From contig JAITLC010000148.1 in assembly GCA_031278095.1 (NCBI GenBank), forward strand, positions 12,602 through 76,601: a stretch of 64,000 nt of DNA, given 5' to 3'. This stretch comes from Treponema sp. (GTDB taxonomy: Bacteria > Spirochaetota > Spirochaetia > Treponematales > Breznakiellaceae). Made by a program: the position numbers and the translations under genes. Under the pieces are notes generated by a model. It was not told the origin of the DNA and did not search any database. It saw nothing but the letters and a program-made list of their open reading frames with translations. This document shows, in pieces, positions 1 through 64,000 of the stretch (positions are counted from its first letter, which is position 1; the number at the start of each line of letters is the position of its first letter).

Positions 1-10
1 AACCGTATTT

Positions 11-169
11 TTACACCGGAGAAAACATGTCTTTTCCTACACCGCAGAGCGGGCATACCCAGTCATCGGGAATGTCTTCAAAGGGAGTACCGGGCTTTAT
101 TCCGCCGTCAGAATCGCCGATCGCAGGGTCGTAGACATAGCCGCACGCATTGCATACATATTTTTTCAT
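11..169 (-). CDS. Rubredoxin (52 aa)
   Basis: Absent from the ORF track because it is under 60 aa. The reverse complement of 11-169 reads ATG..TAA and gives [52 protein letters not shown]. It has the two rubredoxin Cys pairs (CxxCG and CPxCG) and the aromatic core. GAAGGAG lies 7 nt upstream of the ATG. Confidence 0.9.
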
Positions 170-199
170 GACAAACTCCTTCAATTCCATTGAGACGTT

Positions 200-295
200 C
201 AGGGAAACGCTGATTAAATGACGCCAATCAGCGTTTCCTTTGCCGCATTAAAGCGGCGCCGATCCGTTCCCGATTGAATATAAATACTTCCTTGG
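200..295 (+). repeat. Intergenic repeat element, copy A (13-bp perfect hairpin plus conserved downstream boxes)
   Basis: The hairpin is GGAAACGCTGATT (203-215), loop AAATGACGCC, AATCAGCGTTTCC (226-238). It is followed by the boxes CCGCATTAAAG and TTCCCGATTGAATA. The same blocks occur in the same order and orientation at 20234-20357. Confidence 0.7.
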
Positions 296-454
296 CATCT
301 GACCGCAAAGCCGGTTACTTTGCAGACAGATCATTTTAAGATAGTCTGTCTATAGTGCGTCTACATTATGGACAAACTCTATTTATAAGTTTCGCATATA
401 CTGAAACCGCTTTTCAAGGAAAAATAGAGATTTTTCAAAAATTCGGGAGGGAAC

Positions 455-1072
455 ATGAATACCCAGCCAATCGGCGACATTTTGACTGTATGCAGGCGTA
501 TGGATGCAAGGGGTCTGGTGAATGCCTTTGAAGGCAACATTTCGGCGCTGCAGGACAGTTTCATCTATATAACTCCTTCGGGTAAAAACAAGGCCTTTCT
601 CGATGAAGGCATGATCGCCGTCCTGGAAGAGGGCAGCCTCAAACAGGTGGGAGGAAAATTTCCCCCCTCATCGGAACTGCTGTTGCATACCCAGTCATAC
701 AGGGCCAGAGCCGACGTTAAGGCGGTGATTCACTGTCATGCACCGTACTTGACGGCCTTTGCCCTGAATCGCCGGTCCCTGGAAAGCAGGGCATACCCGG
801 AGATGATGCATATCTTTAAAAAAATTCCGGTGGCTTCTTACGGCAGGCCGGGGACTCCGGATATCTTTACCGGGGCTGCGGAACTTGTCAAAAAGCATAA
901 TGCGATTCTCCTTGCCAATCACGGAGTGCTGGTACTTGGCAAAGACATCTACGATGCGATGAACAGAATTGAAGCCTGCGAATCCATCGCACGGGTTCTG
1001 TTTCTGGCCGAAAGCATCGGAAAACCCGTAGATCTGCCCGAAGAAGAGTGCGCGTTTCTGCTGGCAAAGTAA
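455..1072 (+). CDS. Class II aldolase/adducin-family protein (FucA / MtnB-like)
   Basis: 205-aa ORF with GGGAGGG before the ATG. It has the zinc-ligand region VIHCHAPYLTAFAL and LLANHGVLVLG, both typical of class II aldolases. Confidence 0.8.
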   Translation: MNTQPIGDILTVCRRMDARGLVNAFEGNISALQDSFIYITPSGKNKAFLDEGMIAVLEEGSLKQVGGKFPPSSELLLHTQSYRARADVKAVIHCHAPYLTAFALNRRSLESRAYPEMMHIFKKIPVASYGRPGTPDIFTGAAELVKKHNAILLANHGVLVLGKDIYDAMNRIEACESIARVLFLAESIGKPVDLPEEECAFLLAK

Positions 1073-1074
1073 AA

Positions 1075-2772
1075 CTACATCAAGTCCGCGTATTCGGCTT
1101 CGTAGCGTTTTAGCTGGGGATTGCCGGGATCCAGCGCAAGGGCCTGCTTGAGATAGTAGACTGCCCGGCGTCCGTCCCGGCGGCGGTGGTAGATTTCGAA
1201 CATGGAGATGATCGAATCAAGGTTCCGGGGATCCTCAAAGAGGCTGGAACGGAGATCGTTCATCACCGAATCTTCGTTAGTTCTGATACGGCTGCGCAGG
1301 TAGTAGTAGCGGCTCTTTACCGGGCCGCTCGGCGTCTGGTTAAGCCGGCTTTCGATCATCCTTCCCGCTTCGTCAATGCGGCCTGTATCAATAAGCGCGG
1401 AAAAATAGGAAATGGCTCCTTCATCATTGGCAGGATCCCGCTCGTAGAGTTCCCGTGCAAAGTTGAGAGAACGGGCATTGTTTCCCAGGCCTTTTTCCAC
1501 GGTATATGCATTGACAAGATCCCGAAAGGAACGGCGTTCATCGAGAAGCCGGTTCAGCCAGGGAAGGGCTTCCCGCCAGGCCTGCCGCCGGATCGCATCC
1601 TGAAGGGCCAGATCCAGCACAACCGGTGAAGGATTGGGGGCTTCCAGGAGGCTCCGGAGAAGCTGCCGCCCCTCGTTTTGATCCTCCGGGCGGCCTGATT
1701 CCATGAGGAGCTGGGCTGCATACACGGAAACTTCGTCATCCTGGACTGCGGAACGGAGGATGGAACGCAGATAGTTGAGGGCTGCGTCCCGGTTGCGGAA
1801 ACCTTCCGCCTGAACCCGCGCCCGCAGGAAAAGATAGAGCCTGTTATTGGGATTGATTCCCTGGTACAGATCCAGGGGAGCCTGGGCCTGGAGAAACTGG
1901 CCCTGTTCAACCAGTACCCGCGCCCTCATCAGAATGAATTCGGCGTCCTTGCTGTCCTTTTGGAGGATCTCCGCAATGGCGGGATCCGCGCGTGCCCAGT
2001 CGCCGTTCTGGTAGTAGGTAAGGGCAAGCTGTCTCTTTATGGAATGATAATCGGGATAACGGATCACAAGACCGGAAAGGAGCCGTAAGGCTTCCTGGTT
2101 TTGGCCCATTCTGAGCATTACCCGGGCAAGGCCCAGGGCGGCAGGGTAACACTCCGGGGAAAAGTCATAGCAGCGGCTAAAGGCCGCCACGGCCTCGTTG
2201 AGCCGTCCTGTTCTCTCGTATACGATGCCGATAAAGAAGGTCGCCAGCACGGAATTACTGTTCATGGCGCTTGCCTTCTGGAGATCCGGCAGGGCGGTGA
2301 GGAGCCTGTCGCCGGTTTCCCGGTAGAGAGCCAGGAAAGGCAGCACATATTCAAGATAGTCTCTTGATTCGGGAGAAGGAGGCGTATAATTTCCCTGTTC
2401 AGCTTCCCGGATAATTCTTGAATAGGCATGATTGGAGGGAAAATCCGGATTGGGAAGCTGGGTCTGAAGGTCGGGGTAAATCGTCCTGATAAGGATTACA
2501 TTGATGCCGTTCATGACCCGGCCGAATTCGGTTCCACCCAGATCCCGGCTGCGGATGAGATCCAGGGCCCGGAGCAAATTTGAAGGGATTCCCGATTCGG
2601 TGAGGCTCCGCAGTTCTTCGACAACGCCTCCCGGTGAGGCCGGCGGCTGGGAATTTACGGTATTTGAAACGCCGGGATCCGGCTTCCGGACTGCCGGTTT
2701 GGTTCCGCAGGAAAGGATGAGCAGGCTAAAAAAAAGTACGGGCCAGAGAAGGCTCCCGGCTCTAGGATGCAT
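1075..2772 (-). CDS. TPR-repeat lipoprotein
   Basis: Signal peptide plus lipobox (LLILSCG), then many TPR-like helical repeats. The ORF-track start at 2793 is a TTG; I prefer the ATG at 2772 (MHPRAGSLLW...). Confidence 0.7.
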   Translation of the reverse strand: MHPRAGSLLWPVLFFSLLILSCGTKPAVRKPDPGVSNTVNSQPPASPGGVVEELRSLTESGIPSNLLRALDLIRSRDLGGTEFGRVMNGINVILIRTIYPDLQTQLPNPDFPSNHAYSRIIREAEQGNYTPPSPESRDYLEYVLPFLALYRETGDRLLTALPDLQKASAMNSNSVLATFFIGIVYERTGRLNEAVAAFSRCYDFSPECYPAALGLARVMLRMGQNQEALRLLSGLVIRYPDYHSIKRQLALTYYQNGDWARADPAIAEILQKDSKDAEFILMRARVLVEQGQFLQAQAPLDLYQGINPNNRLYLFLRARVQAEGFRNRDAALNYLRSILRSAVQDDEVSVYAAQLLMESGRPEDQNEGRQLLRSLLEAPNPSPVVLDLALQDAIRRQAWREALPWLNRLLDERRSFRDLVNAYTVEKGLGNNARSLNFARELYERDPANDEGAISYFSALIDTGRIDEAGRMIESRLNQTPSGPVKSRYYYLRSRIRTNEDSVMNDLRSSLFEDPRNLDSIISMFEIYHRRRDGRRAVYYLKQALALDPGNPQLKRYEAEYADLM

Positions 2773-2802
2773 GGATAAGGCATACCCCCCCAAAAGCCTC
2801 CT

Positions 2803-3357
2803 TCACTTTTTCATCTCTCCGTTTTCTTTATTCGTCCCCACGGAGACGAGTATCAGGGTAAGCCCCGCCAGTACAAAGAGCAGAGGCCACCAACGAATCA
2901 TGAACTGGGTAAAGGAAAAAGGAACCACATCCAGGGAAAAGATCATCAGCGCCGAACCGAGGATAAGAAAGACGATTGAAGGCACCACATATCTGGAACG
3001 GAGGGTTCCGTAACGGCGCCAGCCTGCGGGGAAAAGGGCAATACCTGAGAACACGGAGATGAGGGGCCAGGATGTTGAAAAGGGAATGGGAAGCATCCCC
3101 AGTGCGGCCAGGAAAAGGAAGAGTCCCACCTGGAGAAAAAAGGCTGCAAAGAAGAGGTAGAGGGAACGTTTCTTGAGCTGGATGGCAAAAAAAGCCAAAA
3201 ACAGCCCCAGAACAACAAAAATAAAGGAGGTCAGCAGGGAAATCCGGGAAATATTGGTGAGTGTTATGATAAGAAAGACAGTTCCCAGAAACATGAGTAA
3301 AAGGCCGATAATAAAAAAAAGCTGTGCTGCGGTACGACGGGAAGCTATATGATGCAT
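2803..3357 (-). CDS. Integral membrane protein, unknown function
   Basis: 184 aa, almost entirely hydrophobic with about 6 predicted TM segments, and an ATG start. The overlapping 231-aa ORF in another frame is Pro/Ser/Cys-rich and looks non-coding. Confidence 0.6.
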   Translation of the reverse strand: MHHIASRRTAAQLFFIIGLLLMFLGTVFLIITLTNISRISLLTSFIFVVLGLFLAFFAIQLKKRSLYLFFAAFFLQVGLFLFLAALGMLPIPFSTSWPLISVFSGIALFPAGWRRYGTLRSRYVVPSIVFLILGSALMIFSLDVVPFSFTQFMIRWWPLLFVLAGLTLILVSVGTNKENGEMKK

Positions 3358-3422
3358 ATATACAGTATATCGATAAAAAGGTTCCTTGCCAATGAGGTTT
3401 CATCGTGTTAGGATTAAAAGAT

Positions 3423-4514
3423 ATGGGACCGGGGAAAGGACTTTTGTATTTTGCTCTGTTTTTTATAAGTTTTGTCATTATCTTTGCGGGCTGCCGGCCG
3501 GCGGAAAATCCGTGCAGGAACAAAGCCGGCGTTTCGTCACATCCCTATTATCTCGAAGTATCTTCCGGGCAGCGGGAGATCTTTGAGAATCTGTTCAGAC
3601 TCCTTTCGGAAAAAGACGGGGTTGGGGAAGACGTATTTGTCATTGTCCGTGAGATTGCCAATAACTATATCCGCATCAGGGAATACAGCAAGCTTATCAA
3701 CTTTCTTTCCGAAAGAACGGTCGAGTATCCTGATGATCCATACAACAGCTACTATCTTTTGACTATTGCCTACGCCTATCTCCAGCAGGAAGCCTACCCT
3801 GTAGCGGCCCGGTTCTTTGAGATAATTATAAAAAATTATCCGGATCTGACTGTCCGGGAAGAATCGATACACCTGGCCTGTCTCAACCAGCTTATCACCC
3901 TGGTAAATAATCCTGAACAGCGGGTCTGGTACTATCAGGAACTGATCTCCCGTTTCCCGGACAAGATTGACCTGGGGGTTTCCTACTTCATGCTTGCCCA
4001 GGCTTATGAATTGATAGGCGACTGGAACGGCGCCATCCAGGCCTATACCCAGTATCTGCCCTACATGGGCGCCGTGATTCCCGGTTTTCCCGATGCGGAT
4101 AACTATGCAAAGCAGTTGGTGGATTTCAACAATTCTCCCAAGGACTGGACTTTTGAAAACCTCAATGTGCTTTTGAATACGATACGTGCCGCGCTTGATT
4201 CGGGCTCCTCGGGGAGGCTCTGGCCTTACAGGGCCAAGGTAAATTTCTTTGCCCGTTCCTGGGAGCAGGAAGAAGCCGACGATTCGGGAATGGCGGAATT
4301 CAATCTTTCCGATTTTATGCGCGGAAACCGGATCTACTATGCCAAGGATCTTGCAGCCGGTTCCAATGCCAACGAGGCGTATCTGCGTACCTGGGGCTGG
4401 TCGCAGTATATCTCCGTCTGGTACTTCTACTTCCGCAAGATCTACTTTCCCCCGAATCCGGAGATTCACGGGCGCTGGGAATGGGCCGGGGTATACTACG
4501 GGGAGAAATTTTAA
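3423..4514 (+). CDS. Lipoprotein with TPR-like helical region, unknown function
   Basis: Signal peptide and lipobox (IIFAGC). The ATG at 3423 is preceded by AGGA, whereas the ORF-track start at 3405 is a GTG. The stop overlaps the next start (TAATG). Confidence 0.65.
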   Translation: MGPGKGLLYFALFFISFVIIFAGCRPAENPCRNKAGVSSHPYYLEVSSGQREIFENLFRLLSEKDGVGEDVFVIVREIANNYIRIREYSKLINFLSERTVEYPDDPYNSYYLLTIAYAYLQQEAYPVAARFFEIIIKNYPDLTVREESIHLACLNQLITLVNNPEQRVWYYQELISRFPDKIDLGVSYFMLAQAYELIGDWNGAIQAYTQYLPYMGAVIPGFPDADNYAKQLVDFNNSPKDWTFENLNVLLNTIRAALDSGSSGRLWPYRAKVNFFARSWEQEEADDSGMAEFNLSDFMRGNRIYYAKDLAAGSNANEAYLRTWGWSQYISVWYFYFRKIYFPPNPEIHGRWEWAGVYYGEKF

Positions 4515-5884
4515 TGCAGCGGGGGGAGAGTAAAAATAAAGTAAACACATATGGTGCGGCCGGTTTGACAGTGCTGCTGTTTCTGCTTGCAGTTTCGCTA
4601 ACGGCGGAAGAAACGGCAATAACGGACGGCAGTGACTCTGCACAGACAGGACTTCCGGCATCGCCTTATATACGGCCTTTGAGGGGGCAGTATTCTGCCG
4701 TGCCTGAAGAACTGAAAACATCTTACAGTTTTTTTACCTCTTCCCACTCCCTAAGTCTTTTTTATGATGAGGATAACGAACTGTATCAGCGCTATCTGAA
4801 ACAGTACACGTCCAAAGGCGGGAAGGAATGGCTTGAAGCCGTCATGAAACGCGCCGAACCCTACATCCCATTTATCCGTGAAGAAATTGAAAAAAGAGGG
4901 CTGCCCCCCGAACTGCTCTGCCTTCCGGTGGTTGAATCGGGTTACTCGGCAAAGGCCCGCAGCCGTTCGGGCGCCGTGGGGCTCTGGCAGTTCATGAAGA
5001 ACAGTATTTCTCCCTTTGATATGAAGGTGAATGAATGGGTGGACGAGAGACGGGATTTCTGGAAATCTACCGACGGAGCCCTGCGGAAACTGGAAGAAAA
5101 CTACAACTACTTTGGAGACTGGGCGCTGGCTCTGGCTGCCTACAATGCGGGCCTGGGGGCCGTAAGCCGGACGGTCAAACAGACCGGGATCGGCGACTAC
5201 TGGGAACTTTCCCGGCAGAAAAAGCTGAAGACGGAAACAATACACTATGTGCCGAAACTTTTGGCAGTGTCCCGTATACTCTTCAATCCCCGGCAGTACG
5301 GCATGGAACCTGTATGGCCCGGCAACTACCAATGGGTACGCATTCCCGTAGGACGGGCTGCAAGCCTCTCCCTCCTGGCCTCCGAAGCCGGAATGGATCA
5401 GGCTCTCCTGTTTATGGCAAACCAGGAACTTGAAACCGGCGTTACTCCCATTGATAAAAACTACCTTCTAAAGGTTCCCGCAAAAGATGCTGACAGTATC
5501 ACTGCGGTATTGGCCCGGAAGGACGTTGACCTTGTAAAGTACTACTCCCACACGATCCGTTCCGGGGACACCCTGCTGGCCCTGGCTCTCCATTACGGGG
5601 TATCGGTGAATCAGATTGAGGACATGAATCCGGGTATACAACCGAGATACCTCAGGATAGGGCGGCGGATCATAATCCCTGCGTTTAAGGAAGTGGGGCC
5701 CTACCGGCACAGGGCTGCTGCAGAGGAAAGAGCCTTTAGCGGGAATCATCTTGTCAAGAAAGGCGAATCCCTCTGGTCAATTGCGCTGGCCTACGATGTA
5801 GACCCGGAACTTTTGGCGGAAGCCAACAGTATGAGCATGGATTCCATTCTCGGGGAAGGCCGGAATCTGAAGGTACCGCAGTAA
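4514..5884 (+). CDS. Membrane-bound lytic murein transglycosylase with two LysM domains (MltD-like)
   Basis: SLT catalytic motif (VVESGYS...GAVGLWQFM, AYNAG), plus two C-terminal LysM-like repeats (HTIRSGDTLLALALHYGVSVNQIEDMNP and HLVKKGESLWSIALAYDVDPELLAEANS). The N-terminal signal/TM segment follows the ATG at 4514. Confidence 0.85.
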   Translation: MQRGESKNKVNTYGAAGLTVLLFLLAVSLTAEETAITDGSDSAQTGLPASPYIRPLRGQYSAVPEELKTSYSFFTSSHSLSLFYDEDNELYQRYLKQYTSKGGKEWLEAVMKRAEPYIPFIREEIEKRGLPPELLCLPVVESGYSAKARSRSGAVGLWQFMKNSISPFDMKVNEWVDERRDFWKSTDGALRKLEENYNYFGDWALALAAYNAGLGAVSRTVKQTGIGDYWELSRQKKLKTETIHYVPKLLAVSRILFNPRQYGMEPVWPGNYQWVRIPVGRAASLSLLASEAGMDQALLFMANQELETGVTPIDKNYLLKVPAKDADSITAVLARKDVDLVKYYSHTIRSGDTLLALALHYGVSVNQIEDMNPGIQPRYLRIGRRIIIPAFKEVGPYRHRAAAEERAFSGNHLVKKGESLWSIALAYDVDPELLAEANSMSMDSILGEGRNLKVPQ

Positions 5885-5898
5885 ATGAGGATTAAACT

Positions 5899-6801
5899 AT
5901 GAAACAGAGGAGGAGGAATTTTTTTTGGGGCAGTCTTTTTTCTCTGTGTGCCGTTCTGGTTTTTCCCCTGCCGGGAGAGGATATCGCCATAAGCGGGGGA
6001 ATTGCCTGGGAAAGTATGGAGATGAATGCAACGGTTTCCCTGAATCTGGCTTCCGCGGGACTGAAATTCCCCAACGGCAGGGTACAGGGTGAAGAACATA
6101 TCAGGGCCGCCTATCCCTCACTGATACAGTCCCTGCTTTCGGATATTCCGGTAGATTCTTCCCGGACTGTTGGAGATTTTATAAAGAGCGGCGGCTTGAG
6201 CATGGAGGCCCTTACAAATTTCGCTGCGGCGGCTTCCCTCTCTACTCCTGTCTTTTCTCCGGATCTGCTTTTACTCAGGGCCCCTTATACCCTAAAGCTT
6301 TCCGATCTGGGAGCCATGCTTCCGGGAAGCAGCCGTCCTGCAGAGATACTGCGCACCGTTGGTTCAAATCCTTCACCCGATTACACGGGCATCATCATCA
6401 TCGTTTCAAAACAGCTTCCCGCCCACGGCATGCGCAGCGCATACCTTGCCCGTCCCTGCATCTTTCCCAAAATCTGGGACACGGAAATGAATCTGATATT
6501 TGAAAAGAACATGCTCAAATCAGGACACTCAGGCCCGGTAGTCCGTTATGCAAAAGAGAGGGATATATTTCTTTCCACTCCTTCGGGCTTGAGTGAAGAA
6601 CTTGTCTCCCTGGCAGGGGAAAGGCCTCTGAGGATCATCGCACGGGAAATTTTCGGAAAGAGGCCTACAGACCCGGTTATCGACAGGGAAGACGCGCTGC
6701 TCATCACCGGGAATGAAAGAAACCGTGAACTGCTCCGGGAAGGCAAGGTAGTATTTGTGCTGGCGGATGAAGTTCTCAATGAAGCGCCTGGCGGCAATTA
6801 A
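5899..6801 (+). CDS. Secreted hypothetical protein
   Basis: 300 aa with GAGGA before the ATG and an N-terminal signal peptide (FFWGSLFSLCAVLVFPL). No motif recognised. Confidence 0.6.
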   Translation: MKQRRRNFFWGSLFSLCAVLVFPLPGEDIAISGGIAWESMEMNATVSLNLASAGLKFPNGRVQGEEHIRAAYPSLIQSLLSDIPVDSSRTVGDFIKSGGLSMEALTNFAAAASLSTPVFSPDLLLLRAPYTLKLSDLGAMLPGSSRPAEILRTVGSNPSPDYTGIIIIVSKQLPAHGMRSAYLARPCIFPKIWDTEMNLIFEKNMLKSGHSGPVVRYAKERDIFLSTPSGLSEELVSLAGERPLRIIAREIFGKRPTDPVIDREDALLITGNERNRELLREGKVVFVLADEVLNEAPGGN

Positions 6802-6828
6802 CGGCCCCGGGGACTCCAATGCCGGAAA

Positions 6829-9786
6829 ATGCCCATGGATAAAAATGAAGTCAAGATCCTGGATTTTCCATTCTTTTGCCTGAATTACAGTAATGGTGTT
6901 TTTATCCGTGCTCTTCCTCCCGGCGCAGAGGATCTGGGGGGCGGCGTGTTCCGTAATGAGGGTTCCGTGTACAGTCTGCCGGAAGGACTTGGCGCCGGCT
7001 GTCTTTCCAAAAAAGAGATTGGGGGAAAGACGCTGCTGGCCCTGGCCCGGAGGAGTCCGCACCCGCTTGTGGCAAAAGGCCCCCTCATGGCGTCTCCCGA
7101 AAAGAGGCTCATGGGGCTGGACTTGGAAATTCCCGGGGCCGGACGCAAAACTTCTGCGGGAGGAGAAAGCGCTCTTGTAATAAGAGTGCAAAGGGAAATT
7201 GTTCCGCGGAAGGACTGGCTGCCCCTGGAAGGGCTGTCCCGTTACTATCTTTATCATGATGAAATTTATGAAATAATCGATGATGAAACTCTGGATACGC
7301 TTGTTGCCGAATATGGCTCCGGCGGGAAACTGATACTCCGCGGAGAGGAGATCCCCCGCTTTGCCGATGAAAAGATGCGGCTGATCATCTGTTTCGGAGA
7401 CAGGGCCCTGAAACAAAAACTTTCAGAAGACGCACTTTTTATCAGGGCAGAGGAACTGTCGCTGGTGCTTTCGGTCAGGGGGGAGCCGGGGAAAGGAAGA
7501 AGAACAATACGGGGAATACCGATCCTGGCCTGGGGCAGGGATACGGATTGCAGGCACTACGATGCGGCGGAGGTATCCGCCGCCTGTGACAGAGACTATG
7601 TGCTTCTCGATGAAAAATGGGCCCGCCGGAAAGATCTTGAAAAAACGGGCCTCAATCCCCTCGGGCGCTATGCGGGAGGCGAACCAATTGAAGGCATCAG
7701 TATCCCTGTTCCCCTCCTCTTCCGGCGGGGAGAAGTGCCGCCTTACTTCAGCAGGCTTGAGTACCAGGGTCCTCCCTGGCTTGACAGGGCCGAAAAGGCC
7801 GCAATTTTTTTAGCCCACCTGGACTTTCTCCGTTTCTGGGGAATTTCAGGCGGGGTGATCCACTCAGGGTGCGGCAGGGCTGAACCGGCGGCTCTCTTGG
7901 CGCGATGGCTGCAGAACATGGGAACTGCGGGAAAACACGGTTCTACGGAAACATGTGCGGGAAAAATCATTGTCCTTATGGAAAGGAATTTTTGGGAACT
8001 CTATTTCAGTATTTCTGCCTCGGGCCTCCCCTCTCCCCTTGAAGGAGAGGATCTTTTAAGTTCACGGAACAAGGGTGTCTGTACCGGTTTTTATGAATCT
8101 CTGCCGCCGCCTTCCAACAGTCTTGTGAGCAGCTGCGATACCCTGATTCTGTTTGAACCGGAACATACGGCCGGGAATTACATGGAAAGACTGGGCGGCA
8201 TAGACTCAAGGATCGTGCTGGGTATCTCTCTGGAGGAACCGGGAGAAGAAACCCTGCGGCGGTTTTTTAGCGTAAAGGGAGAAAGAGCCGGGCTGGGCAG
8301 ATGGATCTACCGGAATACCGGAGCGGTCCTGTCCCTGCCCCGCTTCTACCAGGCGCCGGCAAGGGAAATTCTCCGGCCTCCGTTCGGGGGGCGTTTTACG
8401 GCAGACGCCAAATTCCGCAGTATTCCTGCCCCCGAACTCGCAGAAGAAGGCGCATTCTTTTATGCGGAAGGCACAGGGGATTATGATCCGCAAGCCTCTG
8501 TCAGAACAAAATTCGTTTTCGGGGAACTTTTGGAAAAAGAAAAGAACAATTTTTTCCGCTGGCGGTATCTCTTCAGGAACGGAATACGGAAACCTGCGGG
8601 AAGGGCCTTTATCCTCATCTATGCGAGAGAACTCTGCCTTGCCATGGGAAACATGGGGCCCTTTGAAGCCTTCGCGGAGCTGTCCCGGCTGCAGGAATAC
8701 TGCGTATGGCTGGAAAGTTTTTCAGGAAAAAGGCAGGATTTACAGGAAACGGCGGAACAGCCGCTCATCTCCCGTCTGCTTCTGCAGCGACTCTTTGATT
8801 TTAGCATCATGTACGGAATTACATCCCGGACTCTTCCGCTTGTTCTTTCAAGAGCCGCCGGAAGCGGGGATTATCTTATACAGGATCTTTTGATTCACAA
8901 AAAGTACATTGAAAAAAACAACAGTATCGCTTTTGAAGATATAAATCCTTTTATCGGCGATCTTTTGCAGGGCAACAGTTTTTATGTTTTTTACGGAAAA
9001 GAACTGGAAAAGGCCATTGAAAAAGTTATCAATCTTATCGACCACAGGCTCCGGGATCTCTGCAAAAAGCGGCTTTTTGAATTTTTTTTTCCGGTTCAGA
9101 CATACCGTGAAAGCCGCAGGGCCTTTGCGGGCATGGAAGCCGCCGGTTACTCTTCCTACACTGCCGAGTGGGCCCACTTTCTCGCATTCAAGCCGCTTCA
9201 TAAATTTATTTCTTCAGTTTTCCGTTATACCGAATACAGGCTGAAAATAAAAACAGGCTTTGAAAAACCGCGGCAGACGCCCCGCCTGGAGGAATACTGG
9301 CGTCTCATGGCCGACGCCGCTCTAAATGACACCGCCCTTCCCATGCACATAGGGCCCGGTTCCGTAAAACTGCGTCATGAATCAATCGAAAGACTCCGCT
9401 CCGAATCTGATGAGGTAAAACAGCTTTTGCTGATTGAAGAAAATCCTGTCCCGGACCGTGCGACAAAGCCTAACCATGCGCCGTCTCCGCCCGGATTGAA
9501 AAAGACTGAAAAAAAACAGCCCGGCATCAATGCTTTTATCGGTGGACTGAACGAGACGGAACGGAAAGCCCTGTTCTGCATTGCCGCTGTAAAAGATCCA
9601 TCCTCACTAAAGACTGAGCTTAAAGAGACAGCGGCCGCGGGATTCTCCATGCCGGAACTGCTTATCGACAGCATCAATGAAAAGTTCATGGATGCCTTTG
9701 GGGATCTATTGATTGAACACGGAAAAGACGGACCATGTATTACAGAAGAATACCGGGAGAGGCTGCCGCCGGCCGGAGAATCTTAA
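6829..9786 (+). CDS. TerB-N / TerB-C domain protein with long uncharacterised N-terminal extension (SngA-like)
   Basis: 985 aa. Residues from about 560 to 780 look like TerB-N (NFFRWRYLFRNG...RAFILIYARELCL). The C-terminal ~80 aa look like TerB-C (GLNETERKAL...MPELLIDSINEKFMDAFGDLLIE). It is the first gene of a tightly spaced three-gene set. Confidence 0.7.
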   Translation: MPMDKNEVKILDFPFFCLNYSNGVFIRALPPGAEDLGGGVFRNEGSVYSLPEGLGAGCLSKKEIGGKTLLALARRSPHPLVAKGPLMASPEKRLMGLDLEIPGAGRKTSAGGESALVIRVQREIVPRKDWLPLEGLSRYYLYHDEIYEIIDDETLDTLVAEYGSGGKLILRGEEIPRFADEKMRLIICFGDRALKQKLSEDALFIRAEELSLVLSVRGEPGKGRRTIRGIPILAWGRDTDCRHYDAAEVSAACDRDYVLLDEKWARRKDLEKTGLNPLGRYAGGEPIEGISIPVPLLFRRGEVPPYFSRLEYQGPPWLDRAEKAAIFLAHLDFLRFWGISGGVIHSGCGRAEPAALLARWLQNMGTAGKHGSTETCAGKIIVLMERNFWELYFSISASGLPSPLEGEDLLSSRNKGVCTGFYESLPPPSNSLVSSCDTLILFEPEHTAGNYMERLGGIDSRIVLGISLEEPGEETLRRFFSVKGERAGLGRWIYRNTGAVLSLPRFYQAPAREILRPPFGGRFTADAKFRSIPAPELAEEGAFFYAEGTGDYDPQASVRTKFVFGELLEKEKNNFFRWRYLFRNGIRKPAGRAFILIYARELCLAMGNMGPFEAFAELSRLQEYCVWLESFSGKRQDLQETAEQPLISRLLLQRLFDFSIMYGITSRTLPLVLSRAAGSGDYLIQDLLIHKKYIEKNNSIAFEDINPFIGDLLQGNSFYVFYGKELEKAIEKVINLIDHRLRDLCKKRLFEFFFPVQTYRESRRAFAGMEAAGYSSYTAEWAHFLAFKPLHKFISSVFRYTEYRLKIKTGFEKPRQTPRLEEYWRLMADAALNDTALPMHIGPGSVKLRHESIERLRSESDEVKQLLLIEENPVPDRATKPNHAPSPPGLKKTEKKQPGINAFIGGLNETERKALFCIAAVKDPSSLKTELKETAAAGFSMPELLIDSINEKFMDAFGDLLIEHGKDGPCITEEYRERLPPAGES

Positions 9787-9818
9787 CAAAGGCCCGGCAT
9801 TCAGACTATACTTAAAAC

Positions 9819-11114
9819 ATGCTCAGCTTTCCCAGACGCATAAGCTCGGCGATTCTCTCCTCCCTTTCTGCAGGGGTGGTACCCCGTGTGGGACTCGAAT
9901 ACATTGCCGTTGGACGCAAACGGGAAGTGGAAGCCAGCCTGGAGGATCTTGAAAATATTGCAGGAGGAGCCGCTGCCTTTAGAATTGTTGCGGGACGTTA
10001 CGGCAGCGGGAAAAGTTTCTTCCTCCAGGCGATCCGCAACTATGCGCTGGAACAGGGATTCATCACTGCCGATGCGGATCTTTCACCCGAGAAACGTCTT
10101 GCCGGGCCTGCAGGACTTGAAACTTACCGGGAACTCCTCCAGCGTCTTGCATCCAAGGCCCGGCCCGAAGGCGGCGCGCTGGAAGGCCTGCTGCAAAAAT
10201 GGATCAACTCGATCAAGCTTTCATTCATTCAGGACGGCTACGGGGCCAACGATCCGGATCTGCCCAAACTGGTGGAAACACGGATCTATGAAACGGTCAG
10301 CGAAATGGAAGACCTTTCCCACGGTTTTGACTTTGCGCGCGTATTAAGCGCCTACTATCTGGCCTACACAAACAGTGTTGATGAAAAAAAAGAAGCCGCC
10401 CTCCGCTGGCTCAGGGGAGAGTATGCGACGAAAACCGAAGCAAAAGCCCTGTTGGGAACCGGGGAGATCATCACCGGGGAAAACTGGTATGACTACATCA
10501 AGCTTCTTGCCGCCTTCAGTTTCCGTTCAGGCAGCAAGGGGCTGTTACTCTTTATTGATGAATGTACCCAACTGGCAAAAATCGGCAGCCGCCAGTCGCG
10601 GGAGAATAACTACGAAAAACTGCTGGCTCTCTTCAACGATGTAATGCAGGGAAAGGCTGAACGGCTGGGCATCTATCTTGCAGGTACTCCCCAGTTTATT
10701 GAAGATGACAGACGAGGACTCTTCAGCTACCAGGCTCTGAAAAGCCGTCTTGCGGAAAGCCGCTTTGCCCGTGAAGGCTACATCGATTATTCAGGCCCTG
10801 TGCTGCGGCTTTCCCAGTTGAGCCAGGAAGAGATCTATGTATTGCTGGAACGGCTCAGGGATATTCATGCCTTTCACCATGCCTATGAAAGCGAATTGGG
10901 GAACAGGGAACTTTCAATCTTCCTGGAACAGGCTTTTTCAAAAGCCGGGGCGGAAGAATTTATCACTCCCAGGGAAATTGCCAGGGATTTTCTCGGCCTT
11001 CTCAATATCACCCGCAATGAAAATTTAAACTTTGACGATCTTGTATACCGGAACGGCTACCGGGTTGAAGGCTATAAACCCGGCGGCAGCTTCTATGCCG
11101 GCTTTGAAGTATAG
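9819..11114 (+). CDS. DUF2791 / BrxD-type P-loop ATPase (SngB-like)
   Basis: 431 aa. The N-terminus (AILSSLSAGVVPRVGLEYIAVGRKREV) is typical of DUF2791. Walker A is GRYGSGKSFF and Walker B is LLLFIDEC. It starts 32 nt after the upstream gene. Confidence 0.75.
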   Translation: MLSFPRRISSAILSSLSAGVVPRVGLEYIAVGRKREVEASLEDLENIAGGAAAFRIVAGRYGSGKSFFLQAIRNYALEQGFITADADLSPEKRLAGPAGLETYRELLQRLASKARPEGGALEGLLQKWINSIKLSFIQDGYGANDPDLPKLVETRIYETVSEMEDLSHGFDFARVLSAYYLAYTNSVDEKKEAALRWLRGEYATKTEAKALLGTGEIITGENWYDYIKLLAAFSFRSGSKGLLLFIDECTQLAKIGSRQSRENNYEKLLALFNDVMQGKAERLGIYLAGTPQFIEDDRRGLFSYQALKSRLAESRFAREGYIDYSGPVLRLSQLSQEEIYVLLERLRDIHAFHHAYESELGNRELSIFLEQAFSKAGAEEFITPREIARDFLGLLNITRNENLNFDDLVYRNGYRVEGYKPGGSFYAGFEV

Positions 11115-11117
11115 GAT

Positions 11118-13295
11118 ATGAACCGGGTCTACGAACGGCTGCACCCTGTTGTACGGGAGTATATCTACAATCAGGAATGGGAAGGCCTGCGGCCTGTACA
11201 GGAAGCGGCGGCAACCGGGATCCTTGAACAGGAGAGCCACCTCATCATTGCCGCAGGCACCGCATCGGGAAAGACCGAGGCCTGTTTCTTTCCGATAATA
11301 TCACTACTGGCGGAGAAACGCCGCGATTCTGTAGGAGCCCTGTACGTAAGCCCCCTCAAGGCCCTTATCAATGATCAGTTCGGCCGTCTTGAAGGTCTGG
11401 CCCGTGAGGCGGAAATTCCTCTCTGGCGCTGGCACGGAGACATACCGGGCCGGCACAAGGAAAAGCTTTTGGAGAACCCCGCAGGGATACTGCAGATAAC
11501 GCCTGAATCTCTGGAAGCGCTGTTACTGCGGCGGCCCCGCAGGATTGCTTCTCTCTTCCGGGAACTTTCCTTTGTAGTCATTGATGAGGTACATGCCTTT
11601 ATGGGAACCGGAAGGGGGCAGCAGCTTCTCTGTCAGCTTGTCAGGATCGAGAGAACCCTGGGGAACCTTTCCTCTTCGTTTCCCAGGCGCATAGGGCTTT
11701 CCGCCACCCTGGCCGACTACCGCAGGGCAATGGAATGGATAGCAAGGGGGAGCCGGCTTGGAAGAGAGACGACCCTCATCGAAGAAAAGAAAAGCAGGCG
11801 CCGTGTACGCATTGCCCTTGACTACTTTTCCCGGAGCAAAGGTGAAGAACAGAATTACTACCAATCCCTCTACAGGGAGACCAGGGGAAAACGCTGCATA
11901 ATTTTTACCAACAGCCGTCTTGACGCGGAAGAGACAGCCGGGGCATTGAGATCCATCGATGGAGGGGAGAACCGTTTTCTTATCCACCATGGCAGTATCT
12001 CTGCCGCGCTCCGGGGAGAGGCGGAAAAGGAACTGCGCGAGGCGGCAGGGTCTGTAACACTGACAGCGACGGCAACACTTGAGATGGGGATCGATATAGG
12101 CGCCCTGGACAGGGTTATCCAGCTTGGGCCTCCCCTTTCCGTGTCGGCCTTTGTCCAGCGGCTGGGGCGTTCGGGAAGACGAAGAGGGACAAGCGAGATC
12201 TACTTCAGCAGCCTTGACGACAGTAATGATACGCTTGATATGCCCTGGACGCTGTTAAAGACCATCGCCGTGATAGAACTTTATATTAGAGAAAAATGGA
12301 TTGAGGATCGCCCGGAGCCTCCCCTGCCCTACAGCCTCCTTATCCACGAAAGCCTCTCCCTCATCGCCTCCGAAGGAGAGAAGAAGGCAGAGGTTCTGGA
12401 GGAAGAAGTCCTGAGCCTTCCCGGTTTTGAGCAGGTGAACGGAGAAGATTACCGCCGGATTCTTGAAGCCCTCATCCATGCGGGGCTTCTGGAACAGACC
12501 GCCGAAGGAACCCTGATCACCGGCCTTGAGGGGGAAAGGATCACGGGTCACTACAGTTTCTACTCGGTTTTTTCAAGCGACACCGAGTACCGGGTGATTC
12601 ACGGCGCGATGGAGATAGGAAAGGTAAACTTTGCCCCGCCGCCGGGAAGCGGCATTATTCTTGGAAGCCGCTACTGGCGGGTGCTCCGCTCGGATCAGAG
12701 GCAGAGGGAGATCGGTGTGGAGCCGGGAACCGAAGGCGCCCTGCGGCTCTGGCGGGGCGGCAGTGCGGAAAACCACCCGCGGGTTTCGGCAAAGATACTG
12801 GAGATCCTCCTCTCGCAGGAATCGTACACATATCTTTCGGCCGGCGCCGCAAAACGCCTTAGAGAAGCCAGAAACACTACGGAGAATTTTGGGTTTGACG
12901 GGAAGGGCTGGAGCCTTATCGAAACAGGCGGAGATTCACGGAGGCCTTATACCAGCTTCCGCATACTTCCGTGGCTGGGAAGCCGGGGCATGAGGACGCT
13001 GCTCCTCATCCTCCGGGATGAAGATCTGTCCATTGTTCTGGGCATTATCGCCCTCTCGCGGGAAAGCGATTACAGCATCTTTGTAAGTTCAAAACTTCCC
13101 CTTCAGATCTTCCGTGAAAACCTCTTCAGGATCATCGAAAACCTGAATTCCGCCTCTCTTGAAACTCTGGCGGAAAAATCTGTGGATACCATCCCGTGCA
13201 CGGGAAAATTCGATCCCTGGCTTCCCCCCTCCCTGCTGGCAAAGCAGTATACGGCAAACATGCTGGATCCGGAAGAATTGAAGGGGAGCGTTTAG
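11118..13295 (+). CDS. Lhr-like DEAD/DEAH-box helicase (SngC-like)
   Basis: 725 aa. Motif I is AAGTASGKTEA. It also has the TPESLE motif shared with Lhr, motif II DEVH, motif III SAT and motif VI QRLGRSGRR. It starts 3 nt after the ATPase stop. Confidence 0.85.
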   Translation: MNRVYERLHPVVREYIYNQEWEGLRPVQEAAATGILEQESHLIIAAGTASGKTEACFFPIISLLAEKRRDSVGALYVSPLKALINDQFGRLEGLAREAEIPLWRWHGDIPGRHKEKLLENPAGILQITPESLEALLLRRPRRIASLFRELSFVVIDEVHAFMGTGRGQQLLCQLVRIERTLGNLSSSFPRRIGLSATLADYRRAMEWIARGSRLGRETTLIEEKKSRRRVRIALDYFSRSKGEEQNYYQSLYRETRGKRCIIFTNSRLDAEETAGALRSIDGGENRFLIHHGSISAALRGEAEKELREAAGSVTLTATATLEMGIDIGALDRVIQLGPPLSVSAFVQRLGRSGRRRGTSEIYFSSLDDSNDTLDMPWTLLKTIAVIELYIREKWIEDRPEPPLPYSLLIHESLSLIASEGEKKAEVLEEEVLSLPGFEQVNGEDYRRILEALIHAGLLEQTAEGTLITGLEGERITGHYSFYSVFSSDTEYRVIHGAMEIGKVNFAPPPGSGIILGSRYWRVLRSDQRQREIGVEPGTEGALRLWRGGSAENHPRVSAKILEILLSQESYTYLSAGAAKRLREARNTTENFGFDGKGWSLIETGGDSRRPYTSFRILPWLGSRGMRTLLLILRDEDLSIVLGIIALSRESDYSIFVSSKLPLQIFRENLFRIIENLNSASLETLAEKSVDTIPCTGKFDPWLPPSLLAKQYTANMLDPEELKGSV

Positions 13296-13789
13296 CCTGG
13301 AATCCTGTTCGGGAGTTCTACCGGCTCATGTACGATGCCTGTATAGCGCCGGCAAGCGCCTGACGCCTTCCCTTCATCCTTGACAGATGAAGGCTGCCGG
13401 GAGAGGTGCGAAGACGGTGTCGTCCTGACAAGCCGGCTTTCGGCGGAGCCGTTGATTCGCAGGCGGGTTCTTGGGTATTAAACCACTCAACACGAATAAA
13501 ACGCGTGATACACTCCTTCTTTTGGATTAGATTTTCGATGATTCAATTCACCTCTTACATAATTTTTTCGGATTATGTATTATACCTACTAAACCTATAA
13601 GTATTTAGGTTATCTGAGACCGTATAGGACTTGCTCACGAATGAGTCCTGTTAGGCCGGGCAGGAGGTGATAAATAAAAATTCTCTTTTTCAGGACTCCC
13701 GGATTTTCCGGGAAAACACAACGCGGTTTGGCTTAGCAGCCGAATAATACAAGTTTGCGGGAGAAATACCCCGGCATAAGAGGTTTGAC

Positions 13790-14539
13790 ATGAAAATTTT
13801 GAACATTATCCCTATTATCAGCGATATTTGGACGGATGAAATGCAGAAATATGTTACCCAAGATCTGCTTCCCACCACGGAAGTTGTGTCATGTAACATA
13901 AAACACGGCCCGGGGAGCATTGAAGGCGAGTATGATGAGGCCCTAGCCATACCCGAAGTGCTTTCTATGGTCAAAGTGGCGGAGCGGGACGGTTTTGATG
14001 CCGTTTTTATCAACTGTTTCGGCGAACCGGGGGTCAGGGCGGCCCGGGAACTGGTCAGAATTCCCGTTTTCGGCGGTTTTGAACCGGCGATTTTCTATGC
14101 CCTGGGCGTTGCCGACCGTATCGGAATTGTCAGTGTCCTGAGGGAAGTGGTTCCGCTCATTCGGGAGGTAGTGGACCGTGAAAGCTTGCAGGGCCGCATA
14201 TCCTCAATCCGCTATGTAGACATTCCGGTTTTGGGTCTTGAGGACATCGACAAAATGGTTGCCGCCCTTATCAAGGAAAGTATCAAGGCCATCGAGGAAG
14301 ACCATGTAGAGTCTATAGTTCTGGGCTGTACCGCTATGGTCGGCGTGAAAGAGCGCGTTGAGGAGGGCCTGAAAGCCGGAGGTTACGATGTGGTCGTTAT
14401 CGAAGCGGCCCAGGCATCGCTCATGATGCTGGAAACCTATGTCCGCATGAGGCTAAAGCACAGCATTTACACCTATCCCGCACCCCGTGAAAAGAAACGG
14501 ACCTGGTGGGGCGGCGATGCCATTGTTGACATAGTATAG
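13790..14539 (+). CDS. Asp/Glu/hydantoin racemase family protein
   Basis: 249 aa with the two catalytic-Cys contexts typical of hydantoin racemases (FINCFGEPG and VLGCTAM). AAGAGG precedes the ATG. Confidence 0.8.
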   Translation: MKILNIIPIISDIWTDEMQKYVTQDLLPTTEVVSCNIKHGPGSIEGEYDEALAIPEVLSMVKVAERDGFDAVFINCFGEPGVRAARELVRIPVFGGFEPAIFYALGVADRIGIVSVLREVVPLIREVVDRESLQGRISSIRYVDIPVLGLEDIDKMVAALIKESIKAIEEDHVESIVLGCTAMVGVKERVEEGLKAGGYDVVVIEAAQASLMMLETYVRMRLKHSIYTYPAPREKKRTWWGGDAIVDIV

Positions 14540-14830
14540 GAAATCCATGATAACCTTACCTGCCGTGCCGGTATCGGGGAGGGCAATTCCTTCCGTTCTT
14601 TCCACTGTTTTTCCATCACGACATACCCGCCGCAGAGTAAAGTCCTGCCCGTTTGAACCGGACGGCTTTACCGCCGTTCCCTCTATAAACATTTCGGTTG
14701 ACAACAAAACAATCTCTTCCGGCAGTGTGGTCTTGAAACACCGATTCGCTATTTCCAGACGGGATACCCCTATCTCGTTTTTCAATCTTCAGTCTTGATA
14801 CTGAATAATTATTTTTTGAAAGGAGTTTTT

Positions 14831-16099
14831 ATGGCTAACGAAGTCCAGGGATTTAAAATCCCGCAGGAACAACGGCAGAACTGGTGGAGCATAGCTTCCA
14901 TCTGGCTTGGGAGCATGATCTGTATACCCGCCCTCATGGTTGGCGGGTATCTCGCGCAGGGTTTCTCTATCGGATCGATAGTGCTGGCCTGCTTGCTCGG
15001 ATTCGGCATCATCGCGGCGTATATGTGTTTTCAGGGTATGCAAGCCTGTGATACGGGGCTGCCTACGGTGAGTATGGCGGCGGCTTCGCTTGGCATCGTC
15101 GGTTCGCGCTACCTCATCAGCCTCCTGCTTGGCATTGTTTGTATCGGCTGGTTCGGCGTTCAGGCCGGAGTATGCGGCCTTTCCTTTAGCGCCATGTTTG
15201 CTTCCATGACCGGGATAAATATTCCGGTCTGGATCAGCACCATCGTTTCCGGGGTGCTGATGTTCCTGACCGCCATGTACGGCTACAAAGCGGTCAAATA
15301 CCTCAACTATATAGCCGTGCCCCTGCTCGTCCTGGTTATCGGCTATGTGGTTATCGCCGCCCTCTTTATCAGAGAAGGAATACCCGCCATTGCAGCCTAC
15401 AAACCCGCCCAGCCTATGACCCTTGTGGCGGGAATCAATTTGGCTGTCGCGACTTTTGCGGTAGGAGGCGTTATCTCCGGCGACTATTCCCGGTATGCGA
15501 AAAACCGGGGTGATGTTGTCAAGTCAAGCGTCATTGGTCTCCTTCCTATCGGAATTGGCATGCTTCTGGTCGGCGCGGTAAGCAGCATCGTCGCCGGGGA
15601 GTATGACATTACCAAAGTACTGGCAAACCTGGGACTTCCCGCCATCGGATTGGTCGCCCTTATTCTTGCCGCGTGGACGACAAATACCACCAACGCCTAT
15701 TCAGGCGGCTTGGCCATTTCAAATTTCCTCGGATTTACCGAAAAAAAATTCAAATTAACCACCGGTATCGCCGGGGCTATTGGTACCCTGCTTGCCGCCC
15801 TGGGTATCCTCGACCGGTTCACTACGTTTCTTGGCATAATCACCGCGTTTATTCCGCCCGTTGCCGGCGTTATCATCGCCAATTACTGGATAATCGGTAA
15901 AGGTAAATCTGAAAAATTCAAGCCCTCGGCGGGGATAAATTGGGCGGGAATCATAGCGTTTGCCATCGGTTCGGGAATCGCGTACCTTACGGCCAATGTC
16001 ATACCTTTCTTTGTCGCCCCCATCAACGGCATTGTGATTTCCGTCGTTGCGTATATAATATTGATAAAGATTATTCCCGCCCAGACGATTGAGGAATAA
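14831..16099 (+). CDS. NCS1-family permease (cytosine/purine/uracil/hydantoin-type)
   Basis: About 12 TM segments with a CodB-like organisation. The ATG at 14831 is preceded by GAAAGGAG; the ORF-track start at 14795 lacks an SD. Confidence 0.75.
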   Translation: MANEVQGFKIPQEQRQNWWSIASIWLGSMICIPALMVGGYLAQGFSIGSIVLACLLGFGIIAAYMCFQGMQACDTGLPTVSMAAASLGIVGSRYLISLLLGIVCIGWFGVQAGVCGLSFSAMFASMTGINIPVWISTIVSGVLMFLTAMYGYKAVKYLNYIAVPLLVLVIGYVVIAALFIREGIPAIAAYKPAQPMTLVAGINLAVATFAVGGVISGDYSRYAKNRGDVVKSSVIGLLPIGIGMLLVGAVSSIVAGEYDITKVLANLGLPAIGLVALILAAWTTNTTNAYSGGLAISNFLGFTEKKFKLTTGIAGAIGTLLAALGILDRFTTFLGIITAFIPPVAGVIIANYWIIGKGKSEKFKPSAGINWAGIIAFAIGSGIAYLTANVIPFFVAPINGIVISVVAYIILIKIIPAQTIEE

Positions 16100-16120
16100 C
16101 AAAGGCAAAGGAGGAATGGT

Positions 16121-17212
16121 ATGCGGAAAATAGGCATACACGAACTGGAAGACATCGCCCTGGGCGCTTCCCTTTTGGGATCAGGCGGCGGGGGCGATCC
16201 GTATATCGGCAAACTGATCGCCATGGGTGCGATAAAAGACTGCGGCCCTGTAACACTGTTGGACCCTGATGAAGTGGTGGACGATGCCTTTGTGGTCCCC
16301 ATAGCGTGTATGGGGGCGCCGACGGTGCTTTCCGAAAAAGGCATAGGCGGGAACGAATACGCCGTACTGACGGACATGATTAGCCGGTACTACAACAAAA
16401 AAATTGATGCGCTCATGCCTATTGAGGCGGGAGGCGTCAACTCAATGCTGCCCTTCGCTGCGGCGGCGCGGCTGGGAATACCGCTTGTGGACGTAGACGG
16501 CATGGGCCGGGCCTTCCCCGAATTGCAGATGGTGACGTTTACGATTGCCGGAGTGAATGCCACGCCGATGGCGCTCACCGATGAAAAAGGCAACAGCGCC
16601 ATCTTTAAAACCATCACCAACAAATGGACGGAAGAACTGGCCCGCGCCGTTACCATGAGCTGCGGCGGAGCGGTTTCGGTCATTCTATTCTGCGTTGACG
16701 GCAAGACAATGAAGAATTACGGCGTCAAGCAAATCGTCAGCCGCAGCGAAAAGCTGGGCAGGGCCATACGGGAGGCAAAACATGGCCCGCTTTCCCCGGA
16801 GGAAAATTTTCTTTCCGCCTGCGAAGGTTACAAAATATTCCGGGGCAAGATTACCGACATTCTGCGGGAAGTGCGGGGAGCGTTCAACTTCGGCAAGGCG
16901 ATTTTTGAAGGCTCCGGGGAATACAAGGGTGAAAGTGCCTTTGTGGAATTTCAGAACGAAAACCTTGTTGTGTCGGTGGAAGGCGAAATTCGTGCCACCA
17001 CGCCGGACCTTATCTGCCTGGTGGATACCGAAACCTTTATCCCGCTACCAACGGACGCGCTTAAATACGGAAAGCGTGTTCTTGTCGTGGGGCTTAAATG
17101 TTACCAGGCCTGGCGTTCCCCGAAAGGGATTGAGATTGTCGGCCCCCGTTATTTTGGCTACGACACGGATTACATTCCGGTTGAACAGCGTGTAAAAGGA
17201 GATGTTTTATGA
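16121..17212 (+). CDS. DUF917-family protein
   Basis: 363 aa with the N-terminal GSGGGGDPYIG signature of DUF917. AAAGGAGG precedes the ATG. This family is characteristically paired with hydantoinase-A-like genes. Confidence 0.75.
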   Translation: MRKIGIHELEDIALGASLLGSGGGGDPYIGKLIAMGAIKDCGPVTLLDPDEVVDDAFVVPIACMGAPTVLSEKGIGGNEYAVLTDMISRYYNKKIDALMPIEAGGVNSMLPFAAAARLGIPLVDVDGMGRAFPELQMVTFTIAGVNATPMALTDEKGNSAIFKTITNKWTEELARAVTMSCGGAVSVILFCVDGKTMKNYGVKQIVSRSEKLGRAIREAKHGPLSPEENFLSACEGYKIFRGKITDILREVRGAFNFGKAIFEGSGEYKGESAFVEFQNENLVVSVEGEIRATTPDLICLVDTETFIPLPTDALKYGKRVLVVGLKCYQAWRSPKGIEIVGPRYFGYDTDYIPVEQRVKGDVL

Positions 17213-18768
17213 GCGGAAAATCGTACCGGCTCGGTGTTGATGTAGGCGGCACCAATACCGACGCGGTTGTCATCGATGAAAATCTGGCGGTTGTTGCCAG
17301 CGTGAAAGTCCCCACCAGCGCGGATGTTCAAAGCGGAATTCAAAACGCCATAAAAGCCGTTTTGGATGGTTCAGGTATTGAGCGGGGGCGCATAAAAAAG
17401 GCCATGCTGGGAACAACCCAATGTACCAACTCCATCGTTGAACGTAAGCGGCTTGCGAAAATCGGCGTTTTGCGTATCGGGGCTCCCGCTACAACAGGAA
17501 TTAAGCCGATGGTCGATTGGGCGGAGGATCTCGCCGTGGCCGCTGAAACCGCTATAATCCGCGGCGGCTACGAGTTTGACGGAAAACCTCTGGCCGAGTT
17601 TGACAAGGATGCCGCGCGGGTTTTTTTTGAAAATTGCAGGGCGAAAACCGTTAAGTCTGTTGCCATAAGCCAGCTTTTTTCCGTTGTCCGTGACGAAGAC
17701 GAAGCGGAGGCGGCGCGTATCTGCCATGAAGTGATGGGGAACGATGTATATATTTCCCATTCATCGAAAATAGGCAGCATGGGGTTGATTGAGCGGGAAA
17801 ACGCTACGATACTGAACGCCGCGCTTTTCGAGGTCGCCCGTGCTTTTACGGAAGGCTTTGTAGCGAGCCTCCGCGAACAGGGCGTAACCGAAGCGGACAT
17901 TTATTTTTCTCAGAATGACGGTACGCTGATGAACATGGAAACCGCCCGCCGCTATCCGATTTTGACGATAGCCTGCGGCCCCACCAACAGCATACGGGGC
18001 GGAGGCTTCCTCTCCGGCCTTTCCAACGCCGTAGTCATCGACATAGGCGGTACCACCACGGACTTTGGCATTTTGCAAAACGGTTTCCCCCGCGAATCGG
18101 GTGTGGCAGTTACGATAGGCGGAGTTCGCACCAACTTCCGCATGCCCGATGTCATTTCCATAGGACTTGGCGGCGGTAGCATTGTACGTGAGAAAGACGG
18201 CAAGGTTACCGTCGGGCCCGACAGCGTAGGCTACGAAATCACTGAAAAAGCTTTGGTCTTTGGCGGCGATACTCTGACCGCCACCGACATTGCCGTGCGC
18301 AACGGCCTTGCCAGTGTGGGGGACGTTTCAAAAGTCGCTCACATCGACAAAGACCTTGCCGTGAAAGCCCAGCGGCGGATTGTGGAAATGATCGAGGAAA
18401 ACCTCGATTCGATTAAAACCTCCGGCGAGGACATCGACGTGATTTTGGTAGGCGGCGGTTCAATCCTGCTGCCGGAAAAAATCAGCGGGGTGAAAAAACT
18501 CTACAAGCCGGACAATTTTGCCGTAGCGAACGCTATTGGTTCCGCCATATCAAAAGTGAGCGGCGTGTACGAAAAACTTGTTTCGTTCAATGACGTGCCC
18601 CGTGAAAAAGCCATTGAGGAAGGCAAAGCCGAGGCGATTAAACTGGCGATAAAAGCCGGCGCGAAGCCGGAAACGGTGGAAATCGTCGATGTGGAGGATG
18701 TGCCGCTTCAATACCAGCCGAACAACACCAACCGCGTCAAGGTGAAGGCGGCGGGGGAACTGGCGTAA
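17209..18768 (+). CDS. Hydantoinase/oxoprolinase A-family protein (HyuA-like, no HyuB partner)
   Basis: 519 aa with the ASKHA-type phosphate loop VDVGGTNTDAVV and a second GGTTTD motif. Its start overlaps the DUF917 stop (ATGA). Confidence 0.8.
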   Translation: MSGKSYRLGVDVGGTNTDAVVIDENLAVVASVKVPTSADVQSGIQNAIKAVLDGSGIERGRIKKAMLGTTQCTNSIVERKRLAKIGVLRIGAPATTGIKPMVDWAEDLAVAAETAIIRGGYEFDGKPLAEFDKDAARVFFENCRAKTVKSVAISQLFSVVRDEDEAEAARICHEVMGNDVYISHSSKIGSMGLIERENATILNAALFEVARAFTEGFVASLREQGVTEADIYFSQNDGTLMNMETARRYPILTIACGPTNSIRGGGFLSGLSNAVVIDIGGTTTDFGILQNGFPRESGVAVTIGGVRTNFRMPDVISIGLGGGSIVREKDGKVTVGPDSVGYEITEKALVFGGDTLTATDIAVRNGLASVGDVSKVAHIDKDLAVKAQRRIVEMIEENLDSIKTSGEDIDVILVGGGSILLPEKISGVKKLYKPDNFAVANAIGSAISKVSGVYEKLVSFNDVPREKAIEEGKAEAIKLAIKAGAKPETVEIVDVEDVPLQYQPNNTNRVKVKAAGELA

Positions 18769-18778
18769 GGCTAAAAAC

Positions 18779-18815
18779 GCTTTATGGGACGGTTGCATAA
18801 ACCGTTCCATAAAGC
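18779..18815 (+). promoter_or_regulatory. Intercistronic 16-bp stem-loop
   Basis: GCTTTATGGGACGGTT (18779-18794), loop GCATA, AACCGTTCCATAAAGC (18800-18815), with one G-U pair. It lies between the hyuA-like stop (18768) and the epimerase ATG (18829). There is no clear U-tract. Confidence 0.5.
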
Positions 18816-18828
18816 ATACTTTACGAAC

Positions 18829-19905
18829 ATGAAAATTATATCAATTGAAACAAAGAAAATAAAACTTGAACTCTATAAAGAGTTAAAGATAGCGTATGCC
18901 GTCCTGAAAAATGTTGAAAATGTTCTGGTAAAAATAACCACCGATGAAGGCATTGCGGGGTACGGTGAAGCCGCCCCCTTTGCTCCCGTTACCGGAGAAA
19001 CGGCAGATACGGTTACAACGGTTATAGAGTTATTAAAACCCGCCCTTTTGGGCGGCAACCCCCTTGAGATAGGCGCGATTCATTCTTTAATGGATCGCGT
19101 CGTCTTTGGCAATACATCCGCCAAATGCGCGATTGACACCGCCTGTTACGATATTTCCGGCAAAGCCGCCCAAAAGCCGGTGTATCAATTACTGGGCGGT
19201 ATAGACAACACTGTCCAAAATGATATGACAATCGGCATTTCCACCCCGGAAAAAATGGCGGAGGAAGCCGTTTTTTTAACAAAAGAAAAAGGCTGTCGTA
19301 TCATAAAAGTAAAAGCGGGTATAAATCCTGATTTTGATATAAAGGCATTGCGTTTGATACGAAAAGCCGTAGGCGGCGCTATCCGTATTCGCGTAGACGC
19401 CAATCAGGGGTACACTTTAAATTCCGCGCTGGAAACAATAAAGAAAATGCCGGCGTTACATATTGACGCCGTTGAACAATGCCTGCCATACTGGGATATT
19501 GAATCGCATTCTATACTCCGTGAAAACTCAAACGGCGTTGCAATAATGCTTGATGAATCAATACATACTATTCACGATGCCGAAAGAGCCTGTAAAGCCC
19601 ATGCTGCCGATATGTTCAATATAAAATTAATGAAAAGCGGCGGCATATACCAGGGCTTAAAAATAAACAAAATTGCCGAAAGTCATAACGTAAAATGTAT
19701 GATAGGCTGTATGCTTGAAACCCGCCTTGCCCTTACCGCCGCCCTCAGTCTTGCTGCCGCCGGCAGTAATATTACCGATGTTGATTGTGATAGTTTTCTC
19801 TTTTATGACGATGACAAAACAGGTATTACAGGCGGCTTTACTGTTTCCGCTGATACTTTTACGCTTGCCGATAATCCCGGTTTGGGTATAGACTTTGAAT
19901 TTTAA
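18829..19905 (+). CDS. Dipeptide epimerase (enolase superfamily, L-Ala-D/L-Glu epimerase-like)
   Basis: MLE-subgroup signature residues are present: IIKVKAG (KxK), RVDANQGY, VEQC, LDES and NIKLMKSGG. I prefer the ATG at 18829 (MKIISIETKK...), because the ORF-track N-terminus overlaps the hairpin. The gene is visibly more A/T-rich than its neighbours. Confidence 0.8.
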   Translation: MKIISIETKKIKLELYKELKIAYAVLKNVENVLVKITTDEGIAGYGEAAPFAPVTGETADTVTTVIELLKPALLGGNPLEIGAIHSLMDRVVFGNTSAKCAIDTACYDISGKAAQKPVYQLLGGIDNTVQNDMTIGISTPEKMAEEAVFLTKEKGCRIIKVKAGINPDFDIKALRLIRKAVGGAIRIRVDANQGYTLNSALETIKKMPALHIDAVEQCLPYWDIESHSILRENSNGVAIMLDESIHTIHDAERACKAHAADMFNIKLMKSGGIYQGLKINKIAESHNVKCMIGCMLETRLALTAALSLAAAGSNITDVDCDSFLFYDDDKTGITGGFTVSADTFTLADNPGLGIDFEF

Positions 19906-20233
19906 TTTTTTCTCAAGACCTTTAAGCCAATATTACCTATTCGTTTTCTATCGGCAACGGTACACATAAGTGTACAACGTTGCTCCGTATCCCCTTCCTC
20001 TGCAGGGGATAGCCCGAAGCTACACCCCTAAAGTCAATAGGGAACAACGAAGTATTCTTTCCTCGTGATAGTGGTATAGGCGGATCTCATTTCATGGACT
20101 GCCGGATCTTTTTAACCGGAATGTACATCAGAAACCTCAGTTTCTGAACAACTCTATTCCCGGCCTCAGCAGCTTGCCATTTGCCACTATAATATGGATT
20201 TTAGCGGCAAATTTAAGGGCATTTTTCCGCATC

Positions 20234-20357
20234 CAGGGAAACGCTGATTAAATGACGCCAACCAGCGTTTCCCTGTGTATTTGCTCATTTCATTACGCAC
20301 ATACCGCATTAAAGTAACACTGATTTATTCCCGATTGAATAAATCAGTGCTTCCCTG
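20234..20357 (+). repeat. Intergenic repeat element, copy B
   Basis: CAGGGAAACGCTGATTAAATGACGCCAACCAGCGTTTCC differs by 1 nt from copy A. It is followed by CCGCATTAAAG and TTCCCGATTGAATA; here the last box sits in the loop of a second hairpin (CACTGATTTAT / ATAAATCAGTG). The element ends 8 nt before the TraX ORF. Confidence 0.7.
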
Positions 20358-20364
20358 GTGATAA

Positions 20365-21258
20365 ATGTTAAATTGCTGTCCAGCCCTTGTCTTTTTGTTG
20401 TCATTTTGTTATAATGAAAGTAGTTTGAAAGAAAACAGCTTGGAAAATACGGAAACACGGCCTCTGCCGGCTAAAAATCATAAGTGGCATATTCTCAGCG
20501 GCAACGGTATTAAGATTATCGGGGTGATCCTGATGGCTATGGACCATCTCCACCAGATGTTCACTGCCCAGGGGGCTCCGGCCTGGCTTAGCTGGTTCGG
20601 CAGGCCCGTGGCTGTGATGTTTGTATTCCTCTGCGCCGAAGGTTTTCACTATACCCGGAATAAAAAACGGTATATGCTGCAACTGCTCATCGGGTTTCTG
20701 TTCATGTCGGTGATGAACAGGTTGTTGACCGTTCTGATACCCCTTGAAGACATAATGCTGATCAATAACATCTTCAGCGCCCTGCTAATGGCGGTCTTTT
20801 ATATGGCGATGATCGATTTACTCCGCCGGGGGCTGAGGGAAAAGAAGGCGGGGACTGTGGCGCTTGCTGCCGGGGGAATGCTCCTGCCTCTGCTGGCGGG
20901 CCTGGCTTTTGTTGCCGCCCTGATGACCGGAAATTTAACCGCCGTCGAGATTCTGACATTCGTTCCCAATCCCATAACTGCGGAAGGCGGACTGTTCATG
21001 GTCGGTATGGGAATCCTTTTTTATGTGCTGAGGAAACACCGTTTGGCCCAGATTGGGGCGGTGTTGATCGTGAGCATCTTCTCCTGGTACACCGGAAAAG
21101 ACCCGGCGGCGGGGAATTATCAATGGCTCATGGTGTTTGCGGTAATTCCCATGTTCCTGTACAACGGAACGCGCGGCCGGGGAAGTAAGTACTTTTTCTA
21201 CGTTTTTTATCCCGCCCATATATACCTTTTCTATATCGTTGCGCGGCTTATCCGCTGA
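20365..21258 (+). CDS. TraX-family membrane protein
   Basis: Polytopic membrane protein with the TraX-like N-terminal motif LSGNGIKIIGVILMAMDHL. The true start is uncertain; the first ~30 aa of the ORF may not be translated. Confidence 0.7.
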   Translation: MLNCCPALVFLLSFCYNESSLKENSLENTETRPLPAKNHKWHILSGNGIKIIGVILMAMDHLHQMFTAQGAPAWLSWFGRPVAVMFVFLCAEGFHYTRNKKRYMLQLLIGFLFMSVMNRLLTVLIPLEDIMLINNIFSALLMAVFYMAMIDLLRRGLREKKAGTVALAAGGMLLPLLAGLAFVAALMTGNLTAVEILTFVPNPITAEGGLFMVGMGILFYVLRKHRLAQIGAVLIVSIFSWYTGKDPAAGNYQWLMVFAVIPMFLYNGTRGRGSKYFFYVFYPAHIYLFYIVARLIR

Positions 21259-21439
21259 GGCTCTGCGTCTGAAACGGAACATCCCCGGAGCTTGCTCCGA
21301 AACCAACCGGGTTTTGGAACATTGATACACACTTCCCGCCTGTCAAGAGAAAACACCCGTTGCCGATACTGTGTGATTTTTCATATATCTCTTAGAAAGT
21401 GACTTCCTCTTTCTCTATAAATCTGTTATACTGAATTTA

Positions 21440-23305
21440 ATGAAAAAAGGAATGTTGCTACCCTTAAAAACTGAATCGGCCATGAAACGAAGTTTCATAC
21501 TGGCAGCGGGGATTGTCTCCGTAATCTTCTTCGCATGCTCAAAAGAAGAAGAATACTCGGCGGAAGAATTTGAGGCTCTGGGCTCCCGGGGGATACACGA
21601 AATTCTGGAAAAGACGGTGAGCAAGCCCTGGCGGGGGGAAGAGTTCGTTCCCGGTACGGTGAAGGGAACATGGAATTCGGTGGCGCGGGCCGACCCGAAG
21701 AGTTTCAATCTGCTGATTGCCGAAAAGGATACTCCTACCGCCACCGTAACGGGCGCCATGACCGACTATTTTATTGATTACGATACCGAAAAACGGGAAT
21801 GGAAGGCCCGTGCGGCGTTCTTTGAAGTGATTGCCGATGAGGAAAACGATACGCTCAAGGTTATCTATACTCTTCGGGACAATCTCTACTGGAGCTACTA
21901 TAATTCAAGCCGGAAGATCCCGGTTACAAGCGATGACGTGATCTTCTGGTACAATGAAATTTCAGGCGATCCGGAGTGTCAGAGTTCCGCTTACTATCAG
22001 CAGTTCCTTGTCATGAGCGACGGCAGCGAAGCTCATGTTGACATCGAAAAGATCAGCGACAAGAAATTCTCTTTCAATTTCCCGCGCATTGTAGCGGAAC
22101 CTTTGCTTACCACGAATATGGACTTTGGTCCGGCCCACATCTACAAGAAAGCCAAGGATGAAGGCGGTGTACAGGCAGTTCTTGATCTTCACAGTGTTGC
22201 CGTTGATCCGAAAACAATTCCCTCCATGGGCGAGTGGTTTCTTACCGAATACATTCCCGGCCAGCGTCTGGTGTACAAACGGAATCCCGATTACTGGAAT
22301 GTTGATACGGCCGGAACTTCAATCCCCTATGTCGAAGAGTATATCGTTCAGATAATTCCCGATGAAAATACGCAAAAGCTTATCTTTATGGAAGGGAGAA
22401 CCGAATCCTACTTCCTGCGGCCCGAAGATCTTGACGAAATGGTCAACAGGCAGGAAGCCGGTTCTTATACGGTTTTCAATGCGGAAGGAAGTCTGGGCGC
22501 CTCATACTGGACTTTCAACCAGAATCCCGTTCACTCAGGCAGTCCTAAATACAACTGGTTTACAAAAAAAGAATTCCGTCAGGCGATGAGCTGTCTTCTC
22601 AACCGGGAGCGGATCATAAGCCAGGTGTACCGGGGTCTTGCCGAACCAAAGCTTGATTTTTTCCCGGAACCGAATCCTTTCTACAATCCCGAAATAAAAC
22701 TCAAGTATATCTATGATCAGAAAAAGGCCCTTGCGCTTCTTGAGTCCGCAGGTTTCAAGCGGGATTCAGAGGGCGTTTTGCGGGACGATGCGGGTAACGC
22801 AGTTGAGTTTGATCTTACCATACGTTCCGAAAGTACGATAATGTCCGATATTGCTTCTATTATAATGGATGAACTTGACGGTCAGGGGATCAGGGTAAAT
22901 ATCCGGGTGCTGGATTTCCAGAAACTGGTTGAACAGCTCTTCAGTACTTTTGAATGGGACTCCATGCTGATGGGGCTCTCCGGTTCAAACATCTTTCCGT
23001 CCCAGGGCAGCAATGTCTGGCCTTCTTCGGGGAATCTGCACATGTGGTATCCCAATCAGAAAAAGCCCGCCACTGCCTGGGAAGCGCGGATTGATTATCT
23101 TTATAACGAAGGTTCCTATACTATCGACGAAGAAAAAGCCCGTACAATATGGAACGAGTATCAGGAGATCATTCTGGAAGAGATGCCGGTTATTTCTCTT
23201 CTCCGTTCAAGGAACTTCTGGGCCTTGCGGAACCGCTGGGACTTTACCAATGTGTATTTTGACAATATCAACAGTGCAGAAACGAGCCACATCTTTTTGA
23301 AATGA
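21440..23305 (+). CDS. ABC transporter substrate-binding lipoprotein, family 5 (peptide/nickel, OppA/YejA-like)
   Basis: About 620 aa with a lipobox (VIFFACS) and family-5 SBP length and organisation. An alternative start at 21482 (MKRSFILAAG...) gives a cleaner signal peptide. Confidence 0.8.
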   Translation: MKKGMLLPLKTESAMKRSFILAAGIVSVIFFACSKEEEYSAEEFEALGSRGIHEILEKTVSKPWRGEEFVPGTVKGTWNSVARADPKSFNLLIAEKDTPTATVTGAMTDYFIDYDTEKREWKARAAFFEVIADEENDTLKVIYTLRDNLYWSYYNSSRKIPVTSDDVIFWYNEISGDPECQSSAYYQQFLVMSDGSEAHVDIEKISDKKFSFNFPRIVAEPLLTTNMDFGPAHIYKKAKDEGGVQAVLDLHSVAVDPKTIPSMGEWFLTEYIPGQRLVYKRNPDYWNVDTAGTSIPYVEEYIVQIIPDENTQKLIFMEGRTESYFLRPEDLDEMVNRQEAGSYTVFNAEGSLGASYWTFNQNPVHSGSPKYNWFTKKEFRQAMSCLLNRERIISQVYRGLAEPKLDFFPEPNPFYNPEIKLKYIYDQKKALALLESAGFKRDSEGVLRDDAGNAVEFDLTIRSESTIMSDIASIIMDELDGQGIRVNIRVLDFQKLVEQLFSTFEWDSMLMGLSGSNIFPSQGSNVWPSSGNLHMWYPNQKKPATAWEARIDYLYNEGSYTIDEEKARTIWNEYQEIILEEMPVISLLRSRNFWALRNRWDFTNVYFDNINSAETSHIFLK

Positions 23306-24384
23306 AAAACCCGGCGGAGGCAATAGCCTTAATCTTTTCTCCGTTTCACAAATTCAAACGCAGGGCGCCTCTTTTGGCCTATGTCACCGGGCGTTTCTGT
23401 ATCATGCTGGTGATGCTTTTCCTTCTGGGCTTTGCGGTCTTCGGCCTCATGGAACTTGCTCCGGGCGACATTGTGGATCAGATCATGATGCAGCAGCTCT
23501 TCGATGAAAGTCAGGGAAGGGCCGGGGTAAACCGGGAAGCGATGAACATGGATCAGCTTGCCGCCCAGCGTGCATATCTGGGTCTCGATCAGCCTTTCTA
23601 CATTCAATACTTCAAATGGCTTGAGCGTCTTGTCATTCATCATGATCTTGGAGTAAGCCTGATCAGCCGTGCGCCTGTTTCTTTCCTGATTGCAAGCCGG
23701 CTTCCCAATTCTCTGCTGCTCAATATCATTTCCTTGCTGCTCATTACGTTCTTTTCTTTTTTATTGGGAGTTTATTTTTCCACCAAGGCCGGAACTAGGG
23801 CCGATCTTGCGGTAACGTTTTTTGCGCTTGTACTTCACGCGTTCCCCGGTATTCTTCTGCTGATTCTGCTCCAGCTTTTTGCAAGTCTTACCGGTCTCTT
23901 CCCGGTTACCGCGTATCCCGATTTTTCTTTTTCCGAAGCACCGGGGCGTTTTGTATTTTCCTATGCGCACCACATTTTTCTTCCACTGCTTGCCGCATTC
24001 CTGGGAGGAATCGGCGGAACCCTGAGGATGATCCGGGCTACCATGCTTGATCAGTTGGGGCAACCGTACATTACAAGCCTGCGGAGCCGGGGCATTGCCG
24101 AATGGCGGATCTACTTTAACCATGCGTTCCGCAACATCTTGAATCCCTACATCACCGGAAGTGCAAATCTTCTTGCAGGTTTGTTTTCAGGTTCACTGAT
24201 CCTCGAAATAATCTTTGCGTATCCGGGAATCGGAAGGCTCATGTATGAAGCCGTACTGCAGGAAGACATCAACCTCGTGCTTACCAATATCATGTTCATT
24301 TCATTCCTCGTTCTGGTGGGAATGGTTCTTGCGGACATTCTGCTTGCGCTGGTTGATCCGCGGATCAGATACGGGAAAGGATGA
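23302..24384 (+). CDS. Peptide ABC transporter permease (OppB/DppB/YejB-like)
   Basis: 360 aa with 6 TM segments and a long first periplasmic loop, as in DppB/YejB. Its start overlaps the upstream stop. Confidence 0.8.
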   Translation: MKNPAEAIALIFSPFHKFKRRAPLLAYVTGRFCIMLVMLFLLGFAVFGLMELAPGDIVDQIMMQQLFDESQGRAGVNREAMNMDQLAAQRAYLGLDQPFYIQYFKWLERLVIHHDLGVSLISRAPVSFLIASRLPNSLLLNIISLLLITFFSFLLGVYFSTKAGTRADLAVTFFALVLHAFPGILLLILLQLFASLTGLFPVTAYPDFSFSEAPGRFVFSYAHHIFLPLLAAFLGGIGGTLRMIRATMLDQLGQPYITSLRSRGIAEWRIYFNHAFRNILNPYITGSANLLAGLFSGSLILEIIFAYPGIGRLMYEAVLQEDINLVLTNIMFISFLVLVGMVLADILLALVDPRIRYGKG

Positions 24385-26636
24385 TGAAAAAGTTTTTTAT
24401 CTATTTGAGAACACGGCCGCTTGGAATGATTTCATTTGCGGCGCTGTTGCTGCTTTATTTCTTCATGATCTTTGCCGAGTTTTTTGCGCCCTACGCTCCG
24501 ACTTCTTCCTTTGCCGACAAAACATACCATCCGCCGAATCTGCGATTCTATCAGGGGCGGCTTCAGGCACAGGAATGGCGCGTGAGCAATTCGGTATCGT
24601 GGAAGTATGTGCGGATACGGGCAAGTTACGAAAAGGTCCGTCTTTTCGGAAAGGGCGAGCCTTACAAGTTGTTAGGGTTTGTTCCCATGGAGCGGCATTT
24701 CTTCACCACGGATAAGGGCGCATATCCTGTTTTCCTTATGGGAGCGGACAACCTGGGACGGGATGTTTTTTCCAGGATCATTTACGGTTCCCGAATCTCG
24801 CTGACAATCGGTTTTGTGGCAACCGCAATCTCTCTTGTTTTGGCGGTTCTCCTCGGCGGACTTGCAGGTTACTTCGGCGGATTTACCGACTGGTCGATCA
24901 TGCGGGCCTGCGAATTCTTCATGTTGATTCCCGGCCTCTATCTCATTCTCTTTCTCCGTTCGCTTTTATCCAGCAGTATGGATTCAGGCCAGGCCTACAT
25001 GATGATCACGGTTATTCTGTCGCTGGTCGGTTGGCCCGGTTCTGCAAGAACTTTCCGGGGTATGATACACGCCATCAAACGGGAAGAATTTGTCATGAAT
25101 TCACGCCTTGAAATGATTCCTTCAATGGTGATCATAAGCCGGGACATTATTCCGCAGATTGCGAGTCTATTAATTGTAAGTGTTGCGCTTTCCATTCCCG
25201 GCTTCATCATGACCGAGACAACCCTTTCCTATCTGGGGCTGGGCATCACCGATCCCGCGGTAAGCTGGGGTTCCATGATCAAGCGGGACATTTCTACTTT
25301 GAACAATCTGCGGAATTACTCATGGCTCTTAAATCCCGTCTGGTTTCTTCTGGGAGTAACTCTTGCCTTCAACTTCCTTGGGGACTGTCTCCGCGATTTT
25401 TTTGATCCTTACCATACGCACAGCTTTGGATTGCGGTTCTGGATTCCTGATTTTCTCAAAGAAAGAAAGATCAAAAAACCGGGCTTGTTTCAAAACTCAG
25501 GTTCTTTCGGAACCAGGATCAAATCCAAGGCTGCCGTTTCAGAATTTGACATTTTGGAACGGCTTCAATTAAATTCTGAAAATAAAAGTGAGGTTCCCGG
25601 ACTTTCGTTGTCCGGAGAGGATCCTCACCCTGCGGGTTCGGCGGAGGGTTCCGGATCGCCTGTATTGCTGGAAGTAAGGGATCTTGCCGTAAGCTTCGGC
25701 ATATTGCAGGGTAGATCCGCCGTTATGGTACATGCCGTGCGCGGGCTTTCATTCCTGTTGAAGCGGGGAGAGATTCTGGGCATTGTAGGTGAATCCGGTT
25801 CCGGAAAGAGTGTAAGCACCCAGGCCATACCCGGTCTCCTGCCTGTAAATACGGAAATCTCAGGCTCAATCTGCTTTGAAAATTTTGAACTGCTCGGAAA
25901 GGATGTTGAAACCCTGAGGCAATACCGGGGAAAGAAGATTGGTGTGATCTATCAGGAGCCGGGGCGTTCCTACGATCCTCTGCAGAATATAGGGAATGTG
26001 TTTCTGGAAACGTTCAGGAACAAGGAGCCTGCAATTGAAAGAGAAGCCGCTCTGGAAAAGGCCGCCGCCCTGCTTGCGGAAGTCGGGCTCAATGACGGCA
26101 GGGAGAGACTGGGGAATTTTCCACATCAGTTTTCCGGCGGACAGCTTCAGCGTATCGGCATTGCATTGTCCCTTGCACAGGGCTGCGAACTCTTAATCGC
26201 CGATGAACCTACCACCGCTCTGGATGTAACCATACAGAAGCAGATCGTCACCCTGCTCAGAACCCTGCGGGAAGAACGGGGGATCTCTATCATCTTTATC
26301 AGCCATGACATAGATCTTGTTGCGGAAATTTCAGACCGTATCATGGTGATGTACGGCGGTCTTGAGATGGAAGCAGGGGATGCGGAAGAGATACGCTCTG
26401 CGCCGCGGCATCCCTATACCTGCTCTCTCCTTGCGGCCTCTCCGCGTTTCGGAAGCCACTATTCAAAGGAGCGCCTGAAAACAATCCCCGGCAAGGTAGC
26501 AGATCCGGTAAGGCCGGAACCCGGCTGCCCCTTTGCACCCCGCTGCGGTGAAGCGCAGCCTGAATGCAGTAACGGCATTCCTCAATTGCGGAATGTTGAT
26601 TCCCGTGAAATCCGCTGCATTGGTATGAGGCTTTGA
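24381..26636 (+). CDS. Fused peptide ABC transporter permease (OppC-like) and ATP-binding domain (OppD-like)
   Basis: A single uninterrupted 751-aa frame. Residues 1-340 form an OppC/YejE-like permease (GADNLGRDVFSRIIYG). A roughly 90-aa linker follows. The rest is an ABC ATPase with GESGSGKS, LSGGQLQRIGIALSL and LIADEPTTALD, plus an oligopeptide-type C-terminal extension. Confidence 0.8.
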   Translation: MMKKFFIYLRTRPLGMISFAALLLLYFFMIFAEFFAPYAPTSSFADKTYHPPNLRFYQGRLQAQEWRVSNSVSWKYVRIRASYEKVRLFGKGEPYKLLGFVPMERHFFTTDKGAYPVFLMGADNLGRDVFSRIIYGSRISLTIGFVATAISLVLAVLLGGLAGYFGGFTDWSIMRACEFFMLIPGLYLILFLRSLLSSSMDSGQAYMMITVILSLVGWPGSARTFRGMIHAIKREEFVMNSRLEMIPSMVIISRDIIPQIASLLIVSVALSIPGFIMTETTLSYLGLGITDPAVSWGSMIKRDISTLNNLRNYSWLLNPVWFLLGVTLAFNFLGDCLRDFFDPYHTHSFGLRFWIPDFLKERKIKKPGLFQNSGSFGTRIKSKAAVSEFDILERLQLNSENKSEVPGLSLSGEDPHPAGSAEGSGSPVLLEVRDLAVSFGILQGRSAVMVHAVRGLSFLLKRGEILGIVGESGSGKSVSTQAIPGLLPVNTEISGSICFENFELLGKDVETLRQYRGKKIGVIYQEPGRSYDPLQNIGNVFLETFRNKEPAIEREAALEKAAALLAEVGLNDGRERLGNFPHQFSGGQLQRIGIALSLAQGCELLIADEPTTALDVTIQKQIVTLLRTLREERGISIIFISHDIDLVAEISDRIMVMYGGLEMEAGDAEEIRSAPRHPYTCSLLAASPRFGSHYSKERLKTIPGKVADPVRPEPGCPFAPRCGEAQPECSNGIPQLRNVDSREIRCIGMRL

Positions 26637-26637
26637 T

Positions 26638-27645
26638 ATGCCGGCCTTAAAAAATCAATCGGACGGAAAACGAATTTTCCTTCCAATACTTACTGTTTCC
26701 GGTTTACAGAAACGTTTCAATCTTGAAGCCGGTTTCTTTGCCCGCTTTGGAACTTTTGTCTATGCGGTCAATGACATCTCCTTTACGATACACGAAAATG
26801 AAAGTTACGGCCTTGTCGGTGAGTCGGGCTGCGGCAAAACAACTACAGCGCGGCTTCTGGTACGTATGTACGAAGCGGATTCAGGCGGCATTATGTACCG
26901 GGACAGTACCGATGTGCTGCAACTGAAAGGCAGGGAGCTCCGCTCTTACCGGGGAAAGGTAAAGTATGTGTTCCAGGATCCTGCCCGTTCCCTGAATCCC
27001 AGGAAAAACATTTATGAGATACTCACCGCGGGAAGCCGCTGGTCGCTTTCATGGCCGGGAAAGAGAGAGGCCCGCGAGGAAGCCGCGGCCATGCTTGACG
27101 AGGTTGGACTTTCAAAAAATGATCTTGAAAGAAGGCCTTCCGAATTTTCAGGCGGGCAGCGTCAGAGAATTTCCATAGCCCGGGGACTCATGATGAAACC
27201 GGAACTCTTGATATGCGATGAAGTTGTTTCCGCCCTTGATGTTTCGATACAGGGCCAGATACTTAACCTGCTCCTTGATATACGCCAAAAACATTCACTC
27301 TCCTTTTTATTCATCGCCCATGATCTCAAGGTGGCATGCTATTTCTGCGATCGTATCGGTGTCATGTACCGGGGAGAGTTTATGGAAGAAGCGGAAGCAA
27401 AAAACCTCTACAAATCCGCCCTGCATCCCTATACAAGGCTGCTCTTCTCCTCGGTTACCGGCAATAGCGTTTCACAAAATCTTCCGGAGAGGTATGCACA
27501 TGACGCGGCAATACATTCATCCGCGGCAGGAGCAGGCTGTGCTTTTGCGTCCCGCTGTCCTATTGCGGAAGAAAGATGCTTCCGTGAACATCCGGAAATA
27601 AGAGAAATTGGAAATGGACACCGTATCCGATGTTTAATGATCTGA
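26638..27645 (+). CDS. Peptide ABC transporter ATP-binding protein (OppF-like)
   Basis: Walker A is GESGCGKTT, the signature is FSGGQRQRISIARGL and Walker B is LICDEVVSALD. There is a Cys-containing C-terminal extension. Confidence 0.85.
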   Translation: MPALKNQSDGKRIFLPILTVSGLQKRFNLEAGFFARFGTFVYAVNDISFTIHENESYGLVGESGCGKTTTARLLVRMYEADSGGIMYRDSTDVLQLKGRELRSYRGKVKYVFQDPARSLNPRKNIYEILTAGSRWSLSWPGKREAREEAAAMLDEVGLSKNDLERRPSEFSGGQRQRISIARGLMMKPELLICDEVVSALDVSIQGQILNLLLDIRQKHSLSFLFIAHDLKVACYFCDRIGVMYRGEFMEEAEAKNLYKSALHPYTRLLFSSVTGNSVSQNLPERYAHDAAIHSSAAGAGCAFASRCPIAEERCFREHPEIREIGNGHRIRCLMI

Positions 27646-30600
27646 TCGATACATGGTTCAAAGAAACATACGGCGACCCTACTGCCGTACAGGCTGAGGC
27701 ATGGCCGCTCATTGAAAAGGGAGAAAATGTACTTGCACTGGCTCCTACCGGCAGCGGTAAAACTCTCACCGCATTTCTCGGCGTCCTCTCCCGTTTCTGT
27801 AACGGAGATTACGATCCTGAGGAGTTGACAGTCCTCTATGTGTCTCCGCTCAAGGCCTTGAATGAAGACATCAAACGGAATCTTCTTGAACCTCTGGAGG
27901 CTCTCTGTAAACGCTTTACGGATAGGGGCATTGAGTTTCCTCCCATACGGGTTGAAACAAGATCCGGAGACACTCCGCAATCTGAACGCCGCCGGTTTAT
28001 AAAAAGTCCCCCTTCCATTCTGGCTCTTACCCCGGAGAGTCTTGCAATTCTTTTGAACAACGGCAAGGGGAGAATCATCCTCTCCACCGTAAAGCTTGTT
28101 ATCATTGACGAGATTCATGCGGTTCTGGGCAGTAAACGGGGAAGCTTTCTTTCATGCCAGATAGACCGGCTCTCCCTCATTGCGGGCAACTTTCAGCGCA
28201 TCAGTCTTTCCGCTACGGTGAGGCCTCCTGAAGCCGCTGCGGAATTTTCAGGCAGCGGCAAATACAGGGTGCACATTGTCTCTCCCCCTGCGAATAAAAA
28301 AATCGATTTCCGGGTAGAGTTTCCCGAAACGGGTTTCAATCAAGGTTTCAATACGAAGGCCGAAGAAAAATATGATAGCCGTTACAGGGCCGCTGCGGAT
28401 TATATCCTTGAGCGTCTCGATCTTCAAAAACAAATTTCTGTGCAGGGGGAAGGAAAAGGCCGCACTTCACTCCTGGTATTTACCGATTCGCGAAGACAGG
28501 CGGAACGTCTCTGTCTTTTCATAAACCGGGAAGCGGAAAGCTTTTTTGAAAAGAAAAATTTGCCGGCAAGACAGATTGCCTATACCCACCATGGATCACT
28601 TTCAAAAGAGATCCGCCGCGCCGTGGAACACGGTTTTGCCGCCGGAGAGATCCCCTGTGTTGTTGCCACCGCATCTCTGGAACTGGGAATCGATATTGGT
28701 ACCGTGGAAGAAGTGATCCTTGCAGGTACTCCCCGCTCGGTCTCTTCATGCATGCAGAGGATAGGACGCTCGGGACACGGGGTGGGCAGGGTAAGCCGCG
28801 GCAGGCTTATCCCTTTACATACAATAGATCTACTTAATGCCGCCACACTTGAAAGAGCCTTTGAGGAAACAAATATTGAGGAAACCTACCCTCTAAAGAA
28901 TCCTCTGGATGTACTGTCACAGCTCATACTGTCTCTCTGCGCGGAACATGATAGAAATGTTGATGAACTCTTTAAAAGTATAAAAAATTTCTATGTGTTT
29001 AATACGCTCACGCGAAGCAGCTATGATAGGGTGATCAAAATGCTCTCCGGCGGATACCGGATCCGGGATTTCAAAGCAAGGCTTTACTTCGACAAAAAAA
29101 GCGGGGAGTTACGGGCGGCGCCCGGCACGCTCCAACTCCTCTACCAGTCGGGAGGTGTCATTGCCAGCCGCGGACTTTATGCCCTGCGTCTGGCAGGAAG
29201 AGAAGGCGGAAAGCCGGGAACAAAAATCGGCGAGCTGGATGAAGAATTTGTCTGGGAAAAAAGACTCGGTGATACATTCGATTTTGGCGGAAGATCCTGG
29301 CGCATACACACAATTTCAAGTGAAGCGGTTGAGGTACTGCCCTGTGAAAAGATTTCGGGCTTTACTCCCTTCTGGCGGGCCGACGCCATGTTCAGTTCTT
29401 CCATGATTACAAAATACAAACTGCAGCTTCTCGATTATCTTACCGCAGGCAATACCCTGCCCGAAGAGCCTTATGGAAAACTCAATCTGTTGCTTGCGGA
29501 ACAGAGAAACATTCAGGGAGGTCTTGGCGGAAGCGATTCGATTGCGGTTGAGGTTATTGACGATCCCCTGGAACGTAAAGATGCGCTGAGGATCGTCATT
29601 CACAGTTTCAGGGGCGGAAGAATTAACTATCCATTGTCGCTTGCCCTGGTTGAGGATCTGGAAGAAAAACTTGCGCGGCGGTGCGAAAGTTTCTGTGACG
29701 ATAACGGTATACTCCTTCTCATCCCCCGGCAGGAAAATAGTCCGGCCGGAATAGAAACTCTTGTCCGCGACAGTATCATGTCAATGGATCATCTCGAACA
29801 GAACTTAATGCGTGGTGAAAGACTCTTCAGAAAGAGGCTTGAGTCTTCAGGCGTTTTCGGCGCCGCATTCCGGGAGGCTGCGGAACGGAGTCTGCTTCTG
29901 CCGCGTTCCGGTTTCGGAAGGCGTACTCCGCTCTGGGTTATGAGGCAGCGTTCAAAACGCCTTTTCGATGAGGCCTGCGGTATCAAGGATTTCCCCCTTA
30001 CCGCCGAGGCATGGCGGACCTGTCTGCAGGACAACTTTGACATGGAAGGCTTCAGGGATCTTATCACTTCACTTTGCAGTGGAAACACCGGCATTTCCTT
30101 TTTTAAATCCGGACGGCCCAGCCCCTTTGCCCGTTCCCTTGCCTGGCAGGAAACTGGCACACTTATCTATGAGTATGATGACAGGCCGGAACTACACAGC
30201 GCCGCAAAGGGCAGCGGTTCAGGGAAAGGCGGACTTTCGCCTTCCCTTTCGGACAGGGTAATTGATGAAGCTCTGGGAGACGCTTCCCTAAGGCCTATGC
30301 TCCCCGAAGCTGTAGTTGAAAATTTTATCTCCCGTCTCCGCAGGGAAAGGGAAGGGTGGACGCCTGAAGACGAAACATCTCTTGCGGAATGGATCAAGGA
30401 AAGGGTTATCATTCCCTGTGACGAATGGGAAAAGCTCTGCGGTTTTCTTCCCCGGCAATTAAAGGAAACTCTGGATAGAGATCCTTCACTGGGCGGAAAG
30501 ATTGTAACCGTAAAACGAAATGATTTAGCCGTTCCCTGCGTGATCCACCGGGAACTGCGCGGTGAATGGGAACACGATCCCCTGCCGCTGGTAACATCGG

Positions 30601-32099
30601 TTCTGCGTTATGAGGGTCCTCTTTCTCTTTCAAGGATTGCATCCCTCTTTGGTATCAGCTCTGCCGAAGCGCTGGATACAATCGAAAGCCTTGCGGAAGA
30701 AGAGAACCTCTTTGTTATGAATGTTTCGGTAAACTCAGGGGGACCGGTAGAGGAGGATCTTGTCTGCGACAGGGAGAATCTCGAACTTCTCATGAGGCTT
30801 TCACGAAAGAAAAACAGGGCTCAGGTTAAGGAAAACCCTCCTTCCGTACTGGCTCCCCTGTTCGCCATGCGGCAGGGTCTCTTGTGTCAGAATGGAAACA
30901 TCCCTACAGTGGAAAGCCTCTATGGATATACGGCTCCGGCGCGGCTGTGGGAGACGGAGTTCCTTGTATGCAGATCAAATTACCGGCCTGAAATTCTTGA
31001 ACAGGAGATCAGGGAAGGCCGCCTGATCTGGTACGGCGCAGGGAAAGAGAAGATTGCCTTCTGCACTCCCGGGAACTTTGAGCTTTTCTTCGCACACAAT
31101 TCCGCCCCGGTAACAGACACGAAGGTATTTGAAAACGCCGCCGAATTTTTCCAGAGGCCCCGTGATTTTTGGGAAATAAAAAATGCTTCCGGTTTGAGCC
31201 TTGCCGAATGCGTTGAATTTATCTGGAAAGAAGTCTGGAACGGCAGACTCAGTTCCGGTACATGGGAAGCTCTGCGGAAAGGTATCGGGCAGGGCTTCCG
31301 GGTAGAATGTTCAGGAGAGATCCCGGCTATGCCGAAAGGTTTCACCAATCCGGCCTTTGGCCGTGCGGGGAGAGAGAGACGCATCCCCGCGGCACTTCGT
31401 CAGCGATGGCAGAACGGCTCTCCCCTTCCGGGAACATGGTTTTCGCTGGACATGGACAGCTTTGAAGAAGATCCCGATCCGGCTTACGAGGATCAGCTAA
31501 GCCGGGAGAGGGTACGGCTGCTGTTGAAGCGTTATGGAATTCTTGCGCGCCCGCTGCTTGAGTATGAATCTCCCCTGCTCTCCTGGGGCGGTCTTCTCCC
31601 TGCAATCCGCCGCATGGAACTGGCAGGAGAAATAATCTCGGGACGCTTTGTATCCGGCATTGATTCTTTGCAGTTTGCCCTTCCTTCAATCATCAGGGAG
31701 CTTGATGAGGCGCAAGATGTTTCACGCGGGGACATCTATTGGATGAACGCCGCGGATCCAGCAAGCCCCGCAGGACTCAAAATAAATTTTGATGATCCCG
31801 TTTACCGTGAAAGCCTTCCATCCCGGCTTCCGGGTTCAAGACTCTGTTTTCGTGGAAACAAAATTGCCGCCGTTTCCAAACGGAACGGAAAAGAACTTGA
31901 AATTTTTACCGGCCCTGATGATCCTGATATTATCAAGATTCTTGAATTTATAAAGATGCCGCACACCCGCAGTATTCACCCTGAAAAAAAGATCCTGATA
32001 GAAACCATCGGCGGGCAAAGTGCGGCCTTGAGCCCTTATGCCGCGGTACTGAAATCAATGAACTTTTTACAGGACAGGGGGAAACTTATTCTCTGGTAG
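27630..32099 (+). CDS. lhr: Large ATP-dependent helicase Lhr (full length, 1489 aa)
   Basis: Lhr-type N-terminus (DTWFKETYGDPTAVQAEAWPLI). Motif I is APTGSGKT, followed by TPESLAILL, motif II DEIH, SAT and QRIGRSGH. The long C-terminal extension matches the size of enterobacterial Lhr (about 1500 aa). The ATG overlaps the oppF-like 3' end by 16 nt. Confidence 0.85.
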   Translation: MFNDLIDTWFKETYGDPTAVQAEAWPLIEKGENVLALAPTGSGKTLTAFLGVLSRFCNGDYDPEELTVLYVSPLKALNEDIKRNLLEPLEALCKRFTDRGIEFPPIRVETRSGDTPQSERRRFIKSPPSILALTPESLAILLNNGKGRIILSTVKLVIIDEIHAVLGSKRGSFLSCQIDRLSLIAGNFQRISLSATVRPPEAAAEFSGSGKYRVHIVSPPANKKIDFRVEFPETGFNQGFNTKAEEKYDSRYRAAADYILERLDLQKQISVQGEGKGRTSLLVFTDSRRQAERLCLFINREAESFFEKKNLPARQIAYTHHGSLSKEIRRAVEHGFAAGEIPCVVATASLELGIDIGTVEEVILAGTPRSVSSCMQRIGRSGHGVGRVSRGRLIPLHTIDLLNAATLERAFEETNIEETYPLKNPLDVLSQLILSLCAEHDRNVDELFKSIKNFYVFNTLTRSSYDRVIKMLSGGYRIRDFKARLYFDKKSGELRAAPGTLQLLYQSGGVIASRGLYALRLAGREGGKPGTKIGELDEEFVWEKRLGDTFDFGGRSWRIHTISSEAVEVLPCEKISGFTPFWRADAMFSSSMITKYKLQLLDYLTAGNTLPEEPYGKLNLLLAEQRNIQGGLGGSDSIAVEVIDDPLERKDALRIVIHSFRGGRINYPLSLALVEDLEEKLARRCESFCDDNGILLLIPRQENSPAGIETLVRDSIMSMDHLEQNLMRGERLFRKRLESSGVFGAAFREAAERSLLLPRSGFGRRTPLWVMRQRSKRLFDEACGIKDFPLTAEAWRTCLQDNFDMEGFRDLITSLCSGNTGISFFKSGRPSPFARSLAWQETGTLIYEYDDRPELHSAAKGSGSGKGGLSPSLSDRVIDEALGDASLRPMLPEAVVENFISRLRREREGWTPEDETSLAEWIKERVIIPCDEWEKLCGFLPRQLKETLDRDPSLGGKIVTVKRNDLAVPCVIHRELRGEWEHDPLPLVTSVLRYEGPLSLSRIASLFGISSAEALDTIESLAEEENLFVMNVSVNSGGPVEEDLVCDRENLELLMRLSRKKNRAQVKENPPSVLAPLFAMRQGLLCQNGNIPTVESLYGYTAPARLWETEFLVCRSNYRPEILEQEIREGRLIWYGAGKEKIAFCTPGNFELFFAHNSAPVTDTKVFENAAEFFQRPRDFWEIKNASGLSLAECVEFIWKEVWNGRLSSGTWEALRKGIGQGFRVECSGEIPAMPKGFTNPAFGRAGRERRIPAALRQRWQNGSPLPGTWFSLDMDSFEEDPDPAYEDQLSRERVRLLLKRYGILARPLLEYESPLLSWGGLLPAIRRMELAGEIISGRFVSGIDSLQFALPSIIRELDEAQDVSRGDIYWMNAADPASPAGLKINFDDPVYRESLPSRLPGSRLCFRGNKIAAVSKRNGKELEIFTGPDDPDIIKILEFIKMPHTRSIHPEKKILIETIGGQSAALSPYAAVLKSMNFLQDRGKLILW

Positions 32100-33114
32100 G
32101 CGGGACCGTTCCAAAATCCGGTGATCCGGCAGGATGAAGAACCTCGGGTATGAACCCCACCTGCGAATCACGTGCGGCTCTTAACAACATTATTACGGGT
32201 AAACAGAATTCCTTAAGCAGTTTTACCGCTTCAGCCTGTTGATAGGCGGCATAACCCTGTACACCCAGGAGTACGGTTTTTTCCCCGGGGAAAACGCGAT
32301 AACGTTTTGGCGGCAGGCCGGTCATTTCTTTGAATACCCGGTAAAATGACGATTCGCTTTCAAAACCGCTTTCTTCCGCAATCCAGGGAATACTCAGATC
32401 GGAATGAACCAAAAGATTTTTTGCATATTCCACCTGATAAAATTTTTGATTTTTTTTTACCGAATCTGCCCCGGACATCTTTAATATTCTGAAGACTTTT
32501 GCCCTGCTCATTGCTACTTCGGAACATAACCGGTCAATGGTCAATTCTTCTTTAAAGTGCTCTCTTATATACTGTTGTATTTTGTCAAAATCTTCAAGAT
32601 GTTTGCCGGCAGTATTGGTTTTATCCGGCTTTGAGACCGTATAATGGGTGTCGCTAAAAAGCAGACCGATGAATCCGTAAAACCAGCTTTTAACAGTGAA
32701 CTGATACCCATCCGGTTTTTCGTGAAGAAGAAGGCCGATTTGTACCAGTACGTTTCTGAACAATGAGGCTTTTTCGGGAGGAATCTGCTTTTCACCAACG
32801 GTTTTCAGATTGAAACAGAAGCGCGATTCATAAACATCAAGAAGCAAGGCCGGGCTCCACTGCATAAACAGGCAGAGATTACCAGTCTCCGACGGAATGA
32901 TGGAATGAATTTCCTGGCTGTTGATCAGGAGCATGTCGCCTTTGCCCAGATCAAAACTTCCTGCCTCGCAATTAATAATTACAGAACCTTTCAGCACAAA
33001 AAAGACCTCATATTCATAATGCCAGTGAGGGCTTGAATTCTCGATAGAGACAATTTTGAACATGATAGGCGCTTCTTTTATATTTTCAACATGCTCAAGC
33101 TCCGACTTTTCCAT
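32086..33114 (-). CDS. AraC-family transcriptional regulator (cupin sensor plus HTH)
   Basis: N-terminal cupin-like region (HWHYEYEVFFVLKG) and a C-terminal AraC HTH (AKNLLVHSDLSIPWIAEESGFESESSFYRVFKEMTGLPPKRYR). The ATG at 33114 is preceded by AGGGGGGG. The 3' end overlaps lhr convergently by 14 nt. Confidence 0.8.
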   Translation of the reverse strand: MEKSELEHVENIKEAPIMFKIVSIENSSPHWHYEYEVFFVLKGSVIINCEAGSFDLGKGDMLLINSQEIHSIIPSETGNLCLFMQWSPALLLDVYESRFCFNLKTVGEKQIPPEKASLFRNVLVQIGLLLHEKPDGYQFTVKSWFYGFIGLLFSDTHYTVSKPDKTNTAGKHLEDFDKIQQYIREHFKEELTIDRLCSEVAMSRAKVFRILKMSGADSVKKNQKFYQVEYAKNLLVHSDLSIPWIAEESGFESESSFYRVFKEMTGLPPKRYRVFPGEKTVLLGVQGYAAYQQAEAVKLLKEFCLPVIMLLRAARDSQVGFIPEVLHPAGSPDFGTVPPTRE

Positions 33115-33268
33115 AAACCCCCCTAATTTGAGAGAGAGAATGAGATTTTTTGAGAACATAGCTGGAAAATATATATTACTATGGTACATAAGCTTTGGAC
33201 AATACAGGTATAATCATTTTGCATAAACTTCCGGCCATGCCGGCGGATAATTTTATAAGGAGAATACA

Positions 33269-34795
33269 ATGAAAAAGACAGTCTTATTTTGCGCGGTTGC
33301 CATGCTTGTCTTTGTGATTTTGATAGGGTGCGGCAAAAAAGAAAATGCCTCACCACAGGGCGCGGAAACTGAATCGCCTTCCTCCGCTTACCCCAAAATC
33401 AACAATGGCCAGCCGATCACCCTGCGCATCGCCATGCAGCCAAATTACCTTCCTACGCTGAATAAGGTTCCGACGCCTGAAAGCCCGGAAGTTGTTCTTG
33501 CCGCCGATCAGATTGCGGATGAATTCAGGAAGATCCATCCCAATGTAACTATCGAGTACGATCGTTCCATGCCCCCCACAAACGCCACGGAAGCGGCGGA
33601 ATGGTTTACCACCCAGATAGCCGGCGGGACCTGTCCGGCGATAGCCTTTACCTGGAACTGGTACACCCCCCGGGGTTGGTATGCCGATTTAACCGACGTC
33701 ATGGAAACTCCCAACGAATATGTTCCTGGGAACAAACGCTGGCGGGATCAGTTTCCGGAATACCTCTGGAACAAGAGCAACAACACTAACTTAAATAATC
33801 GCGTCCAGGCGGTTCCCATTTGGCTTGCCCCGGGCCCCCTTACCGCCTATTTTTACAATGTGGATCTTTTCAAAAAGTTCAACCTTGCTCCGCCAAAAAC
33901 CTGGGAAGACCTGCGCCATGTAAGCAAGACCCTAAGGGATAACGGCTATACCGCCCTGCTTCCCTTCCATGGAAATCAGGTTATTTCCACAGACCTGTGG
34001 CCTATTTATTTCAGCATCGGCCCCTGTTACAGCGCCAATCTTATGGATCCACTGGATTATGATAAGAACGGGATAATTGCCCCGGTAGAGGAACTCCGGG
34101 GCGTTAAGGCAAATGTACACAATCCGGTTATCCATGAATATGCCAGGGAAGTTCTCTATCTCGTAAAGGAAATGCTTACCGAAATGTACCCAAAAGGCTT
34201 TGAACATATCAATCTTGACGATGAATGGAACAGCGGGAATACGGGTATGAAGCAGGACGGTTCATGGGCGTTCCAGACCGAGGCGAGCAACACAAAGCGG
34301 TCTTTTGAATTCGGCCTTACCCCGGCGCCTGTTGTCACGGCTGAAACCTCAAAATACGTGGCGAAAATTGAATTTACAAAGGCCGGCCCCTATCAGCCCG
34401 ACAGCGAAGCCCTTAACGTGATGCTGCCGGCGGTTGAAGAGAATCAGGCGATGTTTGATGCGGCAGTCGCCTATCTTAAATTTCTAACCAACCCGGAAAT
34501 CATGAGCCAGATGATACTCGAAAAAGCCACCCATATCGGTTCGGTATATGACTGCGCCATTCCTCCCCTCCTTGAAGACTGGATGAACCGCCCGTTCCCG
34601 ATCATGCCGAATGTCGGCAATTGGCCGAGAGGCTGGACCACCGAAGGAAACGAAGCGCTGGGCCGGGAACTGGAACTGTGGATCAAAGACAATACACCTG
34701 ATGATGTGTTCTTTGCCAGGTGGAACCGCTTACAGCAGGAAGACGCAGACAGGGCGATTAGGGTTCAGAATGTCGATACTTCAGGCTGGAAATAA
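33269..34795 (+). CDS. Sugar ABC transporter substrate-binding lipoprotein (family 1)
   Basis: 508 aa with AAGGAG before the ATG and a lipobox (VILIGCG). It sits upstream of MalF/MalG-type permeases. Confidence 0.75.
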   Translation: MKKTVLFCAVAMLVFVILIGCGKKENASPQGAETESPSSAYPKINNGQPITLRIAMQPNYLPTLNKVPTPESPEVVLAADQIADEFRKIHPNVTIEYDRSMPPTNATEAAEWFTTQIAGGTCPAIAFTWNWYTPRGWYADLTDVMETPNEYVPGNKRWRDQFPEYLWNKSNNTNLNNRVQAVPIWLAPGPLTAYFYNVDLFKKFNLAPPKTWEDLRHVSKTLRDNGYTALLPFHGNQVISTDLWPIYFSIGPCYSANLMDPLDYDKNGIIAPVEELRGVKANVHNPVIHEYAREVLYLVKEMLTEMYPKGFEHINLDDEWNSGNTGMKQDGSWAFQTEASNTKRSFEFGLTPAPVVTAETSKYVAKIEFTKAGPYQPDSEALNVMLPAVEENQAMFDAAVAYLKFLTNPEIMSQMILEKATHIGSVYDCAIPPLLEDWMNRPFPIMPNVGNWPRGWTTEGNEALGRELELWIKDNTPDDVFFARWNRLQQEDADRAIRVQNVDTSGWK

Positions 34796-34810
34796 AAGAG
34801 TCCTGCCACA

Positions 34811-35287
34811 ATGAAAACAAAACTGTTTTGGTTTGGGATATTTTGCGGAATTATACTTGTATTTTTTCTCTTCGATTTTATCCTGTCAAAACAGTACGCC
34901 ATTGAATTGATCGGCGTTTCACCTGACCCCATCGTAATGGACGGGTCCACGCCGGTCAATATTCAGGTTAAACTGATCCGCCGCGGGGGAGAACCCGTGG
35001 AAGGCCACGACATATACGCCCTTTCTCTGGATGGCGGGCAATTCCAGGCTTACCGGAAAAAGACCGGCAGCCGGGGCAGGGTTTCTTTTACCTATTTTCC
35101 CTATCTTGCGGATAAAACAAACCCCCTCCATGACATCCGCTTTGAATTCAGGGATGAATCAAATTCGGTTTTTATTGAGGTAAACGCGAAGAATATATTT
35201 ACCATTTCCGCCGTAGAAGGCCGGGCGGCGGTCAGGGAAAGCGCGTTTACATTAAAAAGCATCTTTGGAGAACAGGAGGCCCCATGA
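34811..35287 (+). CDS. Membrane-anchored hypothetical protein (possible Ig-like beta domain)
   Basis: 158 aa with one N-terminal TM helix followed by a beta-rich segment. It is embedded between the SBP and permease genes, and its stop overlaps the next start. Confidence 0.5.
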   Translation: MKTKLFWFGIFCGIILVFFLFDFILSKQYAIELIGVSPDPIVMDGSTPVNIQVKLIRRGGEPVEGHDIYALSLDGGQFQAYRKKTGSRGRVSFTYFPYLADKTNPLHDIRFEFRDESNSVFIEVNAKNIFTISAVEGRAAVRESAFTLKSIFGEQEAP

Positions 35288-36195
35288 TAAAAGGCGGAAA
35301 AAGCCTCCGGGCAAGGATTTTTGAGGCGAGGACCGCGTATCTTTTTCTTCTGCCTCTAATGGGGCTTCTTGTTATTTTCAACTATTACCCGCCTATAAGC
35401 GGGCTCTACCGTTCCCTTTTTAATTGGGATGCGGCTTTCAAGTCCGAATTTATCGGTTTCGATAACTTTAGGGAACTTTTCAAGGATCAATATTTTATAC
35501 ACTCAATTCCCACAATGTTTAAAATAATGATCCCAAAGCTGCTTATCAACATCGTAGTTCCCCTTATTGCGGCGGAAATGATCTTCTGTGTTAAATCGGC
35601 CGCCGCCCGCTACGCCTACCGGGTAGCCATACTGCTTCCCATCGTGGCCCCCGGGGTGGTGGGGCTTCTGGTGTGGAAATTCATGTATGATCCCATAAAC
35701 GGCCCAATCACGGCATTGGCGCGGCTTTTTGGCATTCTGGATCAGGGCGAGATCGTTTCCTGGCTGGGGGATCCAAAAATAGTGATCCCATCGATTATTT
35801 TTCTTGGTTTTCCCTGGGTAGGCGGTACCAGCGTATTGATCTATATGTCCGGGCTTATGAATATTTCCTCTGAGATGATTGAAAGTTCAAGGCTCGACAG
35901 CGCCAATATCATGCAACGCATTTTTAAAATCGACATACCCATGATCCTTGGACAGATAAAGTATTTTCTTGTGTTCGGCATTATCGGAGGCCTTCAGGAT
36001 TACGGCATACAGATCATCCTTACCAGAGGAGGTCCGGGTTACGCAACTTATGTTCCGGGTTACTATATGTACCTTCAGGCTTTTAACAACGGAAGAATGG
36101 GGTATGCCAGCGCCATAGGTACGATCATGTTTTTTGTGATTCTCTCTTTGACAATTGTCAACTACAGGTTCTTCAATACCGAAAACGATATTTAA
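35284..36195 (+). CDS. Sugar ABC transporter permease (MalF/UgpA-like)
   Basis: 303 aa with 6 TM segments and an EAA-like loop region (ESSRLDSANIMQRIFKIDIP). Confidence 0.8.
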   Translation: MIKGGKSLRARIFEARTAYLFLLPLMGLLVIFNYYPPISGLYRSLFNWDAAFKSEFIGFDNFRELFKDQYFIHSIPTMFKIMIPKLLINIVVPLIAAEMIFCVKSAAARYAYRVAILLPIVAPGVVGLLVWKFMYDPINGPITALARLFGILDQGEIVSWLGDPKIVIPSIIFLGFPWVGGTSVLIYMSGLMNISSEMIESSRLDSANIMQRIFKIDIPMILGQIKYFLVFGIIGGLQDYGIQIILTRGGPGYATYVPGYYMYLQAFNNGRMGYASAIGTIMFFVILSLTIVNYRFFNTENDI

Positions 36196-36204
36196 GGAAT
36201 AGCT

Positions 36205-37041
36205 ATGCAAAAAAAGGCTTCAAAATTTTCCGTTTATCAAGTGGTCCTTCATGGGGTGCTTGCGGTGATGCTGCTTCTCATGCTCTACCCTCTGGTCATG
36301 AGCTTCTGGAACGCCTTCAAGAACGAATTGGGTTTTATTTATTCCCGATGGTACCCCACGATTCCCCTGCGGTACAGGAACTTTGTCGTAGCTTTTCCAA
36401 AGATCTGGAGATATATATACAATACTCTGACCGTTGCGGTATTCGGAATCATCGGCCTTTTGTTTGTTTCTTCCCTTGGAGCCTATGCTTTTGCGCGGAT
36501 GAAATTCCCCGGTAAAGAATTTATTTATATGGCTGTAATCGCGCTTATGATGATACCGGACATCCTTACCCTTGTGCCGCGGTTCATGCTGTACAAGGGT
36601 TTCGGGGCGCTTGATACCCCGCTGGTACTCATTATTCCCATGATAACCGGCGGGTCTGTGTTCGGAACCTTTCTGCTGCGGGCGTTTTTTGGAGGCGTAC
36701 CGGAAGACATTTTCGAGGCCGCCCGTATTGACGGCGCCAATGAATTCCGTGTGTACTATTCAATTTGTCTTCCCCTGTGCATCCCAATTTTGGGAACCTT
36801 AACCATAATGCAAATATCAAATATCTGGAACGACTACCTTTGGCCCATGATAACACAGCAGCATCACGAAAATCTGACCATCTCCGCGGGACTGATCGTT
36901 GAATTCGTAAATGAATATACAACCAATTATCCGGTACAATTCGCGGGTTATCTTTTAAGTTCCCTCCCGCTGATTTTATTGTTCATTTTCGCAAACAAGT
37001 ACTATATTGAAGGGCTTACAAGCTCGGCTATTAAATTCTAA
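36205..37041 (+). CDS. Sugar ABC transporter permease (MalG/UgpE-like)
   Basis: 278 aa with 6 TM segments and an EAA loop (EAARIDGANEFRVYYSICLP). Confidence 0.8.
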   Translation: MQKKASKFSVYQVVLHGVLAVMLLLMLYPLVMSFWNAFKNELGFIYSRWYPTIPLRYRNFVVAFPKIWRYIYNTLTVAVFGIIGLLFVSSLGAYAFARMKFPGKEFIYMAVIALMMIPDILTLVPRFMLYKGFGALDTPLVLIIPMITGGSVFGTFLLRAFFGGVPEDIFEAARIDGANEFRVYYSICLPLCIPILGTLTIMQISNIWNDYLWPMITQQHHENLTISAGLIVEFVNEYTTNYPVQFAGYLLSSLPLILLFIFANKYYIEGLTSSAIKF

Positions 37042-37059
37042 CCTAAGGAGTAAACAAGC

Positions 37060-39219
37060 ATGAATCTCAAAGAATTATTTGACCGCCCTCCTAAAGAATA
37101 CGGCATATATCCCATTATTCATGACAAGATGGACAATTTCGGCTCTATTTTGGAAGATTTGGCAAACAAAGGATTTGCGGGGGTTGCGGCCAATATTAAA
37201 TACGACAGAGAATATCCTGATAATAAACAAAAGTGGCAGAATTTTAACGATGGATGCCGGGCATTTATAGAAAAAGGAATGAAGATATGGATCTACGATG
37301 AGCACGGTTATCCTTCGGGAACTGCGGGCGGCGCGGTATTGGATCGTTTTCCTCAATACGAAAACCTCTGCGTTATGTACTATCCATATTGGAAAACCCT
37401 GCCGGGCCCTCAGGAATACCGCGCGGATATTCCTCCGGGAAAACTGTACAAGGCTTATCTTACAAAAATAGGATCTGACGAATATGTTGACATAAGCGGT
37501 AATCTTAACAGCCGGGGAACCCTTCATTTTGACATTCCTCCCGGCGCATGGAAACTGGCGGTTTTTGTGGTACGGCCTCTCTTTGACAATACCCACAGCG
37601 CCCACAGTTACAGCGAACCCCGGAGATATATCGACCTTTTCAATAAAAAAGCAACGGAGGCCTTTCTCGATGTAACGCATGAAAAATATAAAAATATCCT
37701 GCAGGATGAATTCGGAAAAGGTATTAAAGCATTTTTTACCGATGAGCCCTCCCTTCAAGGCAGTCCCTACAATAACGCATCTTACCCTATTCTTTCCTGG
37801 AGCGATAAATTCCCGGCTCTTTTTAAAAATAAATATGGCTATGAGGCGGGAGAGGCCCTCCTCGCACTGTTTACGGAATTTGGCAAAAATACGGTAAAAA
37901 AATGCTGCGATTTCTGGGAACTACAGGCTGATTTGACGGCGGAAAATTTTTTTGGCGTCATACAGGAATGGTGCAGGAACAATAACGTTTCTTCATCGGG
38001 CCACCTTCTTGTGGAAGAAGAACTTATAGGCCAGACACTTTCCTACGGATCTTATTACCGATGCGCCAAAAAACTGGATTGCCCCGGCATCGATCAGCTT
38101 GAATCGGAACCAACTAACTTAATGAATACCTTCTATATTCCCGCCGCAAGGCTGGCGTCTTCCATCGCCGATGTATACGATCTAAAAGAAACCTTTTCCG
38201 AAGCCTCGGACCACTGGTCCCAGGGAAACGGGCGGCAGATTTCCATGGACTGGATCCGGGCTTCCATGAACTGGCATTTTGCCATGGGAATTAACAATAT
38301 CACTTCATATTACCGGTTTGGATATTTTGAGGACCGGGAGATAAAAGAGCTTAACCGCTATGCGGCCCGCCTTGGCGCGGTACTGCGAAAAGGGGTACGT
38401 TACAGCAGAACCGCGGTTCTTTATCCCGAATGCGCCATGTGGGCCTCGGTAAAGCCTACATGCACCGCCTGGAAGGACGGCGGTCTGGGATTATGGGAAC
38501 ATGGCCAGGGCCCTCAAGCAAAAGAGGTGCAAAGAAATTTTGCCTCCGTTTCCTGGGAATTGTTACACCGGCAGATCGATTTTGATTATATCGACGAAAA
38601 TGAAATTTGCAACGGTACAGCGGATTCCGGCCTTATGAACATACGGAAAAGGAAATACGAGTGTATTGTACTGCCCTGTAGTTTTGTGATGACCCGGAAA
38701 GGCATTGAAAAGATAATCGATTTTCTGGACGGCGGCGGGAAAGTGATCTGTTCGGGACGGATGCCTGAAATTGACAGGGAAACAGGAGAAGATTTTACCG
38801 CAATGCTCTTGCCGTATCTCGTAAAAAAAGATCGGTACATTCTTGTTTCTCCGGATACTTTCGACGATGCCTCTCATCTGCTCCCTAAAACAATAAAGAT
38901 GATACCGGATAATATAATGGGGATCCTTTCGGGCCATGCGGGGAATTTAAAAGGTAAATCCCCGGTATCTGAAAACATACTATCCCATGTAAGAATTGTT
39001 GAAGAGGAGGACGGAAAAACCTCTCTTGTCATATTTTTGTGCAATATGGGGAACCAGATATATTCGGGTATCATTGAAATCGAAGGTGTATGGCGGGCTG
39101 AGAAGGGTTGCCCCGAATCGGGAACAGCGGAAAGCGTTGAAACGATAAATCAAGATAATTTAACTCAGATAAGCCTTTTTATAAAGCCTTACGAGGGTAT
39201 ATTTTATATGTTAAAGTAA
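37060..39219 (+). CDS. Putative glycoside hydrolase, family not assigned
   Basis: 719 aa with no signal peptide. The N-terminal motif IWIYDEHGYPSGTAGG resembles uncharacterised glycosidase families. It lies between the sugar permeases and a GH3 gene. The function is inferred from context only. Confidence 0.45.
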   Translation: MNLKELFDRPPKEYGIYPIIHDKMDNFGSILEDLANKGFAGVAANIKYDREYPDNKQKWQNFNDGCRAFIEKGMKIWIYDEHGYPSGTAGGAVLDRFPQYENLCVMYYPYWKTLPGPQEYRADIPPGKLYKAYLTKIGSDEYVDISGNLNSRGTLHFDIPPGAWKLAVFVVRPLFDNTHSAHSYSEPRRYIDLFNKKATEAFLDVTHEKYKNILQDEFGKGIKAFFTDEPSLQGSPYNNASYPILSWSDKFPALFKNKYGYEAGEALLALFTEFGKNTVKKCCDFWELQADLTAENFFGVIQEWCRNNNVSSSGHLLVEEELIGQTLSYGSYYRCAKKLDCPGIDQLESEPTNLMNTFYIPAARLASSIADVYDLKETFSEASDHWSQGNGRQISMDWIRASMNWHFAMGINNITSYYRFGYFEDREIKELNRYAARLGAVLRKGVRYSRTAVLYPECAMWASVKPTCTAWKDGGLGLWEHGQGPQAKEVQRNFASVSWELLHRQIDFDYIDENEICNGTADSGLMNIRKRKYECIVLPCSFVMTRKGIEKIIDFLDGGGKVICSGRMPEIDRETGEDFTAMLLPYLVKKDRYILVSPDTFDDASHLLPKTIKMIPDNIMGILSGHAGNLKGKSPVSENILSHVRIVEEEDGKTSLVIFLCNMGNQIYSGIIEIEGVWRAEKGCPESGTAESVETINQDNLTQISLFIKPYEGIFYMLK

Positions 39220-39237
39220 AGGAAATTTATAGCGATA

Positions 39238-41625
39238 ATGCGGATCGTAAATAATTGCGTATACAAAGACAGCGGCCGTCTGGTTCACGATCGGGTAACA
39301 GATCTCATAAAGACGATGACCCTGAATCAGAAGATTCGGCAGCTTGCGGGCATACGGATAAACGGCCTCCCTGAGCCGGAAATGATAAAAGACGGTATCG
39401 GCGGGGTGAACATGATCTTTATATCAGAAGCCCCCCGGGAAATAGCCTCCCAAATAAGAGAATGCCAGAAACGGATTACGGCGGCTACACCCCAGGGGAT
39501 TCCCGCTCTATTCCATTGCGAAGCTTTAAGCGGCCCGTTGCAGCCGGGATGCGCGGCGTTTCCTTCTTCTCTCAATTTAGGGGCCTCGTTTGCGCCGGAT
39601 CTGGTCAGGGGCATGGCAGAGAGAACCCGTTCCCAGCTTCTCAACCTGGGTATCCGTCATGCCCTTTCGCCGGTTTTTGATTTAGCAAGGGACTTCCGCT
39701 TTGGAAGGACAAATGAACATTATTCAAGCGATCCTACACTGACCGCCGCGATGGCTTGCGCTTTTGTTAAGGGACTTCAGGGAGATGATTTACGTGAAGG
39801 GATCGCTGCAACGGGCAAACATTTTATTGGTTATTCCTTTGCGGAGGGCGGCCTCCACATGGCGAGGGTGCAGACTGATTGGCGTGATCTCAGGGAAAAT
39901 TTCGCCAAACCTTTTGAGGCCGCTATACGCATGGCGAATTTGCGTTGTGTTATGAACGCCTATTCGGAATATAACGGCCTTCCGGTTTGCGCTTCAAAGG
40001 AATTACTCACGGATCTGCTCCGGGACGATCTTGGTTTCCAGGGACTTGTAGTAAGCGATTACAGTTCTATCGACATGCTGCTTGACAGGGTTAAAATTGC
40101 TGAAAACCGCGCCGAAGCGGCAATCCAGACGCTTACCGCCGGATTGGATATGGAATTCCCGAATCCGTATTGTTTTGGTCCTGATTTACGGGAAGCGGTA
40201 AAGCAAAGCCGTCTTGAAGAAAGTTATATAAACCGGGCGCTGGAAAGAGTCTTAACGCTCAAGTTTGAATTGGGACTATTTGACGAACAGGACAGGGGTT
40301 ATATTGAAATAAACAATTCTGAACATGACAGATATTCAGCGGTTCTTTCTGAAAAATCCATCACCCTGACAAAAAACAGCGGTATTTTGCCCCTGAAAGA
40401 CCGGAACATGAACATAGCGGTAATCGGGCCCGCCGGAAACAGCCTCCTGCTTTTCAATGGAACCTATACATTTTCCGACCGCTATGAAAGTGAAATGATG
40501 ATCAGTCTGGGTAGAAATTCTACCATGGAAGGGATAAAGGAAAAGGACAAACAAGTCAAATTTGAAGGCGATAGGGCCGGGGCGGAGGCTGAAATCTCCG
40601 CTGCGACTGACGAGCTTATACGAAAAGAGCATCCGGGGGTAAAAACCATGTACGAAGCCCTGAAAGAAATATTCCCCAATACGGAATATGTCAGGGGATG
40701 CGGTATTATCGGAGAGGATGAAAGCGGTTTTGAAAAAGCTATTGAAACAGCCCGGAAAGCAAATGTTGTTATCATGGCCATAGGCGGCAAGAATGGCTGG
40801 AATCATACATGCACTTCAGGAGAGGGGATCGATACTTCAAATATTAATTTGCCCGGCATACAGGCGATTCTTATTCAGCGCATATATGCTGTCAATAGCA
40901 GTATAATCATTGTTCATACCGACAACAAACCGCTGATCGACCCCTGGGTATACGATCATGCCCCTGCCATTATCGAAGGATGGCTTCCCGGTATTTTTGG
41001 GGGAAACGCCATAGCCGGGATTATTGCCGGAACAATCAACCCCGGCGGTAAACTTCCCGTAGATATACCCAGAAATACCGGCCAGCAGCCGGTATATTAT
41101 TATCAGCACAGAGGCTGCCGCTCGGAAGAAACTTTTGTAAAGGAGCTGGATAACGCGAGCGATGCCGATCATACTTCACAGCTTCCATTTGGTTATGGTC
41201 TTTCATATACAAATTTCAAATACTCCGGCGGCATGCTGTCGGCAGATACCGGAAAAGATGATATTCCGGTCATCACGGTGTCACTATCCCTGACAAATAC
41301 CGGTGAAATGCGGGGGGATGAAGTTGTACAGCTTTACGGCATTGATGAAATTGCTTCAATAATCCGGCCCCAGAAAGAACTGCTTGGATTCAAACGGGTT
41401 ACTCTTAACCCTGGCGAAACCAGAAGAGTCCGTTTTACCTTCAGGCTTGATCAGATGGCATTTATCAATCCCGCAAAAAAATGGGTCATCGAAAAAGGTT
41501 CATACTGTTTCTATATCGGGAAAGGGGCAAACAATTCTGTATTTACGGCGGAATATATACAGGAAAAAACCATGCTTATCGATCGCGCAAAACGGGGTTT
41601 CTATGCCGAAGCGAAGCTGTTATGA
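39238..41625 (+). CDS. Glycoside hydrolase family 3 (beta-glucosidase/beta-xylosidase-like)
   Basis: GH3 N-domain motifs are present (GKHFIGYS and the nucleophile context LVVSDYSSI). An alpha/beta C-domain and an Fn3-like tail follow (EVVQLYG...KELLGFKRVTLNPGE). Confidence 0.85.
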   Translation: MRIVNNCVYKDSGRLVHDRVTDLIKTMTLNQKIRQLAGIRINGLPEPEMIKDGIGGVNMIFISEAPREIASQIRECQKRITAATPQGIPALFHCEALSGPLQPGCAAFPSSLNLGASFAPDLVRGMAERTRSQLLNLGIRHALSPVFDLARDFRFGRTNEHYSSDPTLTAAMACAFVKGLQGDDLREGIAATGKHFIGYSFAEGGLHMARVQTDWRDLRENFAKPFEAAIRMANLRCVMNAYSEYNGLPVCASKELLTDLLRDDLGFQGLVVSDYSSIDMLLDRVKIAENRAEAAIQTLTAGLDMEFPNPYCFGPDLREAVKQSRLEESYINRALERVLTLKFELGLFDEQDRGYIEINNSEHDRYSAVLSEKSITLTKNSGILPLKDRNMNIAVIGPAGNSLLLFNGTYTFSDRYESEMMISLGRNSTMEGIKEKDKQVKFEGDRAGAEAEISAATDELIRKEHPGVKTMYEALKEIFPNTEYVRGCGIIGEDESGFEKAIETARKANVVIMAIGGKNGWNHTCTSGEGIDTSNINLPGIQAILIQRIYAVNSSIIIVHTDNKPLIDPWVYDHAPAIIEGWLPGIFGGNAIAGIIAGTINPGGKLPVDIPRNTGQQPVYYYQHRGCRSEETFVKELDNASDADHTSQLPFGYGLSYTNFKYSGGMLSADTGKDDIPVITVSLSLTNTGEMRGDEVVQLYGIDEIASIIRPQKELLGFKRVTLNPGETRRVRFTFRLDQMAFINPAKKWVIEKGSYCFYIGKGANNSVFTAEYIQEKTMLIDRAKRGFYAEAKLL

Positions 41626-41679
41626 TCATGCCGGGTATTTGCTATTAAAGATTGACCCGGAAAGGTTCTCTCACCAGGT

Positions 41680-42945
41680 CTAATATTTCCGCAAAAGATC
41701 CAGGGGCTTTAGTCTTCCTGCCCTCACTGCCGGGAGCAGGGCGGCAATAACGGAACAGAGAACCGTCGCACAAATGATTACAAAGACCGCAGACCAGTCG
41801 ATGATGATGGGAATATTTTCAAGATAGTAGCCGGGATCGAGAAGCTTCACCCTTCCTCCGTGGAAGAATCCGGTAACAAGATTCAAAACCGATTCAAGTA
41901 CCTTTACAATGGAATTGATAAAGCAGCCGATCAACAAACCCGCGCTTCCCCCGGCAAGCGCGCCGGTAAGACCTGTCAGAAAGGCTCCCCAGATAAAGAT
42001 CTTGCGGATTTTTTCAGGCCCTGCGCCTGCGGCCTTGAGCACGGCAATGTCTCTCTGCCGCTCAATGACCAGCATGGATGTAGCGGAAGAAACATTCACC
42101 GCAGCTACCAGCACTATCAGCGCCATGATGAAGAGGAGAAGCTGCCGCGTGGATTCGTAGGAACTGTACTGGGACCGCATGAGCTGCTTCCAGGTGTATA
42201 CGCCGTAACCGGAACCTAATACCCGGAAGATTTCCGGAAAGCTGCGTTCAAGATCCTTATAAGGATCATCTGTTTTTACAATAAGATAGGAACTTGAAAG
42301 GCCGGATGAGAGGATACGTTCCGCTCCTTCAAGATTTGTAATACACCAGAGGGCATCAAGCTCCCGGTAACCGGAAGAGACAATACCCTTCACGGTAAAA
42401 GGCGTCATCCGGGGAATGCTTCTGCCGCCGCTTCCCTCACGTATCGTCATGATACGGACTGTGTCTCCCGTTTCCGCACCGACCGATTCCGCAAGTGATT
42501 CTCCCAGAAGCAGTTCACTTTCATTTTCAAGATCCAGAGAACCTGAACGGAGTTCAATGAAACGGACGCTTCCCTGATCCTGCCAGAACGAAGAATCCAG
42601 AGAACGAATCGTGGCGCCGGTCTTTCCTTTTTTCCCGACAAGAACACCAAGACCATACCGTTCTTCCCAGACGCCGCGTATAAGGTTCAAGCCTTCAAGA
42701 CGGGAAATTATTTCATCCCAGTTTTCCGTTTCATCAAAGGAACGAATCTGCAAATGTCCTGTGCCCAATTCGATGTAACGATCCGTTATGCCGCGTATCA
42801 TTCCGTCCGCCACGATGAGGGTAACGACAATGGGGATGAGACTTATCGCAATCCCTGCGGCCGCTCCGCGAAGATAGCGCCCGCCTTCCTTTGCCCTGCC
42901 TAAAAGATACCGGATTGCGATAAAAAAAGCAGCGCCCGTTTTCAC
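41680..42945 (-). CDS. Lipoprotein-release ABC permease, FtsX/MacB-type (LolE-like)
   Basis: 421 aa with one N-terminal TM, a large periplasmic domain and a C-terminal FtsX 3-TM bundle. It is adjacent to a LolD-like ATPase. Confidence 0.75.
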   Translation of the reverse strand: MKTGAAFFIAIRYLLGRAKEGGRYLRGAAAGIAISLIPIVVTLIVADGMIRGITDRYIELGTGHLQIRSFDETENWDEIISRLEGLNLIRGVWEERYGLGVLVGKKGKTGATIRSLDSSFWQDQGSVRFIELRSGSLDLENESELLLGESLAESVGAETGDTVRIMTIREGSGGRSIPRMTPFTVKGIVSSGYRELDALWCITNLEGAERILSSGLSSSYLIVKTDDPYKDLERSFPEIFRVLGSGYGVYTWKQLMRSQYSSYESTRQLLLFIMALIVLVAAVNVSSATSMLVIERQRDIAVLKAAGAGPEKIRKIFIWGAFLTGLTGALAGGSAGLLIGCFINSIVKVLESVLNLVTGFFHGGRVKLLDPGYYLENIPIIIDWSAVFVIICATVLCSVIAALLPAVRAGRLKPLDLLRKY

Positions 42946-43622
42946 AGAAGGACTCCGTGATCCAGCGTATAATGGATGGAAGCGCGGGAGGCTACCTTTT
43001 CATCATGGGTTACAACGATCAGTGTCTTGCCCCATTTTTCCGCGCTGGTATAGAGAAGGCCGGCTACCATGGCGCTGTTATCGGGATCGAGATTCCCGGT
43101 AGGCTCGTCGGCGAGAAGCAGATCAGGATCGTTTATCATTGAACGGGCAACCGCCACTCGCTGCCTTTCACCTCCCGAAAGCTGGGAGGGAAAATGGGAC
43201 AGCCTCCCGTCAAGGCCCACATCGGAAAGCAGAGACCGTGCCTTTTCCAGTGCATTCTTTTTTTTCATACCTGCAATGTATGCGGGAAGCATCACATTTT
43301 CAAGGGCCGTAAAATCCTTGAGAAGATAGTGAAACTGAAAGATGAAACCGACCCGATGGCTCCGGAACGATGAAAGGGCTGCCTCGGGAAGGACGGTAAT
43401 ATCACTGCCGGAAACCAAAACCCTGCCGGAATCCGCCTTGTCAAGGCCCCCGAGAATATTGAGAAGCGTACTCTTGCCGCTTCCGCTCTGACCGGTAACG
43501 GCCACCGCCTTTCCCGTTTCAATTTCGAGGCTGATCCCTTTAAGGATGTGCAGTGTTTCTACACCGGAAACATAATCCTTAACAATATCTTCTATCCTTA
43601 CCAGGACAGGGCCATCACTCAT
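42942..43622 (-). CDS. lolD: Lipoprotein-release ABC ATP-binding protein (LolD-like)
   Basis: [32 protein letters not shown] and [12 protein letters not shown]. The ATG at 43622 (MSDGPVLV...) overlaps the upstream stop; the ORF-track N-terminal extension back to 43787 is not credible. Confidence 0.8.
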
Positions 43623-44934
43623 AACGCAAAACCTCCGCAGGATTGGTGTGGGAAATTTTTCCGGATGCAAACCACGCGGCAAGCAGGGCGGAAAAAAGTC
43701 CGAACAGATATACAAGAACCACTTCCCGGGCAATAATCCGCGAGGGGATCTCCTTAAGATAAAAGACCGCGGGGGAAAAGACCGCAAACTCTCCGGCTTC
43801 CCCGATTCCCGCCAAATCGAAAAAGAAATTAAGTATCTCTATGCCGCCGTTAACCGCCGCTTCAAGAAAACCAAAGAAGACGGAGATGTTTGAGGCAATG
43901 ACAAGACCCAATACGAGGCCCGAACATGCACCGGTAAAACCGATCAAAAAGCCGTCCCAGACAAAGATAAGCCTTACCGCCCTTTCTCCTGCTCCCACGG
44001 CCCGGAGCAATCCAATCTCTTCCCTTCTTTCAAGCACTGCTCGCCGCTGAGCCTGGAAGATATTGAGACCCACCACGATAAAGATAAGCCCAACCAGAAT
44101 AAACATAAACAGTTTTTCTGTCCGCAGCGCGCCGAAAAAAGCCCGGTTGTAATCACGCCAGCTTGAAAGTTTTACTTCTTCCATCCCGGCAATGGAAGAG
44201 ATGCTTAAGCGGATACGTTCCAGTTCCGGCCCGTCCCGAAAACGGTCATATATCTTGATCCCCATACAGGGTGCGGCATCGGAAATATTCTCAACAGAAT
44301 TAATATTGATATAGGCCCAGCCGAGATCGTATTCATAAAAACCGGTTCTGAACACTCCCCGGATACGGAAGAAACCTGCCGCGGCATCCTCTTCCCCGCT
44401 GTTTCCTGCAAGAAGAGAAGGAATGGAAAATATGTTTACCTCATCTCCAAGGTGAAGCCCGAGTCTCCGGGCTAGTTCCGCGCCAAGTAGAATATCCCGA
44501 TCCCCCCTGATATCAAAGCCTCCTTCCTCAAAATCAAGTTTTGCCTCAAGGCCGGGATCTTTTTCAATGGCGTCAGGCTTCAACCCGCGGACAAGAGCCG
44601 CCTGCTGTCCTCCCCGTTTACCCCTGGCAAGGCCCTGGAATTCCCGGAACGGAACCACCGCACTGATCCCCGGAAGGTTCATAATTCTCTCTTCAAGGAG
44701 CCCGGTGGAATGTGCATCAAAATTTTCAAGCCGTATATGATACGAAGAGATTTCCAGTATGCTTTCGATAAATCCAAGCTGGAAACCGTTCATCACCGCC
44801 AGTATCACTATCAGGGCGAGAACACCGGTTGCAATTCCCAGGATTGCAAGAATGGGAGCGGGTGAATTCTTCCGCCCCCTGCCCACGTAACGGGAAGCTA
44901 CAAAACCAATCCATGAAAAGTGGAATTTATTCAT
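43615..44934 (-). CDS. Lipoprotein-release ABC permease, FtsX/MacB-type (LolC-like)
   Basis: Same architecture as 41680-42945. The ATG at 44934 (MNKFHFSW...) shares one base with the upstream TGA. Confidence 0.75.
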   Translation of the reverse strand: MNKFHFSWIGFVASRYVGRGRKNSPAPILAILGIATGVLALIVILAVMNGFQLGFIESILEISSYHIRLENFDAHSTGLLEERIMNLPGISAVVPFREFQGLARGKRGGQQAALVRGLKPDAIEKDPGLEAKLDFEEGGFDIRGDRDILLGAELARRLGLHLGDEVNIFSIPSLLAGNSGEEDAAAGFFRIRGVFRTGFYEYDLGWAYININSVENISDAAPCMGIKIYDRFRDGPELERIRLSISSIAGMEEVKLSSWRDYNRAFFGALRTEKLFMFILVGLIFIVVGLNIFQAQRRAVLERREEIGLLRAVGAGERAVRLIFVWDGFLIGFTGACSGLVLGLVIASNISVFFGFLEAAVNGGIEILNFFFDLAGIGEAGEFAVFSPAVFYLKEIPSRIIAREVVLVYLFGLFSALLAAWFASGKISHTNPAEVLRYE

Positions 44935-46154
44935 CAGTCTTTTACCTGCTCCTCCCGAATCTTTCTCCCATTTTCCCAATAGGCCCGCAGTACTACTTTC
45001 CCGTCCATCAACAGCTCCTCTGTTTCTTTTTCCCCGTCTATATTTACCTGCCGTTCCAGAATTCCCTTTACATAGTTTTTTTCAGAGATTCTGTTTCCCC
45101 GCGCATCATACGTATAGTCTACCCTTCTTTCAGGCCCGGCAGCAAGTTCTGCGGTTTTAGGCGGAGGAGCTTCCTCTCCCTCTTCCGCGGTTTCTTTCTT
45201 TTCTTCTTCAAGAAAAAGAAGAATGGAGTCAAGCCGTTCCCCGTGCCACCGGTAGCGGAGAAGTCCCAGGAAGGCGCCTGACTCATCCTCACGTATTTCG
45301 CTTAAAATTCTGCCGCGGCTGTCGGTACTGAATACCGCCCGAAAAACAGGTTTCTGAAAAGCATCCTCAAGAAAACTTGAAACAAATGCAGGAGCAGGAT
45401 TGACAAATGTATTGTCGGCCGCATTGCGGGGAATGATCAGCGGAATCCGTATAAGACGGCTGTTTACCTCTTCCCCGCCTTCAGCACCGAAGAGCCGTTC
45501 CATGGCTCTGACGGCGCCCGAACGGTTGTAACGATAATGATCCGTATAAAGATTTTTTTTTATTTCCTCTTCTCCGGTTTTTTCCACTATGGCGGCTTCC
45601 GCCCGGATCAGTGCATCCTGTCTGTAGAAAAAATCCGTGACAGCTTCACTACAATCAGTATAAAAGGTAAGGTCTCTGGTAAGGAGCCCTTTCCCATCAT
45701 AGAGATCCGCAAAACCCCAGGCTTTTTTTTCAAGTTCTTCCGTTTCTTCCGTCTCTTCCGTTTCTTCGGCCGTAGCGGCCTCCGGCGGCGGAGGCTCTTC
45801 CTCTTCTGCGGCAACAGGCTCTTCCGGGGTGAACACTGCCGCCAGACGGACTACACCGCTTTCTTCCGAAAAGAGCCACTGTATGCGTGATTCCTTGCGG
45901 TTTTCATAGAGGCTGCGCTTCTCTATCTTCCATTCCGAATTGTAATACTGCTGCAAAAATTGCGGGATCTCTTCAAGGACTGCCGCCCTTACCTCAAGAC
46001 AGTATTCGTTTCTCAGGGCCGTGATCCTTGAAGAAGCCTCTTCAAGCGCCATGCCGCCCCTGCTGGATCTGTACCATCGTGAATTTTCCTGGGCCGAAAG
46101 TGAAACAAAGGTGAGAAAAAACAAGGGTAAAAAAAAGAAGTTCTGCGTTGCCAT
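44934..46154 (-). CDS. Secreted hypothetical protein with acidic EET/EEE repeats
   Basis: The signal peptide begins at the ATG at 46154 (MATQNFFFLPLFFLTFVSLSAQE). Internal low-complexity acidic runs are present (EEEEPPPPEAATAEETEETEETEELE). No motif recognised. Confidence 0.6.
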   Translation of the reverse strand: MATQNFFFLPLFFLTFVSLSAQENSRWYRSSRGGMALEEASSRITALRNEYCLEVRAAVLEEIPQFLQQYYNSEWKIEKRSLYENRKESRIQWLFSEESGVVRLAAVFTPEEPVAAEEEEPPPPEAATAEETEETEETEELEKKAWGFADLYDGKGLLTRDLTFYTDCSEAVTDFFYRQDALIRAEAAIVEKTGEEEIKKNLYTDHYRYNRSGAVRAMERLFGAEGGEEVNSRLIRIPLIIPRNAADNTFVNPAPAFVSSFLEDAFQKPVFRAVFSTDSRGRILSEIREDESGAFLGLLRYRWHGERLDSILLFLEEEKKETAEEGEEAPPPKTAELAAGPERRVDYTYDARGNRISEKNYVKGILERQVNIDGEKETEELLMDGKVVLRAYWENGRKIREEQVKD

Positions 46155-46158
46155 AAAC

Positions 46159-47049
46159 CTATTCGATGCCCAGGAATTCCCGAACATAACCGTGAGGATC
46201 GAAGGGCCGTATGTCTCCATATTTTTCACCTTCGCAGATCCAGATCACCGGAAGCTTTAATTCCGAAGAGAGAGAAAATACCACACCGCCTTTGGCGCTT
46301 GAATCGTACTTGGTAAGAATACAGCCGCCCAGTTCCACGGCGCCGTGAAAAATCTCCGCCTGAGCCAGGGCATTCCTTCCGGTAGTGGCATCCAGAACAA
46401 GAAACTTCAAATAACGAAAACCATTCTTCTTCCCGCCTGTTTCCACTACCCGGTCAATCTTTTTTAACTCTTCAACAAGGGTGTTTTTAGTATGCATCCT
46501 TCCCGCGGTATCGGCAATGATCATGTCGCCTCCGCCGGAAAGGGCGGCCTGGACGGCATCGTAAACCACGGCCGCGGGGTCTCCTCCGTGCCTGTGAGAG
46601 ACAACCCTCACCCCAAGCCTCTCGCCGTGAATTCTTATCTGATCGATTGCCGCGGCCCGGAAAGTGTCCGCTGCCGCAAGAATCGGTTTCCTGTTCCATT
46701 TTTCCACGGAGAGAGACGCCAGCTTGGCCGCGGTAGTAGTTTTACCGACCCCGTTGACACCGAGCAGCAATATTACTGTTGTAGAATGAGGATCGCCTGA
46801 AAAGGAAGTTTCCATATCTTTACTTATGAGTTTCCCTTCCAGAATTCCGGCAAGTCTTTCACGGAGACGGGACGGATCATCTATTTTTTCCTTTCTTGCG
46901 GCGGACTGCAGTTCTTCTGTGGTTTTATAGGCTTCCACGGCTCCAAAGTCTCCTTCAACCAGCAGATCCGCCAGCCCGTCATAGAATTCGTCTGAAAGGA
47001 CCTTTTGCCCCGAAAAAAAATTTTTTACCTTCTCAAAAAAATTTACCAT
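46159..47049 (-). CDS. ftsY: Signal recognition particle receptor FtsY (short form)
   Basis: SRP GTPase motifs: GVNGVGKTTTAAKLA, DTAGR and TKYDSSAKGG. Confidence 0.9.
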   Translation of the reverse strand: MVNFFEKVKNFFSGQKVLSDEFYDGLADLLVEGDFGAVEAYKTTEELQSAARKEKIDDPSRLRERLAGILEGKLISKDMETSFSGDPHSTTVILLLGVNGVGKTTTAAKLASLSVEKWNRKPILAAADTFRAAAIDQIRIHGERLGVRVVSHRHGGDPAAVVYDAVQAALSGGGDMIIADTAGRMHTKNTLVEELKKIDRVVETGGKKNGFRYLKFLVLDATTGRNALAQAEIFHGAVELGGCILTKYDSSAKGGVVFSLSSELKLPVIWICEGEKYGDIRPFDPHGYVREFLGIE

Positions 47050-47114
47050 CCTTAACTTCCTTTAACCGGCTTGTCCGGAGACTTCAGTTTTCCATATTCA
47101 AACATGTTTGGATA

Positions 47115-48638
47115 CTAGTCCCGTAAAACCCTGGGAGCATCCTGACCGCCGATGAAAATATAACGTCCGATATTGAAGGCCTCAAAAAGTACCGCTCCGC
47201 CGAAAACACCGAGACTTATGATGGAAGCCCTCCATGCTTTTGTCGCTTCCTCATACATTTCGACGCTTGTAGTGTTCATTTGAAATGCCGGATAATATGT
47301 GTTGTTATAAAGCCCATAGAAAAGCCATGCCGCCGCCCCGGCAACCCAGGTACCGGCCCATGACCAGTAGTAGAGCCGCCGCGCCTTATCCACCCTCCTC
47401 TGTCCCGAAACAGGAGGCCGCCTGGTTCTGAATATCATATTTCCCCTGTCAAAATTACTCAAGCTCAGTATATCGTCTATCTGGTACTGCAATTTTTTTT
47501 GTATCCGGGCATCTCCCCTGTAAAGTTCGTTTACGGGAAAAACAACCGGGGAGGTTTCTCTCCCTCCGGGAGTTTCGGCATTAAAATATTGAAGCCCTCC
47601 CACGGGAAGAGACAGGCTGAGCGGGGTCTTGCCTACAAAAAGCGCTCCCTGGTAAATGCTGACATTATTGCCGTTAGGGGAAATGAAGTTGATCGTAGCA
47701 AGATTCAGGGGCTTTAGATCCGCTTCAATTTCCGTTGCTTCTCCGGGGAGAAGCTTTGTCTCCAGGGAGGCGGTCTCATAATTCTCCGCAGTAACATGAA
47801 TATTTACCGTTCCCGGCGGCCTCCCCTGATCTTCCACACGGCCGCGGCCCGCAAAACTGCCGTTAATTGTTATTACCGCATTGTCGGGTTTTGCATTAAC
47901 GGTAATATGGGAAGGCTCTCCCCCCAGAACCGCGGAAAACAGGCTTTTTTCAATTTCCTCCAGGGCTTCATCCTGATCATCAAGAGAAAAAATAATGGTG
48001 TCCTGCCAGGGAAAAGAATCCGTATAAATGGTATAGAGGGTAAGACTTACATGTATTCTCCCGTAAAAATATTTTATTTTGCCGGCAAGAAAACCGTCTG
48101 CATTCTGTTCCCTGCAGAATTTATACTCCGCTCCGGGTTTGGGCGGAAGCGGAAAAGTTCCATTTATGTTAGATTCGCTAAAGATGAACAGTGGTTCTTC
48201 CGCGATAAGAGGCTCCTCATCAAGACTCTTTCTGTAGGCTTCTTCCAGATCGGCAATTTCAGTGTCGGCTTTCCTGATGAGTTGCCTGTATTTCCATCCG
48301 GGTTCCCCCCGGAAGAGAAGGAGATCTCGTTCATTCCGTTTGTTTAGCAGCGCTTTGGCCGCATTTGAACGGGATTGATAAAAGGCATAATCCCTGTACC
48401 AACCGGTCTCTGCGGCTACCCGGAGGCGGTATTCAAGATTATTGAGGGAATCAACAAGGTGCTTTACAATAATTTCGCCTATGATCCGCTGACCTTCGGA
48501 CATGGCGCTGGTATCAAAAGTTGTAACACAGAGAACCCAGTTTTCGTTCAGGGGAGTCTTCTCTTCTTCGGCCTTGCCCTTTGCAAAAAGCAGGACAGAA
48601 AGGAGAAACAAAACTATTATACACAAGGCCCTGTTCAT
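47115..48638 (-). CDS. Hypothetical membrane protein (possible PEGA-like beta domain)
   Basis: 507 aa with an N-terminal signal/TM segment, a beta-rich middle region (GTVNIHVTAENYETASLETKLLPGEATEIEADL) and two C-terminal TM helices. Confidence 0.55.
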   Translation of the reverse strand: MNRALCIIVLFLLSVLLFAKGKAEEEKTPLNENWVLCVTTFDTSAMSEGQRIIGEIIVKHLVDSLNNLEYRLRVAAETGWYRDYAFYQSRSNAAKALLNKRNERDLLLFRGEPGWKYRQLIRKADTEIADLEEAYRKSLDEEPLIAEEPLFIFSESNINGTFPLPPKPGAEYKFCREQNADGFLAGKIKYFYGRIHVSLTLYTIYTDSFPWQDTIIFSLDDQDEALEEIEKSLFSAVLGGEPSHITVNAKPDNAVITINGSFAGRGRVEDQGRPPGTVNIHVTAENYETASLETKLLPGEATEIEADLKPLNLATINFISPNGNNVSIYQGALFVGKTPLSLSLPVGGLQYFNAETPGGRETSPVVFPVNELYRGDARIQKKLQYQIDDILSLSNFDRGNMIFRTRRPPVSGQRRVDKARRLYYWSWAGTWVAGAAAWLFYGLYNNTYYPAFQMNTTSVEMYEEATKAWRASIISLGVFGGAVLFEAFNIGRYIFIGGQDAPRVLRD

Positions 48639-48647
48639 TTATCTCCG

Positions 48648-49758
48648 TCAGTCCGAATTGGTTTCCCAGGCAAAGCGCAGATAATCTTCAATAAAAATAT
48701 CAATGTCGCCGTCCATGACTGCCTGAATGTTTCCCGATTCCGTTTTTGTTCTGTAATCCTTTACCATGGTGTAAGGCTGGAAAACATAGGATCGGATCTG
48801 GTTACCCCAGGAAATGTCCTTCTTTTCCTGCGCAAATTTTGCGTTTTCTTTTTCTTTTTCCTGCTTGTAGTATTCATAAAGCCTGGCCTTGAGCATGCTC
48901 ATGGCAATGGTTCTGTTCATGGTCTGACTCCGTTCACTCTGACAGGCCGCCACAATCCCTGTCGGGAGGTGTGTAAAACGGACTGCGCTGTCGGTCTTGT
49001 TGACATGCTGGCCGCCTGCACCGCCTGAACGGTAGGTATCCACCCGCAGATCTTCGGGCCTTATATCCACTTCGATGGAATCGTCGATGACGGGAAAAAC
49101 ATAACAGGAAGAAAAACTCGTGTGACGGCGGGAAGCGGAATCGAAGGGGGAGATCCGGACAAGACGGTGCACCCCCGACTCTCCCTTGAGGTAGCCGTAG
49201 GCATAGTCCCCGTCAATACGGCAGGTAGCGGACTTGATACCCCCTTCCGCCTCCAGACGGTCTACCTCTTCAATGGAAAAACCTTTCCGTTCGGCCCAGC
49301 GGAGATACATACGGTAGAGCATCTGCGACCAGTCGCAGGCTTCGGTCCCCCCGGCCCCTGCATGGATCGTAAGGAAACAGCCGTTTCTGTCTACCTCTCC
49401 GCTCATCAGCTCATAGATGTTCTGCTTTTCGTAACGGGCGCCGAGATCCTGAAGGCTCTTCCCGATACCCGCGGTTTCACCTTCATCCCCGGCTTCCGTT
49501 GCAAGTTCATGGAGCACTTCGAGATCCTCAATGCCGGTATGGAGGCTTTTCCAGGGTTCGTAACGGTTTTTAAGGGCCTTGAGTTCGGTCATCGTCTTTT
49601 CCGCCAGGGCGGAATCGTTCCAGAAATCCGGAGCCCCGGCCTTTGATTCAATATCCTTTATACGCTGGGCAAAGTCAGCCTCTTCAAAGACGCCTCCAGG
49701 TGTCGTCGATCTTTGCCTTCAATTCCGCAATGGGGCTTCCCAGTTCACTCAATACCAT
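48648..49758 (-). CDS. prfB: Peptide chain release factor 2, requires programmed +1 frameshift (segments 49687-49758 and 48648-49685)
   Basis: The main frame carries the RF2-specific SPF motif (RISPFDS) and GGQ (SGGAGGQHVNKTDSAVR). The ORF track starts at an internal Met. Upstream there is a 24-codon frame MVLSELGSPIAELKAKIDDTWRRL ending in CTT TGA; a +1 shift continues as EEADFAQRIKDIESKAGAPDFWND, in frame with the main ORF. The joined product is about 369 aa. Confidence 0.9.
49684..49699 (-). promoter_or_regulatory. prfB +1 ribosomal frameshift site
   Basis: The minus strand reads TGG AGG CGT CTT TGA A. An internal SD-like GGAGG sits 3 nt before the slippery CTT, followed by an in-frame TGA. 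Confidence 0.85.
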
Positions 49759-49761
49759 TTT

Positions 49762-50088
49762 CTACCTCTTCCGTGATTTTTGCACAGGTTTTACCGCTAT
49801 GGGAACGCCGGCCGCCGGGGCTTTGGCCACAACGCGGCGCCATTTCTTGTCCCGAAGCGTTGTCAGCGCCAGAGTACCGTTTACCGGGAACTGGAAGATT
49901 CTCAGCCTGTCAAAAGCATCGGTGGCCCGATCCAGATCCCGCTTGAGCCTGTCCAGCGTTTCCGGGGAGACAATGGCCGATTCCCAGAGACCCCGCTGGA
50001 TCTTCTCAAAGCCGTACTGACTTAACAGGTCTGCCAACTCTTTTGCCCGGCCTTCCGATCCGGGATCTACCGCAACGGACACAAACAT
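49762..50088 (-). CDS. Small Cas2/VapD-fold-like protein (orphan)
   Basis: 108 aa from the ATG at 50088, with GGAGAG 4 nt upstream. The sequence MFVSVAVDPGSEGRAKELADLLSQYGFEKIQRGLWESAIVSPETLDRLKRDLDRATDAFDRLRIFQFP follows the Cas2 pattern: beta1 ending in Asp, helix, YG-x-x-hQ-x-x-h-aromatic-E, helix, D-x-hRI-aromatic. A basic C-terminal tail follows. It ends 3 nt before the prfB start. Confidence 0.45.
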   Translation of the reverse strand: MFVSVAVDPGSEGRAKELADLLSQYGFEKIQRGLWESAIVSPETLDRLKRDLDRATDAFDRLRIFQFPVNGTLALTTLRDKKWRRVVAKAPAAGVPIAVKPVQKSRKR

Positions 50089-50301
50089 GCATCTCTCCGA
50101 GCCGCGGGGCTCAAGAAAATTATTCTTTGACCGCCATACGGCGACTCTGTATGACGCCATTATAGGGAATTGCAGGAGAAAAGTAAACCTTACAGAGCCG
50201 TTTTGCACTATCTGCAAAGCTGATAATATCTTCAGGGCCGATCTTACTATAGCCCGGTACCATACTGGAAATATCATAAACTGCCGATTATTATAATAAT
50301 A

Positions 50302-51573
50302 ATGAAAGGAAAACCCCGCGGCATTCTTCTCTTTTGTTTCCTCTATCTCTCTCTCTTATCCGTTGCCCATTCCCAGGACTTTTCCCTGAAGGAACCGGTT
50401 TTCGCCCCCTTTGTTTCCCGGCTGCAGGCCGAGATTCGGAACAATCTGGTACGGCTTTCATGGCTGGATTCCGCCGATGCGACAGGACCGGTCTATATCT
50501 TCCGCTCCTTCACGCCCTTTACGGGAACCGGCCCGAATCCTTCCCGGACGCCCATAGAGGTCCCCTACGGAACCCAATACTATGTCGATGAAATTGAGCC
50601 TTCCGGCGGGGGAAGCAGCATCTATTATTTTATTGCGGCAAGCAGCGGAGAAGCTGATGTTTCCGGTTCCCGCCGCCGTTATGATGTCTTTATCCCCTAT
50701 AACAACACCATTCAGGTTGATATGAGCGTTACCGAAGGGCTGGATCTCTGGTTCAGGCAGACACTTCAGCCTGTAGAATCGGGGATCTTTGGTCTTGAAG
50801 CCAGCGCCCGGGCCGGCGGCGTACTGATAAATTACCGTCAGGTTTCTCCCTCCAAAAACACAATCCTCTACCGCAGCGTAAAACCCATCCGGGAAACCCG
50901 GGATCTCCTCAGTGCGGTGATAGTCCAGTCGGGGATAGACCCGCCTTTTACCGATTATCCTGTTCCGGGAATTCCCTACTACTATGCGGTTATCTTTGAA
51001 GATGATCTGGCCCGTGGTTCGGTGGGGATATACCCCGGCAGAAACGCTACGCTTAATAGCGTGGAAGTTCCGGCAGACGCAAGCCGCGCCGGGCTTCCCC
51101 ATGTAGAACTGCGCTCCATGCCCCTGCCTCTTCTCTCCCTGTACAATGCCCTTCCGGCCGCCGACAGTTTTACCGCGATCCCCGATCCGGTTCCCATAAG
51201 TCCCGCCGCCGCAAAGGCGGTAGAGGCATTGGGTAAGCCGGAGGTAAAGAAACGGGAGCTCAAATGGCCCCGCGCCTTTAACCAGGATCTGGAAAACCCC
51301 GCGGGGGGAGAAGAGTCGGTTCTCCGTTCAATCGTGCAGGAAAACTTTTTGAAGCGCGACTGGCCCGAATGCCGCCGAAGGCTTTTCTCCTACCTTTCCA
51401 TTCCCCGTTCCGGTTTCTCCGAAGGACGTGCCCATTTCTACCTGGGACAAACATGGTACTACTCCGGAAATTACCGGGAAGCCCTGCTGGAATTCCTTGC
51501 GGTAGAAGACACATACCCGCAGGAAGCCAGGGAATGGATCCAGGAAACACTCTACAGGCTTATACAGTACTAA
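50302..51573 (+). CDS. Secreted hypothetical protein with C-terminal TPR-like helices
   Basis: 423 aa with a signal peptide (LLFCFLYLSLLSVAHSQ). The C-terminus (YLGQTWYYSGNYREALLEFLAV) is TPR-like. Confidence 0.6.
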   Translation: MKGKPRGILLFCFLYLSLLSVAHSQDFSLKEPVFAPFVSRLQAEIRNNLVRLSWLDSADATGPVYIFRSFTPFTGTGPNPSRTPIEVPYGTQYYVDEIEPSGGGSSIYYFIAASSGEADVSGSRRRYDVFIPYNNTIQVDMSVTEGLDLWFRQTLQPVESGIFGLEASARAGGVLINYRQVSPSKNTILYRSVKPIRETRDLLSAVIVQSGIDPPFTDYPVPGIPYYYAVIFEDDLARGSVGIYPGRNATLNSVEVPADASRAGLPHVELRSMPLPLLSLYNALPAADSFTAIPDPVPISPAAAKAVEALGKPEVKKRELKWPRAFNQDLENPAGGEESVLRSIVQENFLKRDWPECRRRLFSYLSIPRSGFSEGRAHFYLGQTWYYSGNYREALLEFLAVEDTYPQEAREWIQETLYRLIQY

Positions 51574-51576
51574 AGT

Positions 51577-53553
51577 CTACCGCAGAGTCCGCAAAAGGGC
51601 TTCCAGTTCCGGATTTTCTACCCTGGGCGGAGTGTTTGCGGCGGAAGAATTCTCCCCGGGCTGCGGGACGATCTCGTCCCCCGTCTCTATCCGGTCAAAG
51701 AAACCCTTGCGGATAAGGGCGCCCTGGGACAGTTCCTCGCCCAAAGACGTAACAGTAAAAGTACCGGTAACATCCTGGGAACTGTACACAAGGCCGCTGC
51801 CTTCGTTATTTGTTCCGACAGCACCCTTGTGCACTATATCAAAGACATCTCCTTCTTTTACTCCATCGGCCCTGCCCTTATCGATAAGTCCCTGGGCCTG
51901 CCGCCTGGAGATAAGCTCCGCCCGGAAAGGCAGAACAGAATCAATGCGGGAAACGACACCCCGGCCGGCATTGCGCAGCCTGCCGGTTCCTGTACGGAAC
52001 ACGGAAAAACTTGCCGCGGCGGAACCTGTCCTCCCTACGTGGAGATCTCCCTGTATAGAAATATCCCTGCCGCTCTCCCGGACGGAAACGATCAAAAAAT
52101 AATCCGCTCCCGCTTCCCTCGCAAGCCTGTAGGCCGCGGAAAAGGACGGCTGCCTGAATTCCAGGTTGAGGCATTCAAGGTTTCTGTGATGAGAGAGAAG
52201 TTCCCGGATATAGGCGGAAGCTACGGCGCCTGCATCGGTATGCCTGAAACTCGACTGGCCGGAAACTGAAAAAACCGCCAGCTTCCAGTGCCGTTTTGAG
52301 GCCATTACAGGGTCTACATTCCATCTCTGATGCAGCGTTCCTGCAAGGACGGAAGCATAGGCTTCCACCGCATCATCAATACTTCTGTCGGAAAGTCCAA
52401 GGTTCTGCAGAAAACGCAGTTCCTCAAGGTAACGGGCCGGATAGCCGCCCAGCCTGAGCAGTTCCGCATAGTCCCGCCTGTCTTTGGCATAGGGATTAAG
52501 CCGCAATCCCCGGCGGTATTCAAAGAGGGCTTCTTCGGCAAGGTTGCGGGATCTGTAATCCCTGGCTCGTTCAAAATGCCAGGAAGCCCGGCCCTTCCGT
52601 CCTTCATCCTCCAGTGTAGTATTATTGATGATGAGATCTTCAAGACTCGAACGGATAAATTCATCCTCCTGATCGATGTTTGCCCCGGTAGAAAGTATGT
52701 TGATCGCATCGGAAAAACGTCCCATGCGGCTGTAGGCAAGTCCTTTGAGGTACCATGCGCCGGCGTCATCCCTGTCTGCGGCGATACTCTCATCGGCAAG
52801 CCGGGCAGCCTCTTCCCACTGACCTGCACGGTAACGGAGGGAGGCAAGCAGGGAACGGGCAGGAGCAAAACCGGGACGGTAGAAAAGACAGTTCTCCGCA
52901 TTGACAATGCCGCTCTCCACATTGCCTTCTTGGGCATCGAGATAGGCGGCATAGTAATAGACCCGGTAATCCCCTTCGTGGCGCCTGAGAGCCTCTTCAA
53001 TATAGAGGCGGGCATTCTCCCTGTCTCCCAGGGAACCTGCAACAAGCGCAAGCGAAACCAGAATCCGGCGGTCATCGGGGTAGCGGCGGTTTACATCCCT
53101 GAGACGCAGCAGGGCTTCGCTTACCCGGCCGCGGCCTATGTCCAGCTCTGCCGAAGCGAAGAGGGCCTCCCTGTTGTAGGGCTCTTTGGCAAGAATCTCC
53201 CGGATAAGCGTCTGGGCATCGTCAAAGCGGCCCAGGGCAATCGAAATTGAAGCTTCCATGTTGGCAACAGCCATGCTGCTCCGTGCAAGGGAACGGGCTT
53301 TGCGTACCCAGGAGAGAGCCTGATCAAATTCACCCAACTGATAGTAACACTCGGAAAGCGCAAAAATCCCTTCGGCATGGGCAGGATTCAAACGGAGGCA
53401 CTCCAGGAAGGCTTCCGTTGCCGAGTACCAGTCTTCCTCCACCATAAAGCCGCGTCCTTTCCCGTACCAGTCCCCCGCAGTATTTTGGGCATACACGCCC
53501 GCGGCGGCGCTTAAAAGAACCAGAAAAGCCAGGGGGAATTTCAGACCTTTCAA
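51577..53553 (-). CDS. TPR-repeat protein, secreted
   Basis: 658 aa with a signal peptide and more than 8 TPR-like units in the N-terminal two thirds. Confidence 0.7.
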   Translation of the reverse strand: MKGLKFPLAFLVLLSAAAGVYAQNTAGDWYGKGRGFMVEEDWYSATEAFLECLRLNPAHAEGIFALSECYYQLGEFDQALSWVRKARSLARSSMAVANMEASISIALGRFDDAQTLIREILAKEPYNREALFASAELDIGRGRVSEALLRLRDVNRRYPDDRRILVSLALVAGSLGDRENARLYIEEALRRHEGDYRVYYYAAYLDAQEGNVESGIVNAENCLFYRPGFAPARSLLASLRYRAGQWEEAARLADESIAADRDDAGAWYLKGLAYSRMGRFSDAINILSTGANIDQEDEFIRSSLEDLIINNTTLEDEGRKGRASWHFERARDYRSRNLAEEALFEYRRGLRLNPYAKDRRDYAELLRLGGYPARYLEELRFLQNLGLSDRSIDDAVEAYASVLAGTLHQRWNVDPVMASKRHWKLAVFSVSGQSSFRHTDAGAVASAYIRELLSHHRNLECLNLEFRQPSFSAAYRLAREAGADYFLIVSVRESGRDISIQGDLHVGRTGSAAASFSVFRTGTGRLRNAGRGVVSRIDSVLPFRAELISRRQAQGLIDKGRADGVKEGDVFDIVHKGAVGTNNEGSGLVYSSQDVTGTFTVTSLGEELSQGALIRKGFFDRIETGDEIVPQPGENSSAANTPPRVENPELEALLRTLR

Positions 53554-53563
53554 AATTAACTCC

Positions 53564-54376
53564 TCACGGCACTGCAGGCGTCTTGTGCAACACTATTTTT
53601 ACACTGTTAATCTTGTGCCCATCCATGTCCTGAATGATAAAGTCCGTATTTTCCCAGACTGCTTTTTCGTGGTGTACAGGAATCTTGCCGAAAAGATCAA
53701 AGACAAAACCTCCCAGCGTATCAAAATCCTCCGCGGGGAACGCAATGCCTGTCTCCTCCGCAAGATCCTCCAGATTCATCCTGGCGGCGCAGAGCCAGAT
53801 TCCTTCTCCAAGCTCAACAATGTCTTCCATTTCGTGATCAAATTCGTCCTGTATGTCCCCTACAATCTCTTCAATGATGTCTTCCATACATACGATGCCG
53901 GAAACGCCGCCGTACTCATCCACAACGACTGCAACATGGACTCTGCGGCGGCGCATTTCCCGGAGCAGATCGTCGATATGTTTGGTGCCGGGAACAAAAA
54001 AAGGTTTACGGAGCATTTTTTTAATGTCAAATTCTTCCTGCCGTACAAGAGAGCGCAGTACATCCTTGACATGCAGAATACCTGTTACATTATCAATGGT
54101 ATCCTCATAGACGGGAAAACGGGAATGTTCGCTCTCCGCCATAAGGGAGAGAAGCTCTTCCTTGTCCGCACCGGCGGAAAGAAAAACCGTGTCCGTTCGG
54201 GGTACCATTACCTCCCTGACGGTGGTTCCGGAAAGTTCCACTATGCCCCGAATCATCTCTTTCTGATCCGATTCCAGGGACTGCATGGTTTTCCGGTCGG
54301 GAATTAAGGCCGGAGCCTTTGAAGATCCCTCTTCTCCCTTTTTGGATTTTCCTCTCCCAAAAAATCCAATACTCAT
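53564..54376 (-). CDS. CBS-pair plus CorC/HlyC-domain protein (CorC/YbeX/TlyC-like)
   Basis: VREVMVPRTD opens a CBS pair, followed by a C-terminal transporter-associated domain. It sits downstream of ybeY, as in the conserved ybeZYX arrangement. Confidence 0.8.
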   Translation of the reverse strand: MSIGFFGRGKSKKGEEGSSKAPALIPDRKTMQSLESDQKEMIRGIVELSGTTVREVMVPRTDTVFLSAGADKEELLSLMAESEHSRFPVYEDTIDNVTGILHVKDVLRSLVRQEEFDIKKMLRKPFFVPGTKHIDDLLREMRRRRVHVAVVVDEYGGVSGIVCMEDIIEEIVGDIQDEFDHEMEDIVELGEGIWLCAARMNLEDLAEETGIAFPAEDFDTLGGFVFDLFGKIPVHHEKAVWENTDFIIQDMDGHKINSVKIVLHKTPAVP

Positions 54377-54846
54377 GAAACCTCCTCACAGACACTAATT
54401 ATACGTTCCTCTTTCAACTTCAAAAGCAGATCCTCCTGCAGGCGGAGCATGGGTTCGCCTGAATCGTTACTTTGATGATCCATTCCGTCAAGATGCAGTA
54501 TACCATGAATCACAAGCCGCCGCAGTTCCTCGTCCCCGCTTACGCCGAAAAGCCGGGAATTTTCTTCCAGGGCTTCAAGCGAGATGACGATATCGCCGGG
54601 CAGATAGAATTGCTCTCCGTCTTCGTCCAGGGTTTCACCCAGAGGAAAAGACAGAATATCTGTAGCCTCATCCCGTTTCCGGTATTGGGCATTGAGAGAT
54701 TTGATAAAACTGTTACTGCAGAAAAGAAAAGAAAGAATCCAGCGATCCTTGCCCAGGGCAGAGAGAACCTTGAAAGAAAAAGTTTCCAATGCTTCCGTCC
54801 AGGAAGGCAGGGGCACCTCTTCCGCTTTTACCGAAGCGCGGTTCAT
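54373..54846 (-). CDS. ybeY: rRNA maturation endoribonuclease YbeY
   Basis: 157 aa with the metal-binding motif HGILHLDGMDH. Confidence 0.9.
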   Translation of the reverse strand: MNRASVKAEEVPLPSWTEALETFSFKVLSALGKDRWILSFLFCSNSFIKSLNAQYRKRDEATDILSFPLGETLDEDGEQFYLPGDIVISLEALEENSRLFGVSGDEELRRLVIHGILHLDGMDHQSNDSGEPMLRLQEDLLLKLKEERIISVCEEVS

Positions 54847-57167
54847 TTGTTCTCTCCCTCGGCTGCAGTACCGGCGGCTTCGACGGCAAAAAAACTGTTG
54901 TTGTCGGTTTTACCGCCGGCAGGATCGTTCTGTTCCCTGGACGGCAGTTTGGGATACTCGATGCGGGAATGGTAGTGCCCGGCCAGGACACGGACAAACG
55001 CATTCTTGATTGTTTCAAGATCCTTAAAGGTAAGTTCCGCCCGGGAAAGCTGACCGTGCTCCACCTTGTTGTTAAACAGTTCCCGGATATATTTTTCCAT
55101 GGAAGACACGGTAGGTTTTTTAAGGGTTCTTACCGCAGCTTCGGTTACATCCGCCAGCATTACTACTGCAGATTCCCGGGAACGGGGAGGAGTACCGGGA
55201 TAGGAAAAATCTTCCGCGCTTACCGGGGACTTCTTGCGGGAATCGGACTTCTCCTGTTTTAAGGCCTTGTCGTAGAACCAGGAGATAAGGGAATTGCCGT
55301 GATGCTCCACGATAATATCCTGTACCTGACGGGGCAGCCCCAACTGACGGGCCTTTTCAAGCCCAATCCTTACATGGCTGCGGATGATGGTAGCGGAAAG
55401 CCGGGGGGCAAGATCGTCGTGGGGATTGTAGTCCCTCTGGTTTTCCACAAAGTATTCACTCTGCTCCATCTTCCCCAGGTCGTGGTAGTAGGCCCCCACC
55501 CGCGCCAGAAGCGCATTGGCCCCGATATCCTGGCAGGCCGCCTCTGCCAGATTGGCCACCATGATCGAGTGGCTGTAGGTTCCCGGAGCGGCGGCAAAGA
55601 GTTTCTTTAATGCCGGAGAATTGAGATCGGAAAGTTCCCGGAGACGGAAGGTAGTGGCGGCATTCATCATCTGTTCCAGAACAGGGAGGAAACCCATTAC
55701 CAGCATTCCGGAGGCAAGACCGTTAAAGGCAGCCCAGAAGAGGATGGGCGGGAAACCGGCAAACCCTGTCCACCGGGTAAGCAGGATTGCCACGGCGGCA
55801 ACACAGTTCACAGCCGCTATGAAGAGCCCGGTCTTGATAATATCCATGCGATTTTCCGCTTTTTCCAGAGAATAGGAGGCGGAAACTGCGGAAACCAGGG
55901 CAAAAATTAAAGCCGGCGCATCAAAAGAACCGGAAACCCATGCACCCAGCGGCAGGGCCATACCCAGTACCAGGGCAAGCCGGGGACTTACGAGAATCGC
56001 AGGCAGCATGATCAGCAGGGCTGTGGGCATCAATATGGAAACAGGGAATGATTCGGTATTCAGGGAAAGACAGGCGGCAAAGGCCGCCCCGGAAAGATAG
56101 ATGGTGGAAAGCACGATGATCAGGAACACCTCAGGATCTTCAAGATGCCTCCCGGTAATCCGCCGGGAACCGAGAAATACCAAAAGCCTGAAGACAAGGA
56201 AAAGGAGGAGAAGATGACCCGCCACGAGCCGGGGATTCTGCCCCGGAAGGCTCTGGTTCAGAGCCCTGAGGGCCCGCATATTCTCTTCGGTAATGATAAA
56301 ATCCTTGCGGATCACCTGTTCACCCTGTTCAAAATGATGTACAACCGGTTCAACACGGACTCTAATTCCCGCCACCTGCCGCCGGGTATCTTCTTCGGAA
56401 AAGAACACATTTTCCCTGATAAAGGGCTGAAGCAATTCCCCGGCGATCAGGGCAAAGGCAGGAGGAAACGTCCCCCCGGAAATATGCTGGTTCAGGGCCT
56501 CAACGGCATTTTCCATGGTTATCATGTCGCTGTAGTGGATATGTTCCGATTCTGTCCGCGTACCGTTAACGAGAAGCACCTCCGCCGTATCGGGGTTATA
56601 GAGCCCCAGACTGTCCCTGGGCACGAGGCACACTCCCCGTTCATAGAGGTTTTTCAAGGCGATGCTGCCGTACTCACCGAACTTTTCCCGGTCTTCGTCA
56701 GAATAGAAGAATTCCAGTACACCGCCGGAAAATTCTCCCGGATATTCGGCCTGAACCGCAAGGGCAAAGGCGGCAAGGGAAACCTCCTTCTGAAAAAGCT
56801 TCAGGGAAAGGGCAAAAAAAGCCTCCCAATCGGCCAAAGAATCCTCGGCGGCCTCGGAATTGAACCTGAAAACTGCCGGAACAAGCCGTTCCTGGGCTTC
56901 TATGCGGAGCCGGGTGGCCGCTTCATCCACAAAAGAGAAAGGCTTTTCCACAACCACATCCCTGTCCGCCACTTTACCCACTTCAAATTCCCGCAGATCG
57001 CTTAAGCCGGAACGGAAACCGTGACTGGAAATGACTATTATTGAGGTTAAAATCAACCCTGCGACGGCCGCCAACGCCGGGCCGCGGCTAAAATTGGTAA
57101 AACCCAGCACGTTGAGCAGTATCAGGCCGGCTTTTTTAAAATTCGGCTTCCTAATTTGCTTTTTCAT
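54843..57167 (-). CDS. 7TM-HD membrane phosphohydrolase (PgpH/YqfF-like)
   Basis: Extracellular N-domain, seven TM helices, then an HD domain (HSIMVANLAEAA and YHDLGK). The ATG at 57167 (MKKQIRKPNF...) overlaps the phoH 3' end by 17 nt. Confidence 0.8.
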   Translation of the reverse strand: MKKQIRKPNFKKAGLILLNVLGFTNFSRGPALAAVAGLILTSIIVISSHGFRSGLSDLREFEVGKVADRDVVVEKPFSFVDEAATRLRIEAQERLVPAVFRFNSEAAEDSLADWEAFFALSLKLFQKEVSLAAFALAVQAEYPGEFSGGVLEFFYSDEDREKFGEYGSIALKNLYERGVCLVPRDSLGLYNPDTAEVLLVNGTRTESEHIHYSDMITMENAVEALNQHISGGTFPPAFALIAGELLQPFIRENVFFSEEDTRRQVAGIRVRVEPVVHHFEQGEQVIRKDFIITEENMRALRALNQSLPGQNPRLVAGHLLLLFLVFRLLVFLGSRRITGRHLEDPEVFLIIVLSTIYLSGAAFAACLSLNTESFPVSILMPTALLIMLPAILVSPRLALVLGMALPLGAWVSGSFDAPALIFALVSAVSASYSLEKAENRMDIIKTGLFIAAVNCVAAVAILLTRWTGFAGFPPILFWAAFNGLASGMLVMGFLPVLEQMMNAATTFRLRELSDLNSPALKKLFAAAPGTYSHSIMVANLAEAACQDIGANALLARVGAYYHDLGKMEQSEYFVENQRDYNPHDDLAPRLSATIIRSHVRIGLEKARQLGLPRQVQDIIVEHHGNSLISWFYDKALKQEKSDSRKKSPVSAEDFSYPGTPPRSRESAVVMLADVTEAAVRTLKKPTVSSMEKYIRELFNNKVEHGQLSRAELTFKDLETIKNAFVRVLAGHYHSRIEYPKLPSREQNDPAGGKTDNNSFFAVEAAGTAAEGENK

Positions 57168-58191
57168 GCATCCCTTCGGGCTGCGGGCATTGCCCGCCGG
57201 CAGGACGTAACGGGCCTGAAGTTGACGGCACAACACCGCCGGAGGCAACTTGCGCATACTCATCATAGGCCTGAATTATCTTCTTAATCAGGGGATTCCG
57301 GACTATATCGGCAGTATGAAGCCAGGCAAAGTAGAGTCCTTCGACGCCGGAAAGAATGGAAACGGCATGCAGTAACCCCGATTCGTTCCTCCGGGGGAGA
57401 TCTATCTGGGTAGTATCCCCGGTAACTATCGCCCGGGCCCCCTCCCCGATACGGGTAAGGAACATCTTCATCTGTTCTTTGGTGGTATTCTGGGCTTCAT
57501 CCAGAACTACGATACAATCATTAAGACTCCGGCCCCGCATATAGGCAAGCGGGGCAATCTCGATGGCCCTGGTTTCCTCCATTCTACGGATCATATCGTA
57601 GGGGATCAGGGACTCCATGGCGTCATAGAGGGGACGGAGATAGGGATTGATCTTCTGGGCCAGATCCCCGGGAAGAAAACCGAGACTTTCACCTGCCTCC
57701 ACTACCGGACGGGTAAGCACCAGTTTTCGCATCTTTCGGGAAAGAACAAGCCTTAAAGCCTCCGCAATGGCAAGGTAAGTTTTACCGGTACCCGCAGGAC
57801 CGACACAGAAACAAATATCGTTATTACGCATTCCATGAATATAATCAGCTTGATTACGACTCCGGGGGAACACCCTGCCGAAACCATGAGGGATCTGAAT
57901 AACCGAATCTTCCCGGGCCGGGGAGAGGGCTTCAAGGTTCACCGACAGGGCTTTGACATATTCGGGAGAAGGACTCTCCCCTTCCCGCACCCGGCTGATA
58001 AGGCTGTCCATAAGCTCCCTGAAACGGCGTCTCCCCGATTCATCCACCCCTTCAAGGCGAATTTCGTTTCCTCTGGCGGCTATCCGGCCTCCCAGAGAAT
58101 CCTCAATGACCCTCAGGTTTCCGTCGTTGACGCCGCATACCCCGGACAAGAGATCCCTCGAGTCCAGAACAATGGTTATACTATCCTCCAT
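57151..58191 (-). CDS. phoH: PhoH-family ATPase (YbeZ-like)
   Basis: Walker A is GPAGTGKTYLA and Walker B is VLDEAQN. I prefer the ATG at 58191 (MEDSITIV...), which is preceded by AAGGAA. Confidence 0.85.
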   Translation of the reverse strand: MEDSITIVLDSRDLLSGVCGVNDGNLRVIEDSLGGRIAARGNEIRLEGVDESGRRRFRELMDSLISRVREGESPSPEYVKALSVNLEALSPAREDSVIQIPHGFGRVFPRSRNQADYIHGMRNNDICFCVGPAGTGKTYLAIAEALRLVLSRKMRKLVLTRPVVEAGESLGFLPGDLAQKINPYLRPLYDAMESLIPYDMIRRMEETRAIEIAPLAYMRGRSLNDCIVVLDEAQNTTKEQMKMFLTRIGEGARAIVTGDTTQIDLPRRNESGLLHAVSILSGVEGLYFAWLHTADIVRNPLIKKIIQAYDEYAQVASGGVVPSTSGPLRPAGGQCPQPEGMHEKAN

Positions 58192-58415
58192 TAAATTCCT
58201 TACAGGAAGTCTATAGCCCCCTACTCCTTTAATCAACTACCCCGGGCCGGGAGGAAGAAATTTACCCTTAAAACGTTACAGGCCCAATTTATATGCACTC
58301 GCCCCGGCGTTGGGCCATGTTGTCTTTAGGACAGACTCCGGCCCGGTTGAACTATTGTGTAAGGGTTTCAATGTCCGGCCCGGTAACCCGGGCAACTTGT
58401 TCAAGGAGCAAACCT

Positions 58416-58547
58416 ATGGTCAATAACAATGTTTTTTGTCTTTCTGATGATGACGAGGCCGATTTTGAAGGACTCTGCTGCAAGCGGGAATTCGGGCCTG
58501 AATTCCAGAATATCCTGGTACTGTTCCGGTTCCGGAGTAGCATATAA
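58416..58547 (+). CDS. Candidate small ORF (43 aa), unknown
   Basis: The ATG at 58416 is preceded by AAGGAG with a 7-nt spacer. The product is MVNNNVFCLSDDDEADFEGLCCKREFGPEFQNILVLFRFRSSI. A T-rich-tailed hairpin lies about 30 nt downstream. No family recognised, so it may be non-coding. Confidence 0.3.
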   Translation: MVNNNVFCLSDDDEADFEGLCCKREFGPEFQNILVLFRFRSSI

Positions 58548-58576
58548 AAGCCGAATCCGCTCGTAATTACTTGAGG

Positions 58577-58627
58577 CTGTTCCAAAACCGTGCGCATTAG
58601 CGCACAGTCAATCAGTTTTGGAACAGG
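58577..58627. terminator. Nested stem-loop, possible bidirectional terminator
   Basis: The outer 12-bp stem pairs CTGTTCCAAAAC (58577-58588) with GTTTTGGAACAG (58616-58627). It encloses an inner hairpin GTGCGC-ATTA-GCGCAC (58590-58605). It lies 17 nt beyond the LptD-like stop on the minus strand. On the plus strand it is followed by CACTTTTCAAACTTTTAT. Confidence 0.45.
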
Positions 58628-58643
58628 CTCACTTTTCAAACTT

Positions 58644-61600
58644 TTATCGTATAATCCACTTGTTCTCAATGCCCTGTTTGTCTCTATATTCAATCTCGGT
58701 CTTAATCTCGGAAACGGGAACCCACTTTACCATAAAGGAGATCTCATTGTTGAATTTGTAGGTATAAGGCAGATTTTCCTGATCAAGATAGGGAGAGAGG
58801 GTTATCCCCAGCACCGCATTCCAGTCTCCCAGGTGGTGGGTAGCGGAAAAATTGAAAGTTTTCAGCTTGAATCCTGAACTCCGCCGTTTGGCGTCATCAT
58901 CAAAGCGGAACGAATTGACCAGATCGGTAAAGAAATTATTCTGCTCGCCTTCGGGAAATTCCCTGGAAAGTTTAAAAAAAGGCAGCTTCTGCAAATAGCG
59001 GAAAACGACAGAATTTGTAGTCGTACTGGAGAGGCTCAGATCGAGGAAGTTGTTGATACTCATATTGAAACCGAGGTTAAAGGTAAGGCTGGAATTGGTA
59101 TATCGCTGCAAATCCAAAAGCAGGCTGGTAGTATTATTGACGGTAAAACCGAGCCGTTTCTTCCAGAAAGGCTGCTTGGTATAAGTCTTGGAAAAACTGA
59201 TGTTGACGTCCCTGTTTTTCAGGGTAGGTTCTTCTTCTGACTGAACCCAGCCCGTATCCTCCAATACATAACCTGCCTGCCTTGTGGCTGTATAGGCTAC
59301 GGTTAGGGCGCTGAGAATATTAAAGGTACTGGTCAGGGTGGTAACTTCATTGATCTTTTCTGCGGGTTTCTCCTCATGGGGATCGTAATCATAGACAATA
59401 TACTGTTGGAAACTCCCCCACTTACCAAAAGCGAGCTTTCCGGTCAAATAGAGGGGCTCAAATTTGAGGTAGTCAAAATCTTCAAGGACGACGGGCGGAG
59501 GGATGTAACTTGTATCTGTACCCGTATTGGTATCTTCTTCCTCCTCAGGCTTGGGAAAGACGATCCGCGTATGGGCGTTTGCCTCAAAAATCCAGGCCCG
59601 CAAGGTCATATTACCGGAAAATGCCTCCTCCCTGGGGGGAAGCTCGTAGGCAAACGTAAGATTCTGCATTTTATTCATGACGGATGCATTGACATTGGTT
59701 GAAATAGTGTGGGAATCCAGATGTTTCTTCTTCCAGGCGCCGTGTTCTGTCTCCCACTCGGGCTCAAGCCCGGTACCGGTAAACTTCGACTTGGCTATGA
59801 TCCCCTTGAATGCGTACTGGATATTGCTGGTTCCAAAGACCGCATTCCAGAAAAAAGGACGCAGGGTAAAAACATTTTCATAGAAAGTGGACCAGTAGGT
59901 TGCATCATAGTTCCGTTTTTTAGCCTGGGCGATTTTGGTATTCTCCTTCTCTTTCTCGGTTTTCTCCTCCGGGGGGGTCAGGGAGCTGGTGAAGCCCAGG
60001 CCGTTATTCAAGGCTGCCTCCGCGAATTCTTCCGCTTCTTCATTCATATAGTTGTAGTCCTGCCAGGAACCGGTACCGCTTATGGTAAAGGCATTGCTGT
60101 AGAGCCCGGAATTGGTATGCTCCAGGGTGAAGGTGGTACTGGCATCCCCTTTTACAATAGAAAGAATTGAAGAAATCTCGCTCCAGTCTATCTGATCCTG
60201 TTCCCTCCAGTGCTTTAGATCGTTACGGAACTGCAGTTCCGATGCCGACGAAGGGCTAAGGCGGTAATCGATGCTGAATCTGTGACCCCTGTCCTGGGGA
60301 TCAAAACGCTGGTTCAGGGCAGGCGGGCTCTGGGGGTTCTGATCCTTTGAAGAAATTTGCTTGTCTTCCTTGGCCGCAAAGGGAGAACGGGGGACGCCGA
60401 TATCTGCAAAAGGATCCTCTTTTTCTTCATTCTGACTGTTTTGGTTTTGGTTTTGATACTGGTTTTGGATTGAGGGCGCGGCGCCCAGGGAAAAGGGAGT
60501 TCCCGTAATAGTGGCGCTGAGGGAATAGACGGTAAATTTATCGGGAAAATAAAATTTTCTGTCCGGTTTGTTCTGATTTATCAACTCCTGGGCCGAATCA
60601 AGTGCCCCGGTTCCGGTGTCCGTCCCTGTTCCTGTCCCACTGCCTGTTCCGGTTTCTGTTGAAGAAGTAGACGTACTTAGCAGCTTTTTGGAATCCCTCT
60701 CCCGGAAAGACACGGTACTGGTAATGCTTGATATGGAAAGGGAATTTATATACGGATTGAGAAAACTTACCGAAGGGTTAAACGAACCGTTGAGCCGCCA
60801 CTCATAGGAGGAGAGAAGACTCCGTTCCTCTTCTTCTTCATCCTCCACGGCCCTGGCCCCCTCCTTTCCGAGTCCTATCCAGTCCATCTCTTCGGAACGC
60901 TTCAAAAAGTCGCGATCCATATAGGGATCGGAATAGTAGGGGAAGGCCCATGCAAACGACCCGTATGTCCCCCCCAGAGAACCGGCCATGGTAAAACGGT
61001 AACGGAAAGGTATATCCCAGGAAATAAAACGGGAACCGTTCCAGTCGCTGGTTCCGTCATACCAGGCAAAAGGAGTATAGGAATTTTCGTTTTCAGGCAT
61101 CCTTACTACAGTCCGGGAAAAACCCAGGCCTGCGGAAAGATCTATGGCGCCGAAGATCCCTTTCCGGGGCATGCTGAGATCCGTTCCCACATAGGTTCCC
61201 AGATTGGTATAGTAGTCCACCAGGGCCTTGAGGCTTACTTCATCCTTGTTCACCTTTTTCTTTCCGGTACTCTTGAGCCAAACCCCCTGGCGTTCCTTTT
61301 CCATGTCCGCGCCGCTGCCGAGGATCCTGGAGATAGAGCTTTCCGTGGAAGGATCAACCTTGGGACGCCCCAGGATATAGGTACTCGTCTGGAGGAAACT
61401 CCCCTCCCGTGAGCGGAGACCAATTACCGGGTGAAAGATCATCTCATCTGCCGGGTAATAAAAAAAGGGAATATAGAGTACCGGAATTTCCCCTACCTTG
61501 AGTACTCCGTTAAAAATGGCAAAATCGGAACCGGGGAGAAGCCAGAGTTTAGTGGCATTCATCGTCCAGAAGGCTTCAGGATTGCTTGCATTGCTTATCT

Positions 61601-62393
61601 CGGCCTTGCGCAGCACTGTTACCTCTTCATCATTGCGGGAAATCACGTTTCCTGAAAAACGGTAGACGGTTTCATCGGACTGGCTGCCCTTCTCGGTGAG
61701 CCCTTCGAGAAAAACGCTTGACCAGTTGTCAAGGTTCACCGTTATCTTCTGGCCCCTGAAGGTTTCTATGGAGTCCCCTTCGGTTCTGACGTATTCCACT
61801 TCTCCCAAGGCGGACATGATGTTTCGGGTCTTGTTGTAGAGGATCTCCTGTGCCTGGATGCGGTGAACAGCCTCCCCGTCCTTGAGGTTCACCACCACTC
61901 CTCCCCGGAGCCGGGCATACTCCTCGTCAACCGCTTCCAGGGTAAAGTATTCGGTGCTTCTGGCGCTCTCTATGGTGATAATCTTCTGGTTTTCCCCGGA
62001 AGGCCGCTCAACGGATTCTTTGATTTGGTAATATTCCCGAAGCCTTTTGACCAGTTCTTCGTGGGTGCCCCCTTCGGAAAGATTGAGACTCCGGGCCCAG
62101 GCAGCCAGTTCCATCAGAGAGGAGGTCTTAATATCCATGGCAATGCGCTTCAGTTCCGGATCTTCTTCCTCCGCAGCGGTTTCAGCGCCTTCAACGACAT
62201 CACCCTCCACGGAAACGCCGGCTTCTTCCCCGCCTTCCACGGAAACGCCGGCCTCTTCCCCGTCTTCCGCGGAAACACCGGCTTCTGTAAGAGAATCATC
62301 CGGGCCGGATGATTCTCCCTCCTGCGCAACAAGAGAAAAGCCGGCAAAAAAAATGAAAAAAATGAAACTAAAAAAAGAGCGCCGGCCTTTCAT
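58644..62393 (-). CDS. LptD/OstA-like outer-membrane protein with repeat-rich N-terminus
   Basis: The ATG at 62393 (MKGRRSFFSFIFFIFFAGFSLVAQ) gives a signal peptide. An OstA-N-like beta-jellyroll segment is present. The LptD-like motif FNGVLKVGEIPVLYIPFFYYP...REGSFL resembles E. coli FKVGPVPIFYSPYLQLP...RRSGFL. The C-terminal half is long and beta-rich. Confidence 0.65.
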   Translation of the reverse strand: MKGRRSFFSFIFFIFFAGFSLVAQEGESSGPDDSLTEAGVSAEDGEEAGVSVEGGEEAGVSVEGDVVEGAETAAEEEDPELKRIAMDIKTSSLMELAAWARSLNLSEGGTHEELVKRLREYYQIKESVERPSGENQKIITIESARSTEYFTLEAVDEEYARLRGGVVVNLKDGEAVHRIQAQEILYNKTRNIMSALGEVEYVRTEGDSIETFRGQKITVNLDNWSSVFLEGLTEKGSQSDETVYRFSGNVISRNDEEVTVLRKAEISNASNPEAFWTMNATKLWLLPGSDFAIFNGVLKVGEIPVLYIPFFYYPADEMIFHPVIGLRSREGSFLQTSTYILGRPKVDPSTESSISRILGSGADMEKERQGVWLKSTGKKKVNKDEVSLKALVDYYTNLGTYVGTDLSMPRKGIFGAIDLSAGLGFSRTVVRMPENENSYTPFAWYDGTSDWNGSRFISWDIPFRYRFTMAGSLGGTYGSFAWAFPYYSDPYMDRDFLKRSEEMDWIGLGKEGARAVEDEEEEERSLLSSYEWRLNGSFNPSVSFLNPYINSLSISSITSTVSFRERDSKKLLSTSTSSTETGTGSGTGTGTDTGTGALDSAQELINQNKPDRKFYFPDKFTVYSLSATITGTPFSLGAAPSIQNQYQNQNQNSQNEEKEDPFADIGVPRSPFAAKEDKQISSKDQNPQSPPALNQRFDPQDRGHRFSIDYRLSPSSASELQFRNDLKHWREQDQIDWSEISSILSIVKGDASTTFTLEHTNSGLYSNAFTISGTGSWQDYNYMNEEAEEFAEAALNNGLGFTSSLTPPEEKTEKEKENTKIAQAKKRNYDATYWSTFYENVFTLRPFFWNAVFGTSNIQYAFKGIIAKSKFTGTGLEPEWETEHGAWKKKHLDSHTISTNVNASVMNKMQNLTFAYELPPREEAFSGNMTLRAWIFEANAHTRIVFPKPEEEEDTNTGTDTSYIPPPVVLEDFDYLKFEPLYLTGKLAFGKWGSFQQYIVYDYDPHEEKPAEKINEVTTLTSTFNILSALTVAYTATRQAGYVLEDTGWVQSEEEPTLKNRDVNISFSKTYTKQPFWKKRLGFTVNNTTSLLLDLQRYTNSSLTFNLGFNMSINNFLDLSLSSTTTNSVVFRYLQKLPFFKLSREFPEGEQNNFFTDLVNSFRFDDDAKRRSSGFKLKTFNFSATHHLGDWNAVLGITLSPYLDQENLPYTYKFNNEISFMVKWVPVSEIKTEIEYRDKQGIENKWIIR
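62207..62288 (-). repeat. 30-nt in-frame tandem repeat (about 2.7 copies)
   Basis: The plus-strand units are CCACGGAAACGCCGGCTTCTTCCCCGCCTT, CCACGGAAACGCCGGCCTCTTCCCCGTCTT and a partial third. They encode the decapeptide repeat GEEAGVSVEG in the LptD-like N-terminus. Confidence 0.85.
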
Positions 62394-62394
62394 T

Positions 62395-64000
62395 CTACCG
62401 GGCTGGTTTCTTTCCGGAATTTCCGGACACCTTTCTTCCCTGCTTTCGGCCCAGCATTTCTTTGATGTAGAAACCCGTGTAAGACTTGCTGCAGAGGGCC
62501 AGTTCTTCCGGCGTTCCGGTAGCCACGAGTTCCCCGCCCTTATCCCCGCCTTCAGGCCCGAGATCGATGATATGGTCTGCCTGCAGCAGCACATCCAGGT
62601 TGTGTTCGATCATTACTACCGTATTCTCCTGATCCACAAGGCGCTGAATCACCTCCATAAGCTGCTTCACATCGGCAAAGTGAAGCCCCGTGGTAGGTTC
62701 GTCGAGAATGTAGAGGGTCTTCCCCGTGGAGCGCTTGGAAAGTTCAAGGGCCAGTTTTACCCGCTGGGCCTCTCCCCCGGAAAGGGTAAGGGCGCTCTGT
62801 CCGAGCTTCACGTAACCCAGACCCACGGAGAGGAGGGTATCCATCTTCCGGGCCACATGGGGAATGTATTCAAAGAATTCCGCAGCCTCCTCAATGGTCA
62901 TGTCGAGAACATCGGCAATGTTCTTTCCCTTGTAGCGTATGTCCAGGGTTTCCTTGTTGAAACGTTTCCCGTGACAGACATCACAGGTAATGTATACATC
63001 GGGGAGAAAATTCATCTCAATCTTGATTGTCCCGTCACCCTGGCAGTTTTCACACCTGCCCCCCTTTACATTGAAGGAGAAACGCCCCGGCTTGTAGCCC
63101 CTGGCCTTTGAATCCGGAAGACTGGAAAAAAGATCCCGGATACCGGAAAAGACGCCCACATAGGTTGCCGGATTGGAACGGGGCGTGCGGCCGATGGGGC
63201 TCTGATCGATATCTATCACCTTGTCGATGTATTCGATTCCTTCAATGCTGTCATAGTCCCCTTCCTGCCTGCTTGAACCGTAAATGTTGTTTGCCAAAGC
63301 CGGATAGAGCACATCACTTAAAAGGGTGGACTTGCCGGAACCCGAAACCCCGGTAATGCAGGTAAAAACGCCGAGGGGGATCTCCACGTCTATGTTTTTA
63401 AGGTTATGCTCCCGCACGCCCTTCAGCTTGACTCTTATCCCCTTCCCTTTTCGCCGTTCCGCGGGTATCTCCATCTTGAGCGTTCCCGCCAGATAGCGGC
63501 CCGTAAGGCTTTCCCGGGACTTCGTCAGCTCCCTGGGGTTCCCCTGGGCAACCACATAACCGCCGTGAACTCCCGCACCCGGCCCCAGATCCACGATATA
63601 GTCGGCGGTACGGAGAGTCTGTTCATCATGTTCCACCACGATGAGTGTATTCCCCAGATCCCTCATGTAGAGCAGGGTATCGATAAGCTTCTGGTTATCC
63701 CGCTGGTGGAGACCGATGGAAGGTTCGTCGAGAATGTAGAGTACCCCCACAAGACTTGAGCCGATTTGGGTGGCCAGACGAATACGCTGGGCCTCTCCCC
63801 CGGAAAGCGTAGCGCTTTTCCGTTCCAGGGTGAGGTAATCGAGTCCCACATTTTTCATAAAGCCCAGGCGGGCATTGATCTCCTTGAGAATCTGGTTGGC
63901 TATCTCCTTTTCATTCTTGTCCAGTTTGATAGTTTCAAAAAATTTGAGGGAATCGGACACGGAAAGACTGGAAAGTTCCCAGATATTGAGCCGTCCGCCG
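62395..64000 (-). CDS. uvrA: Excinuclease ABC subunit A, 5'-truncated by the window edge
   Basis: UvrA signatures: [17 protein letters not shown], the zinc-finger CxxC pairs ([17 protein letters not shown]), a second ABC signature [15 protein letters not shown] and [10 protein letters not shown]. The frame stays open upstream of the GTG listed in the ORF track (…[18 protein letters not shown]), so the gene continues past 64000. Confidence 0.95.

Follow-up and report, generated by a model that had tools for sequence, protein, structure and literature searches.

A Shango-type cassette with an extended SngA at the 3' end of an envelope operon in Treponema

We asked whether three adjacent genes on a Treponema sp. 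contig make up a Shango system, what role they play in this organism, and what is encoded in the long front half of the first gene. The window, meaning the whole stretch of DNA analysed here, comprises 64,000 nucleotides of contig JAITLC010000148.1 (assembly GCA_031278095.1, positions 12,602 to 76,601 of the forward strand). An earlier note, made from the sequence alone, had described three co-directional genes separated by 32 and 3 nt and had proposed that they were a candidate Shango-type cassette. This layout was borne out exactly, as follows.

6829-9786, plus strand: sngA, long form (985 aa); open reading frame, PADLOC SngA 1.2e-38 at residues 544-979
9819-11114, plus strand: sngB, BrxD/DUF2791-type AAA+ ATPase (431 aa); Pfam BrxC_BrxD 2e-144, PADLOC SngB 8.4e-159
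11118-13295, plus strand: sngC, SF2 helicase of the SngC/BrxHI clade (725 aa); PADLOC SngC 2.7e-201, Pfam DEAD and Helicase_C

The gap of 32 nt lies between sngA and sngB and that of 3 nt between sngB and sngC. The translation of sngA possibly starts at Met3 (6835), which is the first residue of the closest homologs. All of the motifs quoted earlier for the three products were found in the translations and were assigned residue positions.

In the PADLOC search, all three proteins matched Shango-specific models in the canonical order and adjacency. The matches covered SngB and SngC nearly full length (residues 3-722 of SngC), whereas in SngA only the C-terminal 436 residues (544-979) were aligned, to positions 89-523 of the 528-position model; this part also contained TerB_C (4.6e-17). 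SngB was identified as a DUF2791/BrxC_BrxD ATPase (PF10923) with intact Walker A and B motifs. SngC was placed among the DEAD/DEAH SF2 helicases of the SngC/BrxHI clade; its motifs are intact, and its DEAD and Helicase_C domains were detected by Pfam at 3e-26 and 3.1e-16. The same adjacent and co-oriented triad was observed at L002-L004, L007, L008 and L010-L014. According to the earlier note, the Shango reading would fall if profile searches failed to find TerB-N/TerB-C or DUF2791 domains; TerB_C and DUF2791/BrxC_BrxD were both detected. Taken together, these findings indicate that sngABC is almost certainly a homolog of the Shango system, which likewise consists of a TerB_N/TerB_C protein, followed closely by a DUF2791/BrxD-type ATPase and then by a DEAD/DEAH SF2 helicase. 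The word "candidate" is outdated, as Shango was experimentally validated in 2022-23 by Millman et al. 2022 and Johnson et al. 2023, with anti-phage activity in P. aeruginosa PA14 and E. coli (bioRxiv 10.1101/2022.05.11.491447; PMC10250203). Shango here is an already known system and not a newly discovered one; the variation lies in the extended N-terminal half of SngA. We consider that the cassette is probably a complete and functional Shango, that is, an accessory anti-phage or anti-mobile-element system of a "long-SngA" variant that has attracted little notice, which came to lie at the 3' end of an envelope operon and was then vertically inherited in the Treponema clade.

Subsequently, the distribution of the cassette and the selection acting on it were examined. 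The cassette was present at the same locus in all six genomes of the window's close Treponema clade, and all relatives retrieved with the flanking gene have it there, including the distant L009 and L012. The dS values of the cassette (0.15-0.25) matched those of the flanking genes (0.18-0.28). When the window was compared with five relatives, dN/dS was 0.11 for sngB, 0.25 for sngC and 0.33 for sngA, the fastest-evolving subunit. The value for sngB was the lowest of the genes tested, and this gene exceeds the housekeeping flanks in conservation; SngB was 95-96.5% identical in the relatives over residues 1-431. The cassette is vertically inherited behind the envelope operon in this clade.

These features would agree with a domesticated housekeeping module, in which SngABC would act in the DNA repair or stress response of the cell itself, like Lhr and MrfA, and not in defence. 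The neighbouring genes are likewise ordinary metabolic and envelope genes, and the best solved relatives of SngC, whose core is closest to theirs among solved structures, are the repair helicases M. smegmatis Lhr (5v9x, 7lhl) and B. subtilis MrfA/YprA (6znp). However, 54 loci from related spirochaetes had the same SLT/LysM-u300 block but no cassette, with sequence reaching 1 kb or more beyond the block in each case and 3 kb or more in 30; hence, the cassette is dispensable in this spirochaete group. On a rough NJ tree built from u300, the cassette-positive loci occupied three or more positions. The patchy distribution that the earlier note had proposed to look for was confirmed by these 54 loci set against the carriers, while the universal and syntenic behaviour of core genes, which the note had named as evidence against its reading, was seen inside the immediate clade but not across the lineage. 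Furthermore, one CBASS/integrase island and hundreds of conjugative plasmids carry homologs. At L011, a long-form SngABC has a CBASS pair (SAVED and DncV-like), an integrase and a transposase as neighbours. SngB homologs were found on 697 plasmids, 542 of which are conjugative, with hundreds of the conjugative plasmids carrying SngB relatives in Klebsiella and Salmonella, and a copy on a Phaeobacter plasmid adjoins AbiE and RES-Xre genes. The helicase itself also argues against a housekeeping role. A bona fide full-length Lhr (1489 aa) is encoded separately at 27630-32099 and carries WH_Lhr, DEAD_assoc and WH4_Lhr, none of which was detected in SngC by Pfam; hence, SngC is not the housekeeping Lhr. 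It scored far under the cut-offs of the NCBIfam Lhr-type repair-helicase models and fits the defence-clade models far better. In the literature, SngC has been grouped with BrxHI, DruE and DpdJ into one SF2 clade associated with defence (PMC12278908). Homologous triads are, moreover, validated anti-phage systems (PMC10250203). We therefore regard the housekeeping explanation as unlikely. The distribution overall fits an accessory defence module, and the role of the cassette in this Treponema is likely to be defence.

Whereas Shango is common in a defence hotspot of P. aeruginosa, the locus in the window is chromosomal, vertically inherited and outside defence hotspots. We did not find the window cassette in a defence island or a mobile element: none of the ten flanking proteins scanned matched any PADLOC defence model, by Pfam they had common metabolic or envelope domains, among which neither an integrase nor a transposase appeared, and no tRNA was found in the window. 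One weak TraX-like match was observed further out, at 20365-21258. Immediately upstream of sngA, the following genes are encoded.

3405-6801, plus strand: envelope block of three exported-protein genes (not Shango); Pfam domains, N-terminal hydrophobic segments
3405-4514, plus strand: TPR lipoprotein-like protein; Pfam, N-terminal hydrophobic segment
4481-5884, plus strand: SLT/LysM lytic transglycosylase; Pfam, N-terminal hydrophobic segment
5899-6801, plus strand: u300, a 300-aa protein with no family named; N-terminal hydrophobic segment

The end of u300 is 27 nt from the start of sngA, and the search for promoters and terminators gave no signal exceeding chance level. Read-through co-transcription of the envelope block into sngA is likely. 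This arrangement raises the question of whether the cassette is wired to the TPR lipoprotein, SLT/LysM and u300 proteins, so that a breach of the wall at phage entry triggers Shango. Such coupling would agree with the six co-directional genes (one overlap and gaps of 14, 27, 32 and 3 nt), with the export signals in all three upstream products, and with the recurrence of the block-cassette arrangement in L009 and L012 despite a u300 only 46-48% identical; a "membrane surveillance" hypothesis has also been published for TerB-domain systems (10.1101/2022.05.11.491447; 10.1101/2024.10.26.620412). Nevertheless, the block was found without Shango in the 54 loci, and Shango without the block in L001, L010, L011 and plasmids. 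Neither a transmembrane segment nor a Pfam match to TerB proper (PF05099) was found in SngA, and the linkage is explained by a simple insertion at the 3' end of the operon, which is a synteny breakpoint. Envelope-triggered activation is accordingly a quite improbable explanation, and the idea that Shango in these spirochaetes is transcriptionally tied to a peptidoglycan-remodelling operon and responds to envelope breach is a more speculative extension of the subtype reading of SngA given below.

The two enzymes of the Shango cassette were then compared with those of type 2 BREX. In SngB, Walker A was assigned to G62-S-G-K65-S (GRYGSGKS at 59) and Walker B to D247-E248 (LLLFIDEC at 242); SngC contained motif I (GTASGKTE at 47), TPESLE at 128, motif II (DEVH at 156) and motif VI (QRLGRSGRR at 347). 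In type 2 BREX/Pgl, BrxD and BrxHI form a tightly linked pair of a homologous ORC/Cdc6-like AAA+ ATPase and Lhr/Ski2-like SF2 helicase, for which a loader-and-helicase mode of action has been proposed (PMC12839542). By analogy, this loader/helicase logic is probably common to SngB-SngC and BrxD-BrxHI. The view that the two genes are a remnant of a larger type 2 BREX/Pgl locus, to which the BrxD (3.5e-48) and BrxHI (1.5e-123) matches and the linkage of that pair might point, is effectively refuted, as the Shango-specific models scored far higher, SngB reached only 166 bits against the BREX_BrxD equivalog cut-off of 350 in NCBIfam, the upstream partner is the Shango-defining TerB_N/TerB_C protein, the flanking proteins scanned had unrelated Pfam domains and matched no PADLOC model (PglZ, PglX, BrxC and PglW covered), and the scan of large ORFs in other parts of the window gave no match to a BREX-core model.

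We also attempted to assign the whole of SngA. On the basis of profile matches and an AF2 model, the long SngA is predicted to consist of four parts.

6829-7728, plus strand: N-terminal domain, SngA residues 1-300, mixed alpha/beta; AF2 pLDDT about 85-92 over residues 10-210
7729-8463, plus strand: SNF2-like RecA lobe 1 (pseudo-ATPase), predicted catalytically dead, SngA residues 301-545; Foldseek vs PDB
8515-9264, plus strand: TerB_N-like region, SngA residues 563-812; BLASTP to Paenibacillus SngA, PADLOC SngA model
9361-9765, plus strand: TerB_C domain, SngA residues 845-979; Pfam PF15615 4.6e-17

The earlier note had read the C-terminal 40% of this protein as TerB-N followed by TerB-C. The motifs quoted for that part were present, with RWRYLFRNG at 577, AFILIYARELCL at 593 and MPELLIDSINEKFMDAFGDLLIE at 941, although residues 1-545, which make up 55% of the protein, had been overlooked. 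TerB_C was supported directly by Pfam, whereas TerB_N (PF13208) gave no Pfam match on the window SngA even at E<=10 and was supported indirectly, by homology. Residues 563-812 matched the Pfam-positive, TerB_N-overlapping region of a 573-aa Paenibacillus SngA (BLASTP, E=5e-9), and in family alignments the segment aligned onto the TerB_N of Pfam-positive relatives. PF13208 was present at the equivalent position in each of the 12 relatives that were retrieved with the N-terminal module and scanned. Judged by its sequence, the segment is probably a divergent TerB_N. The SngA of Phaeobacter (841 aa) differs from the window SngA in having a central TerB (PF05099); judged by the identity of SngB and SngC, the window system falls into the lineage lacking TerB, of which the short Paenibacillus form is a member, and not with the TerB-containing Phaeobacter type. 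In the AF2 model, TerB_C showed four helices and a beta-hairpin, with weak winged-helix-like Foldseek matches (E about 2, probability up to 0.75), and the TerB_N/TerB_C half yielded no significant structural match in Foldseek. No enzymatic fold was recognisable in SngA.

The known Shango SngA model is far shorter than this protein: residues 1-543 lie outside the match, and the extra half corresponds to the N-terminal domain and the SNF2-like dead lobe. Residues 1-545 matched no Pfam family, and the N-terminal module had neither a PDB sequence match nor sequence-profile backing for the SNF2 assignment. The module is nevertheless under purifying selection, with dN/dS of 0.36 for residues 1-300 and 0.33 for the lobe, and residues 1-300 contained many invariant columns across homologs at 30-40% identity. 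Among 1.84 billion, only 82 cluster representatives contained the module, and all 12 of those scanned with Pfam were TerB_N and TerB_C proteins. The SngA homologs were 920-1250 aa long, and the long architecture was found in spirochaetes and at least one Acidobacteriia (Terriglobia) MAG.

When residues 1-560 were searched against PDB with Foldseek, the best match was ZorD (8qy7), with an E value of 1.2e-7 and co-linearity over 586 columns. Residues 301-545 superposed on lobe 1 of Chd1, ISWI and Snf2 over about 180 columns with an rmsd of 4.5-6 A, in a model that was built from a 10-sequence alignment and had a mean pLDDT of 68 (moderate, 60-85, in this region). The family alignment of this region retained the SNF2-like "GGV" signature. 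In all 27 aligned long-SngA family members, on the other hand, Walker A GK[TS] was absent and DExH was replaced by EP[ED]E, and SngA has only one RecA lobe before TerB_N. A genuine SNF2-family ATPase was rejected for residues 301-545, as the likeness is one of fold, with no Walker A, no DExH/DEGH box and no second lobe. The N-terminal module cannot be an ATP-driven translocase. That these lost motifs and the TerB_N below Pfam detection mark a decaying, non-functional cassette is refuted by dN/dS values of 0.11-0.33, measured against five of the full-length relatives (L002, L003, L004, L007, L008 and L012) that, like the window, have three intact ORFs, and also by the fact that the motif loss is common to the whole long-form family across phyla, with the lobe itself under purifying selection.

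A large N-terminal domain is likewise present in ZorD of type I Zorya, where it gates and autoinhibits the Snf2 domain of the same protein (PMC11946911). SngA differs from ZorD and SNF2 proteins in lacking detectable sequence similarity, the Walker A lysine, the DExH box and the second RecA lobe, and the ZorA and ZorB models matched none of the window proteins scanned. The SngB and SngC partners were equally related in systems with and without the SNF2-like module. We tentatively suggest that long-form SngA might define a distinct Shango subtype, in which a ZorD-like front half (N-terminal domain and RecA lobe 1) was captured and inactivated and may now act, independently of nucleotide, as a DNA-binding or autoinhibitory platform gating SngB-SngC.

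For the Shango cassette as a whole, a loader-helicase-sensor mechanism is conceivable, though doubtful; we infer it wholly from component identities, motif state, purifying selection and distribution. With the same AAA+ ATPase and Lhr-like helicase pair as the BrxD/BrxHI of type 2 BREX, the ORC/Cdc6-like SngB would load or activate SngC on foreign DNA in an ATP-driven manner, and SngC would translocate on and unwind replication or recombination intermediates, so that phage replication would be blocked. SngA would be the system-specific sensor or scaffold. Its N-terminal half, which has lost the ATPase motifs and the second lobe, would most plausibly serve passively, as a platform for DNA binding or autoinhibition, much as the N-terminal domain gates the Snf2 domain in ZorD. 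No effector (nuclease, toxin or pore) was recognisable in the cassette; as no nuclease is encoded, interference would be non-degradative or dependent on host nucleases.

Shango is widespread, and the statement in the earlier note that its mechanism and trigger are not established was consistent with all of the literature found, in which the effector, too, is still to be established. The locus reveals no new system but an SngA architecture with a large, apparently facultative SNF2-like pseudo-ATPase module. Because equally related SngB and SngC occur with or without this module, nature provides a deletion series for SngA function, with which one could ask whether SngA acts in DNA binding, in autoinhibition or as a decoy. 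If the subtype reading is true, it would give the first structural handle on target recognition by any Shango and would exemplify the reuse of dead motor domains by defence systems for sensing. In addition, the locus offers a clean case of a defence cassette held at one chromosomal site under strong purifying selection across six related Treponema MAGs, which bears on how long defence systems persist outside islands. Retention at the same locus in all close relatives, together with the strong conservation of sngB, is atypical of fast-turnover defence genes.

Three open reading frames were found on the forward strand exactly where the earlier note had placed its candidate cassette, and each of the motifs quoted for them was located at a defined residue of the encoded proteins.

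6829-9786, + strand, gene 1 (sngA), open reading frame of 985 aa
9819-11114, + strand, gene 2 (sngB), open reading frame of 431 aa
11118-13295, + strand, gene 3 (sngC), open reading frame of 725 aa

The genes were separated by 32 nt and then 3 nt, and the GC content of the cassette (0.50-0.54) was no different from that of its flanks. The sngA frame begins with M-P-M-D, and in its nearest homologs the first residue (MDKN...) corresponds to Met3; the start codon may accordingly lie at 6835 and not at 6829. Pfam detected TerB_C in gene 1 (residues 845-979, 4.6e-17), BrxC_BrxD/DUF2791 over the span of gene 2 (2e-144), as expected for the proposed DUF2791-type ATPase, and DEAD and Helicase_C in gene 3. 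TerB_N, also proposed for gene 1, was not detected directly by Pfam; SngA residues 563-812 aligned (E=5e-9) with a region overlapping Pfam TerB_N in a 573-aa SngA from a Paenibacillus plasmid, and residues 870-975 aligned with TerB_C of the same protein. The best PADLOC match of each of the three proteins was a Shango model: SngA for gene 1 (1.2e-38), SngB for gene 2 (8.4e-159, versus only 3.5e-48 for BrxD) and SngC for gene 3 (2.7e-201 over residues 3-722, with BrxHI at 1.5e-123). Furthermore, the NCBIfam BREX_BrxD equivalog gave 166 bits on SngB against a cut-off of 350, and the Lhr-type and ligase-associated helicase equivalogs stayed far under their cut-offs. Sequence searches of the PDB with the C-terminal half of SngA and with SngB gave no match. 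Taken together, the Pfam, PADLOC and NCBIfam results and the Paenibacillus alignments identify the cassette as a Shango system, in support of the reading given in the earlier note, and its homology to Shango is almost certain.

Shango was described as a three-gene anti-phage system of defence islands in E. coli (bioRxiv 10.1101/2022.05.11.491447). An independent study recovered it from the core defence hotspot cDHS1 of P. aeruginosa PA14, where it lowered plating 10-100 fold and also protected cultures in liquid (PMC10250203). Since the system was thus already known and validated, the cassette is not the unusual biological system for which the earlier note had considered it the strongest candidate. 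Later papers name Shango without a mechanism or offer a 'membrane surveillance' conjecture derived from the TerB name, and our literature search found no paper with a Shango mechanism or an SNF2-like SngA. A defence-associated SF2 clade has been reported to contain SngC together with BrxHI, DruE and DpdJ (PMC12278908). In type 2 BREX, BrxD and BrxHI form a closely linked pair, and it has been suggested that the two work as loader and helicase (PMC12839542).

The earlier note had described the C-terminal TerB region of gene 1 and left residues 1-545 unmentioned. In the window SngA, the 528-position PADLOC model of SngA matches only from residue 544 onward. When residues 1-560 were used as the query, no Pfam, NCBIfam or PDB-sequence match to this front half was obtained with either the single sequence or a 10-sequence profile; the link to SNF2 proteins described below is therefore structural only. 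Among homologs at only 30-40% identity, residues 1-545 have numerous invariant columns, and their dN/dS against five close relatives (0.33-0.36) is similar to that of the rest of SngA. The segment is thus a real conserved region. When 1.84 billion cluster representatives were searched exhaustively with HMMER, the N-terminal module was detected in only 82 proteins (E<=1e-3). All 12 carriers scanned were TerB_N+TerB_C proteins of 760-1250 aa, and the named carriers were Treponema, Spirochaetia and Spirochaetaceae MAGs and one Acidobacteriia/Terriglobia MAG.

An AlphaFold2 model of SngA 1-560 had a mean pLDDT of 68; residues 10-210 and about 250-270 were confident (pLDDT 82-92), and residues of about 330-480 formed an alpha/beta domain of moderate confidence. 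The top Foldseek match of the model in the PDB was the Zorya ATPase ZorD (8qy7; E 1.2e-7, 586 co-linear columns), followed by Chd1, ISWI, Snf2, Mot1 and other SNF2 lobe-1 structures (about 170-230 columns, rmsd 4.5-6 A). A helix and a 'GGV' strand, as found before the P-loop in SNF2 proteins, were recognisable in the SngA sequence. Despite this similarity in predicted fold to SNF2 proteins and ZorD, Walker A GK[TS] was absent and DExH was replaced by EP[ED]E in all 27 of the aligned family members, and because TerB_N comes straight after the SNF2-like lobe, there is no second RecA lobe. These results suggest that residues 1-300 are an N-terminal domain associated with an inactivated SNF2-like lobe at residues 301-545; our confidence in this reading is moderate, since predicted structure is its sole basis. 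The AlphaFold2 model of the TerB_N/TerB_C half was mostly helical (pLDDT 76) and had no significant Foldseek neighbour (best E 0.85), and we therefore claim no effector fold for it. Its last 75 residues or so, in TerB_C, gave weak winged-helix-like matches only. No nuclease or toxin fold was apparent in any cassette protein.

Across Shango systems, SngA occurs in at least three forms.

573 aa, short SngA, TerB_N-TerB_C, on a Paenibacillus plasmid
841 aa, TerB-containing SngA, TerB_N-TerB-TerB_C, on a Phaeobacter plasmid, adjoining AbiE and RES-Xre
920-1250 aa, long SngA with the predicted SNF2-like front half, in spirochaetes, Acidobacteriia and L011, a locus outside the spirochaetes

An N-terminal extension in the 841-aa Phaeobacter protein was considered and rejected, as a true TerB domain is present there instead. 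The SngB and SngC partners of long SngA were as close to those of the short Paenibacillus form as to one another across phyla (53-62% identity for SngB and 40-50% for SngC within this set), and the Phaeobacter system was an outgroup (36-45% and 34-36%, respectively). The extension is therefore an optional accessory module inside a single Shango lineage, a pattern that favours regulation or sensing over a core catalytic function. The rare long variant with its predicted SNF2-like pseudo-ATPase front half, in spirochaetes and an Acidobacteriia MAG, is a new finding, modest yet concrete. Four homologs of 760-840 aa (P0046, P0047, P0050 and P0052) start at positions aligned with about residues 206-230 of the window SngA; they apparently have the SNF2-like lobe and lack the first N-terminal domain, and may represent an intermediate architecture or truncated calls on short contigs.

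The description of gene 3 as an 'Lhr-like' helicase fits its motor core, because the nearest solved structures to SngC were Mycobacterium Lhr (5v9x, 7lhl) and MrfA/YprA (6znp). Pfam found none of WH_Lhr, DEAD_assoc and WH4_Lhr in SngC, in contrast to a full-length Lhr encoded further downstream.

21440-27645, + strand, four genes of an Opp-type oligopeptide ABC transporter (Pfam)
27630-32099, + strand, full-length Lhr of 1489 aa with DEAD, Helicase_C, WH_Lhr, DEAD_assoc and WH4_Lhr (Pfam)

Thus a housekeeping Lhr and its Shango paralog SngC are both present in this genome, 14 kb apart. The Lhr gene comes right after the transporter genes, with overlapping stop and start codons. PADLOC matches at 24381-32099 (mad3/mad8 and DpdJ/SngC) raised a second defence locus as a candidate. 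This was rejected, since Pfam identified the transporter and the housekeeping Lhr; the cross-matches were to ABC ATPases for mad3/mad8 and to Lhr for DpdJ, BrxHI and SngC.

Upstream of sngA, at 3405-6801 (+), lie three co-directional genes whose products are exported proteins of the envelope: a TPR lipoprotein-like protein, an SLT/LysM lytic transglycosylase and u300, a 300-aa protein with no Pfam family and many invariant residues in its alignment (A4). The block recurs widely among metagenome contigs of related spirochaetes (L009, L012, L015-L094). A 394-aa minus-strand frame at 3537-4721, with no Pfam or PADLOC match, is most likely spurious because it overlaps nearly all of the conserved TPR363 gene (3405-4514, +) on the opposite strand. 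Downstream of sngC are racemase, permease and hydantoinase-type genes. A TraX-family protein (9e-15) is encoded at 20365-21258 (+) by an isolated gene, with the hydantoinase-type cluster on one side and the Opp transporter on the other, and no other conjugation gene was noticed near it. PADLOC gave no match on ten flanking proteins, ARAGORN and Rfam (gathering threshold) found no tRNA, tmRNA or Rfam family in the whole 64 kb, and the scores from scans for promoters and terminators did not exceed those of shuffled controls.

The same order of block and cassette was seen in each of L005-L008, the four close Treponema sp. MAG loci reached via the SLT gene, of which two match L003 and L002 exactly, as well as in L004, reached through the SngA homolog P0001; the gene 3' of sngC varied among the close loci. 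Identities to the window were 88-95% for flanking genes, 84-86% for SngA, 95-96.5% for SngB and 90-91% for SngC, and dS was equal in cassette and flanks (about 0.15-0.28). Within this clade, cassette and chromosome have diverged together. That a defence cassette has been kept by vertical inheritance over a long period, downstream of an envelope operon, is well documented here and is also new in a modest way. In two distant spirochaetes (L009 and L012, u300 46-48% identical), a long sngA likewise stands directly after u300.

Because synteny alone would look core-like, we scanned metagenomes with u300 as the anchor, and the core-like reading drawn from the SLT-anchored relatives was overturned. 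The scan gave 80 loci (u300 41-52% identical), with the SLT gene in most of those extending upstream. By tblastn, none had sngA, sngB or sngC after u300, except for one short contig-edge match in L021. Cassette-free sequence 3' of u300 reached at least 1 kb in 54 loci and at least 3 kb in 30; the three genes are thus not the universal, syntenic core genes that the earlier note had considered as a counter-case. Cassette-positive loci fell at no fewer than three places in a rough NJ tree of u300. Elsewhere u300 was followed by genes for an MCP, an LRR protein, SecDF, an RND efflux pump, a beta-galactosidase, a cNMP-binding protein or an SBF transporter. The 3' end of u300 is therefore a synteny breakpoint, and a defence hotspot at this site was rejected in view of these varied ordinary genes.

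Outside the spirochaetes, L011 (GCA_023393125.1, contig JAEWMQ010000073.1, 1-7300) carries a long-form SngABC directly 3' of a phage-type integrase, a CBASS pair of SAVED and a DncV-like nucleotidyltransferase, a DUF1643 protein and a DDE transposase; this is the usual make-up of a mobile defence island. In L010, an Acidobacteriia MAG, another long-form triad stands alone amid unrelated genes. Relatives of SngB were found on 697 plasmids, of which 542 are conjugative. Overall, the cassette is an accessory element that moves over long time-scales but is stably fixed in the clade of the window.

A defence role in this organism is likely. The main rival, a domesticated repair or stress module, would agree with the perfect synteny and strong constraint, but it is opposed by the 54 sites without the cassette, by the genuine Lhr encoded separately and by how homologs behave elsewhere, and we consider it improbable. 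Coupling of the cassette to the envelope, 27 nt from the end of u300 to the start of sngA, is a still fainter prospect. A remnant of type 2 BREX, whose BrxD model SngB matches far less than the SngB model, and a decaying cassette or pseudogene, to be set beside the purifying selection on the cassette genes, were both rejected as very improbable.

SngB and SngC keep all of their catalytic motifs and are under purifying selection; sngB was the most constrained gene of the region (dN/dS 0.11), and sngA, which has no enzymatic fold, encoded the fastest-evolving subunit (0.33). On the motif, selection and fold results and the type 2 BREX and ZorD literature, we tentatively propose a sensor-loader-helicase model. 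SngA may be a sensor or scaffold, SngB would be an ORC/Cdc6-type AAA+ switch by which SngC is loaded or activated, and SngC would unwind foreign replication or recombination intermediates. In long SngA, the predicted dead SNF2 half could then serve as a passive DNA-binding or autoinhibitory platform.

A split arrangement was observed in L001 (JGI 3300042609, Ga0466722_237965, 1-14193), where long sngA and sngB come right after an HTH_3 (Xre-type) gene and are not followed by a helicase gene. A helicase resembling SngC, with 43% identity over its C-terminal half, is found 9 kb upstream, adjoining a 1234-aa SF1 helicase (AAA_11/AAA_30/UvrD_C_2). Finally, SngB is called as 408 aa in public Treponema MAGs (L002:13042-14334, L003:10472-11764, L004:7287-8579). 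The deposited starts are probably too far downstream, because in tblastn these three loci were 95-96% identical to the window SngB over all 431 residues, the first 23 included.
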